The position numbers and the translations under genes were made by a program. A stretch of 64,000 bases of DNA from Marsupella aquatica. Lineage: Eukaryota > Plantae > Marchantiophyta. The notes under the pieces were generated by a model, which saw only the letters and a list, made by a program, of their open reading frames with translations, made no database searches and was not told the origin of the DNA. The stretch lies in contig OZ316896.1 of NCBI GenBank assembly GCA_973895155.1, positions 9,259,539 through 9,323,538 of the forward strand. Direction: 5' to 3'. Shown piece by piece: positions 1 to 64,000 of this stretch. The first letter of the stretch is position 1. The number at the start of each line of letters is the position of its first letter.

Positions 1-2082
1 GTCTCCTGTGTAATCTTCCAAATCTTGAAGGCATTTGGCCAAAGATGTCACAGTAAAGTCTGCATCTCCAGGCCAAAGTCCAGTCAAACTGAAATGTGCA
101 TACACTCCAGGATCTCTTCCATGGGTTAACATCCTAGTAAGAGCAATAGGCAGAGGCTGACCACTACCAGAGAGGGATTTTGGAGTGGGGACCAACCTGG
201 GGATCCAAGTCTTGGCTTGATCCATCTTATCGTGAATAATGCAAAGATATTTTTGAGGATCCTTCTTTGCAAGAACCCTATGAGCATAGTAAACATATCT
301 TCTTGACATTTGTTCACGAAGATATCGCGCTCTTTTCTCTTCAATCTCTACACGCTCTTTTTTTCTCTTCTCCCGCATCAATTGATCTTTGAACTCAGTG
401 CAAAATGTGCACTTGGCAAATGCACTTCCCTTGTGAAAGTCAAAATTATCAAATGAGTTTTTCCAGATGTTGTACATAGTAACTTCAGTAACCTTAGCAA
501 ACCCATCTAACTCCATCTTGGTAAACACCTCTTGGAAAATCTCCTTCTTAGTAAAACAAGATGGGAGCCGATATTCAATAGTGTCGGTGCCGTTGGACCC
601 ACCATAGGGAAGATGTGGCATTGGTTCCCCATTTTGGATTAAAATGGACTCCAACAAGGCGCGAGCGTGCAAAGTGCTTGATCGTGTCTTCCGTTGTCCC
701 TGATTTCCATGGAAACCAATTGTGCAACTGAACCCGTGCATTTTAATAAATGCATCTTTACAAACCACACGTCCCTTTAGAACAAAAAATCCCTTTGTCT
801 TGACTTGCTCCTCTCTGCACCCAAAGAGACTAAAGATGTGACTTGTTTTGTTGTCACTTGACATTCCATGGTATTCCCTCCTCATTGCCTCTAAGTCCTC
901 CATAGGCATGTTCAAGCAACACTTCAACTTGCAACAACCTTCTCTTTGGATGGAATCAATGGACTCCTCGGTAATTTTCAAAAGTGCCCGTGACTCCAAA
1001 TGCCTTTTCTTCTTCTCCTCAAGATCCACTTTTGTCCTCTTAATGAAATTGTATGGTCTTTTTGTAGGTTTACAATCACCATCCGAATCCGGATCGCCCT
1101 CAGTTCGACCCGACTCCATCCACTTCGATGAAACTTCCTCAAGGGTATCCCCAAGAAACCTTTGAGATGAAATCAATAGAAGGGATTTGATTTCCCACCT
1201 CACCAAGCCGGGGGTACCAACACAGATATTTGGAAATAATTCAGGTTCATTGATAGTCACAACAACAACACCCACATGATCTGCACCAAGAAGCTCATCA
1301 TCAACGACACCTATTTCAAATGGGATAGTGATAACACCTGTTGCAACCTTCCGACAACGAGAAGCGTCATACAAATCAACCTCCTCTGCCATCCAGTTGG
1401 AACGTAGTGTAAAATCTTTTAATGGAAGATCATTGAATATGTTTGCGCTACCAGACACGCCATAATCTTGTAGAGTGCCTTTTCTAGAAACATGCGCAAC
1501 ATCCCACATGACCCAGGTATGCAAGGCCTCTTCTATTGTATCAGCTCCAGGGTGTGAGTATGGCAATTTTTGATTTCCCTTAACAATATCAGATATTCGT
1601 ATACTGATACGACCAACACCTAGTCTTTCAGTATGACAAATATCCATCGGATTTGTCTTGAAAACGACTCCATTTGCAACCAACTAATCAAAAATGAACA
1701 TCTGAACTTCATCTCCTTCCTTGAACACCTCCTCTTCAACCCTCGCGTCAGATTTGGATTTACCATTTCTAGCATCTCTAGCCAAAGAGAAATCATCGAC
1801 ATTGATTCTTCGACGAAGAGTTGATGACCTCAAGTATGCCAATGCACAATGCCAGATCACGCAGGAGTCAATTGCCTCAGCCAATGTAGAAAATTTTGGT
1901 GAAGGAAATGGAAGTTGATGCAATCCCTCAAAGCACTTTTTGATCAATACTCCAATTTGATTATCCCCCAGACAAATGTTCTGTATAGTATCCTGGGGGT
2001 CAACCTTTTGAACTATCCCAATTGCCACTTCAAATCCTTCAATCACCAATGAAACTTCATCCCCTTGTGTAAAGTTGATCAT
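1..2082 (-). pseudogene. DUF7869-like (Sola-like DDE) transposase with N-terminal repeats resembling the CACTA-associated DUF8039 domain; runs off the window edge
   Basis: ORF 1684-2082 continues in frame past a TAG at 1684-1686 to position 1. Hand translation gives CCKLKCC, VCKDAF, EPMPH, YRLP, FAKCTFC, YYAHR, LCIIHDKMDQAKTWIP (181-246), MLTHG and LWPGDADFTVTSL, a motif order typical of DUF7869-type transposases. The N-terminus has about three VAxG...LP...W repeats. Confidence 0.7.
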
Positions 2083-2210
2083 GATAGCGGACTATCTGTA
2101 TCCAAATCAAGTTAGATATTGTTAAGTTTTGGATGTTACAATCATGTTTCAAAATCAGGACTCTCCTCCAAAACATATTGTACAATCACTCAAAAACCCC
2201 CAACAAATTC

Positions 2211-2470
2211 AAGTTGGGTCGAACTTATTCCAACCCTCTGACAACAATATATCTTTAAATGATTGAATTGACTAACCATTTACAAGTCGGGTCGGAATTA
2301 GTTCGACCCTCCAACAATATGTCTTTAAATGATTTAATTTACTAAACATTTACAAGTTGGGTCGAAATTAGTTCGACCCTCCTCCAACAATATGTCTTTA
2401 AATGATTGAATTTACTAAACATTTACAAGTTGGGTCAGAATTATTTTGACCCTACTCCAACTATTGGGTT
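2211..2470. repeat. ~70-bp tandem repeat (about 3.5 copies), each with a short palindrome
   Basis: Unit aagttgggtcgaaattagttcgaccct...ccaacaatatgtctttaaatgattgaatttactaaacatttac. Perfect 8-bp stem gggtcgaa/ttcgaccc at 2359-2379. Confidence 0.85.
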
Positions 2471-2599
2471 GAAATTATCTCAAAACTATTCGTAGAACTA
2501 TCTTGCTTGTGCTTGTATATACCAGATTAAAACGCTAGTCAAGATAACATAGTCAAGTTGGCACGAAATAATTCCGACCCACTTCTAGAAACTATGTGA

Positions 2600-3565
2600 G
2601 TGGGCATTATCCACGTAGCTGATATGGGATTCTTCCCGGATGGGGTAACAATTGATCAGATGTTTGAGAAGACTCATTCTCAAATAAGTGGAGTTGACGT
2701 GGTGTTCAGATTTCTATATGTAAAGAAGCACATGCATGACAATGCAGACAGTGTGGACCCTCCGTCTACTTGGATAGTTCAAAGGATGATTGAGAAGGCA
2801 CATTTCTCATATGAGCAGGCCTTCGACAAGAGTTTCATTTTTTGTCCAAAGTTTCAAGAGGCCGCGTGCCGGACGTGGATTTCAGAGATGAAGAAAAAAG
2901 AAGCAAAGCATAAGGCAAAACAGAGAAAGAAGACAGTGGAAAGAAACTCGCAATCAAAGACAGAGAAGAAACGGAAGCTTTGAGAGCCACTTGTTCAAGA
3001 AGAGAAACAATCTAGGACTTCACGCTGTAAGAAGATGGCTTCAAAAAAGGATGATGATGAGGGTCTAAAGACAAAGCAAACAAAGAAGGCAAAGGTTGCA
3101 AGATCAAAACCAATGCGAGCGTCGACATCAAACTTTGTCTTGCATCCAGAGGATGATAGGTGTCCAACAGAAGGACCCGAAGAAGATGATGTGCTCAAAG
3201 CCCAAGAAGTTTTGCGTAATATTGAGCAATATTATACTTTTGGCATCCGCAAAATTTTTGATATTCCTGTCAAAAGTATTATTCCGCCATCGGCTGTTTT
3301 TGTATATCGAATGTTAAATCATTTGCATGCAATGGAGATATCCAAGTCTATGATGAAAAACCCTGGATAGGAACCACAAGTTGTTGATTTGATTCCGTAT
3401 CGCGAGAGCACTAAACAGTTGCTTCATTATGACAACACACCTCAAGATAGGAAAGAGTTTTTGATTGGTGTGAAGAAGCAGGAGATCCAATTCCTTGCCA
3501 TCAGTGGCCAGCATTCTGCAAGAGCTGCCTAATGGATCCAAGGGTGGGCCGAGATTGATGCCAAG
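2600..3565 (+). pseudogene. 5' part of a transposon cargo gene with a ParB/sulfiredoxin-like domain, interrupted by Copia
   Basis: ORFs 2600-2983 and 3035-3370 share a frame and continue through TGA/TAG/TAA stops to ...IQFLAISGQHSARAA*WIQGWAEIDAK. The pattern IPVKSI...YRML...H...I..S plus AISGQHS (3497-3517) resembles the ParB-N 'idGqHR' motif. The frame resumes exactly after the Copia TSD at 10267. Confidence 0.55.
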
Positions 3566-3895
3566 TGTTGAACTAAGATGTCATTCGCAACGACCATACA
3601 ACCATGATTCATTCCATGCACACGTAGTCGACACAATCTCTACGTGGTTCACCTTTTCTCCAAGGCTACGTCCACACAAACATTCAAGCTTTACTTCAAG
3701 AGTAGACGAACACACATGCTCTCTCTTCCTCCTGTTGCTCTGTTACAATGAGTAAGCACCACTACCCAGCGGCTTACACTAGCCCTGGTATATACAAGGT
3801 CACACACGACTAACCTAACCTCAGCTAAGACCCTAACTGTGGTTAGCCTAAATGCCGTAACCTTTGAGTCACAAGACTAAGAGTAATCCTTAACA
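3566..3895 (-). repeat. 3' LTR of Copia element 1
   Basis: Direct repeat of 9932-10261, adjacent to the PPT (gagtcaagggcgagtt on minus). Confidence 0.95.
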
Positions 3896-4099
3896 AACTC
3901 GCCCTTGACTCTAGTCTTGGGGACTGCAATTTCTACTATCCATATGAGATACTCAGCGGGAAATTCTAGACAATCACCTAAAACCATAGGTGTCCCCCTA
4001 AAAACCATTTAAGGTTAACTAAGAGTTAACTAGAATTAAGCCGTAGCCATAACAGGATTGAGTAACTCATATATAGAAATCACATCTTGTTAAGTTACT

Positions 4100-7000
4100 C
4101 TACTTGTGCTGCAAATGCAAAACCTGCAAAGTAGCACGGTGTCTTGAGTAACTCTCCAAAGAAATCACTTTGATAAAAGCATCAGCCGGGTTGAGTTTTC
4201 CATCAATCTTGACTAGCTCAAACATTTTATCAGACACTGCTTGCCTAATAAAATGGTACCTGATGTCAATGTGCTTCACCTTGCTATCCATCACCTGGTT
4301 AATAGCTAGGTGAAGCGCACTCTGGCTGTCACAATGAAGAGCCATTTTTTCATGTTCCAATCCCATCTCAGTGACCAGCTTATCCAACCAAATTGTTTCC
4401 TTTGCTGCTTCTGCTGTTGCAACATATTCTGCTTCTGTAGTAGACTGAGATACACACTTCTGCAAGGTAGATCTCCAACTTATGCATCCTCCTCCAAGAG
4501 TAAACACATACCCAGTCGTTGACCTCCTTGTTTCCAGACAGCCTCCGTAGTCAGAATCTACATAGCCAACCAAAAATTTGGTTTTGTTTGATTTACTATC
4601 AAACAATAGACCATAGTCTATTGTGCCCTTAAGATACCTGAGAATCCATTTCACAGCCTCCCAATGTACCTTCCCTGGATTTGACATGAATCTACTCACT
4701 TTGCCCATTGCTAGGGCTAGATCAGGCCTGGTACATGTCATCAAATACATTAGACTGCCCACTGCCTTCTCATAAGGAACCTTAGTCATCAAGCCTCTCT
4801 CCACTGGATCCGTGGGGCAGAAAGCCGATGATAACTTGAAATGTGGAGCCAAAGGAATACTTACTGGCTTACAATTTTCCATGTTGAATCTTGCAAGTAC
4901 CTTTTTAGCATACTTGCCTTGATTCAGCCACAATTGTCCAGTTTCAAAGTTCCTCGTAATCTCCATACCTAAGATCCTCTTGGCTTTCCCAAGATCCTTC
5001 ATTCGGAATTCAGAACTCAATTTTGCTTTGAGTTTGTCAACCTCAGTTTGATCCTTAGCCGCAATCAACATGTCATCCACATAGAGCACCAGAATGAGCA
5101 AACCAAACACACCATTCTTGACTGATTTTGTATACACACAAGGGTCATACACCATCCTAGTAAATCCTTGTGCAAGCATGAAATCATCAAACCGCTTGTT
5201 CCACTATCGAGGAGCTTGCTTCAATCCATACAAGGACTTAAGCAACCTGCAAACTAAACTCTCTTGGCCCTTCTTCACAAAGCCCAGTGGTTGCCTCATG
5301 AAAATTTGTTCTTCCAAGGTGCCATAGAGAAAAACAGTAACAACATCCATTTGATCTAACACCAGATCAAAAAACACAACAAGTTGACACAAAATTTGTA
5401 TCGTGGAATACTTGGCAACTGGAGAGAAGACCTCATTGTGATCCACTCCCTTCTCTTGAGTGAATCCCTTGGCAACAAGCCTTGCCTTGTATATCTTGTC
5501 TCCTCCATCTGAAGAGTTGTCCTTCAGCTTGTAAATCCACTTGCTATCCACCACTTGTTGATCACTTGGCAGTTGCACCAGCTCCCATGTTCTGTTGTCA
5601 CTTAAAGATTGCAACTCCCTCTGCATCGCTGCATTCCATTCATCTTTCTCGTCTGAAATGCACGCCTCATGATAAGAAGAAGGTTCTCCTTCTTCCAAGA
5701 TCAGTGCTCTGTCATCATCTTCAGGTGCAATGTCAACATCATCTAACCTTGATGAATCTGTCCATTGTCCATACCTTGTAGGAGCTCGAGTAGTACGTCT
5801 TGATTTTCTAGCTGATGATTCTGGTTGATCTTGTTCTGTTGGTTGAATTTGAGGTATTCCAACAACAACTTGCTCCTCTTATTCCAATACCGGAACCAGC
5901 TCCATTCTCGGAGCACCTCCTTCATTTATGTCATGAAAACTCTCATGACCAATCTCCCCCACAACATGGTCCAGGATAGGAGATTTATCTTTGTCAGTAC
6001 GGGAAGCCTGAGCATTCTCCCCCTCCTTTGATGATTTGGATTCATTAAAGGATACATCTCTACTGACAAGCAACGTACAAGCTTCTGGATCCCATAGCCT
6101 GTAACCTTTCACACCTGGTTGATAACCAAGAAAAAGATACTTCTTGGAAGTAGAATCTAGTTTAGATCGATTCTGCTTAGGTGTGAGAGCATATGCATTA
6201 CTTCCAAAGACTCCCAAAACCTGATAGTCTGCGTGCCGTCCATACCTCATTTCAAACGGCGTCTTGAAATTGATTGCACTTGAAGGAGAAAGATTTACCA
6301 AATAAGCTACCGTATTTATAGCTTCAGCCCAAAATTCATGCGATAAACCTGATTGGCTCAACATACTCCTCGATCGCTCCAATAGTGTTCGATTTAGCCG
6401 CTCACAAACACCATTTTGTTGAGGAGTATAAACTGTCATGAGATGACGAGTAATCCCTTGCTCTGCACAATATAGTTTAAACTCACTTGAACTGTACTCC
6501 CCGCCGTTATCTGATCGCAGATATCTCACCTTGGATCCAGTCTGATTCTCAATTTGGGCTTTCCACTTCTTAAAAGTGCCAAAAACTTCAGACTTGGCGT
6601 GTAGAAATATGATCCACACATACCGTGAGTAATCATCAATGAACGTGACATAGTACAATTTTCCAGAAAGTGAGAGAGTTGGGGCTGGACCCCACACATC
6701 ACTATGTACATACTCAAGTATAGCTTTGGTATTGTGAGTTCCAACACCAAAGGTTCTCCTGTGCTGTTTCCCAAGCACACAGTGTTCACAAAAATCCAAC
6801 TTAGTAGATTCCAAATTAGAAAGAAGTCATTTCCTGCGAAGTACCGCCAAACCCTTTTCACTCATGTGTCCCAATCTGCAGTGCCATAACTAAGTCATCT
6901 CGCCTTGAGATCTAGTTACATTGGCTTCTTCACAAATCACGTTGCCCTCCAACAAATATAGATTCCTATGCCGCTTACCCTTCATGATAACCTTGCCTCC

Positions 7001-7327
7001 GATTGACACTTGAAGAATACCATTAGCAGTACTCCACCGACATCCATTTGCTTCCAGCATTCCAAGAGAAATCAAGTTCTTTTTCATGTCAGGTATGTGT
7101 CTGACATTACTCACTGTTTGCACAGCTCCATCAAACATCCAAATTTTCACGGATCCAATTCCAACAATTTGACAAGGATGATCATTCCCCATCAACACGG
7201 AACCGGTTGATACTGAGTAAGAAGTAAAAAACTCTTTCATACAACAAATATGATAGGTACAAGCACAATCTAAAATCCATTCATCACCGTTGTTACTGGA
7301 TGAAATGCAAAGGGCAACATCTGGACT
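4100..7327 (-). pseudogene. pol: Copia pol (protease, GAG-pre-integrase/integrase, RT, RNase H), disrupted
   Basis: WILDCAC protease region (7260-7280), HSDVWGP and LRSDNGGEY integrase, KARLVAKGF and LYVDDML RT, CDSQSA/KHIDIRYH RNase H. Premature TAG stops at ~6890 and ~5204 and frameshifts near 6830 and 5870. Confidence 0.95.
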
Positions 7328-8230
7328 TCACAAGATTTTATCATCAAGCAAGTCAATCATATCAATATCAGTGGCTGCGTTCGCTGATGGTTGATGAGTC
7401 TGCTTGACTCGACAGTCTCGTTTCATGTGGCCAGGCTTGTTACATTTCCAGCATATAATTGGTTTCCTTTCTAGAGATTTCTCTCTAGACCTGGATCTAG
7501 ACTTAGACCGAGCCTTCTCCTTGCCTCTATTCCGTGAGGGGTACGTTTGTGAAAAGGACCTATTTTCACCAGTCATCCGCTGTTGAGTCCTCCCGTGGTT
7601 CACATTCAATGCCCTGCCAGATGAAGATGGTGCCTGGGCATGACCCAGTTTCTTCTGTGCATCATCTGACAACAAAGAGCTTACCACCTCATCATATGAA
7701 ATGGTTTTGAGATCTCTATACAAGAGAACCTGCTTCAAACCTTGATACGATGGGGGTAAGGAACTGAGAAGAAGCAATGCCTTATCTTCATCTTCCACTT
7801 CCTTACCAAGATTTGACAAATCTACAGCTAGGCTGTCAAATTCATCCAAGTGATCTCGAAGCTTGCCTCCTTCTTTTAGCCTCAAGCTCATCAAGAGAGA
7901 CTTCTTGCACAACCAATCTGAGGCATCCTCTCGGTAGTACTTCTCTCTGAGGGCCTTGAATAAGGATACGCAATCCTCGTAGTCGTCCAGCTTCTTAATG
8001 ATATGCGGCTTCAGATACAGCATAACCGCATTCACAACAATCACTTGCTCTTGCTTCCAATTCCTCAACGGGATCTCCTCCTCACTGCTAGACTCCTCCC
8101 AAGTCGATAGCAGATGATCTAGGCCCATAGCACGAAGAATTCCCTTAACCTGCTTCTCCCATAGCAAATAATCTGTGCGCCCATAATATTTTTCCACCTC
8201 AAACTTGACACCTCCAAACTTGGATGCCAT
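7328..8230 (-). CDS. gag: Copia gag with CCHC zinc knuckle
   Basis: 300-aa ORF with LLSSLPPSY (Copia gag) and CWKCNKPGHMKRDC; ends in TGA in frame with the protease. Confidence 0.92.
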   Translation of the reverse strand: MASKFGGVKFEVEKYYGRTDYLLWEKQVKGILRAMGLDHLLSTWEESSSEEEIPLRNWKQEQVIVVNAVMLYLKPHIIKKLDDYEDCVSLFKALREKYYREDASDWLCKKSLLMSLRLKEGGKLRDHLDEFDSLAVDLSNLGKEVEDEDKALLLLSSLPPSYQGLKQVLLYRDLKTISYDEVVSSLLSDDAQKKLGHAQAPSSSGRALNVNHGRTQQRMTGENRSFSQTYPSRNRGKEKARSKSRSRSREKSLERKPIICWKCNKPGHMKRDCRVKQTHQPSANAATDIDMIDLLDDKIL

Positions 8231-8949
8231 CGTTGTCCTCCCAACGTTCTCCTCGTGCTATTGTTGTGCTGCTCCCTATATGCTTTTTCCTTCCTTCTTT
8301 CTTGTTGACTCAAATCCAAATCACGAAAAAATGTCGTTTTTTGCAACTTTCCAAAAAACTTGAAACTTGTCACCGCCACTTAGCCCACCAACCTAGCAAG
8401 CCAACGCTGAAATCCAAAATTGAAATCGAGTTCCGACAAAAAACTTTTTTCACATTTTGGTCGGGATGGGTAAAACTCAAAAATTCTTTCCCGTTTTGAC
8501 CACCTTGGGGAATAAGAAAAATTCCAAGTACCACCCGTCGTCGGAAATTCAAATCGAGTGGTGCACCGCGTTGCTAGCTTCAGTGGCTACGTTCTCGCCA
8601 AAAAAGATCCGAAAAAAGTTATTGTTCGGACCTTGGAACCTTCGACTAAAGGCCGAAAAACAGCTCTCTGTTTTTTTGGAATATTCCTTGGACTGTGCAA
8701 CAGGTCTCACAGGGGGCCGTTCCCCCTGTCCAAGCGGTTAATTTGGTGGGTCACCGGGCCCGGGATGCCGCTTAACCAATGAGGAGCCTGGAAAGGATTA
8801 AAAAACCGGGCCTAAGGGGGTTTAAGCCCCTTAACACAAAAGTATTGTCTTAAAAAAAAGGCGCATCTGTGTCGCCTATACGCGTGACGGGCCAGGCAGT
8901 GCACAGGGGGCCGGGGAGTAAAAAACCGAGTTGAAATGGGCAGGGATGG

Positions 8950-9080
8950 AGCTGCGACGACCGGGACGTCTGGGACGGCCACGACGGTCGGGACGTCTGG
9001 GATGTCCGTACCGGCTGCGACGTCCGTGTCGGCTGCGACGTCCGCGATGGTCGGGACGTCTGGGACGGCCGGGACGTCTG
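8950..9080. repeat. GC-rich 9/18-bp degenerate tandem repeat in the Copia 5' leader
   Basis: Repeated gggacgtc / gcgacgtcc / gggacggcc units. Confidence 0.75.
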
Positions 9081-9931
9081 CCATGGGAGTATTAGCGAGG
9101 AGGAGGAGGGGATCGCCAACGGGGTATTGACAGGGGTGCAAGGGTCGCGAGGGTGTGTATACACACCACCAAAAAGGCCCTATTCTAAGGCAAAATGTGC
9201 ACAAAAAATAAATTTGTTGGGTTACTCACATTGCCGTTATCACTTTACACCAGATAAAGACTAGTTGTCGACGGGAAATGTTACCGAATTGCACCGGCAC
9301 CGTTTGCAACTCTAGCAGAGTAAAAAATTCCCGTCACGACTCCTTCACTCCGCGTCAAGTGTCAATCTTGGACTCAAAACGACCACTGCACCGCGATCTC
9401 TCCGTTGAGCCGTTGCACTTGCCGTTTCTTCCTTTGAGTTGAACGCAACGACAAGAAACCCCGCTTCAGTCAAAAGAAGACTCCATAGCCAGTCAGAAAC
9501 TCAGAACGGCTCTTTTGCTTGGTACATCGTACTCACTACACCCTCGATAGCAAACCAGCTACCGAAATGATCAGCTTTGCCCGATCTACGATTTGAGCTA
9601 AAGGTTGTGACGCCTCGTGCACCACAAAGCTCACACCGTCGGGAAAATGATCTCAGTTCCCCCCCAAAAGAACCGTCGAAGAAAACCGTCGAACATGAAT
9701 CACAAAAAATCCAGAATGACGGAAACATGAATTCCTCCGCATCATGAACTCCGTTCAGAGATTTCTTTGCACCGTCGGAAAGCCCTTGCCCCAATCTATC
9801 CGTTGAGCCCAACACCTCCAAGTTCCATGCGACAGAACTCCATGAAATTCACCAACTCTAACCGCTGGAAAAACCGTCACCAAAATTTTGATCACCTCAA
9901 CGTCACCTCCCAGGCTTGCTCTGATACCAAT

Positions 9932-10261
9932 TGTTGAACTAAGACGTCATTCGCAACGACAATACAATCATGATTCATTCCATGCACACGTATTCGACAC
10001 AATCTCTACATGGTTTACCTTTTCTCCAAGGCTACGTCCACACGAACATTCAAGCTTTACTTCAAGAGTAGACGAACACACGTGCTCTCTCTTCCTCCTG
10101 TTGCTCTGTTACAATGAGTAAGCACCACTACCCAGCGGCTTACACTAGCCCTGGTATATACAAGGTCACACATGACTAACCTAACCTCAGCTAAGACCCT
10201 AACTGTGGTTAGCCTAAGTGCCGTAACCTTTGAGTCACAAGACTAAGAGTAATCCTTAACA
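9932..10261 (-). repeat. 5' LTR of Copia element 1
   Basis: Followed on the minus strand by PBS TGGTATCAGAGC (9929-9918). Confidence 0.95.
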
Positions 10262-10266
10262 CCAAG

Positions 10267-12817
10267 TTGACAGACCTAGCCAACAAACTAAAGTATAGGA
10301 AAGCAAGGATCCTATCTGACCTCACTGCAAAGAAAATTTTGGTTGAGCATTCAAGTTTATCGAACGCTGTGAATAATACTATGCAATTTAAGTCTTGTTT
10401 TTTAGAGACCATTGTTCATGCAAGAAGGCAATTTGAGTCCGAGTGCGGGAAACCGCCGCGTCCAGGGATTGGGACCAATCAAAATACAGACAGGAAAAAC
10501 TATCAGGTACATTTCTGAGCAAGGCAAACTATTCTTGATCCCCTTTGATTAAATATTGTGGTAGATGTTTGCCTAGCCCTTAGGGCGAGGCTACCTTGTC
10601 TTGTTTTCCTTGGTTAGAAGATTAAAGCAAATGCTTGCCTTGCCCTTAGGGCAACGCAACCTAGACTAGTCTCTCTAAGAATATTGCCCAAGTTCCATTT
10701 CTGTCAATTGCGGTTGGATGCAGAAGTTTGCCTCGCCCGTTTCAAACATCTAGATATAAATTTTCTACCATATGCATTGTACCCTGAAACTAATGTCAAG
10801 TCCATTGGATATGCAGAATTGGTTTGCCCTGGCAAAGGTCACAATGGGGAAGTCGAGCTTGAAGAGCATTTACTAGTTACTTTTTGCCGAGGATGAGCTC
10901 TTTGAATTATGGCGGAATGTGTGTGGAGAATGGTTGAGTGGGAAGCTCCAAAACGGCGCTGGTGGGTATGGAGGGCCAAGACCCCCACGAGGACCCCCAA
11001 AATCGATTGTTCCCGGTACCTTTCGATGCTTTGAAGGAGAGATTAGTAGTGAACAAATAATTGAGATCTTGAAGGACGTTCAAGAGGAGCGTGCCTTGAT
11101 GAAGAAGGATATCATCGACAAATTAGAGCTTGTCGCAAGGGGAGACTTGGCACTTACTGTAATCAAGATAATGTCCAAACTGAGAACAATCATTACTGGC
11201 TATTTTGTGGAAAAGTATCGTGAGAAGTTTCCTGTTGGCACATCTTGGTAGTCTCTAGTGACGTTGTTGCCTTCCTTGAAATCTGAGCTTGAGATGACAA
11301 AGTTGAGGAGAGCAGCGGGTGAGGTTTACCTCAACAATTTGTTGAAGAAGAACGTGGTCAAGGAGAGTTTCCCGCAAAGTCTGATGGTCAGACTAGATGG
11401 GTTGTATTGTAAACAATTTGGTGGGATTGGTCGTTCCCGCACGGAGCCTTTCTTCACATTTTTTAGTGATAATTTGATGAAGACGACCATGCCGAAGATG
11501 CTACAAGAGCCTTTGCCTTTGTGTCCTCTTGCCATTGTTGACTTCAGTAGGTTCCGACAACATGTTTGGACTTATGCTAAAATTATTGCATTACTGCAAT
11601 ACATTGTGGATCTTCCAAGAAATCCAACAATTGTTGTTGTCATGATTGTGCATCCGGGGCCACTTGCTGCAAACATTTTGAGTGCCCTTAGGAAATTGCA
11701 ACATGAAAAGGGAATGGACATCCACGTTGACTACAGGAGCTATCGACGGAGTGATACACTAGTTCCAGAGGGCTTACTTTTCAATTGTGGTATGGAGGAG
11801 ATAATCTTTGCAGGAATCACCACTGAGGAGAAATTTGATTGAAAGCAAGTGTTCAAGCCTGGATTTAATTGCCAATTTTCTTACAATTTGACGATAGACC
11901 CTGATTTCCAAGTGGGAGACAAGATGGAGAAGCGAGATAAGAATAAGAGTAAGACAAGTAAGGAGACAGAGGCTGAGTCAACTACGACATTTCACATTGG
12001 AGATTTCTTGCGAAAGGCTCCCATGTTTGAGATGGTGGGAAGTAGAGGTGGCTTTGTGAATATTCACGCTAAGCCAAAATGTATGCTGCAGAGTATTATT
12101 GAATTTTTTCGGCTGAAGGGGAAACTATCCTTGACTTTTTCTTGGGAGGATAGGTTATGAAGGTGTCCTTGTTGTGTTAATTTCAGAGAATGCTTTGCGT
12201 ATTCAGACACTGAGGATGAATATGATTTCACTCAAGCATATGGAAGGGTTCTCTGTGAGAAGGTTCCTTCCATAATGAGTCACCGGATGGGCGGTTCCAA
12301 ATTTGGCAGATCTTGCGATGGGGTTTCCGAGCGTGTTGGCGCCAAAGAAGGCGTAGAGCAGGGTGAAGATGAGATTGAGGAAGGAGAATTGGGTCACGAC
12401 ACAAACGACAGGGTCACCAAAAAATTGGATGAACGTGGAACACAAGTGGTAGGTACTCCCTACTTTGGTGTGGGGTTGACCGATGTTGTGGGTCGACCTG
12501 AGGGCGACCCACCAAAAAATCCCTTTGCCGATGTAGAGAATTGGATGCACCAATCGGACCCAGATCTTACATCGTCCACATTGGACGCACAATGGAAGGC
12601 AACCGCAGGTGATCTAGGCAATATTGGCGCAGTAGAATTGGAAGAAATGCCAGACATTGCGCTTGCAAAGGAGGATGATCGCCAAGTGCTTGAGACCGTT
12701 GCAAATGAAGAAGAGAAGGCAGGTGCTTCAACTCCTGCCCTATCTCCTCTATATTGCTCATCAATGAGTAAATTGGTTTTTACAAGTGCTTCTACAGGAA
12801 GCCCTGTAGTATTATAA
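10267..12817 (+). pseudogene. 3' part of the cargo gene, including a beta-class N4/N6 DNA methyltransferase-like domain and an acidic tail
   Basis: The frame continues from 3565, with a likely GT-AG intron at ~10508-10816. Correcting a 1-nt frameshift in the T run at ~12104-12110 gives GGFVNIHAKPKCMLQSIIEFFSAEGETILDFFLGG*VMKVSLLC...RECFAYSD, matching the KPxxL..I..S..GxxILDxFxGxG...R..G.E (motif X-I-II) consensus. LAIVDFSRF (~11527-11553) sits where motif IV (DPPY) is expected. Confidence 0.55.
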
Positions 12818-13499
12818 TTTTCACAAAATTTTGGATCCGAGATAGGTAGGACTGGATATATGAAAACAGTCCATCGTGCAACTCATTTCATATGGAGAAA
12901 TGGACCAAAGGTTGGAATGATAGAATCACTAGACGAAACTCCAAAGATAATGGCAAAATCAGATTACAAAAAAATGAACTTGAGATTGAGCCCAGTTTTT
13001 GCACCCCCATCCTTTGAAGAGCAACTTCTCGGTGGCATCAATTCTGAGATACAGAGTGTTCTAGGTGATCAGCCGATAGATGAATTTGGGCATTTTAACA
13101 TCAAAAATTATTAGCCTTTTCTTTGGTTCTTGGTATTTTAATGACAATCTAAGCTTTATCTTTGTAATAATATACTTTTTGACAGACCAAAGTTGCGTCG
13201 TAGAATCTCCTTCCTCAAATGATTTTAATGGCATTCCCTCGGAAAGCGTTGCTGTGGAGGAAGGGTTTGACCCAGGTATACCTTGGATCTAAAAAGTAGC
13301 AAATTTTGAATGTAATTGTTTTTCTAGGAGGGTCGCCCCAGGGTCGTTCCTCTCTCCTTCAAATGTTATAACAAAGTTTGTTTGATTTCAAATTTTGAGA
13401 TTTTCCTCGGTAGTAATTGTTTAAACTTTGAGTCACATTGACTAAGGGCTTATTTTAATGTTTCCAAACTTCACTCCAATACTACACTCTCCGATCTAG

Positions 13500-14474
13500 C
13501 GAAAGCTCTTGGTTCTTGATCTTAACAAGATTTGTTGGGATTGCATTAAGATTAGAAGCTCAGGTACATGGCAAAATCAGACAAGTTTACGTGGTGTGCA
13601 CTAGGGGAGACGTGAAGGGTTTAATTTCATGTATGTGGAGCGCCCCTACCTCCAAGAATTTCTATATGCAGCTTTCATGGCTTTTGACGTTGCAATTTGG
13701 ACCTGTGCAAGGAGGCCAAAAACAATGGACACTGAGGAGGAGCGACATAAGTTCAAGTTTGTCTTTACTCAAGAAGATACCTTTGATAGTTGCATCCAAA
13801 GGCTAGATATAACAGACGGGAAGGCCAATTTACTTTTGAAGAATCTGCAAACCATTTGGGACCGCTTTCCAGAAAAATATGATGCTTCTAATACAGTTCT
13901 TATTGATGATTCTCCATTGAAGGCATTTTTGAATTATGACGTAAATGGATTGTTTCCAAATCCATTTACTCACACAGCTTCAAATGACACTTTTTTGCCC
14001 GAGATATTATGGCCGTATCGTTGCAAATTGAGAAAGGCCTACTGTGTTCAACATTATATCACTGTCAACAATCCAAAGTGGTCTATTTTCAATTTATTAA
14101 CAAGCAAGGAGGATCATGCTGCCATCTATGCTCTTTTGGAGGTGAAGTGGGGAGATTGTCGTTGTATCCATAAGGAGTTTGGAACCATCTTGGATGTGAC
14201 TCCTGAAGGAAAGGAGGAGGTGCAGCATTACCCACCACTAGAGACGTGGACCACGAATGAGATCAAAGAAACTGCAAATGCTATACTTGGAGACAACTAT
14301 TCTAGTCCTCATAGACAAAATAGAAGGCATTTTATTTGGAAAGTTCTAAGAACTAGGGATCTCGCCAATAAGTTTAAGAACCACCATGCGAGAGATACTT
14401 GCAACCGTTACATCCGCTATGATACATCAGGAAGCAGACTTTTTTGTTCAAATGAGTTTTGTCTTGATCATTAG
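13500..14474 (+). pseudogene. FCP1/NIF-type HAD phosphatase-domain gene (frameshifted)
   Basis: RKLLVLDLN at ~13500-13526, then RPYLQEFL, FDVAIWT, LLKNL..IW, NTVLIDDSPLKAFLN and LFPNPF in ORF 13629-14474: the FCP1-homology motif set. Confidence 0.8.
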
Positions 14475-14939
14475 GAGATAGGGTTGCTCTAGTGCCTACC
14501 CTGAATTGTGCATTCATATTATGTCTTGAAAAGGATATGTTTTGAACATGTAGGATAAAGTAAACAATTAGGATATGCTTAGTGTGAGGCTCTCTCACTG
14601 GACTGGACAATTTATTAATTATATAGTGGGTCAATCTCATTATGACCCTTGATTTATCATCATAGATATTTTTTAATTTATGGTCTGAGTGGTATTGGCC
14701 TCTGATTTTTGGATTGAATCAAATTTACTTTAATTTATAAATTAATTAGAATATATGATTTAAGTTATTATTAAACATTTGGGTGAAAAAACAAAAATTT
14801 GGGCATTCAAAAGTGCATATTTGGGCTGAAAAAAATTAAATTTGGGGAATGATTTAAAAGAAATTTGGCCCGAGAAAAACAACTTTAGGATTCATATTTT
14901 GGACTTTTAAAAGTACAGTTTTAATGAATATAGTGATAT

Positions 14940-15569
14940 AAGCAATCCTGACAATGATACCATTCAGCCAGATTCATGTGATGTGGAGCAAGGTGTGTGC
15001 TATGTAGATCTTGATCCCATTGTAGAGATACATGATTTGTAGAATGTGTCACTATCAACAACGAGTGTACCTCTTGTTGTGATAAATTCAACTGAAGAGT
15101 TTGTTGGTATGGCACTCCCAGGTGAGGTATCGGCTATTGTGACAGTCCTAAGAGAGGAACCTACTAAGCCTAGCTTCACTACTGTGAAGAAAGGAAGCAT
15201 GCGCACACGAAGCAAGTCTGCTAGGAGTAGAGCCATGTCAAAGGTTTCATAAAAACCTCCAAGATTGGTGTTGGCAGAAAGATCTAAGGTGGAAGTGGGC
15301 AAGGCACCTAATGCAGAGGGACAAAGTGGTTTGTTAGCTATTGATGAAAGTGGAACACAAGTAGAATTTGGCAGAGTGCAAGTTGGTTCTACAATGTTCC
15401 ATGGCAAGAGGATCCCACCAGGTTATTCCGTAGTGTTAATCACATTACTAGTGAAACCTAAAGCTGTTCTTCCCATTCCAAATACAAATGATGATCTTCT
15501 CAGAAGACACTTAGAGATGCTGCAGGTTCTTTGGTATTATGGCCAAGCAAGTACATAGAGGATCCATGA
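14940..15569 (+). pseudogene. 3' fragment of a CACTA accessory (TnpA/DUF8039-like) gene
   Basis: Joined ORFs read ...VEFGRVQVGSTMFHGKRIPPGYSVVLITLLVKPKAVLPIPNTNDD..KTLRDAAGSLVLWPSKYIEDP*, the typical CACTA-associated HG..IP.GY..V......LP.P....TL.DA.GS.VLWP pattern. Contains stops and frameshifts. Confidence 0.7.
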
Positions 15570-16079
15570 CAATGTGATGTCATTATTTTTTTGTAGTGTG
15601 AGTCAAGCTTTGTAGATTTTAGAATTCAAGAAGCAATGCGCAATATATCATGTTTGATAATTGATAGTAGCATGCATTTGCTTTCAATTGTTTCAAACAA
15701 TTATCAGTTTAGAAGTTCCTATTTTCTCTGAATCACATTGATGACATTGTAAACTGTGCGATTATAATTGAATTAATCATCATCTTTCAGCAATATTGTG
15801 ATTTTGTTGAATTCTTATGAATGAGTTTTGTGGAGGATCTACTTATATCATGCTTTGTTTCATGTGAATGTCATTCATGCCGTGTTTATTTCTTGTATTC
15901 AATGTGTTATACTTCTAAAGGATGAATGAGTGTTTATATGTATTGCAATGTGGAGTGCTCATGAATTGACTATCTCTCCTTATGAACTGTTCCACAATTT
16001 CTACCTTCCATTCTTGGATTAGTCATGGTTACAACTTCCCTAAATTCTATCTTAATCTGTTTAGTTATAAACATGACTA

Positions 16080-16479
16080 TGTAGAGACCCAAATGGTTGT
16101 GTTGTGTGACTCGGACCAGGGTCTCCCTGGGTCTATTATGTGACAATAAAAAGTCACAAGTTAGTCGCTATTAACAAGGTTGACAACGCTTCTAAGGGCA
16201 ACTAAGTCATGGACGTGACTTACCCTGTGACTAATTGAAGTCATATTACAGTCACGTACCAACAAGGCTAGACTCCATGATGGAGTCACAGATGAGTCAC
16301 AAATGGGTATCAAGCAAGTCGCGATGGTGTGTATCAATAGTGACTTCTATTTTTTGGTCTCAACTTTTGCAACTCCAAGGGTCACAACCTGGGTCACGTC
16401 ACGTTGAGTCACAATGAAGTCACATGAGCCAAAAGGAGTCACATATTGCGGTCTCAGATGAACTCAGATTCTTCTAGTG
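16080..16479. mobile_element. Right terminus of a CACTA (En/Spm) DNA transposon
   Basis: Ends ...ttcttcTAGTG at 16479 (CACTAgaagaa on minus), preceded by more than 10 subterminal GTCAC/GTGAC motifs in both orientations, downstream of the DUF8039-like gene. Confidence 0.8.
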
Positions 16480-16512
16480 TTGTGGTTTATTTCAATAAAG
16501 TAAGCTTGCATG

Positions 16513-16856
16513 TGTTGAGCATAGACGACATTCGTAACAGCAAGCCCATGAACCATCCAACGCACAATAGTCGACACAGAGAGATACGTGGTTCACCTCC
16601 ACATGAGGCTACGTCCACGGGAACACACAAGAGCTTTACTGCACTCTAGGGCGACCGACCATACCAAGCATCCACAGCACAAGCTCTCCCTATCTTTCAA
16701 CTAGCTCCGTAACAATGAGCCTAAGTTCCACCAGGGTCTGGCATCAGCCCTGGCTATATACACAACAACACTACCGCTAACAATAGCTAAGTCCTAACCC
16801 GAGTTAGCCTAACTGTAGTTAGCTCATGAGTCATAAGACTAGAGCAATATCTAACA
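16513..16856 (-). mobile_element. Copia solo LTR, related to the element 2 LTR
   Basis: TG...CA with TSD GCATG (16508-16512 and 16857-16861). Begins tgttgagcatagacgac, the reverse complement of the element 2 LTR end. Confidence 0.92.
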
Positions 16857-19102
16857 GCATGGTGCATGGGGAGTCCCAACCTGAGTAGGATTGGAGAGCA
16901 CTGAGGAGTGAGAGCCAGAGTTGCGCTTGCTAGGCAAGCGCGAGATAGGGTCTTGTAGAGACTGGGCATCAACTACCGGTAGGCTTGCTAATTGCTTAGA
17001 AGTTGAGTCAACTATGTACATGTTACTTCTTTATCTGAGTAAATTTGGTCTTTCCCTCTGATCTTTTAGAGTAGTCCGTGTATTGTGCATACCTTGTCTA
17101 GGACGTACGGGGTGCAGACTAATGGTTGGAATTGTAAGGACCGAAGTGCATGTTAAATACGTCGCAAGTTCTGGTTGTTGGTAATGGCTTGAAAGTCCCC
17201 AAGTCGAGAGTTAGTCCAAGTCATTAAATGTGGGTGTGTTCCAGCGGTGGGATCCAAATATACCTATGATGTCTATGAATGCATAATACTATACCGATAC
17301 ATATATAGTCCGTATTAGACTAACCCGGGCCACTACACCCCTCCTTGCCCGAAACCTCACCCTTACTGACCGTGGCTATGCGCGCCCCAAGGAGAACCCG
17401 GATTTAGCCTGGGTTGGTGGTACGACAAGAACTGTCCCTCTCTAGGTGAACACAAATACACAAGAGTCAACAGAAAAAGTGAATGATCCAACATCAAATG
17501 TAGTTGGGGCTGCGGCTAACTGCAAGTAATCTGAATCCTATAATTACAGTAAACAATACTCCTGGCACTCAGACAACTGAACCCCCTGTCAACAATTTCA
17601 TGGAAGCTGATCAAAATGTGGTGATTGCACCTTCACCAGCCCCAAGGGATGCTGCCTCTCTTATTAATAAGGGACATAGTAACCTCTCTACCCCTCCACT
17701 GAACGAGAATGAGATTGTTGGCGACAAGGTAGAACTCAGCAGAAAAAACGCCTCTGTTATACAGACTGGAATAAACAACCTCTCCTCTCCGGCCCCAATC
17801 TCTGATAGGAGGCTCCATGTTTCTTCTCCTGTGGTGGTGGATAGGCAAGCTGTGGCCATTGCTGATTCACAGTGGGAGGCTGGGAAGATTGTGTCAATTG
17901 CATCACCTGAGATTGAGCAGGACAACATTGAGATTTTCTCATTCCAACATTCATGCTCTGGGATTGAGAACCTTCCCCTTCCTAAATGTTGAAAGGTGTG
18001 GGCGACAGAACCTCTTCAGGAGTACTTTACAAGACGTTAGGGGCACTTGGGAGATTTTTTTTCCCCAAAAGCAAACTGGAGGGCCATTCCCACACTAAAT
18101 ATAATGTCCAGTGGCTAAAAGCATTTTTGAAATCCTTGTATGGCACCTATACAGTGGTGCTTTAATTTGCTAAAAGGTGTAGTGAGTGGTGCTAGATTAA
18201 TTTGCTAAAAGACAGATTGGAGATCCACTCCACCAAAATGTCACTTATTTGGCTAAAGTCTTCCTAGATGTAAGAGAAGATCTTATGAATGAATTGTGGT
18301 CCCTTTTTAATGCAATGACTTAAAATAGGAATGGGCGGGCTGAGAAGAAGGGACCTCCAATAGAGGTGGTCTAAAATCTAGGACAAAAGAGTGCTCTACA
18401 TAAGCAAAAATTGGGCCCTGTTCCGTTCCAAGGAGAATTGGTAATAGGTTAGGTTTAAAGTGCCCCCAACTTTCTGTGAAGTGAACAAGAGCAGTTTCTC
18501 CCAAATAGATAGCCTTCATCAGATCTTGGAGACCAAAAAAATGTGAAAATTGCCCCCAAGGGTAACGCCACTGGTTTCAACCTTAGATAGCCAGTCACGA
18601 AGTGTCCAACTTCCAAAGTACACAAGCCAAAGTCACACTGGGTAGGTCACACAAGTGTCGTACAACAACTTGCATTTGATTTCATCTGACAAATGCTCGC
18701 ATTCCAGCTGGGAAAGTGCTTTGGAACAACCGGGCACGGTGTACGACCATCTTTGGTGACATTGGAAATCGTATCCCACTATATATCAAAATATCAACAA
18801 AAATGTAAAACCGGGAGGGTTTAACCTTAGATCGCCAGTGAAGTGTCCAAGTTCCAAAGTCCACAAGCGATGCTCGGTCCACAAGCCAGAGTCACGCTCG
18901 GTCTTACAAAAACTTGCATTTGGTTTTATTTGATTTCATCTGACAAACACTCTCATTGCATCTGGGAAAGGGCTTTGGAACAACCGGGCACGGTTTACGA
19001 CAATCTCTGGTGACATTGGCAATCGTATGCCACTATATATCAAAATGCCAGCAAAAATGTACGACAATCTCTGGTGACATTGGCAATCGTATGCCACTAT
19101 AT

Positions 19103-22100
19103 GAGCTATGTGGGTTGTCTGAGTTGCAGCATCTAAAAGCCTTTTGGATTTCTGCTCCAGCCTGGTGACCGGCCCTGGCCTGGCCTGGGGTCCGACGCTT
19201 TTTCTCCTGGCTCTGAGCCGGGGTTGGTTTGACCTGGGGGAGCACATTGTGGCGTGGCTTCTTGGTGTTCTGTTCGGAGGGGGTGCCTCCGCGACAGCTT
19301 CCTTTGCGCAAGGCTGCGGCGGTCCTTTTAGATGTGCGGTTGTTGTCACTACCGGGTCGAGGTTCTTTGCTTCGGTCATCCATCCTTTGCTTTTGTTTTT
19401 GTTGTCGCTTTCGTAATATTTTCTGTTTGTTTTTGTTGGACTTGCCTACTTTATATGTTTCTTCTTCATCCCTGTTTTATATTTTCATTTTCACATGGAG
19501 CCTCTTCCCTTTCTGAGTTCCCCTTCCCCCACTCCGGGCCCACCGGCTTCTCCCTACTCCACTCCTCTTTCCGTTCGTCGCCCTCGTCCCTCCTCACCTC
19601 CCACTTCCCCTTCTGATCCCCGTGTCCAGTGCGATGCTTGTCATAGTTGGTACCGGCCGTTAGGTTTGACGCGCCACCGTCGTTCCTGTCCTGCCCCTCG
19701 TGCTTCCTCCTCCACCTTGCCTCCACCCCCGTCCTCCCCCCACCTCCATCTGGGCCCCCTCCCTCCTCTTGGGATTGGTTGGCTCACCTTGATGTCCTTG
19801 CTGCCCTCTATCCCGGTTTTTGGCATCCCCGTTTGTTTACTAGGATTCCCGTGCCCGTGCGGCCTCTCCTTCAGAGAGCCTTTCGTCTTCCCTTCGACCG
19901 CTTGGCTCGCGACCCCTCAGATGTTGGGGCTTGGTCCTTGCTCCTCCTGCTCCCTCATTGGGTGCTGGTCCTTCCTCCGTGGGGGGGGCCGTCCGGGCAT
20001 AGGGAGACCTTGGTCCGGTTGCAGCGGTTCCTTTCTGGGGATTGGGCTTCGCTTCATGAGGAGTATTACCATAGGTTGTTAGCGTTGGCCTCTCGGACCT
20101 CTGAGCTAGTCGAGGAGCCATCTGCCCCTCCAGGGCAGCGCCGGCTTCGCCAGTGCCTTCTTTTGGGGCAGGCGGGGGAGTTTTCTCGGGCCGCTCGCTC
20201 CTTGGTCCCCCTCTCCCCCTCTCCTCCATCAGCCGAGACAGTTCTTGCCTTACGGTCTCTTCATCCCCCGGCTGCATCTGAGGTTCCTTGTTTTCTCGGG
20301 AGCTTTACCCCTGAGACCGAGTTCTCCCTATCCCGTGAGGTATTCTCCTCTGTCTTCCTTCATCTACCCTGCCTATCCGCGGGCGGGATTTCTGGGATGA
20401 GGTTCGAGCACCTACGCGATTGCTTTTGTCCCGACGACTCGACATCTGGTTTTTCTGAGTTGTTCCAGGTTTGTGCCCATGTCGCGGGGGGCCGTATTCC
20501 TCCCGTGGTCGCTCGGCTTTTGGGGGCCTGTCGGCTTCTGGCTATGGCCAAAGAGACTGGGGGTGTCAGGCCCTTGGCCATTGGGGAGGTCTTGTTTCAC
20601 TTGGTGAGCCGTTGTGTTTGTCTGCAAACTCGGGCTCCCTTTTTGTCACACTTTTTTCCTCACCAGTTTGGTGTGGCCACCCCTGGCGGTTGCGAGAGTG
20701 TGGTGCATGGCCTTCGTGCCATCTTGGATATCCACCCCGACTGGGCGGTTATTCAGGTGGATGTGGCTAATGCATTCAACTCTGTATCCCGTTGGGTCAT
20801 GTTTGAGGAGTTGCGGGCCGCTGGAGGGGAGATCGCATCCCTCATCCCCTTTGCCCGGGCCTTCTATGGGGCCCCGACCCCCCTGGTTTACCCTGACCAT
20901 CTTGTTCCTGGGTCCTATGTGACCATCTCATCCGAGTCCGGGACTAGGCAGGGTGACCCCCTTGGTGGGGCGTTGTTTGCTATGGCGCACCTTCGTGCTA
21001 TTCGTGCCTCTTCGGATGCCTTCCCGGGTTGCATGTTTCCTTTTGTTGCGGATGACACTCACATTGTTGCCCCGGTCCCGCTTGTTGGGGATGCCTATTC
21101 CCACTTTGTGGACCAGCTTACCCTTATTGGTCTTTCAGTCCAGCCTTGGAAGTGTGGGGTTTGGTCTCGTCTCCCCCTCCCACACTCTTTCACCCCACCT
21201 CTTGGTATACCCATTCGGCTCGAGGGCATTAGAGTCCTTGGGGTGCCTTTCGGGGGAGCGGTCTTTGAGCAGGATTTTCTTCTTGCGGCCCTATCCCAGG
21301 ACGTTTTGCATATTGACCAGTTGGCGTCCTTGGGGGATGCCCAGATCTCCTTTTTGATCTTGGTCCTTTGTTTTGTTCGGCGTCCTTCCTATCTTCTCCG
21401 GACAGTCCCTCCTACTGCGATGTTCCTGTCCTTACTCTCTTCATTTGACACCACTGTGATGAGAGTCTTTGGTCACCTCATTGGTCCGGGAGCCCTTGAT
21501 GGAGAGGATGGTTCTTTTGCGGCTAGGCAGGCTGCGTTACCCCCATCGGGAGGGGGTATGGGGATGGCCTCGGTTGTGGACACTGCCCCTTGCGCGTTTC
21601 TTGGTAGTTGGGCGCAGGTGGCCCCTGCCCTGGCCTCACGTTTCATTGTGGACCTTCGGCCTATCCTCTCTGACTCGGTCATGGGAGTGGAGAACGGAGC
21701 TCTCCCTTTTCAGGTCCAGCTTCGTCATGCACGGTCATTATTGCCGGAGGACGTGCAGAGCGTGGTCCCTGCTTTCGAGGGAGTTGTTATGGACAGTCTG
21801 GATCGAGTCCAACAGGTGATTTCTGATTGCATGCACCGACACACCCTTTCCAGCATGCTTTCTGAGGCACCCTCGGATTTGGTACGGGCTCGTCTTTTAT
21901 CCGGTTCGGGCGCTGGTTCGGGGGCTTGGCTATCGGCGAGTCCTCTTTGGGCCCCCTTTCGTATGAGTTCTTTTATTTTTACCACATCCACGCGCCTTCG
22001 GTTGGGTCTTCCTCACCCTTGCCTCTTGGGTCAGCCCACTTGCGTCTGTGGTGCGCCCCTTGATGGGCAAGGCATTCACATTCTCAGGTGCGATCATGGT

Positions 22101-22825
22101 AGTGAGAGGACTGCGACACACGATGACATTCGGGACGTGGTGGCGGCCATTGCCCGTGATTTTGGTTACCATGTCATGATGGAGCAGAGACATGTGTTAC
22201 CTCCACGGGATGGGGTTTCTGATCGTCGTCGTGCAGATTTGGTATTCTCTCGCGCTGGTGTTCGTGCCCTTGGGGATGTCGTTGTTGCTGATCCGACTAG
22301 TGGGGCCAACGTGGCTTCGGCGGCTCATATACCTGGCCATGCCGCCGCGAGGGCAGCTCGGCTGAAGGAGGAGGCCTATGCTGTGCGGTACCCCGAGGAC
22401 CTCTTCTACCCGTTTGCCGTGGAGGTCTTTGGGGCGCTACACCCATCCTTTGACCGTTTTCTTCGCTCTTGCGCAGTTCAGTACGTCGAGCGGAGGCCCT
22501 ATCCCCCTGTGTCGGTCATCACTGCATTCTTTAGACAGAGGGTGTCTATTGCGCTTCAGCGGGCACAGGCGTTCACTATTCTTCGTAGGGGGGAGACTGT
22601 TGGTCTTAGGGCCGCTATAGGATTCCTTTGCTTGACCCCCCCATGCAATTCACACCAGAGCTTTACCAGGTTCTCCAGTTTGCTGATAGGTAGGCGTTTG
22701 GGTTCCTGTTTTTGGGTTTGCTTTTCTTGGCCCCTTGGTGGTTTCCCCCCTTGATTGGGTCTTTTGCCTGTGGGATCATGTCTCCCGGTTCGGCGCCCTC
22801 TGTTTTTTGGCAGTTTGATATATAT
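19103..22825 (+). mobile_element. RLE-type non-LTR retrotransposon (CRE-like clade), apparently full length
   Basis: Sharp GC-rich insert flanked by ACTATAT at 19096-19102 and 22826-22832 (probable TSD), with an (AT)n 3' tail. Removing it restores the satellite unit. Confidence 0.88.
19495..22754 (+). CDS. Zinc finger + reverse transcriptase + CCHC + restriction-like endonuclease ORF (frameshift near 19740, probably another near 22620)
   Basis: N-terminal CDAC...LTRHRRSC finger in ORF 19495. RT motifs GGVRPLAIGE, DVANAFN, RQGDPLG, ADD and LGVP. C-terminal CVCG...HILRC...HDDIRD, RRADL, GDVVVADP, KEEAY and FAVEVFG (RLE) in ORF 19647-22754. Confidence 0.88.
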
Positions 22826-23089
22826 ACTATATATCAAAATGCCAGCAAAAATGTACGACAATCTCTGGTGACATTGGAAATCGTGTCCCACTATATATCA
22901 AAATGCCAACAAAAATGTAAAACCGGGAGGGTTCAAGCTTACATTAGATCGCCAGTGAAGTGTCCAAAGTCCACAAGCCAAAGTCACGCTCGGTCGTACA
23001 AAAACGTGCATTTGATTTCATCTGACAAATGCTCTCATTCCGAGCTGAATGGAGCTGGAGAGGCGGAAGTATGCTCTGGGCAGCCAAGC

Positions 23090-23193
23090 CAGCTCTCCTG
23101 CTCTCTCGCCTATTGCTCAACGCCCGCCTCGGTCTTGGGGTTGCTCTCCTGCTCTCTCGCCTATTGCTCAACGCCCGCCTCGCTCTTGGGGTT
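23090..23193. repeat. ~51-bp tandem duplication
   Basis: gctctcctgctctctcgcctattgctcaacgcccgcctcg(g/c)tcttggggtt occurs twice. Confidence 0.8.
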
Positions 23194-23991
23194 CAGAATG
23201 GAGCACGGCATTCCACAGCTGCCCATATCTACTGATCGACCATAGCTCACGGAGGCGTCTATCAACATCCTATCCAGTGAGTCGTTCCCTCCAGTGAGTC
23301 GTTCCCTTCACAGGGGCATAACATTGCGGTAGATGGAATGTCGAACGCCAAAAAAGTGTGCGACGGGATTGGTCTGTGAATGGCCGCGTCTCGCTCCTTC
23401 TCTCGTTTTGGGACTCCGTTGGCATAGGCGCGGAATCATAGAGGTATGATGCTTTCCATCGTTTGGCAGAAAGGAACGGTGATCTGAAAAGTGCAAACGA
23501 ATGATGCACTCCGCAGGCCACATTGCCTAAAGATTGGGACAGAGGAGCTACTTACACCTTGAAGCATTGATTGATTGAGAAGAATGCTCCCTCCTTACGT
23601 CGGGATCCTGCAAGCTAACTCGGCTTCGGTGGGTGTCAGGGAGGCGTCTAAGGTTGTCACAACATGCTTCCTCTGTACTTGGAGACAGCATGATCCTGCC
23701 TTCTAGACTTACAATGTCTCGTTGTGTATGGGTGTTTGCATCTAGCCGGCTAACAACTAACGAATGTATTGCTTGTGTATCTAGGCACCAGCGAGGATCA
23801 CACATCATTGAGTTCACCGATCTTTGCAATTAGTAAGAACGATTGTTGGTAGTCCATCATAGTGGATAGGGCAGCACCACTTGGCGAAGGATTTCTACAC
23901 GGTAACACCAAAGAAGGTGATACATTCCCGAGTCTCACGTACGTCAGTTGGGCAAGCTTCAGCTCTACTCCAGCCACTACTCATCTTCAAA

Positions 23992-26039
23992 ATGTGCTGG
24001 CAAAATGTTTGCGTTGCGTTAATTTTTGCAACGACTTACTTCAAAATAATTTCTGCGCTACAAAATTTCAGTATAGCAAGCACCTCATATGACTGTTCAT
24101 CCAACGTCAGATGCCTTGGCAGCGCCCACGTGTACAATCAGATTAGCAACAGAATACAGGTGGGAAGGCTGTCACTAGTACCAGAACCAAGCATTCAAAG
24201 TATCTCAGGAATTGCATACTACATCCAGCCAGTAAAATTGCTGGACCTGGCAACTCGCCAGTCAGCATCCTTCAACACTACCTTCACCGTAGACACAGTC
24301 TTGGCCAGCGACAACGGAAGCTTAATCCCTGAAGAGGGGATGGCCTTTGTGATCAGTGCCGATAAGTCAGGAACGGGCACTGCGGGCGGTAACTTGGGTT
24401 TTTTCGACGTAGATGGGAAAACAACCTTCAAATCCATTGCAGTGGAGTTTGATCCAAACTATCCTCAAAATGACATCAGTAGGAACCATGTGAGCTTTGA
24501 CTTCCATCATATTACATGGTCGGCTGCAGCAAATACCTCGGATGTCAACATGACCTTGGGTGACATACATTTTATGCTTGGGTGGAATATAGCAGTGCGA
24601 CGATGCAACTTGAGTTGAGAGTCTGTTACAGTAACCGCAGGCCAATCAGCCCACTCTTGAACTATACAGTAAATCTGTCCGATGTTGTTGAGGAATACAT
24701 GTGGGTGGGCTTCTCGAGTGGCGCAGGGACGTATTATAGCAATTTCTACATCGGGGATTGGAAGTTTGAATCTTATTGGAAACCTGCATCAAGTGGAAGT
24801 AAACTGGGCATTATCGTGGGAATCTCTGTGGGTATCCCCATTCTTCTTCTTACTACCATTCTCGGAGCGCTCTACGTGTGGAAGAGGTCTGCTGGTAAAG
24901 ACCATGTAGGCTGGTCGACGTCGATCGAAGAGGATCCCATGATGAATTTTGCGGGAATGCCCAAGCAATTCAGCTACAAGCAACTGAGTGTGGCCACAGG
25001 AGCCTTCCGTGAGCAGTCAAAACTAGGGCAAGGAGGGTTCGGAAGTGTGTATCAGGGAGTGTTGCCTTCCTCGGGAATTCCAGTAGCAGTGAAAAAAATC
25101 AGCAGTAACTCTACTCAGGGTGAAAAAGAGTTCATGTCGGAAGTTTCCATCATCAGTCAGCTCAGACATCGGAATCTGATCCAAATCCTGGGTTGGTGTA
25201 AAGATAGGTCTAAAGCGAAATATCTGATTGTATACGAGCTAATGCCGAATGGAAGTCCAGACAAGGCATTGTTTGGGCCAGCTGAAAGCCAAACCGCTAC
25301 CCTGTCTTGGAAGCAGAGGTTCAATATCGTGACCGGAATTGCAGCTGCTTTGGACTATTTGCACCAGGGATGGAAAAGGCAAATCATACACAGGGATGTG
25401 AAGTCTTCGAATGTCATGCTCGACGAGGACTGGAATTCAAAGTTAGGAGATTTTGGTCTTGCTCGTCTGGTGGATCACCAACAGGAAGCAGCCACAACTT
25501 TAATGGCAGGAACCTACGGCTACATCGCCCCAGAGGTAGCCGCTTCTGGGAAGTTCACAGATAAAACGGATGTTTTTGCCTTTGGTGCAGTCGTCTTAGA
25601 GGTTGCATGTGGACGGAAGGCTTTGGCTGCCAATCTCCCTGACGACGAAATGATTCTAGTAGATTGGGTATGGCATCAGCTTAGTGTGGGTGAGCTGATG
25701 AGTACAGTGGATAAACGACTAGAAGACTACGACGCCTACTGGATGGAAGTGATGTTGACCATTGGATTACTATGCTCTCATCCTATCCCTGCTATTCGAC
25801 CTTCTATGCGGCATGTTGTCCAAGTGCTCGCTGGAGATGCTCCGGTGCCTTCAATCGAAGAGACCAAGCCTGATTCTGCAATCGGTACAGGCAAAATATA
25901 TCGTACCTTTGGCTCAAAATATGCGAGGACTTCTAACTCTCGATCAGGGTCGACGTCGCTGCCATATACGAACGCATCTGCTGGAGCTCAAGGATCCAAT
26001 ATGATGTCGTTTGAGACTTCGTCGAATTCTAACTCTTGA
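23992..26039 (+). pseudogene. LecRK: L-type lectin receptor-like kinase (LecRK), intronless, with one frameshift at ~24570
   Basis: Signal-like N-terminus, legume lectin motifs (SFNTTF, EGMAFV, IAVEFD, NHVS; AWVEY...YMWVGFS after the shift), a TM segment, and kinase motifs GQGGFG, VAVK, HRDVKSSN, DFG, GTYGYIAPE. Confidence 0.88.
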
Positions 26040-26809
26040 TTACATTTGCTCCGGAGATCAATTGACTACCAGTTTGAGGTGCCACTTTGCTACTGTAGCT
26101 TAATTCAAACGGCACTGAGTGATGAAAACTGTCCATAGTTGCGACGATCCGAATAGATATCGATGTAATGCTCGAGCTCGAACTTGAGACATGAATCAAA
26201 ACCTACAGTAGATGCCAGGGGGCCGAATCCACTCAAAAATTCCAATTGCTGCCTGACGCCACCACCTCTACCATTTAAAGCAGAAGGAGAGATTGGAAGT
26301 GTCTGTCTAGAGCGTTTAGATACTGACACTAATTGGGGGTTTAATCTAGTAGCTGTGCCCACATAGAAATGATTTGATACTGAATTTTTCAATTCTAATA
26401 TCCATAGCTCGTTAAACTTACAGACGCATAAGGCTAAGAGTTGGTTTGGATCTCTAACCTTCTGTTAGATCATCGACGTGTGTTAGGACTACTTACAATT
26501 GCAAACTCAGCTGTGTCTTACTGCACAAATCTGTTCTTCACCCTGCTGAGCCTGTCATTACACAGAAGTGACGTGTTCCTCACAACAGTTCCAACGTTGC
26601 TGCTGAAGGGAATGAACAAGTAATGGAGATGGTATTTCATATATCAAAGACTATTCACATTTTGCAGAATGTTGAGTGGCATCATTACTAATTTAAAATT
26701 GAATGCTAGACATGTAATTGAACTGAGCCTCTTCTAGGTCATCACTTTCACTATACTCTAGTGAAGTTTCATCAAGGTCAAAATTCACAGCAGATTCAAC
26801 CAGTTTCAA

Positions 26810-27496
26810 TTATATCTGTTTAGACTGCTCTATTTCCAAGACAGCCTTGGATTTCTCACTAGCCTCCTGGTTTCTGAGTGCAAGGTGGGCTAGGTGTCCA
26901 ACACCTCGAAAATCCTTGGAGAATTCATCTTCCAAAGTTCTCTGTAGATCTCTCAGCATCATAGTTCTCATCCCAGGTGGCAACAGAAGCCATGGGTGTG
27001 AGAACTGGTTCCTACCCTGTCTCTTATAAGCAAAGTTAGACCACTGAAACACTGTATTAGTAAAATGTTTTTCCTCTTTCATTTGATCCATGTACATTCT
27101 GGTTGGAACATCAATGTCAATGGCATTACTTACACAGTTTTCTTCCAATGATTCCACCCCTTCTTCTACAACAGCCATGAAGATGGGCTTGGACAGCTCA
27201 AGTAGATGTCTAATCTGATTCAAATGACTTTCATCAAGGGAGTCCTTTAGGGCATCCAGAGTGTTCACCAGCTGCAACAGAGCAAAGGCAAACACAGCAA
27301 AAGACACTGATTCTGTCCAGAGCTTGACCTTGGAAATAGAACATTGCAGGTTCTCTGTAGCCTTCCTCACAAGAGGAGTTAATCGTAAGACGATACTCCT
27401 ATAATTATGCATAGCAGCTTGATACTTCAAAACCTTTGAAAATCCTTCTTCCAAAAGTTTGATGGCCTCACAACACACTACAGTTTGAGACATCAC
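26810..27496 (-). CDS. Hypothetical helical protein or gene fragment
   Basis: 228-aa open frame with protein-like composition but no recognised motif. Confidence 0.3.
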   Translation of the reverse strand: MMSQTVVCCEAIKLLEEGFSKVLKYQAAMHNYRSIVLRLTPLVRKATENLQCSISKVKLWTESVSFAVFAFALLQLVNTLDALKDSLDESHLNQIRHLLELSKPIFMAVVEEGVESLEENCVSNAIDIDVPTRMYMDQMKEEKHFTNTVFQWSNFAYKRQGRNQFSHPWLLLPPGMRTMMLRDLQRTLEDEFSKDFRGVGHLAHLALRNQEASEKSKAVLEIEQSKQI

Positions 27497-27945
27497 TATC
27501 TCATTCTGTAGAACACATTTCTCCCAAGGCAGTTTGCTCTCTGCTTAAGTGTCGTCCAGTTCGCTAATCCCAAGCATTTTGGCAATGAGTAGACATGGCC
27601 TATCTCCAACAACAGAATCTGAAATACGTCTCTCGTTTTAAGAGAAACACCTGACTCTCTCGTCTGCAGGCTCTTGAATTTCTGGCAATTCCTTCAACAA
27701 AGAGGATTCTTCACATGTAGAATCAGAAAAAGCTAAAGGAAGAGAGAAAGTCCCATATCTTCTTTTTTTCGGATGACAAGGTGAGGAGGAGGAAAAAGAT
27801 AACGACATGCCATCACCAGTGCCAACTATCCACAGTGGTGCCAAATATGCACAGCTGCTCAATCAATACAATTACGCCCACCAATCTGCAACAAACATAT
27901 CTCTTAGCTTCGTATCTCTCTTTCTGAACCAGGTTCTTGGATTGG

Positions 27946-28141
27946 TAGAAGATAATCAAACTCAAAAAAGCAAGACATCTTACTCATCCGATCAAACATT
28001 GGCATGAGGGTGCAGCAAAATTCAGTCACAGAGAAATATGCTAGAAGATAATCAAACTCAAAAAAGCAAGACATCTTACTCATCCGATCAAACATTGGCA
28101 TGAGGGTGCAGCAAAATTCAGTCACAGAGAAATATGCTAGA
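27946..28141. repeat. 96-bp perfect tandem duplication
   Basis: tagaagataatcaaactc...gagaaatatgc starts at both 27946 and 28042. Confidence 0.9.
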
Positions 28142-28827
28142 AATCCCGGCTGCAGCAAACCAGAGAAATATCAGGACAGGAACAGATCACGCACCTTGTG
28201 CAATCACGAGTTGAAAAAACCTCCACAAAAGGTTCTCGCTCAGCTCCAGCCTTCACGGAAGCAGAGCCCCTTGCAGGTTACTTTAAGCTCCTATTTCCAC
28301 ATCCATCCACGGCCCCTTGCGGCCGCAAAGAGGTCAAGACCGACCCCTGCTGGATTGCAGATAGGGAGTTCTCAACCAGGGGCAGATCTTTTGCGCCAAC
28401 ACATGACAATCAGTCAATTCAGAGGAAACAATGTGCATGAGCGACGCCCTGGACAGCAGATCACCACCTTGACATAAAGAATTGTGTGCACCTCAACAAT
28501 CTGATCCCACTCCGTCCCTCTAAAACAACAACGCAACGCGTTGACAAGGCCAGGCAGAAGCCAGAAACACCACTCCTCTCCGATGCACGTCCCCAAATTC
28601 CTCCCCAGTGTCCACGGCCGGTGATCAATTAACCTGCCCTAAAGCACTCACCGCCTCTGTTCACCTCGTCCTTCTTTTCTTATTCAAACACCTGACTTCC
28701 TTTCTTCCAACACCGACTATCGATCGATCAACCAACCGCTTCCCATCGCACTCACAAAATGAACTCCAAACCGGCTATACGTGTTTCGGTGAAACGAGAA
28801 GCGTAGGCGCAAGCATTGAAAGGTGTG

Positions 28828-29320
28828 ATCAATGGGCAATCAGTGGGCACAAATTGAACTCGAAACCGGCTATATGTGTTTCGGCGAAATGAGAAGCATA
28901 GACGCGAGCAGTGGGCAAGGCGAGCAGTGAAAGGGGCGGAGGCAAGCGGTGAAAGGGGCGGAGGCGAGCGGTGACAGGCGCGAGCAATGGGCAATCAGTG
29001 GGCAGTGAAAGGGGCGAGGCGAGCGGTGAAAGGGGCGAGCAATGGGCAATCAGTGGGCAGCGAGGCGAGCGGTGAAAGGCGCGAGCAATGGGCAATCAGT
29101 GTGCATTTGTCGTGTTTGAACTTCTTTGGCTTTTCTTGCCTTGGGCTTTTGCACTTGTCCTTTTGGCTTTTTGGCCCTTTGCTTTGCTTTTTCTCCCTTG
29201 ATTGGGTTTCTTGTCCTTTTGGCCCTTTGTTTTGCTTATTCTCCCTTGATTGGATTTCTGTCCTTTTGGCCCTTTGCTTTGTTTCTTTTCCCTTGATTGG
29301 GTTTCTTGTCTTAGGGCCGT
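28828..29320. repeat. Two adjacent degenerate minisatellites
   Basis: gagcaatgggcaatcagtg / gagcggtgaaaggggcg units (28828-29100), then ttttggccc(t)ttg...cccttgattgg units (29120-29320). Confidence 0.75.
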
Positions 29321-31189
29321 CTTGCATGTGCAAGGTCTTTTGATTTTTGGCCCTCAAATGAACCCGTGGCATCTCTAAACAAAGCGACAAGCCGGCAGTC
29401 CTGATGGCGTCTTTGGAGGATATGCAAGGGCAAGGGCCGGAAATTTTCCGGCCCTTGAAGTCCCGAACTTTGAACTTTGAATAAAACAAAATGGCAGTAG
29501 ATCCCCGACTCAATAAGCACTTCACACATAAGGTGTTCTTGATTATGTTTAGATCCTGGGTCCACACTTTTTCCCCACATCTGTGGGCTGCTAAGGGTCG
29601 CATTTTTCAAGACTCTTGCACATGCAAGACAGCCCTTAGGGTTTTTGTCTAAGGTTGGGCCTTCCTTGTTTTTTGGCAGTTTGAAATTTAACTTTGTTTT
29701 TTGTGATTGATAGTCAAAGTGCTGAGCGGGAGGCAGAAGGATCAAGAAGACATGCGACTGAACAGGGAGGTGAGTGCAGGGGGCTGAGTAGTCTGTGAGT
29801 ACCAGTGAGTACACTTTTGCTTTGAGGGTGGTTACTTCCATAATCTTTGGTGTAAACGGATGGTATTCTGTAATTTATGGACGGCAACCAGTAATGTTAG
29901 GTCCAGACCAGCGGTAAAGCTGTAATCCAGCAACATTAGTTCTGTTATCCTTCGACGGAACTGGCATATTTTTCCACCGTTTGCCCATTTTAAAAAGACC
30001 GTCCATCACACCATCCATTTCCATTGGTTTTGTGAGAGCAATATGGCGACTCAGTTTTTTAGTCCAACATTGTAGCAACTCAGTTGTTGTACGTCTCCAG
30101 CATTGCAAAAATCCTCAGTGTGACAATTTGACCAAACGCTCAAGACAATACACATAATGAAATCACTGATCAATACTGAAAATCTGGTGTCTTTATTCAA
30201 AGTCTAAAAGGACCGGGTTAGTCCCTAGATATACATCAAAATAATGCATCTGATAAAACCTTTGGTAAAATAATATCAAATAAATGTTTAAGTCCCACTG
30301 ATTTACTTGCAAAAAACAACTTTTAAAAAAATAGCACCCAGAGAGCACCCAGAACTATTGGTTCACCTTAAGAAAGTTCAGGCAAGACTATACTTGGAGC
30401 AATACTTTCAAGTATGAGTACTTCAAAAAATTGACAGGGAATAATTAAAGAGAGTAAGTATTAGGTACCTTAAATACTACTTACCTTGCACAAGTATTTC
30501 AAAACATGAATAAAATGAATATGGGAGTGACATAGGCTAAATACTTTGTACATATGTTACATACATATTTTTAAGCAAGAGTACACTGAAAATTACTTTT
30601 AGAGAATACATCTGGTGGATTGACGTAGATAGTGGTACGTATGTACAATTAATAAAAGGGGAAAATAATCACACAGGTCATGAGAAAGGGTTGTAGGGAC
30701 AAGGGGCCCCACTAAGTCTATTTGAAAAGTAAAGATATCCCTGACGAGTGGCCCCGTCAAGTATTTTGCTGTTCTATTCTATCTAAAACAAATTAACAAG
30801 AATGCGTATTCTACTTGACTACAGATAAGATACAATCTGTGTCTTTCAGCTCTACAATTATTATAGTGTAGTTTGCCATCCTGCTTGACTACACTCTATC
30901 GTCTGCAGTAGTTCTACAATGTCTAAATCTTTGGGATCACTCGCTCTCTCATTGTCCTTCTTCACTATGAAATTGATTGTGCACTTCTCAAACGTTCTTG
31001 ATAAAGTGTTTCCAACTCCCTTCACTACAATGGATTGGTTCCAACCTCCTCCACTTGGTCCTTGTAATGTCTAGGATTTATTACAATACTAGGGTCAGTT
31101 AACGGGCAGTGTGCAGTGGCCTCCATAATTAGATGGGCTAGTCTAACTCTATAATTGCAATATCAACCTATTGTTCAGGGTTATACACT

Positions 31190-33260
31190 TTAGAGTGAAG
31201 CCTCTAGACCATAACTTGGTGGCATAACTGAATTGAGTATTCAAGTGGAAAATAGGGATTGAGGCACGACAAATGTCAGAAATTGGCACGACGTGTGAGG
31301 AGCCACCAGAAACCAATTGATTGCAAATCCCTGAACGGGCAATTGGCTTCAATGTCCTCATCTTTATTTACATCGCAAGAGCAGACAATCAGGTATCCAA
31401 TGAAATGCTATCAAATTATGAGACAAGGGCGTGTAGAGTACAACCTCTAGAGTGTTACTTGGGGGGTGTAAGTGTGGTTCGAAATACAAGTTATTGGTGT
31501 GTAACCATTTATGGAGGTCCTTGCTATTTCCATAATCTATTGCCCAAAACCTCGCTATTGGTAACTTTTTTCGTACCATATTCATGTAATGTAAAGATGC
31601 TCTGGGTTGGGATTCTAGTTTGAGCCCTACTCTCATAATGCTCAGAATAGTTTCTTGGATATTGTCAATCAGGTTTTCTTCAGTATCTGGTCATGGATAT
31701 AGAGTTAAAGCCGAGTACATACCCCTGAGACATTGGAAACCAATTGAAGACAAAGCCCTAGCCGGAACGAGCAAACAGACTCGAGTGTTCTCATCTCTAT
31801 TTACATCCAAAGAATGGACAATCAGACATCTAATGAAACAGGATCAAAAGTGGAGACAAGGGCCTATAGTCTAGAGTGAAACCTCTAGACTTGACTTTGG
31901 GGGCACACCTACCGGTGGGTGTAACTGGAAAGTGACACATGTATTATTTATTACCAAAGCTGGGGCAAGCTCTAGTGTAGTAACACTGATTAACCTTGAT
32001 ATGGGGTTCGTCTAGAGGTAGAACGGAGAAGAGAGGAAAGGAGCCGTGAAAGAGAGTCTACTTACTACAATAATGAGATCTGTGGAGCAAGACAACCTAT
32101 TTACATCCCAAGAGCGAGAGACAATCAGGTATCTCATAAAATGCAATCAAAAGTTGATACAAGGGCCTATAGTCTAAAGGGAAACCTCTAGACTGTGACT
32201 TTGGTCACCTAGTGGTGGGGTGTAACTAGAAAGTGACACATGTATTATTTAGCAAAGCTGGGGCAAGCTATGGTGTAGTAACGTTGAATAACCTCGATAT
32301 GGGGTTCACCTAGTGTAGAAGAAAGGGACACACGTATTATTTAGCAAAGCTGGGGCAAGCTAGTGTAGTAACAGAAAGGGACACATGTATTATTTACTAG
32401 CAAAGCTGGGGCAAGCAAGTGTGGTAACAGAAAGGGACACATGTATTATTTACTAGCAAAGTTGGGGCAAGCAAGTGTAGTAACAGAAAGGGACACATGT
32501 ATTATTTACTAGCAAAGCTGGGGCAAACTAGTGTAGTAACAGAAAGGGACACATGTATTATTTTTCTAGCAAAGCTGGGGCAAGCTAGCGTAGTAACAGA
32601 AAGCGACACATGTATTATTTACTAAACAAAGCTGGGGCGAGCGAGTGTAGTAACACTGATTAACCTCCATATGGGGTTCGCCTACACTACAAGAACGGAG
32701 AAGAGAAGAGAGGAGAGGAGAAGAGCGGCGAAAGAGAGTCTACTGCGAGAATGAGATCCATGGAGCAAAACAACTCTATTCAAGTCCAATGAGCCGAGAC
32801 AATCAGACATTTCACAATCAGGCATCTCATAAATTGAGATCAAAAGTGGAGACAAGGGCCTCTGATCTACAGTGAAGCCTCTAGGCTCCCACTTTGGGGG
32901 CACACCTACGATAGTGATGGGGTGTAACTGGAAAGTGACTCATGTATTATTTATTTATTATTAGCAAAACTGGGGAAGTGACTCATGTATTATTTATTTA
33001 TTAGCAAGCTGGGAAGTGATTCATGTATTATTTAATTATCATTCGCAAAGCCGGGAAGTGACTCATGTATTATTTAATAATTATTAGCAAAGCCAGGGAA
33101 GTGACTCATGTATTATTTATTTATTTATTAGCGAAGCTGGGGCAAGCTACTCTAGTAACATTGATTATTCCCCTCAAGTAAAGTAGTAGAACGGAGACGA
33201 GAGGAGAGGAGCGGCGAAAGAGAGTCTAGTAGTAGTAAATGAGATCCGTGGAGCCAAAGC
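31190..33260. repeat. Diverged ~300-bp tandem array with nested ~57-bp and ~40-bp minisatellites, upstream of the dynamin gene
   Basis: Anchor agagtgaa(a/g)cctctaga recurs at ~31195, 31435, 31872, 32176 and 32871. gaaagggacacatgtattatttactagcaaagctggggcaag occurs about 6 times (32320-32650) and gaagtgactcatgtattattt 5 times (32930-33120). Confidence 0.8.
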
Positions 33261-34266
33261 AAAGGAGGACGGTCGGTACAGCAGCAGTCAGTCAGTAGTG
33301 TGGTCGTAGTAGCGCGCAGAGTAGCAGACCTCCGCAGCTGCCTGCCTCCTTCTTTCGTTGCTTCGAGAGCTGCCGATGCCGAACACTCGCAAGAGGAGAG
33401 GAGGGCAGAGGAGGGGAGAGGAGGGGAGAAAAAGTGGATCTCCACAGCTCCGAGGCAACGCGGAGAGTGCGCTGCGAGGAGGAGAGGAGAGGAGAGGAGA
33501 GGAGAGCTAGTAGTGAGGAAGTGAGGTGAGGCAAAATCGGGGCAGGGCAGGAAGGAGCGAAGGTCGTCGAAGGAGGTGGGAGAATCCAGAAGAACGAAGC
33601 CTTTTTCGAAACGGGCCGAGTCGGGACGGAGGGACGGACGCGCAAGCGAGCGAGTGAGGGCTTGCCAGAGCGCGGAGTGGCGAGGGAGGTGGAGTCGATC
33701 GAAAGGAAAAAAAAAAGGAGGAGGATGGCGGTCGGCGATTCGGGGTGGATGGGCGAAAGAGGAAGGGCAGGGCTGGCTTTCATCGTTTGCTGCAGCCGAG
33801 GACGAGTGACAGCTCTGTTGGTCGCTTGAGTTTGAGTTCGAGTTTGAACTCTAGGTTTATACATGTGTTTTCAGTGCAGAGGATAGGAGGAGGAGAAGTG
33901 AGCCGAAGTTCGCAGATCTCGGCCTTACTGGTTGAAGCTTGTGAGAGTTGGTGAGGTGTTGATGGGAAGGAACAGGTTTGGAGCGGCTGATGGATGAAGA
34001 GTGACTCATCGGGAAGTTCCAGAAGTGTGGTGTTTAGTTGAACTGCACTGAGTGTATGGATCGAATTGGACACAGAGCAGGTAGATAGGCTGATATATCG
34101 CAATTGGACGTACGAATTCCTGATCCGAGGACTGGAAGGCGCGAATCAAGTGAGCTTTGGTGTCGATCTCGAAGGTCGGTGGAACGAGGGGGTGTAGCGG
34201 CTAGATCGATTTCAGCGACTGCTGCTGCTGCTGCCCGACGGCATAGTTAAGAATCAAGTACGCGCG

Positions 34267-37200
34267 ATGGAGAATTTGATAATCCTCGCCGAGTCAATGC
34301 AGCAGGCTGCAGCTCTGCTGGCAGACGAGGATGCCGAAGATGCATCGAAGCGAGTCCCTCCAACGTTTCTGAACGTCGTCGCGGTGGGAAATATTGTACG
34401 TACCGCTTCTTCGCTTCTTGTGATCTTTAACAGGTGGACTGGAACTGTGAAGGAAGGCAGCCGGCTATTGCAGGCGATCTCGAATCTGGCCAACAATGCT
34501 TGCTAAATGAAGCCAGAGATCACTCTCTCGTGAATGTGATGGAACCTGAGAGCTGCTTGTCGTTGAGCATCGGAGCTCATCGACCTTGCCTTCGTTGATG
34601 TTCCGAGTTGATCGTTGGAGTTGCTCTTCTGAACGTTTCTCTTGTGTCCGCTGCGCAGGGGGCAGGAAAGTCGGCAGTGCTGAACAGCCTCATCGGGCAT
34701 CCTGTACTGGTACGTGCGAATGGTTTCCACCTTCTTGACTCCGGGTACACCTGATCTGGGCTCCTCCGTTAATGTTGTAGACCGAAGCGCGGGTTATCCC
34801 TAATTCTCTATCTTAATTTTCGTGAGGGAATCCGCATCTCCGATTGCCTTGCTTTTTATTTTTTTCGAGCTGAGTAGTAGCTTTGCTTTTGTTTCGCCTC
34901 GGAAATACCTGGCCTGATATTTTACGTTGGGAGAAATGATGGATCCACTTGTCGGTTGAGATAGTGAGGGGAACGTGGGTCTGATCGTGGAGATCGAAGC
35001 CTCTTGACCTTTTATGCCCCGTTGTGGGAGCTTGTCTGTCGGAGATCCTTAGCCCATACATAAATGTGGGCCTCTTTCGTTTTTGGAGCATGTTACAATG
35101 TTGGCTTCTCTAAATAATCGCAACTGTCGTGGTTTTCTATCTCGTCAGGGTCCACATTAGACTGTCCTGACGATCCTTAGCCTTATTCTTCCGTTCCAGG
35201 TGTCGTCTAGTCTAAGTCTCAACTCGAGAAATTGAGAGAGAAGTGATCATTAAATTCTGTCGATAGCGTTTTCACCTATCATAGTTGAGTTTTGATGTGT
35301 ATGTGCACCTTATTTGGTCGTTGATCTGGTTATATCGGGTCTCTGTACAGCCTACCGGAGAAAATGGAGCTACTCGTGTCCCCATTCTGATAGAATTGCA
35401 ACGCGATGCGTCGAGCAGCAGACGAGGGTTGGCAATACAAGTTGATGGAAGAACACAATCTGTGTCTGCAAGTAAGATACTACTGTTTCGTATCGACAAT
35501 AGGTCGTAGTGGTCCCTGTGATGGTTAAAACTTTATAGCGTTGAGTGATTTCTTTTCAAGCTCACTGCCCCTGGCTAGAACCAGACGAGTTTGGTTCCTA
35601 ATCTAGAGTATATGGAGTAATTAAATGTGAGTCGGGAGAATTCCAGTTAGTCGTCAATGACGTAGACATAGGGACATCATTGTGGCATTCATTGTCTTGC
35701 AGGGCCGTCTACGTCATGAAGAAACGTTAGGGCCACATTTTCTCGGTTCCCTTTCATTTCGTACTCGTGTGATTTTGCCAATACTGTGATTTATTCTGAA
35801 TGAGTATATCTACCACCCTGCAGGTGAATTGAGGCATTCCCTTCAAGGCAGATTAAGCAAATGGCAGCCAAGCAAAAGTCGCTCAGAGGAAATTAATCTG
35901 AAGCTGCTTTCAAGCTCAGGTCTTTTATTAAGCCACCAGCTTTCAGCATTATTCTAGATTGTTGCTAAACGTACTGTAACCCCCATTTTAATTCTTAAAT
36001 GCAGTTATCATTATAATTGCTCTCGACATTAACAAATTAACTGTGTGGGAGCTGGTCTGCAATCCTGCCTGCAATGTGCCTTCCTCCCCAGTCATCACCG
36101 GGTTGTTGGCTTTGATCAGTCACAGAAGACATGAACCGTGGTTGAATCGGATTCTGTAGTTTTGAAAAGCATTATCCCACCTTCCAACTGGGTCCTCGAA
36201 GATGTAGATATGATCTTTGTGATTTCTCAATCTTGCTTGATGATTTCGTGATGGCTGAAGGTAGTAATGATCATGTCAAGTGTTTTACCATTTGTAATAG
36301 GAGTAAGATCCCGAAAGCTGTGTACATCAGTTTGTAATAAATCCGGTTTGAAGTACTTTCTAGTGGATAGTAGTAGCACTGACCTTCAAACTCTCAGCCA
36401 TACATACTTAGACAGCAGATGAGAAATGAATGCGGGTCTATGCAAAATGCCTACACTTCCGCGTTTGCCTTGTACTTTCAATACCTTCAACGTGATTATA
36501 TAGTAGACATAAGTTTTCACATATGTTTGCTTCTGTGTATATCTTGGTAGACTTATTGATTACTCTGGCTGTTGATGCAGCTCCGCCTTTGAAGTTGATT
36601 GATTTACCTGGGCTTGAACAGCGCTCAGCCTTGGAAGATTCCCTGGTTAGTCGCAGTCTTGTACCTATAGCTTATGATTAAATGGTGGCTGCTGCTGCTT
36701 TATTTCTCTAGACGTGCTCACTTGTGGCGTTCTTGCAGTTTTATCCTAGGGTTGGGCAGTCATGTAGACTGCGTGTTTCCCGCAAATGATGGTCCGCAGG
36801 TTGCCAGACTCTGCTAGCTAGGTAGTGACAGTAGCTGATGGCAATTGGGTTTTCCCTATGTGGTGTGAAATATCCTCGGCTCTGAATCTGTTTTCTGCTT
36901 AATGCAGGTGCAAGATTATGCGGAACACTCTGATTCTATCCTATTACTCGTGGTACCTGCAACACAAGCACGTGATATAATGGGATCTCGAGGCTTGAAA
37001 TTGGTCCAAGAATTGGATCCTGAGGGTAGGATTACTATGATCTTTCCTTAACAGACTGATGGGGGATGCCCCCGTATGGAGCGGACTATTAACATGGTGG
37101 TTAGGCCATTTTATTATAGTTGTACCAGGCTTTCTGTCCTTTTTTGTCTGCTATCCAGGCGCTACTCCTTTATTAAACAGTGTCGCTTAAGAGACATACC

Positions 37201-40200
37201 AAACGAATCCTTAGTCATGCAGTTGAATTATTTATTTTCTAATCTGCAAAATAAGTACCTATTCGTTTTGGTTGCTAGGTCAATCGATTCCAGATATCGT
37301 TAGATCACATGATCCTTACATGTATTTGTATTCGAACAGGGACTAGGACGGTAGGTGTCATCAGTAAAGTGGACCAAGCTGCTTCGGATCAGAGAAGCTT
37401 GGCTGCTGTGCAAGCTCTTCTGTCTGGTCAAGGTCCTTCTTCCACGATGGAATTTCCATGGGTGGCTCTAATTGGCCAGTCCGTATCAATTGCGGCGGCC
37501 CATGCTGGTAGTGGAGCTGAAGATTCTCTCGAGACTGCGTGGAAGGCAGAAGCAGAGTCTTTGAAATCTATATTAAGTGGTGCATCTTCTTCAAAGCTTG
37601 GAAGGATTGCCCTTGTAGAAACGCTTTCGAGACAGATTCACAAGCGGCTGAAAAGTCGACTTCCTGCGATTCTTTCTGGGTACTACCTGGTTACAGTGTT
37701 TTTGGTTGGTGGTGTAATTAATGGTATTGGGTTTCTAGTTTGAGGACTTAGCCGGGTATAGTTTTCTATTTGACATCCAGGAGGCAGTTGGAGGTCTTAG
37801 GGCAGGGTAGAAGATCTTGGTAAATCTACTGCAAATAATAGAGTAGCTCAGCTAGGCAACTAGTGCTGACAGGCATAAGTTCTTGAAGCAATTGCTCCGA
37901 TACGGGTGTGGTGGTAATAGCGTGACCGTCATTTGTTTCCAACGTATTTACTTTTCTTTTTCTTTCGTGGCAGGTTGGAGGGGAAATCACAGGTTGTGGA
38001 AGAAGAGTTGGTGAGGCTAGGAGAAATGAGGGTGGAGACTGTGGAGGGCACTCGTTCGATTGCTCTGGAACTTTGTCGCGAATTTGATGACAAGTTCCTA
38101 GAAACCATGTCGTCAGGAGAGGTATAGGCATTTGAGCTTCCTGTGCCCTGCGCGACTTTGTGTTGTAGGTGTTTATTTTGTTCTGCTTGCTGTGCCGACT
38201 ATAACTGGACGTTTTGAGTTAGTTTGTACGTCTGCGTGGGATAGCATAGAAGTAAAAGGCTCGCACTGATATGTTCTCAAGATGAAACTTTTCAGGTTGG
38301 AGGTTGGAAGGTAGTTTCAAGCTTCGAAGGGACATTGCCCCAAAGATTTAGGAGTCTTCCACTCCAGTCGCTCTTTGAGATGAATAGCGTGAAAAAGGTA
38401 TAGGCTAACGTCCACCTCGATTCAAATCTTACATGCGTGGTTTGGCCAACATTTGGTATCATATTTGTTGTTGGTATTTGCATTCTCTGTCCGACAATAT
38501 CTCTAGTATAATTTAAGCAATGAAGGAGCTACCATTGAACTAATGGTTCTAATCGTTCTTTTCTCCTGCCAGCTTGTCCTGGAGGCAGATGGGTATCAGC
38601 CATATCTACTGTCACCAGAGAAGGGGTTGCGGGCACTCGTGAGAAAAGCATTGGAGCTGGCAAAAGATCCTGCAAAGAGCTGTGTTGATGAAGTACGTGG
38701 GTTTGAGACTGCTGCTTTTTGTGTAGCGAGGAGTTTTGCAACTGAAATGGAACAATCGAATGCTATGAATTAGATTTTCTGGTTGGCTTTTTAACGATTG
38801 ATTGGTTCGGCGGTAAGTTAGGTTCAGAGTTTAGGTGGAGATACAAAGCCTGATTAGGTCGGTTGGTGGTTTGTACCTAGTAGACAAATGGAAAATGATT
38901 GCATTGCTTTGTTAATGGCAGGTACATCGAATCCTTGTGGACATTGTTTCTGCCGCTGCAAATGCAACTCCTGGGTTGGGTCGATATCCACCTCTCAAGA
39001 GAGAGGTAATGCCTTGGATTTGATTTTTCAATTTGGAATGACTTTCTTGTTATTTGATCAAGTTCAGGTTCATGTGCAAATATCCAGAGAGGATGAGAGT
39101 GCTTGCCTAAGTACCTTTTGGAACGTTTGACAACATTACATACAGCCGGTGACGTTTTTTATTTATGCCACCAGATTGTCGCAATAGCCAGTTCAGCGCT
39201 TGACGGTTATCGGAACGAAGCAAGGAACATGGTGATTGCTCTTGTAGATATGGAACGGGCTTTTATACCACCTCAACATTTTATTAGGCTGGTGCAACGC
39301 AGGTAAGGGATGCTCTGTACCGGATAAGGACTGCACAGCTGATTTAGTGACAATTCCTTTACCTTGTGTTGATCATTGGTCACACGTCTACTGTTGCTAT
39401 TCATTGTGGAAGATTAATAAGACCTTGCTTGTGCCTTGGCTAATGTTTACAGAGTTGTCAGGGAAATGCTACATAAAACAGTCGCTTCCCAGCAAACACT
39501 GTTTGGCACTACCTCTAATGGTGCATCAATTGATTCTGTAATATAATACCCGATATTTTCTGATTCAGGATGGATAAACTTCGAAGAGAAGAAGAGTTGA
39601 AGGGAGGAACCAGGAAAAAAGCAGTGGAAGCTGAGAATTCTTTATTGAACAAGGTATGCTTCCACTGTTGCAAGTTGTCGCGATAGCGAGTCTTCAAACC
39701 TGGCTGGACTGCTAGCCCGTTTGAGAGATTGTCTTAGTTGGTTTGAGGTGGAAGGAGAGAGACATGATACAATGTCATGAAAGGTTTAACTAATTGGGCA
39801 ATGTTTTGGCTATTATAGGCGACAGCACCCCAAGCTGCCACTGGGAGCTTGAAGGCACAAAAGGAGAAGCAGGATAAGGAGAAAGACAATCCTGAGCCAG
39901 CATCTTCCTTACAAACTGCCGGGCCAAATGGGGAAATTGTAGCAGGTTGTGCACTTGATTTTACAGATGCAATTGCAAAACCTTCATATCTCAGCACTGC
40001 TTTGCGAATGTTGTGTCAAGGATGTTGTCTGCATGGAAAACATTCCAGTCACCGAAATCCTCAACCAGCAACTAAATCAAGGTTCTACTGGCTTTGCAGG
40101 ATATCTTTCGAAACAAAGTGCAAAGACCAACCAATGGACAAAGCGCTGGTTTGTTCTTAATGAGAAGACAGCTAAGGTACTGTAATAAAGATATTGATTG

Positions 40201-42450
40201 CCGCTTGAGACAGTTGTCACCCCTTGCTTAAATGTTGATATTCCTAGTTTGCTGTCTCCGGGAAGGTATTAGAGTCACAGATGTTGGCTGTCGGCTATAA
40301 AGTTGGTCCAGAGATGTATAGCTTTCGATATTCCAAGAAATTCGCACAGCATCTCTGAAGTGAATGTGTCTGTGTGCAGTTTAGCTACACCAAAAAGCCA
40401 GAGGAGAAGCACTTCCGAGGAGTCATCACCCTTGAGGTAAAGGTTATTCCTGCTGACGTTAGTCCTAGCCATGCTGTTTGATTTCAGCGATTCGTCGGAG
40501 TTTTGAAAGTGGATGCACAGTAAAGTTGTGTTTGATTGTCCAGGAATGTCTCATTGAAGATGCTACTGAGGAGGACATGGAAGTTGCACCAGCTGAGCCC
40601 GTCAAAAAGTCTAGCTCCAAGAGCAAGAAGGATAAAGCAGGTGATGAAATTCCGGCTGCAAGCTTGGCTTTCAAAATCAGCAACAAAGTACCATACAAAA
40701 CGGTCCTCAAAGGTATGCTGTTGTGTCCTCCCAGTTCGCTGTTGTTGACATTTGATAGAGTTATTCGTCGTTGGGTCGTACTGTTATATTTTCTATCAAT
40801 TTAGTGCAAACTAATTCTTCATTTCGTCGATTGCACGTGTCTTCGGGATGAGCTTTCTTACCAAGGACAGTTTGTGCACAAGATCATGAGTGTGCTGTGT
40901 TGACTTACAAGGCTATGTTTCCTTTCGCAGCACACCATTCAATTGTCTTGAAGGCTGACAACATGGCGGATAAGCTGGATTGGATGACTAGACTAAGAAA
41001 ATGCATGGGAAGTGCTCCAGCTCCAAAGGAATCAGAATCAACGGGGAAGAAGGGATCCACAATGAAAACGTCGTCCTCTGCACCTTCTCTAACTGAAACA
41101 AACCGTGCAGCATCAGACGGCCCTGTGGTATGTCATTAATTTCCTCCATCGATGGACGATTCCCCTTGCAGGATAGTTATTACGAAGTTTGTCTGCTTTT
41201 ATAGCCACCCCGCCGCCTATTGATTGCGGTTTCTTGGCCAATATGACTAGGATCCGGTCTTTCAAAGGAGGCCTATCGACCCGGAGGAGGATCTCAGGCT
41301 TATGGCACAGGAAGTGCGGGATTATGTAGAAGCTGTTCTGAACAGCTTGTCAGCAAACATTCCTAAGGTGAGTCTGCCATCTATAGCGTGTCGCCAAGTT
41401 AGTGCTACATTGGCATTTTGTTCAAACTGTTTCAATATTGGAGATTCTGTTAGATATACGTAGTTCCTCTAGATTTGGTTCTTGATGTCTGACTTTGTGT
41501 TACGTATGGCCGAGCAGGCAGTGGTCCTTTGTCAAGTGGAGAGATCAAAAGATGCAATGCTTCCTCAATTGTATAGCTCCTTAAGGTTTGTACAATCGGT
41601 GCTTGGCTTACTGGCAGTTTTTCTATGGTTTGAGTGCTTAAGCATTCTAACAATCTAACTGATAAGTCTTATGGGAGAAGCAAGTTATGGTCTGAGTATA
41701 TTCAGTTGGTAAAATACTTTCGCGACGAGTGTAGTTTGAGGGAGACGACGTTGCTGATCGAGCATACAGATGCCATTCTAGGTTTATGTACTGTCAATTG
41801 GAATTGTTTTTACGGCTACTTACCGGAAAAAAGATGAGCAAGGAATTACAGGAAGTCAGAAATAGCCAGGATTGGGATGTTGTCGGCACAAATTCTGACT
41901 GTATAAGCCCGGAAATGCTTTTTGTACAGCTCGCATACTACAGCAAAAATTCAGGAGCTATTACAAGAGGATCAAGGTGTAAAGAAACGCAGGGATAAAG
42001 TGCAACGCCAAGCTTCTCTCCTAACAAAGCTGACCCGTCAGCTTAGTATACATGAAGCTCGTGCATCTAATGCTGAGGGATTTAGTGGTCCTGACAGTAA
42101 TGGTAAGCTTCTGCTCTCTTTATATTTAGTCAGTTGGAGCCTAAAATTTCTGTCAGTTGACTTTTCCTAATACCTGTAAGTTTTTATTTTATCTACTCTT
42201 TTGCACAGGATCTTCTACCCCGAAAGCGGCAGAACCAGACGATTGGCGAGTTGCCTTTGAAGAGGCTGGAAGTGCATCACGGTCGAGTGCACCAAGTCCT
42301 CGCGGTAGCTCACGGATGGGGAATGGTGATGTAAGTTCACGCTACGGTGATAACGATGAAAATGGGGATCTGGGTTCACAGAGCATGAGGAGGACTCCAG
42401 GCCGCCTCCCTCCACCTCCTCCAGGCAGCAACATGTATAATAGATATTAA
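34267..42450 (+). CDS. DRP2: Dynamin-related protein 2 (DRP2A/B-type classical dynamin), about 22 exons
   Basis: GT-AG exons splice to [29 protein letters not shown]|[17 protein letters not shown]|[41 protein letters not shown] domain ([21 protein letters not shown]), GED ([17 protein letters not shown]) and a Pro-rich end RLPPPPPG...YNRY*. Confidence 0.96.
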
Positions 42451-44470
42451 GCAGTCGAAATTTGCTTCTCCGGCAAAGCTCCTGGGTTTCATGGAGTAAC
42501 TTCACTCTCTGTGTGGCACTCCCTTTAGCAGTAGTGCGCACCATTCGTTCGGGTCCGAGGTAGGATAAGTTGAATCCATTTTTTCTGGGTGAGGTGGGTT
42601 TTGTGGGTTGACCTATGAGTCACCCACAATATATTTTTAAGATGACATGTCATGTTGTCCTATGTTATGTTAAATCCCGACATCTGAATTTGCGGTCAGT
42701 GACTGCGAAGCTTCAGTCCTCTTGTAATTGAGTACGCCCATCCCCTTCGCCCAGGTTGCAATATATTAGACCAAACCTATGTTTTTTCTTAAATGCTTTT
42801 TGCGGGCTCGCTGCTTTTCGTGTTCTCACCAATGATGTCCTAGTCTCGCGTTGAGCTCAGATCGCCAGTCCGAGTCTTCTGATTACGAGTCGCTTGTGGT
42901 ATCAATCCCCTCGTCACGATTTTCGAGTACAGTATTTCTTACCACTGGTGCTTCCATTTTCTCTAAAATCCGTCCCTCAGGGCGGCTTCCATATTATTAG
43001 AATTGGAATAGAGATAAAATTGCATCTACTTTTGTTGTGGGAAGCTTCTCGAAGGCTTGGACTACTAGTCACCTAGGATCACTTTTAAGAACGGCTCGAT
43101 TGTACTGGATGGTCATGGGGCTATACTCTGCTCACAGAATTCCCAGTCATGAACGCTTTGTTCTAGCCAGGAAAACATTTGTTCTCCTATGTCCCGGTCA
43201 TTGAGTGATGCAACAATGAAAGCTTGAGGTGAGAAATGGTCGAATGAGACAAGGTAAGGCAACTCTCGTAAAACTATTAAACTGACACTATGCAGGTGGA
43301 CCGCATTGCTTTCAACCCTTTCATGCGTAGTCTCACACAAGGTTAACCTGAATTAACCAATGGTTTGGGTAGTATAATGAAATTCCTTTCTGGAGGGGCA
43401 CAGAGGATGGAAGCCTGGATGGACGCCTGTATTTGTCAAAACGGGTTGGAACCGTGATGGGGTGAAGTGACGCTCTTGTCAGCTCATCTAGTACATACAT
43501 TGCACCAATGAGCGAAATGTGACAAGCAAACCATATCATATATGGAAATTTGTAGGTTTCTCAATGAAATTTGGATATTGAACGACCATTGTGGCCATAT
43601 CATAGTTTGTCCATGTTATCCGCTAGCAAGTGCAGAAAATAATCAAATAATGGAGTAAAATCATCTTAATTGAAGACAAAGTGTAACATGCTTTAATATA
43701 TAAACAAAGTCCTGCAAATATGTCCATAAGTTGAATACAACAAAACATGCACAATCTTTATGGACCCCAAACAAGTCTTTTGCAAAATCCCTAGAGTGAT
43801 TGAAATTGGTTTATGCCACCAAGAGAACCCAACAAACAAATACGACCATTTTTGTATTTGTTGTGAGCTGCGAAAAACGGTTGGAAGGGTAAAGACTTAG
43901 GAAATGAAAAACTAACATTTCAATAAACAAACAGTGGAGTTTTAGTTCATTTACTTAACAAACAACAAAAACTAACCCTCGTCATTGGGTCTGATCACTT
44001 GCTACAAAAGAGGACAGTGGATGAAGGGTTTAGAATGATTGAAATTGATTCCACAATAGTCACAAGAAAATATGCATGTCATCAGATTTCTTAGATCAAT
44101 GAATGAGATCAAAATTTGATAATTAACCATGGCGCTGTGCACTTTGAATCGCCTTACTTTAAGTTAATCACTTGTTCTTTTGGGATTGTCATGATGTTTT
44201 TTAATATGTGCTACCAAGGGTTGTCAATATCCTAAGATGAATCAAAGAGTTTTTTAGGGATATGATATTTTTCTCAAGCTTGTTTGGGCTGAAACTTTTC
44301 ATATTGCTTCATAGCTTTTGGGACCTACTTACTAGATAAATTTGAGGAAAAATAAAGGATTTCCCAAAACTTCCTGCTAACCTCATCAAAACAATGAGAT
44401 GATATAGATTAAAGGGAATTAAAGGGAGATAGCATTGGGGAAAACATGGGTGGAGTGTAAGGGTGGGAAG

Positions 44471-44999
44471 TGTTGGGTATTTACTCTTACGTCTAGGTTA
44501 GGTATGACGTGGTTGGTACAACAACGTGGGTTGGTACAACTACGTGGTTAGGTACAACTACGTGATTAGGTACAACTATGTGGTTAGGTACAACTACGTG
44601 ATTAGGTACAACTATGTGGTTAGGTACAACTACGTGATTAGGTACAACTATGTGGTTAGGTACAACTACGTGATTAGGTACAACTATGTGGTTAGGTATA
44701 ACTATGTGGTTAGGTACAACTATGTGGTTAGGTACAACTAAGTTGCACACTATATCATAAGAGGCATGTGTGCTTGGAGAGGTAGAACCAAGGCTCATTG
44801 TTATGGAGCCACTTGAGAGATAGGGAGAGCTTACACTGTGGAGACTCGGTATAGCCGACGGGCTTAGAGTTCAGTAAAGCTCTCTTGTGTGTTCCCGTGG
44901 ACGTAGCCTCAAGGAGGTGAACCACGTATCTCTTGTGTCGACTATTGTGCGTTGGATGGTTCATGGGCTTGCCGTTGCGATCGTCGTCTATGCTCAACA
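44471..44999 (+). repeat. 5' LTR of Copia element 2 with an 18-bp tandem array (~13 units, 44495-44740)
   Basis: Unit g(g/a)ttaggtacaacta(c/t)gt; TG...CA ends. Confidence 0.95.
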
Positions 45000-46153
45000 A
45001 TTGGTATCAGAGCATGCTTGGGAGGTGACGTGTGTTCGTGACGGGATTTCATGACGGTTTTTCCAGCGTTGAGTGTTGGTGGATTTTCCAGAGTTCCATC
45101 GCATGGAACTTGGAGTTTATGGGCTCAACGGATAGATCAGGGCAAGAGCTTTCTAACGGTGTGAAGAAATCGTTGAACGGAGCTCGTGGTGCAGAGAGAT
45201 CTAAGTTTTCGTCGTTCTGGATTTTGTGAAGAAAGTTGGCAATCGACTCGGAGGGAGAAGCGTCAAGTGTTTTGACTCAACGGAGAGATTGAGGCAAGAC
45301 GATTGTTTTTGAGTCCGGGATTGGCTCTTTGATGCAAAGAGGAAGGCTAAGCAAAATCAATTACCTTGTTGGACTTGGTGACGACACCAAGTGCAATTGA
45401 TCAACATTCGTTGTTGACAAGGTACCATTTTTTTCTCTTTGAAAAACTGATTCGAAATTGGCTATGGCAATTGAGAGAAATCTGTCATCTTTACCAATTT
45501 TTTTCTCCCTCGTTCTTTCCTCGTTTTGGGTGCTTCTTATATCGATCTTCATCGCCTCGGAGTCTAGTTTCCAAATCTGAAATCGGATCTTGATTTAGTC
45601 AAAACCCGAGTGAGATATCTTGCGTTTGGTGTCGAGGGGTACATTCTGCCGTGTGTATTTTCTGCGCGCGCGACCAGATTTCGACGACGAAGGGTGGTAG
45701 GGGGTTTTGGGGGTTCGAGGACACATGTCAGCCCCTCGATTGTTCTTCCAAAATTCCCACAGGGCCTGTACAAGGGTCATAGAATATTCCAAAAAACCAG
45801 AGAGCTATTTTTTGACCGTCCGACAAAGATTTCATCCGCCGAACGGTAACTTTTTTGGTTATTTTTCGGCGAGGTCGTAGCCATTGAAGTTGGCAATGCA
45901 GCGCACCAATCACATCGCAATTCCGACAACGGGTTGTACTTGGTATTTCGGTTATTCCCTGAGGTGGTCAAAACGGGGGAGTTTCCCAAGGTTTTACCCA
46001 CCTCGACCGAAATTTGAATAACTTTTCCGTCAAATTTCGATTTTGATTTCGGTTTTCAGTATTGGACTCCTAGCTTTGTGGGCTACGCGGCGGTGTTGAG
46101 TTTCGAGTTTTTTGAGAAGTTGTGAAAAACAACATTTTTTGTGACTTTCTCAT

Positions 46154-47188
46154 ATGAGTGATTCGGAGGAGTTTTTCGAAGACGTGGAACTTGAAGCACG
46201 AGGGTCACCGCGGATGTTTCAGGGGCAGAGAGAGGAGCAGGAGGAAGAGCACGTGACACCGATACCATCACCGGTGCGGCGTGTGGTGGAGGAAGCAGTA
46301 CTACTACCGGAGCTCACGGTAAAGAAGAAGATGGGGACTTTCAAGCTTGGGGGACCCAAGTATGAAGTGACAAAGTATGATGGGCGCTCTGACTACTTGC
46401 TATGGGAGAAGCAGGTGAAGGGAGTGCTTTATGCGTCAGGGATGGGCCAACTGCTGAGCCCTCGTGAAGACGATGTTGATGAGAAACAATGGGACCGCAT
46501 GCAGGAGCAGGGAGTGTGGTGTGTTACACTCTATCTCATGCCTCCCATCATCAAGCAGTTGGGTGCACATAAGGATTGCATGTCCTTATTTGCGGAATTG
46601 CAGAGCAAGTATCACCGCAAGGAGTTGTCGAACCGGCTCTACACTTCCTACAAACTGATGAGTTTCAGGATGAAGGAATCTGGTACGAAGTTGCAAGACC
46701 ATGTGGATGCTTTCAACGACATGGTCGTTGACTTGGAAAACCTTGGGGAGACTTTGAATGATGAGACGAAGGCTCTGCAGCTTCTTAGTTCATTGCCTCC
46801 ATCTTACCAGTCCCTATCACGAGTGTTGTTGCATCGTGATAGGGATACCATTTCATACAATGACGTGGTAAGTTCTCTGCTTAGTGATGATCTTCAGCAG
46901 AAGATGCACATCACGTCACAGCCTTCATCATCTGGTGCTGCCCTCAATGTTAACCGTGGGAGGAGTATGCAGCGACCAACTGGGGACCGTAGAACCCAGT
47001 TTAGATCTAAATCCAGATCTAAGTCCAAGGGTAAATCCCCTCAGAGGAGGCAGGTGACATGTTGGAAGTGCAACCAAGTTGGACACTTCAAGCGAGACTG
47101 TAAGGGAAAGGCAGCGGAAACTTCATCGGCAAATGTGGCTAGGGCTGATGGAGAAGCTGATTTACTCAATGATGAGTATGTTTTATGA
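46154..47188 (+). CDS. gag: Copia gag
   Basis: 344-aa ORF with LLSSLPPSY and CWKCNQVGHFKRDC; ends in TGA in frame with the protease. Confidence 0.93.
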   Translation: MSDSEEFFEDVELEARGSPRMFQGQREEQEEEHVTPIPSPVRRVVEEAVLLPELTVKKKMGTFKLGGPKYEVTKYDGRSDYLLWEKQVKGVLYASGMGQLLSPREDDVDEKQWDRMQEQGVWCVTLYLMPPIIKQLGAHKDCMSLFAELQSKYHRKELSNRLYTSYKLMSFRMKESGTKLQDHVDAFNDMVVDLENLGETLNDETKALQLLSSLPPSYQSLSRVLLHRDRDTISYNDVVSSLLSDDLQQKMHITSQPSSSGAALNVNRGRSMQRPTGDRRTQFRSKSRSKSKGKSPQRRQVTCWKCNQVGHFKRDCKGKAAETSSANVARADGEADLLNDEYVL

Positions 47189-50100
47189 AGCCGGGGGTAT
47201 GCCCTGTGCACGTCATCTAGGAGAGCAGATGATGTGTGGATTCTTGATTGTGCTTGCTCTTTTCATATTTGTTACATTCGTGAGTTTTTCAGTTCTTACT
47301 CTATTTTCAAACGGTTTAGTTCTGATGGGAAATGATCACTCCTGTCAAATTGAGGGAATTGGGTTTGTGAAGATTCAAATGTTTGATGGCGCTGTGCGCA
47401 CAGTGTCCGGAGTCAGGTATGTACCTGGCATGCGTAAGAATCTGATTTCACTCGGTGTGTTGGATTCAAATGGTCATCAATGGAGCGTTATTGATGGTGA
47501 ACTTCAAGTCAGGTCGGGAGAGACAGTGATTTTGAAGGGGAGTAGACAAAAGAATTTGTATGTGTTACAGGGCAATACTGTATGTGGAGAGGCCAATGTA
47601 ACCAAGTCTCACGAGGAGATGACTCAACTGTGGCATTCACGGCTAGGCCACATGAGTGAGAAGGGTTTGGCTATCTTACGGAAGAATGGACTCATTTCTG
47701 ATTTGCAATCTTGTAAATTAGAGTTTTGTGAGCATTGCATTCTTGGAAAGCAGCATCGTCGTGCTTTTGGTGTTGGAACTCATCGTTCTAAAGCGGTTCT
47801 TGAGTACATACATAGTGACGTGTGGGGTCCATCCCCGACTCCCTCACACTCTGGAAAGTTGTACTATGTATCATTTATTGATGATTACTCAAGATTTGTG
47901 TGGATTTATTTCATGACGCATAAGTCTGATGTCTTGTCCATTTTTAAGAAGTGGAAGGCCCAGGTGGAGAATCAGACTGGAAACACGATCAAGTGTTTGG
48001 ATACAAGGGTGAAGAGTCTGAGGTCAGACAACGGCGGGGAGTACACTTCAATGGAATTTGAAGAGTACTGTTCAGAACAGGGGATAACTCGCCATCTCAC
48101 CACAGTTTATACTCCGCAGCAGAATGGTGTCGCTGAGAGGCTCAATCGGACACTGTTGGAGCGGTCACGGAGTATGTTGAGCCAATCAGGTTTACCACAA
48201 GAATTTTGGGCAGAAGCTGTCAATACCGCAGCTTATTTGGTAAATCTTTCTCCTTCTAGTGCTATCAATTTCAAAACGCCGTTTGAGATGCGCTATAAGC
48301 GGCAAGCAGACTATCATGGCTTGGTAATTTTTGGAAGTGATGCATATGCTCTCACACCAAAGCAGAATAGGACCAAGTTGGATCCTACCTCCAGGAAATG
48401 TGTTTTTCTTGGGTACCAGAGTGGTGTGAAAGCCTATAGGCTATGGGATCCTATTGCCTGTAAGCTCGTTGTCAGTAGGGATGTTTCCTTCAATGAATCC
48501 AGATTATTGAAGGAGGGGGAGAATACTCAGGTCTCCCGTACTGACAAAAGAAAATCTCCTATCCCGGATCTCGTTGAGGGGGAGATTGGTTATGAGGTGC
48601 ATGACCGGAGAGAAGGAGTTGCTCCAATTATGGAGCTGGTTCCTGTGCCAGAGGAACCAGAGGAGTTTGTTGATGCTGGTGAGCAGCAAGTGGATGCTGT
48701 TGAGCTTCAAATTGTACCAGCACACGCAGATCAACCGGAGTCATCGGCTAGAAGAACATCTGGTCGCACTGTACGCGCTCCATCAAGGTATGGACAGTGG
48801 GTTGATTCATCTCAACTGCAAGAGGATGATTTTACAGCTGATGATGAGGGTGATGCGTTAATTTTGGAAGAAGGAGAACCTTCTTCATTTCATGAGGCAA
48901 GTGCTTCAAAGGAGAAGCAAAAGTGGACTGCAGCAATGCAAACAGAGATGCAGTCACTAAAGGACAACAAAACTTGGGAGCTTGTTAAGCTGCCTAAGGG
49001 TCAGCAAGTGGTGGACAGCAAGTGGATTTACAAGCTGAAGGATAATTCCATAGGAGGTGGATCGAAGGTCTACAAGGCTAGATTGGTAGCAAAGGGATTC
49101 ACACAAGAGAAAGGTGTGGATTACAATGAGGTCTTCTCACCAGTTGCTAAGTACTCTACAATACGACTATTGTGTGTACTTGTTGTAATGTTTGGTCTGC
49201 TCCTAGATCAGATGGATGTTGTCACAGCTTTCCTCTATGGCACATTGGAAGAGGTGATCTTCATGAGACAACCGCTAGGTTTTGTGAAGAGAGGACAGGA
49301 GGAATTGGTTTGCAGATTGCTGAAATCCTTGTATGGGTTGAAGCAGTCACCAAGACAGTGGAACAAGCGGTTTGACGATTGGATTCGGTCACAAGGTTTT
49401 CACAGAAGTGTATTTGACCCTTGTGTGTATTTGAAACCGGTGAAGAATGTTGTCTTTGGGTTCATTGTTTTAGTACTTTATGTGGATGACATGCTAATTG
49501 CAGCCAAGGATAGGTCTGAGATTGTTAAGCTCAAGGCACTGCTTAGTGCAGAGTTTAAGATGAAGGACTTAGGGCCAGCTAAGAGGATTTTGGGTATGGA
49601 GATCACTAGGGACTTGGAGGCTGGCAAGCTATGGTTGACGCAGAGCAGTTACGCGAGGAAGGTAATTGCAAGGTTCAACATGGAGAATAGCAAGCCAGTA
49701 AGTACCCCGTTGGCTCCACACTTCAAGTTATCATCAGCGTTCTGTCCTACGGATGACACAGAGAAGGGGTTGATGTCAAAGGTTCCATATGACAAGGCAG
49801 TGGGGAGTCTCATGTATTTGATGACTTGCACTAGACCTGATCTTGCCATGGCTATGGGCAAGGTGAGCAGGTACATGTCGAATCCAGGGAAGGTACACTG
49901 GGAAGCAGTGAAGTGGATTATCAGGTACTTGAAGGGTACCGTGGATCATGGTCTTTTATTTGATGCGAATGCAAAGAATGCTAGATCATTGATTGGCTAT
50001 GTAGATTCTGACTATGGACAAGATTTGGACCGAAGGAGATCAACAACAGGATACGTGTTCACACTTGGCGGTGGATGCATAAGTTGGAGGTCTACTTTGC

Positions 50101-50462
50101 AGAAGTGTATTGCTCAGTCTACTACAGAAGCGGAGTATGTTGCAGCTGCGGAAGCAGCAAAGGAAGCGATTTGGTTGGATAGACTTATCACTGAAATGGG
50201 ATTGCCACAGGGGAATGTGAAGCTCCATTGTGATAGTCAAAGTGCGCTCCACCTTGCTGTGAACCAGGTGATGGACAGCAGAGTGAAGCACATTGACGTC
50301 AGGTACCATTTTATCAGGCAGGCTGTGTCTGATAAATTGTTTGAGCTAGTCAAGATTGATGGTAAACTCAACCCGGCTGACGCATTTACCAAAGTGATTC
50401 CTTTGGAGAGTTTCTCTAGACACCGTGACGTATTGCAGGTTTTGCAATTGCATCACAAGTAG
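47189..50462 (+). CDS. pol: Copia pol (PR-IN-RT-RH); 1-nt frameshift at ~47303-47306
   Basis: WILDCACSFH in the gag frame (from 47237), then in the ORF-47079 frame WHSRLGH, HSDVWGP, SDNGGEY, QQNGVAERLNRT, LYVDDML and CDSQSA with no further stops. Confidence 0.95.
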
Positions 50463-50653
50463 AGTTTTCTTAAACATTCATTGTAATTACTGATATATGC
50501 TCTTCCTCATTCCTATGTATTAGGCTACGGCTTAGTTCTGGTTTGCTCTAGTTAGAGAGGGAAACCGGTTTGGTTTCTGTCCAGAACTTCCCGCTGAGGG
50601 ATCATATACATTGGCAGTATTACTCTCCCCTAGACCAGAGTCAAGAGGAAGAT

Positions 50654-51182
50654 TGTTGGGTATTTACTCTTACGTCTAGGTTAGGTATGACGTGGTTGGT
50701 ACAACAACGTGGGTTGGTACAACTACGTGGTTAGGTACAACTACGTGATTAGGTACAACTATGTGGTTAGGTACAACTACGTGATTAGGTACAACTATGT
50801 GGTTAGGTACAACTACGTGATTAGGTACAACTATGTGGTTAGGTACAACTACGTGATTAGGTACAACTATGTGGTTAGGTACAACTATGTGGTTAGGTAC
50901 AACTATGTGGTTAGGTACAACTAAGTTGCACACTATATCATAAGAGGCATGTGTGCTTGGAGAGGTAGAACCAAGGCTCATTGTTATGGAGCCACTTGAG
51001 AGATAGGGAGAGCTTACACTGTGGAGACTCGGTATAGCCGACGGGCTTAGAGTTCAGTAAAGCTCTCTTGTGTGTTCCCGTGGACGTAGCCTCAAGGAGG
51101 TGAACCACGTATCTCTTGTGTCGACTATTGTGCGTTGGATGGTTCATGGGCTTGCCGTTGCGATCGTCGTCTATGCTCAACA
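50654..51182 (+). repeat. 3' LTR of Copia element 2
   Basis: Near-identical copy of 44471-44999. Confidence 0.95.
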
Positions 51183-53612
51183 GGAAGGAGGGGGAACATA
51201 TATGGGGTTAAAAGTTTATGTTTAGTAGTAAGCAGTTTCTATATATTTATCTAATTGGACCACTAACAATGGCCCAACTTAAAATGTGATCAACCCCAAT
51301 ATTTTAGAACAAGCCTCTTGTCTCTCAAGCCAATTCATAAACTCTATTGTGAGCTCATCTTGTTGGTTGTTGGAAATGTTTGGCTTGAAGTGCCACCAAA
51401 TGATGTCTAGGCCTTCCTAACAAGGTCTTATGACTAGCGTCTGTGCAATCATGTTTGTGGGTGTGGAAGTCCCATTGTTTTGACTGCGTGGTTGTTGTCA
51501 CAAAAATGTTATAATTTTTGTTGCTAGTGTTCTTATTGGGAGAGTGTTCTTGTTGAGAAGGGTGAGGGCAAGACAGGTGGCAACACCTGCAGGGTTGCAG
51601 AGTGGAAGCAGAGTTGGCTGACTGGAAGGAGAAAGGTTTTTCATCTTTTCGTTTGTTTCACTGCGGGCAGAAATAAGGCAGCTCAGGATGAGGAATAAGG
51701 GTGGTATGGTGGATCTGACGATGCAAGAAATTCATGTTTTCATGAACAGCTGGGATTTTTTCACACTTTTTCCCCTTTTATATAGTGACAACCGCCCATT
51801 TTTGGTGGGATTGCTTATTACACTTTGTGATGTGCTTTGCCTATAGTTCCATGGGTGATTGGCAAGGAATGCTCAATGGTGGTTATATTACCTCTGTGGG
51901 TACACCTATGACTCTTTTTCTCACCCTGAATCCCTCCTTTATTGTTATGAGAACCGCTGGCTGTTTCCTAATATGTCCAGTTACAAGTCCCCTTGAAATG
52001 GATCAAATTTCCAGGCTGAGAGTAAATAGTAGATTTACCTTTCGTGAATAAGCGGTCATCCTGTGTACACCAAAATCTCTTTGGCAACTACAGTCTCCAA
52101 TTAGAACATAATGGGGGAAGCTAGACGAGCAAAATCTCTTATCAAACGCCAATAGAGCAGAGGTGCATCTCAGTGGCATGTTGAACAATGCCATAGGACA
52201 GATCACAAGAAAATCAAGCATTCAATTTGCTTTTGTATCAACCTACCTTGATGCTAACATTCCTGTTAATGGACTTCGAATCTTTGGCTGTAAAGTGCCA
52301 CAGGAGGCCTTCACATGGCCGTCCCATTCGAGAGTAAACTCTCAAATATTGAATTGTACTTTACTGAGTATAAGCATGTACCACCCCGAATGCTGCCAAA
52401 CTTGGCCTTCCCTTGCTGTAAGTCTTGCTAATGCACTCATCAATGCACTCATCCACGTACCTAATGAGGAGCCCCTTATAGAAGTGACAAGTAGATCTCC
52501 TTGCATGATGCCTGCTGTCCACGAGAGCAATTTTATGTGACCCCAATCATCTACGAACTGCACCATCCATGCAGACGAGATGAGATGATCCAAGTTCTCC
52601 TTCAAGGACCACCTTGTGGTCTTTCTATGGCAAGTTTTAAGGTGACGGACTTTACTTCCTTGATGCAAGCTTGTCCTTCGTTGGGGCTTTCCTGAGCAAC
52701 CTGTGTCCTCTAGTGTTCTTGAGCCCCTTGTATCAATAAAAGAGAACTCACCTGGTCGCCATAGATAAAATGGTTCCCGTATTCATACTGGCTACTCTTG
52801 ACCAACTGTTCCCAAAAGTATGCCCTTGTTCAGTCCACTCCTTGGCCACAATTTATTCTCCCCAAGTCAAGCCAATATCCTGTGACCGAAGCCCTGGACT
52901 CCATTCTTTTTGGTCATGCAATACACTTCACTGGAGACTCCCCCTCAGCTTTAACAAGCCACCTTCGTTTTGGTGCTTGCAAGGCACTAGAGCCTTGTGC
53001 ACCCTCCGGTGTAGTTACTTGCAAGAGATCATCACCTTCAATTTTAATTTGAAAGAACGAAGAAAGACCTTAAAACTGATCCAGCAGTGTAGTTCCTGAG
53101 AATAGTACCACCCAAATGTCACTACCATCAAAAGATCCCATGGAGAAAACTAGAAAACAAAGGAACATTGGGACTTGTGCATTCTGAGAAACGCATTTCA
53201 GCGTCCAATACCAATTTAGACTCGCAACGTACACTGCTAACAAGACCCGATATGTGATGATTGCATGCCATGAAAGGTATGAACTTGAAAACGTTAGATT
53301 CCCGCGCGGATTTAGAATTGTTCCAACGAGCATAGCTCATTTCGCACTAAGCATAGCTGTTATCCTATAGTTATGCTCATCACTCAATCCTAACAAGCAA
53401 CAGTAAAAAGCTGCTACCGCAAATCTCATCCTCCTGTTTTCGAAATGCTCTGACATTGACCTAGGCTGCATTGACCACAATGACAGAAGGTACTTGCCTG
53501 CATTGGGCCATCAACAAGACGTGTCCACAGTCGCTGTTCACCCTCACGATATGCACCGTTGCCCTTGCCAGTTGGAGGACAAGGGCAATTCTCATGCTTC
53601 TGCTGACAGCTT

Positions 53613-56600
53613 CTACTTGGAAGATTGACATTGCTTGAGAGAGTAGCCAGGACCGGGATGAGCTGTATTTTCAAGTTGAAAATGAGTACTCACCTCTGTG
53701 GATAAAAGCCAACTGCTTACTTGTTTAATTGGAGCCACAAAGCAACCACCATTGTCTCGTAGCACACGGAATGGTGATCCCATGTCATTCAGCCGAGCAC
53801 GGACAACAGCCTTCAGGGGAGAATCCCCCTCAATTTTACTTCTTCTGCCCCAACCTGTCACTATAGAAACTTGTGTGGCATTCACTGTTCCATCTAAAGT
53901 CCTACATTTCAAATCAATAAGCCATGCAAGTAACATGACTTCAGCCACACTAGCTGAGAGCGTGTGAAGATCCAAGAGAATCTCACTCCCTAAATAAGCT
54001 TGTGCCTTAGGGAAAGCGCCTTTCTTGCGCCCCAAATTCAGAACTTCAATGGCCCGTTTTTGCCATCCGAAGGTCCACAGAACCTCGATCAGAGCATCAT
54101 ACAAGACACAAAGTGGTTCAGTTTCTTGCATCTTGTCAAAAACCATCTCTAAATCTCTTAGAACAATAGTGCCGTCATTTTCATGGCCGTCCTCCAGAAC
54201 CCGTCCCACAACTGCAAACGCCGGGCAGAGCCTTATGCACTGAAGTATGTTCGAAGCCTCATCCCAGGTTTGGCAATGACTTAAACCAGAAAGGATCACC
54301 CCAATGGTGACACAATTTGGCTCAAAGCCTGCTGCAATCATTTCATGAAACTTGGCAATCATCGCTTTAAAATCTTTCGCCCTGCTATATGCATCTATGA
54401 TCGACGTGTATGTTACCGAGTCTAAATGATAACCTGCTTCACACATCTCCTTCACCACTTTCTCCGCCTTTCGTACCATTCCTAGCCTACCGTAACCATC
54501 TATCAGACTTCCATAAGTCTGCACATTTGGCACGCATCCATTGATGTTCATCATTACATATATTCTTTCCATCTTGCTGCACATCCCTGCCTTTCCATAC
54601 GCATCAATTAGAGCAGTAAACGTTATGACATTTGGTTGATGTCCACTTTGTTGCATCTCTTCAAAGGCTCTCTCCATTTTTCTAATTTCTTTGCCTTTGC
54701 CATAGGCATCAATGAGAACATTGTAAGCAGGGCAGCCTGGTTTGGGACCAACAATCTTCATAGTTTTTGCCACTGTCCTAAGTTCTTCAAACACCATCTC
54801 CATCTTGTCAAATAAACCACCCTTACCATAGGCACTGAGCATTGTAACATACGCCGAAATATCTGGCTTGAGGTTCATGTTATTCATGCTGAGCCATACT
54901 TCCTCCATCTGTTCAAACATTCCGGCTTTCCCATAGGCATCCAGGATCCCTGTGTAAGTCACCACATTGGCTCTACAGCCAGCAGATTGCATTTCTTTGA
55001 GTGTAGCCTCCATTTTCTCTAACCTTCCCCTTTTCCCATAGATATCAATAAGCAAGCTGTAAGCCTTAACATCTGGTTTGCAGCTTGCCGTGCACATGGT
55101 TTCCAGAGTTTCTTCCACTTTCTCGTACATGCCAGCTTTCCTATATGCATCCATGAGTGAGCTGTAGGTCAAAATATCAGGATGACAACGTGACTTCAGC
55201 ATACACCTGTAAGTATCTTCCATCTTTGAGTACTGTAGACCTTTCCCATAGGCATCGATCATCGTATTAAACGTAAACACATCAGGCTTACACCCAGCCT
55301 TCTGCATTTGCTCAAACACTCTTTCCATACGGTCATAGAGCCCACCTCTACCATAGGTGCTGATCAGAACGTTAAACGTAATATCTAAGGGTTTGACACC
55401 CAGGTCGCCCATTTCTTTGGTAAGAGCGTCAATCTTCTCCCACAGATGAGCTTGACCATATGCATTTATCATGCAATTATAGCTGTAAACGTTAGGTTTG
55501 CAAGCAAGTGTGGTTTTCATTTGTTTAAATACAGCGACAGCTTGTTCGAGCAGACCACTGCGACCGTAGGCGTCCAACAAAGCTGTATAGGCAGATACGT
55601 CCCGGCCACACCCTGCCTCTTCCATCTCCTCAAATAGTTGGAAGGCACGGTATGGCTGCTTAGATTTCGCCATTATACGCACCATCATTGTGTATATACG
55701 GACATCTGCCTGATATCCTTGTACTTGCTTCATGGCTGCGAATACCTGCATTTCTCAGTATTAGCCTTCCTTGTGTCCTTGAGTATTGATGACCGTCAGA
55801 CATGACCCAATTTAACAGTACATCATTCTCTGTACATCTATGAAAGAAATATTCCAATTACGTTCGGCCACCCGTAAGTGGTATGTTTCAAAATCTTTAA
55901 CATACATGAAAGTACACCTAAACAATGACATGCAAAACATGCAGGGATACAGAGACGTACATCAAGAGCCCCCCTCCAATTTCGCTGCCTCATAGCATCA
56001 TTCAGGAAGGACCATAAAGAATCATCCTGTAATAGAGTCAAAGGACGTGCTTCTCCTGACTCGCTGAAAATTAAGTGCCTGAGTCTTCTTTGTGTCTTGG
56101 AGCCGATCTGATTGACAAAAACTTGAGCTTTTGTTGATGCTTTTCGCAAAGAATCCTTAGTCTTCCGAGGCATGGAAGAATATTTGGTTGGCAACAAAGC
56201 TGCGTAATTGATTGGGTGTGACTCAACTGGCAAAACTTGTGCTTTATTTGAGTACATGCTGTCATAGCTGATTGAATTTTCAGATGACTTTTGCCTTGCT
56301 GAGCTGTGACACGAGGCCGCCTTTTTCCGAGAATTATGATCTCCATTATCGCTTTCAGGTAGATGCGCAGTAGCCACCAAGTTAGATATGAACAGATATC
56401 TGCACATTCACCAGATAAGTTAGACACTCTATATGCTATTAGCACAAGTAGCCCGTGCAAGATGTACATATTTAAAGTGGTAAAAGTCCCACGTGTCAAA
56501 CTTAGACACATAGCCCATCAGCGTATCTGTTGGCCGGTATTTACACACAACGGGATAAGAGGTACTACCACTGTAGCTGGAGAATTTTGTCGAAGCTAAT

Positions 56601-56874
56601 TCTTTGATGAATAGTACGGGAACACCGATTCCGATTGCACACATTTCCAGTGAATCTGGCGGCCCCATCCAAAATGAGGAAGGAGAAGGTAGGCAGGTAC
56701 GAGGAAGTACCTGATATGCACGAAAACCAAAGACGACAATGAACCCGACGGAGAGCCACGGAGATTAAACTCTATCTGCTTACACCTTGGCAAAATAGGA
56801 GCTCCATAACCCTGAAATGAGCTGCTACCACTCCATGAGAGACCATGTGTAGCAGTAGCAGATACCAAAGCCAT
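53613..56874 (-). CDS. P-class PPR protein with C-terminal SMR domain, probably plastid-targeted (~911 aa; exons 56874-56711, 56399-55961, 55745-53613)
   Basis: About 14 35-aa PPR motifs (PNVxTYxxLIDAYGKxG) and SMR motifs LDLH...IVTGWG...SPF...NGGCF. GT-AG junctions keep the frame (164+439+2133 nt). Ser/Ala-rich N-terminus. Confidence 0.9.
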
Positions 56875-59640
56875 AATCCCAAGAAGGAACAGCGTCTGCG
56901 TTAAACCTCACGCAACTCGCCAAGACTGGCTGGCTTCACTCCTTTCTATGTCTTGTCCATGGAAAACTCAGTACCCATCTTGTTCAGGTACAGAAGCCCA
57001 TGGTTACTCCTATGTCAATGACGTTAATTGACTCGATGCTGATGGCTCCTATGGCCTTATTTTCGTTCTTCCTGCGAGGGTATTGTGTCCTGTGCACCAA
57101 TGGATCCGGTGAACTCTCAGACAAATTTGCCTCTATAACAGCAATCTGCGGCGCGAACGCTCATTTTCTACCTGTGAGGCTATGTGTGGCCCAATTGAGG
57201 TCAACAGACATCAAGGCTTCTTCTATCTTCTTTTCAGGGTTCGCTATTTACTGGTCGCTAAACCATCTCCAAATGCTGGTAACGTTTGCTTCTTCCTTGC
57301 TGCACTAAGGTGACATACCTGCAAAATCAAAAGGCAACATTAATTTTTCCTCTGCATTGGTGACAGGAAGCCACTAAGTTGTTCTACACCGGTGGTCTAC
57401 CTAAATCACAAAACTAGCTAAAACACGACGATAATTTTGTTTTGCTATAATGTTCCACAACCTCGTGGAGAAATCAAATGCCTCCGTTTTTCTGTCAATA
57501 TCTGACACAGCTGACAGATAAATCAACCCAGTTTTTCATAATTTACCTTCTAAATCAGCATATTACAAGCTCCATACCAAAGTTTCACAAGTTTCGGCAG
57601 CATATTTTACAACAGAAGTCGAAAGCAAGAATTCTGTGTAATTTTCCCCATTTGCCAAGACATTTATCATGGTTGACATTTGCCCTCAAACTCTAAGTTC
57701 TCTTCTTCGTTGTGACTACCTTCCGCTTGAAGACGAAGCATACATATCGCGTAAGCCTCCACGAGATGCACAGGAAAAGTGAGAATTCAATGGAAAACTG
57801 GAGACATGCTTTGATCTTAGAAAATAGCAGCTCGGCTCAAATCAAGCGAATTTCAGATCCTGGCAATCCACCTACTGTAGAATTTCCAGCGAGATTTAAT
57901 CCACTTCTGTAGCCAGAATCCACAGGTATTGAACGGTATTCCACTTCGATTTAATCCATTACTCAAGCTCGATTCTGTGGATTCTGGCACAGGACATGGG
58001 ACTGGACTGACACAGTGCTTGATGTTCTCTCACTGCAACAGCTTCTGTATTCACCCAGATCTTACAAGACCATTCGTGACACGGGAAAATGCACGCAGCA
58101 ATTGTTCTGAATCTCGAAAATCTTGCTGCACCAAGAAGAAAAGGGAACCCTGGACAGAAAAGTCACCTAGCAGCCGTCACAGGGTTCAGGAATTGTCCAC
58201 CGCTTCCCAAGAATCCCTCGTCCGTGCATGTGCGATCTGCATCGACAATGAATTGTTGCCCTCTTCTCCGGTTACGCGAGCAGCTGACCCACATGAGTCT
58301 CCCACAACATAAACACTCACTCTGCCTCTCTCACTCCCTCTCTGCTCAATTCCACCAATCGATAAGCCGTTCTCACGCTGCACTAGAAATTCTTCTCTCC
58401 CTCTCCCTCTGCCTCTCAATCTCTCTGTCCCTGTTCATTTCCATCAATCGATACGTTACTCTCTAGACCTATTCTCCTCTTCTTCTGCCCACAATCCGAT
58501 TCTAATTTACTTCCTCGCCATCGCTCCAACAATTCATTCATCCCAATTGCTTGCTGCATGCAAACATGGAAACGCAGGTATCACGAGAGGGTCGAAAGCA
58601 TCAGGCCGATGCAATCAATCAAGGGATGGATTCGTAGGGCTTCGGTCGATCCATCGACCAGAGCGTGTGGGGTGGAGCTCGGCCGAGCTTGTGGGATTGG
58701 ATTGATGGCCACGAGTGTCAAAGAATGAAGAGTCTAGTCGTTATCTCAATGGAAGAGAATTTTAGTGTACAGTTGTTTCTCTCTAAGTGCACACTGTATA
58801 AGTGCAAAGCCTGTCTAACTGCAAGGCATCCCCTCGTCCCTGTTTTTCATACCCAGTTTGCACTCTTTCTTTGGTTTTTAGGGGGCACTTTCCATTTTTT
58901 TTTTTTCATTTTTTTTTTTAAAGGGGAAATCTGTGAAACCCCACAGAAAGGGAAGAGTCACTCACAATAGTTGAGAAGTGTCAGTCACAACAGTTGGACC
59001 CAAGACCTATCAGTATCAATTCAAGTGAGCTACCACAAAGTCATGCCTCTCTGGGCGGGGGGCATTTCTTTTAACTTCTTGTGAATGCAAACAGGCCCTA
59101 AAACATGGCTGGATGATAACTTTATAGTGCAAGCCCCTCCTAAGTTACATGAGCCTGATTAACCATCCCTTGAATGGAAATAGAAATCAAGACAAACAGA
59201 TCTTGCAAAAACAAGAATTACATGTTATTTCTCTTTCATCGTTGCCCCATCCTTGTTTTTTGTCCACCCTCCTTTTCATTTTTGTCTTTATTTAGAGTGA
59301 ATGTCAATTTTGTTCATTTTTGCCCCATCCCTGTTTTTTGTCACCTTCAATTTTGTCCTTATTGAGAGTTTCCATCTAGGGGCCCTTTCTGTAGCCCTTG
59401 AAAGTAGCTTTGCATTGGGCTTTATTAGTAAGATGAACACTTATAGGTAAGGTCACAATCCCATCAAATTTCACTTATTGATAAGTGCATGAAACTTTTA
59501 GTATGGTAAATATTGCATTTATGGAGTAAGTGACTAAATTTTATGGCACGGATGGACAGTGGAGACTGTTCACTGATGGAGGATAATTGCACATTTAACA
59601 AAGAAATATATGCCATACACTCTTATTGATAAGTCCACAA

Positions 59641-59954
59641 TGTTAAGAAAAGCATCGGATGAGAACTCAAGCAACCAGCAAGCAATGCATCGACACAAGA
59701 GATATGTGGTTCACCTCCTTGAGTCTACGTCCACGGGAAACATACAAGAGGCTTTGCTAGAACTCTAGGCACATTGGCCACACCAAGCGTCCATAGCATA
59801 AGCTCTTCTCTCTCTCCAAGAGAATGAGCATGAGTCTCCAAGAGGAGCTCCTCCTAGCCCCTCTATATGCTAGGTACTAATCACTATTAAACACACTAAT
59901 GGTGATTAGCCTAACTAAGCTAAAGCTAACCCAAGACTAGAGTTAATCCTAACA
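59641..59954 (-). mobile_element. Copia solo LTR of the same LTR lineage
   Basis: TG...CA with TSD CACAA (59636-59640 and 59955-59959). Shares cgacacaagagata(t/c)gtggttcacctccttga...ctacgtccacggga with the element 2 LTR. Confidence 0.9.
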
Positions 59955-62724
59955 CACAATTGTATGGTGCAAACCCTAGTTTAGTGCACATGGATGCTTC
60001 TTCTTGGAAGTCTCCGTGCCACTTAGAGAGAGACTCTATTGAGGTGGAGAAGTGGTGCATTTCTATGAATCCCAAGAGAAGAATTACTTATGACAGCATG
60101 CCCACAGGGAGTGCTAAAGGCCCAACAATGAAGACTTTGGCATTTGGGGCACTCAAAAAACTTAAGGTAATCCTGGTTGGGACCCACTACATTCAAAGGT
60201 GCTCTCCCAGCCTATGCAAGTTTGCCTCTCACATGCCTTACTAAAGGCTAAGGACAGTAGATTGAGATGCATGGATCTTCAACCGCCTCACGTCAGCTCC
60301 ATCATAAAGTCAAGGCATTTAATTGGGCACCAACTAAGGTCAATTGAGTTTTACAGATAGGGGTAGCAGAACAGGTGGAAGGTCGTGTTTTTTCATGACT
60401 AACACAGTATGGATAAGTTCCACCAAACTGTATGTCATCTGCCTATTTCTAGAGTCATGTTCAGCTTGATTGGTGGGAACGCTCTTAGAGCATGCCCACC
60501 GGTTTTCAGGCTTGTGGTATGTAACAGGTAGGTTCTATGTGGGCCACGTTCTTAAATTTGTCTGCTTTTACTCACTGGTGTCCAGCTCTGTGGCTGCCAA
60601 CCCACAAAATGATCAGGGATCATTGCTGATGAATTGCGAAAAACTATAGTTACACTATCGACCAACAATGTACACCAAATCTGAAACAAAAGACCTTGAA
60701 TGTACTCCAAGGACTATTGTCAATCGAGTTGTCAATAGCCACCAAATAATGTTTGTAAGGAAATCTTAAAAAATCATCCATTTCCCCTGCCATTTCCTTC
60801 AAAGCTCTCACGCAAACAAAATAACATTCAATGATGTTGGTCAAAGCCTGATAGGGTCCGGGATAGGGTCTCCTCCTTCTTATCCTCCAGAGTAAAGCCC
60901 AAAAAGTGAATCCAAAAAGACATACCATTTCATATCCAGTCCTAAACTAACTTGATAAAAATCAACCTACAAAATACTAAAGAGCTTAAGTATGAAATTT
61001 GTGAAAAACATTTCTGGATTTATATTTTTCTTATTATTCTGGATTCTGAAAAGTACTAAAATCTTCATGAACTCACTAAGATAGATCTACTCTTTACCAA
61101 ATTTCTGGGAGGGCTACTCACCAGGGTACGTCAGAGGCTCAGGACAAACGACTACTCCACATTGGAGTGTTCATCACCTATAAGTTAGAGTTGGTCAATA
61201 ATATCTTCAAGGATACCAAAAGTATGCTTTACGCTCTCCATTCTTGCTTTTCTATCCAAAAAGTGAAAAATAATTTAACTTTAACTTTTATAACTTAAAC
61301 CCGTGTATCACAAGGACAATAACTAAGTCATTCACTTAGAATTATTACTTCTATTACCTTCATCTCATGATTTCCCACCCAGTTTAGGGCATTGGCAACA
61401 TATTTCATTCATTTGGCAACATATTTCTAGCATTGATATTGCACTTGAGGATTTTGGCAATTTTTTATCCCCATTTGGTAGTGCCAATCCACATCAAACT
61501 TGCCAGGAGTCCATGCCCACTCAGGCCGAGTCTTTGTATTGAAACCCATTGCTTCAAAACCTGCTTTCAAAAAAGTTCCCATGCGGTGAACAACATTGCA
61601 ACAATCCATCCTTGCAGGTCACCTTGAAATTTAACATAAACCCTAAGCAAAAATGTCACCTCACACCTTAGCACAAATGCTTCAAGAAAAACTGAAAATC
61701 CAAACACACCAAGTCAATAATGGGGTCAATAATTGACATACTGCTCTTACAAAGATCAAGACAAAGATCAAATTGTGCAAACCTGCCCCATAGTTGCAAC
61801 ATACCTTGGCAATAAAGTGATGAAAGGAGGGAAGTAGAGTGCAGATGACCTCAAATTGCAATCAATGGGGCAGCATAGCACAATGTACCTTCATATTGCT
61901 ACATGCCACCCTGGTGTATGCAGGTCACAGTAAACTCTTCGTCAAAATGTTGACTTTGGATTACTAACTTCTTTGGCACCTGCGCTATTATATTTGGTCC
62001 TTGCAGGCGCAATTGTCCGGATATGGAGATACGTTGCGTCTTGACATGGAAGGTATGCCACACTCACAAGTTTTGTTGCAAGGAATACAACAATGTTTTG
62101 GGAAGCAAAGTCTTTGATACCTTGTGCTATTCCTCTTTAAGAAAATAGAGTATGACAACATTAGTGGCTGAGTACTTGAAGAGGTACTTTCAAACATGAA
62201 TACTTCAAAGAAATGGTAGCTAGTGACATGAAGTAAGTCCAGATAGTAAGTCCAGATAATAAGTACTATTTACGTACTTCAAGGCAAGAACGGGGGCAAG
62301 AATAAAATGAGTATGGGATTGAGAGTGGCTAGCTACCCCCAACCCCATAAACCCATCTCTGCAATGGCCCCATGGGGCCAACCCCACACTGTGACACTAT
62401 TGAGGGGAGCCTTCAAATCTTTTAGCTATTGTGATTAATTGGCTCAAACGGCTCAAACAACATGGGGAACCTGGCAGGTAGAAAGGTTACAGGTGGGAGC
62501 AAGAGCCCCCTTAATTGTAGAGGCATTACCATGTAGGGCATAGTACCCATTGTAGTAACATATGTCACAAAGTCAAGTTCAATGTTGCACTACAAGGAAA
62601 TCCATGATAGAACCACTTGAGTGAGACTTGCAGGTCTAGTCACGTGACCAAGAGATTGGCTCATGGATTGACAGGTCTTAGGTTCCATTCCCCTCCAAAC
62701 TGTTTGGAGGATACAAGAGTGGGT

Positions 62725-63087
62725 TGTTGAATAATGGACCACTCACAGACAAAGTACACATGTGAAACATCCAACGAGCAAGTAGTCAAAACAAAAGATA
62801 CATGGTTCACGTCTCCAGAGGCCGTGTGCATAGGAGCACTCTAGAGAAGTTTACTTCACTTTAGGTGTGTCGGCCATACCAAATGTCGACTACACATGTT
62901 CTGCCTATCTCTCAAACAACTCAGTCTGTAACAATGAGCCTAAGTTCCACTCACAATCTAACTCCTGCTATGCATATACTAGGCTGAATTCCCGGCTGAA
63001 TTCTAATCTTCATCAAGTACCTGACTATTGTTAGACTAACTATGGTTACATAGACTTAACTCTAGACCCAAGAGTACATGCCTAACA
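62725..63087 (-). mobile_element. Older degenerate Copia solo LTR
   Basis: tgttga...cctaaca ends; shares agatacatggttcac and acaatgagcctaagttccac with the solo LTR at 16513. No matching TSD seen. Confidence 0.7.
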
Positions 63088-63814
63088 ATGTAGTGGGGCA
63101 GGGATATTGGTTTCTCATGTTAGGTTCATGTCTCTTCAATCTCTCCATTCTCTTGATATAGGATGTGTGTTGGGGAGGGCTCCCCGGGTTTGTGTGATCC
63201 CGAGGGACCCATTGAGTGTCATTTGCCCTGTATGTTTGTCCCCATATCCCTATATATGACTAAATACTCATTTGTCATTTCCCGTCTTCATTTGCTCATG
63301 AGACCAAAAAACAAACTTGTGCATGCAGACCAAAGAGAGTTTGGTCACAAAAAATTAATGAACTGAATATACATTTGTGAAATATATATTCCCTCCTATT
63401 GAATGGTCCTTTGCCCAGTCACCCTCCATCTCATGTATATTTCCTACCCCTCTTGACTATCTCTTGTATATGGCATATCTAAGTAATAAGTTATAACCAA
63501 CAGGGACACTTTGGAGCGGGCCTTTGGTCTAGTGGCCTCTAGATCATGACTCTAAGTGCAGGTAAGCGATGAGGCAACATGTCGGGAAGGCAATGGTACG
63601 ATTGAGCAAAGCTTGGGCATTCAAGCTAATCTTCATAAATCAATGTAATAATTTATTTATTTTGACTACCCTGCCCTCCCATACAGGTTTGAGATTTGAG
63701 GTTCCAACACTCCACTCCACTTCACCTACTTCAATAAGTAAACTATAAAGAATTAATCACAGCACAATCCTTGTGGCTTATGGTTAGTTTGCTTGGGTGG
63801 CTTTAGTCCCTTGT

Positions 63815-64000
63815 TTGGTGTTGACAAGACTCTGAACTCACTTTCCAAAAAAAAAACAAAAGCAAAAAAATGTACACACAAGACTCTAGAAACAATCCAA
63901 TTGGTGCTGAAAAGACTCTGGACCCCCTTTCCACAAAACAAAAACAAAAGAATGTGCCCACAAAACTCTAGAAACAATCCAATTGGTGTTGACAAGACTC
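63815..64000. repeat. Short tandem repeat at the window end
   Basis: caa(g/a)actctagaaacaatccaattggtg recurs about 82 bp apart, plus repeated ttggtgttgacaagactc. Confidence 0.65.

What the first reader, a model, noticed from the sequence alone, without database searches (positions are those of the whole stretch)
1..14937. Large DNA transposon carrying a ParB-like / N4-N6 DNA methyltransferase-like gene and a phosphatase
Seen: a DDE-like transposase (minus) and a long cargo gene (plus) face away from each other across a palindromic repeat array. An FCP1-like gene follows, then an AT-rich end at ~14935 where an unrelated CACTA coding sequence resumes abruptly. Established: ParB-N fused to beta-class amino-methyltransferases is typical of phages and plasmids, and eukaryotic beta-class 4mC enzymes are known (bdelloid N4CMT, Marchantia DN4MT1). 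Inference: a multi-gene cut-and-paste element with DNA-modifying or DNA-binding cargo, possibly for self-marking or anti-silencing, and a possible vehicle for moving 4mC/6mA enzymes into plant genomes. This copy is decayed.
Basis: partly seen in the sequence, partly recalled or inferred. Interest (0 to 1): 0.85.

Follow-up and report, generated by a model that had tools for sequence, protein, structure and literature searches.

The report
Plant transposon carrying disarmed methylase-like gene
This is a broken copy of a large plant jumping gene whose passenger protein is predicted to fold like bacterial ParB joined to a DNA methylase but lacks the usual methylase catalytic motif, so it likely grips the element's own repeated mirror-image DNA word instead of methylating DNA, a design already described in algae.

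Summary
The feature is real. It is the right-hand part of a large, multi-copy, decayed DNA transposon, interrupted by a Copia element (3566-10261). It holds a DUF7869 DD(E/D) transposase (minus strand, runs off the window), a head-to-head accessory gene and an FCP1/NIF-like gene, and ends at 14935 (TAGTG). Other copies show many flanks there and an empty site. In intact homologs the accessory protein has a beta-class N4C/N6A methyltransferase fold (Z 17.8 to CcrM) and a ParB/Srx-like N-terminus (moderate support). The catalytic motif is missing: 0 of 27 aligned rows have (D/N/S)PP(Y/F/W), and most read D-F-x-R. A palindrome, GGGTCG-N3-TNA-N3-CGACCC, occurs 8 times in the 64-kb window, always inside the element (0.05 expected), and ties the three genes together. 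Best reading: a Sola1-like element with a likely non-catalytic, self-binding regulator. The architecture is published for Ectocarpus Sola1-1_Ec32 and for red and green algae; a land-plant, pseudo-enzyme version was not found in my searches. No support for a link to Marchantia DN4MT1. Transposase-cargo linkage in other copies is not shown directly.

The parts
1..2082 (-). DUF7869-type DD(E/D) transposase, N-terminal part; three Transposase_23 (TNP1/EN/SPM)-like repeats at 1819-2076, 1489-1728, 1165-1404; first acidic motif IIHDKMD near base 230; one stop (1686) and a 14-residue deletion; the rest lies outside the window
   Evidence: (45% identity to P0080 over 745 aa)
1091..1111 (.). Palindrome copy inside the transposase gene (1 mismatch), in a poorly conserved linker
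2202..2583 (.). Array of 70-73 bp units, each with GGGTCG-N3-TNA-N3-CGACCC (copies at 2216, 2289, 2359, 2432, 2560; weaker at 2466), between the two head-to-head genes
2600..3565 (+). Accessory gene, exon 1, first part: basic linker and ParB/Srx-like domain with ISGQHSA at about 3500-3520; three stops; the true start may lie slightly upstream
3566..10261 (-). Nested Ty1/Copia LTR retrotransposon (not part of the DNA transposon); LTRs 3566-3895 and 9932-10261; target duplication CCAAG at 3561-3565 and 10262-10266; coding frame broken by stops
10267..10506 (+). Accessory gene, exon 1, second part (end of the ParB-like domain)
10507..10816 (+). GT-AG intron; the same position is seen in locus L001 and in truncated homolog gene calls
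10817..13114 (+). Accessory gene, exon 2: helical region, beta-class methyltransferase-fold domain (about 11440-12260; D-F-S-R at 11540-11551; DFFLGG at 12133-12150 in a shifted frame), acidic tail and small conserved C-terminal block; five stops and a frameshift pair
12490..12510 (.). Perfect palindrome copy in the accessory gene's tail; further copies at 13330 (arms only), 14481 (arms only) and 14628
13500..14474 (+). FCP1/NIF-like HAD gene; motif I reads LLVLDLN; stops at 13497 and 13602 are sense codons in most other copies
14778..14935 (.). Right end: short TTTGGG/AAAA repeats and terminal TAGTG (CACTATATTC... read inward); followed by ATAT
14936..16479 (+). Host element into which the transposon inserted; its ORF continues in frame into the empty-site sequence of other copies; CACTAG end at 16479

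Best explanation
This is a decayed copy of a multi-copy plant DNA transposon with a DUF7869 (likely Sola1-type) transposase, whose head-to-head accessory protein is predicted to join a ParB-like domain to a beta-class methyltransferase fold, lacks the catalytic motif, and likely binds the element's own palindrome as a non-catalytic regulator. Shown: gene order, the nested Copia, the right terminus, homology, loss of the motif across the family, and a palindrome confined to the element. Predicted from models of homologs: the two folds. Inferred: the transposase cuts and pastes the unit; the accessory protein, probably as a dimer, docks on GGGTCG-N3-TNA-N3-CGACCC, which is densest in the shared promoter region. 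There it would keep both genes expressed or shield the CG-containing sites from silencing, as VANC does for VANDAL elements. The role of the NIF-like gene is unknown; chromatin or Pol II tuning is a guess.
For: Fold: model of intact homolog P0075, residues 463-737, matches CcrM (Z 17.8, rmsd 3.5, 224 aligned), M.RsrI (Z 16.6) and N4CMT (Z 15.9). Foldseek E 7e-7 to M.PvuII; profile hit to M.RsrI E 1.5e-6. ParB-like: Atlas structure search TM 0.56-0.65 to ParB_N, DUF3723 and DndB clusters; features 0.95 to DUF3723; DndB E 0.031; a phage ParB/Sulfiredoxin protein aligns over 564 columns, E 6e-6. Motif loss: 27 of 45 rows cover the site; 26 have D and 1 has E, then F in 25 and R at position 4 in 22; none has PP(Y/F/W). 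0 of 72 homolog sequences (many are fragments) contain [DNST]PP[YFW] anywhere. Yet six long homologs only 28-54% identical keep 32 invariant positions, so the protein is maintained. Palindrome: 8 of 8 window matches lie in the 8.2 kb of element, 0.05 expected. Outside the array, 5 arm matches in 7,790 bp versus shuffle mean 0.03 (0 of 500) and 2 in the other 55,760 bp; spacer 9 gives 5, other spacers 0-1. Terminus: 8 contigs in run X3 and 5 in X5 leave the window at 14934-14938 into differing flanks, and 5 contigs show the empty site. Precedent: PMC12477816.
Against: No binding, expression or methylation data. The ParB assignment is moderate: my own model was low-confidence there (pLDDT mostly under 50), Foldseek gave only non-significant Srx, ParB and Noc rows (E 1.4-4.2), VIA gave Z<=3.6, and Atlas rows were under its naming bar. 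Placing D-F-x-R at motif IV rests on strand order and a low-confidence profile alignment, not a residue-level superposition. No other copy was seen to link transposase and cargo: the 7 cargo and 8 transposase Calypogeia accessions are not adjacent (closest 60 apart). The palindrome was defined after seeing the array. The transposase has its own repeats that could bind it. No listed contig bridges the whole cargo-to-NIF interval.
Confidence: 0.58

Rival explanations
1. Same element, but the palindromes are binding sites of the transposase (through its three TNP1/EN/SPM-like repeats or another domain), and the accessory protein does something else, such as non-specific chromatin binding or acting as a decoy.
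For: Three Transposase_23-like repeats in the transposase. A 2026 preprint reports that transposases are themselves sequence-specific activators (10.64898/2026.08.24.746577, abstract and one section). The peptide footprint of the palindrome, G-R-x-x-x-D-P, recurs in 7 of 22 transposase homologs but 0 of 72 cargo homologs.
Against: The palindromes are internal, not stacked at the terminus; the right end has different short repeats. A dyad with fixed spacer suits a ParB-like dimer (recalled property of ParB/parS).
Confidence: 0.2
2. The accessory protein is an active amino-methyltransferase with an unusual D-F-x-R active site that marks the element's own DNA with 4mC or 6mA.
For: The Asp is kept in 26 of 27 rows, and motif X-I (NPxxKP, DFFSGG) is the best-conserved block. 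Unusual strand-4 motifs exist in some eukaryotic clades (PMC4738411 section 8). The Ectocarpus authors propose self-modification.
Against: Both prolines and the stacking aromatic are absent. Motif I has a one-residue deletion against phage enzymes, and the acidic residue after the next strand aligns with Ser. Inactive beta-class folds are known (METTL14).
Confidence: 0.12
3. Chance nesting: a DUF7869 element abuts a separate CACTA-ended element that carries the cargo and NIF genes.
For: The terminus reads CACTA, which is unlike the AACCG end of Sola1-1_Ec32. The left end and target duplication are not available. No copy-level linkage of transposase and cargo was obtained.
Against: The same rare palindrome lies in the transposase gene, the intergenic array, the cargo gene and the 3' region. 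The same head-to-head layout is published for Sola1-1_Ec32. Flanks after TAGTG mostly begin with AT, which fits the Sola1 AWWT preference.
Confidence: 0.1

Closest known systems
Sola1-1_Ec32 of Ectocarpus (PMC12477816; section 5, part of the reference list and supplement rows read; figures and FASTA supplements not seen)
   Same: Large DNA transposon with a roughly 1,100-aa ParB-like plus N4C/N6A methyltransferase gene on the strand opposite the transposase; nested insertions; 4-bp target duplication reported there, AT-starting flanks here.
   Different: Land plant host; terminus CACTAT instead of AACCG; extra NIF-like gene; TNP1/EN/SPM-like repeats on the transposase; catalytic motif absent (its state in Ectocarpus was not seen); palindrome not mentioned in the passages read. 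Direct sequence homology not tested.
Beta-class N4C/N6A DNA methyltransferases (CcrM, M.RsrI, M.PvuII, bdelloid N4CMT, Marchantia DN4MT1) and phage ParB-methyltransferase fusions
   Same: Same fold and permuted motif order.
   Different: 8-14% structural identity; (D/S)PPY replaced by D-F-x-R; shortened motif I; about 220 helical residues between the two domains; no special closeness to N4CMT; DN4MT1 has TSPPY.
VANC anti-silencing proteins of VANDAL elements (PMC5735166; abstract and section 8 read) and Spm TnpA
   Same: Functional analogy: an element-encoded accessory protein and a short motif enriched in the element, arrayed in tandem in non-coding DNA.
   Different: No homology tested or expected; the motif here is a 21-bp dyad; binding is not shown.
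DUF3723 cargo of fungal Starships (10.1101/2021.12.13.472469; passages read)
   Same: The N-terminal domain resembles DUF3723 clusters by Atlas features (0.95) and structure (TM 0.62); both ride on large mobile elements.
   Different: Different mobilising enzyme (tyrosine recombinase); no sequence-level hit to PF12520.

Membership tests
Beta-class N4C/N6A DNA methyltransferase | Permuted Rossmann-like fold with catalytic half before SAM-binding half | tested here: met
   Model of homolog P0075: Z 17.8, rmsd 3.5, 224 aligned to CcrM; E 7e-7; PF01555 above cut-off in P0025
Beta-class N4C/N6A DNA methyltransferase | Motif IV (D/N/S)PP(Y/F/W) | tested here: not met
   0 of 27 covering rows; 0 of 72 sequences anywhere
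Beta-class N4C/N6A DNA methyltransferase | Motif I FxGxG | tested here: inconclusive
   DFFSGG conserved but one residue short of phage DFFMGSG; SAM binding unknown
Beta-class N4C/N6A DNA methyltransferase | Methyl transfer to DNA | not testable with these tools
   Needs assay or long-read modification data
ParB/Srx superfamily | ParB-N/Srx fold | tested here: inconclusive
   Atlas TM 0.56-0.65 to ParB_N, DndB and DUF3723 models, all under its naming bar; own model weak. The evidence agrees in direction but is not decisive
ParB/Srx superfamily | CTP-binding GxxR motif (recalled) | tested here: not met
   ISGQHS in 9 of 9 homologs and the window: Ser where Arg is expected, so canonical CTPase activity is doubtful
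Sola1 DNA transposons | DD(E/D) transposase of the Sola1 clade | tested here: inconclusive
   Homologs are DUF7869 with HDKMD, DNS and GHTHED motifs; no Sola1 reference sequence was available; equating DUF7869 with Sola1 is recalled resemblance
Sola1 DNA transposons | 4-bp AWWT target duplication (PMC3845634 passages) | tested here: inconclusive
   Right flank ATAT; 11 of 13 listed flank contigs share AT (32 rows not shown); left end missing, so duplication length unknown
Sola1 DNA transposons | Terminal inverted repeats | not testable with these tools
   Left end outside the window; no genome held
CACTA/EnSpm | CACTA terminus | tested here: met
   TAGTG at 14931-14935 is the real end
CACTA/EnSpm | EnSpm-type (Transposase_21, recalled) catalytic protein | tested here: not met
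   Full-length homologs P0080 and P0092 hit only DUF7869
FCP1/SCP phosphatases | NIF domain | tested here: met
   PF03031 E 5e-14; UBLCP1 E 4.9e-6
FCP1/SCP phosphatases | DxDx(T/V) catalytic motif (recalled) | tested here: not met
   Window reads DLNK; state in other copies not seen

The most novel reading that the evidence does not exclude
A phage-derived ParB-methyltransferase has been turned, in land-plant transposons, into a parS-like self-recognition system: the protein loads at the element's CG-containing palindromes and uses the dead methyltransferase fold to flip, read or cover those cytosines, so that host 5mC silencing is blocked along the element. This would be a new anti-silencing mechanism.
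Probability: 0.25. Interest if true: 0.8.

Novelty: new variant of a known kind. Interest (0 to 1): 0.45.

Why it matters
ParB-methyltransferase accessory genes on algal transposons were proposed to methylate their own element. This land-plant lineage keeps the protein over long divergence but has lost the catalytic motif, which points to binding, not marking, as the retained job. It also supplies a concrete candidate target, a 21-bp dyad, so the idea can be tested by one binding assay. It does not explain the origin of Marchantia 4mC. Earlier notes of this scan report like elements in plants, animals and Euglena, so this copy is one more example rather than a first.

Tried and rejected
No genome is held, so no genome-wide copy census. 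Window pieces of the cargo gave no Pfam or PDB sequence hit by themselves, and a search for longer homologs of the N-terminal piece found none. Locus searches for linkage: the cargo alignment found 1 metagenome locus of 1.8 kb with no neighbours, and none in viral or prokaryote contigs. The transposase found no locus in either. Accession adjacency in Calypogeia was negative but sparse. Only 21 of the 60 representative hits were looked up for source; 3 were named, all Calypogeia fissa. Read-level evidence for the transposase-cargo junction in other copies is lacking. No RNA holder was listed. tblastn against phages gave only weak motif X-I matches, best E 6e-3 among the 20 of 71 rows shown. Global profile alignments to two phage methyltransferases were unreliable. 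The transposase profile has no PDB sequence match. My first palindrome scan used the wrong spacer. The flanking ORF does not match the transposase's repeat profile. Not held: a Sola paper asked for by a recalled id and the Bostrychia paper; Iyer 2011 was not looked up. The last two may already describe inactive forms or motifs. Literature searches; DUF7869 gave 0 papers, DUF3723 with ParB gave 0. No complex prediction was run.
Full report
Anatomy. Bases 1-14935 hold 8.2 kb of a DNA transposon plus a nested Copia element. The Copia spans 3566-10261, with 330-bp LTRs at 96.7% identity and a CCAAG target duplication. On the minus strand a transposase gene starts near 2082 and runs off base 1. It is 45% identical over 745 residues to the 1,300-aa protein P0080. 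P0080 and Riccia sorocarpa homologs carry DUF7869 and the motifs HDKMD, DNS and GHTHED; only the first lies in the window. Three TNP1/EN/SPM-like repeats precede the core. The named relatives of the transposase are from Calypogeia fissa and Riccia sorocarpa, and those of the cargo from Calypogeia. The host is a land plant, probably a bryophyte; this is not established.

The cargo is one gene. Homologs span the Copia site and the 10507-10816 intron without a break. A search of 1.84 billion representatives gave 60 hits at E<=0.001, mostly fragments. P0075 (1,009 aa) covers both domains and P0013 (901 aa) is 42% identical to the window. This copy has eight stops in the cargo frame and a frameshift pair around motif I. 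In four public runs, other copies have sense codons at 12815, 13497 and 13602 and lack 4 bases at 12177. One run shows an added base at 12105. Gap counts of long contigs in two other runs are net multiples of three, which fits an open frame; this last point is my inference from the table. One run also holds an internally deleted derivative (joints).

Folds. The AlphaFold model of P0075 is confident over about 223-750. Its 463-737 region matches beta-class methyltransferases: CcrM Z 17.8 (rmsd 3.5, 224 aligned), M.RsrI 16.6, N4CMT 15.9, M.PvuII 15.8, with Foldseek E down to 7e-7. The family profile hits M.RsrI at E 1.5e-6. The N-terminal domain is less certain. The Atlas model of P0094 aligns at TM 0.56-0.65 with ParB_N, DndB and DUF3723 clusters, all under the service's naming bar, and features point to DUF3723 at 0.95; these count as one source. 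My own model was poor there, giving only non-significant sulfiredoxin, ParB and Noc rows and Z<=3.6 rows that include KorB and SopB DNA-binding domains. A phage protein named ParB/Sulfiredoxin aligns over 564 columns in BFVD.

Catalytic state. At the end of the strand that by order corresponds to motif IV, 27 of 45 aligned rows have residues: D in 26, then F in 25, and R at the fourth place in 22. None has PP(Y/F/W), and none of 72 homolog sequences has such a motif anywhere. Motif I reads DFFSGG, one residue shorter than in two phage enzymes. The placement is inferred from secondary structure and a weak profile alignment. The ParB-like motif is ISGQHS in 9 of 9 homologs, without the arginine that I recall for ParB CTPases. 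The third gene matches NIF (E 5e-14) but reads DLN. All three signs point to retained scaffolds with doubtful chemistry. Conservation of 32 positions among six homologs at 28-54% identity shows that the methyltransferase-fold domain is still under constraint.

Terminus. The element ends in TAGTG at 14935. In one search, 8 contigs of run X3 and 5 of run X5 leave the window at 14934-14938; the two larger groups have low agreement (0.48, 0.64), so the flanks differ. Five contigs carry the empty site, whose upstream letters continue the flanking ORF in frame. 32 rows were not shown. Eleven of the 13 flank contigs share AT after TAGTG, and the window has ATAT, consistent with the AWWT preference called a Sola1 hallmark in PMC3845634 (passages). 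Contigs of similar mean depth (455-515) cover 10599-12608 and 13512-14791 in X3, but no listed contig bridges cargo and NIF gene in one piece.

Palindrome. The array units contain GGGTCG-N3-TNA-N3-CGACCC. With up to 2 mismatches the window has 8 copies, all in the element (1091, five in the array, 12490, 14628), against 0.05 expected. With the array excluded, arm-only matches number 5 in 7,790 bp (shuffle mean 0.03, 0 of 500) against 2 in the other 55,760 bp, and only spacer 9 is enriched. This is the main evidence that transposase, cargo and right end form one unit. The copies at 1091 and 12490 both encode G-R-x-E-G-D-P in unrelated linkers. Seven Calypogeia transposases keep G-R-x-x-x-D-P at the same place, which may reflect DNA-level constraint or only protein conservation.

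Mechanism. Most likely the accessory protein binds the dyad and regulates or shields its own element without methylating it, like VANC, which binds motif arrays in non-coding VANDAL DNA (PMC5735166, abstract and section 8). Binding by the transposase instead, a non-canonical active enzyme, and chance nesting are the rivals.

Comparison. PMC12477816 (section 5; supplement row) describes the 21.5-kb Sola1-1_Ec32 with an opposite-strand 1,104-aa ParB-like plus N4C/N6A methyltransferase gene, and cites similar proteins in green and red algae. I could not read those two cited works, nor the paper's FASTA supplements, which bear on whether the algal proteins keep the motif. The Marchantia preprint (passages) gives TSPPY for DN4MT1. 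PMC4738411 (passages and section 8) lists phage ParB-locus-derived and inactive eukaryotic methyltransferases; the parts read do not mention this family. PMC5753468 (passages) added nothing. My ten searches found no paper on a land-plant version. Earlier notes of this scan (unchecked) describe like elements in plants, animals and Euglena, including motif loss and palindromes, which lowers the novelty of this copy.

Verdict. Real; a new land-plant, probably pseudo-enzymatic variant of a recently described kind of transposon; interest 0.45.

Noticed in passing
window 10571-10660 (cargo intron): Two related dyads with a CCCTTAGGG centre but different arms; some other copies replace 10513-10593 by 7 letters.
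   Followed up: partly
window 14936-16479: Host element with a CACTAG end and dense GTCAC repeats; its ORF has no Pfam hit and is high-copy in the four runs. Some copies show internal deletions.
   Followed up: partly
window 19647-22754: Open 1,035-aa reverse transcriptase ORF (RVT_1 E 2.4e-7) in GC-rich, strand-skewed DNA, with repeats at 18573-19102 and 22826-23047 on either side; an unusual retroelement, not classified.
   Followed up: no
window 44466-51182: A second Copia, related to the nested one (75% over 3.5 kb), with LTRs 99.4% identical, so a recent insertion; related LTR pieces at 16513, 59690 and 62763.
   Followed up: no
window 24564-26036 and 53616-55754: Host genes: an L-type lectin receptor kinase and a PPR protein.
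   Followed up: no
window 31309-33254: Complex tandem array with a period of about 56 bp.
   Followed up: no
proteins P0096, P0099, P0100: Calypogeia cargo models carry up to 160 extra N-terminal residues with no Pfam hit that are not found in the window; the fifth array unit may overlap the start of the cargo frame.
   Followed up: partly
Atlas rows: Unnamed cnidarian and molluscan clusters resemble the ParB-like domain as closely as fungal DUF3723; DUF3723 itself may be a ParB/Srx-fold family (no paper with both terms).
   Followed up: no
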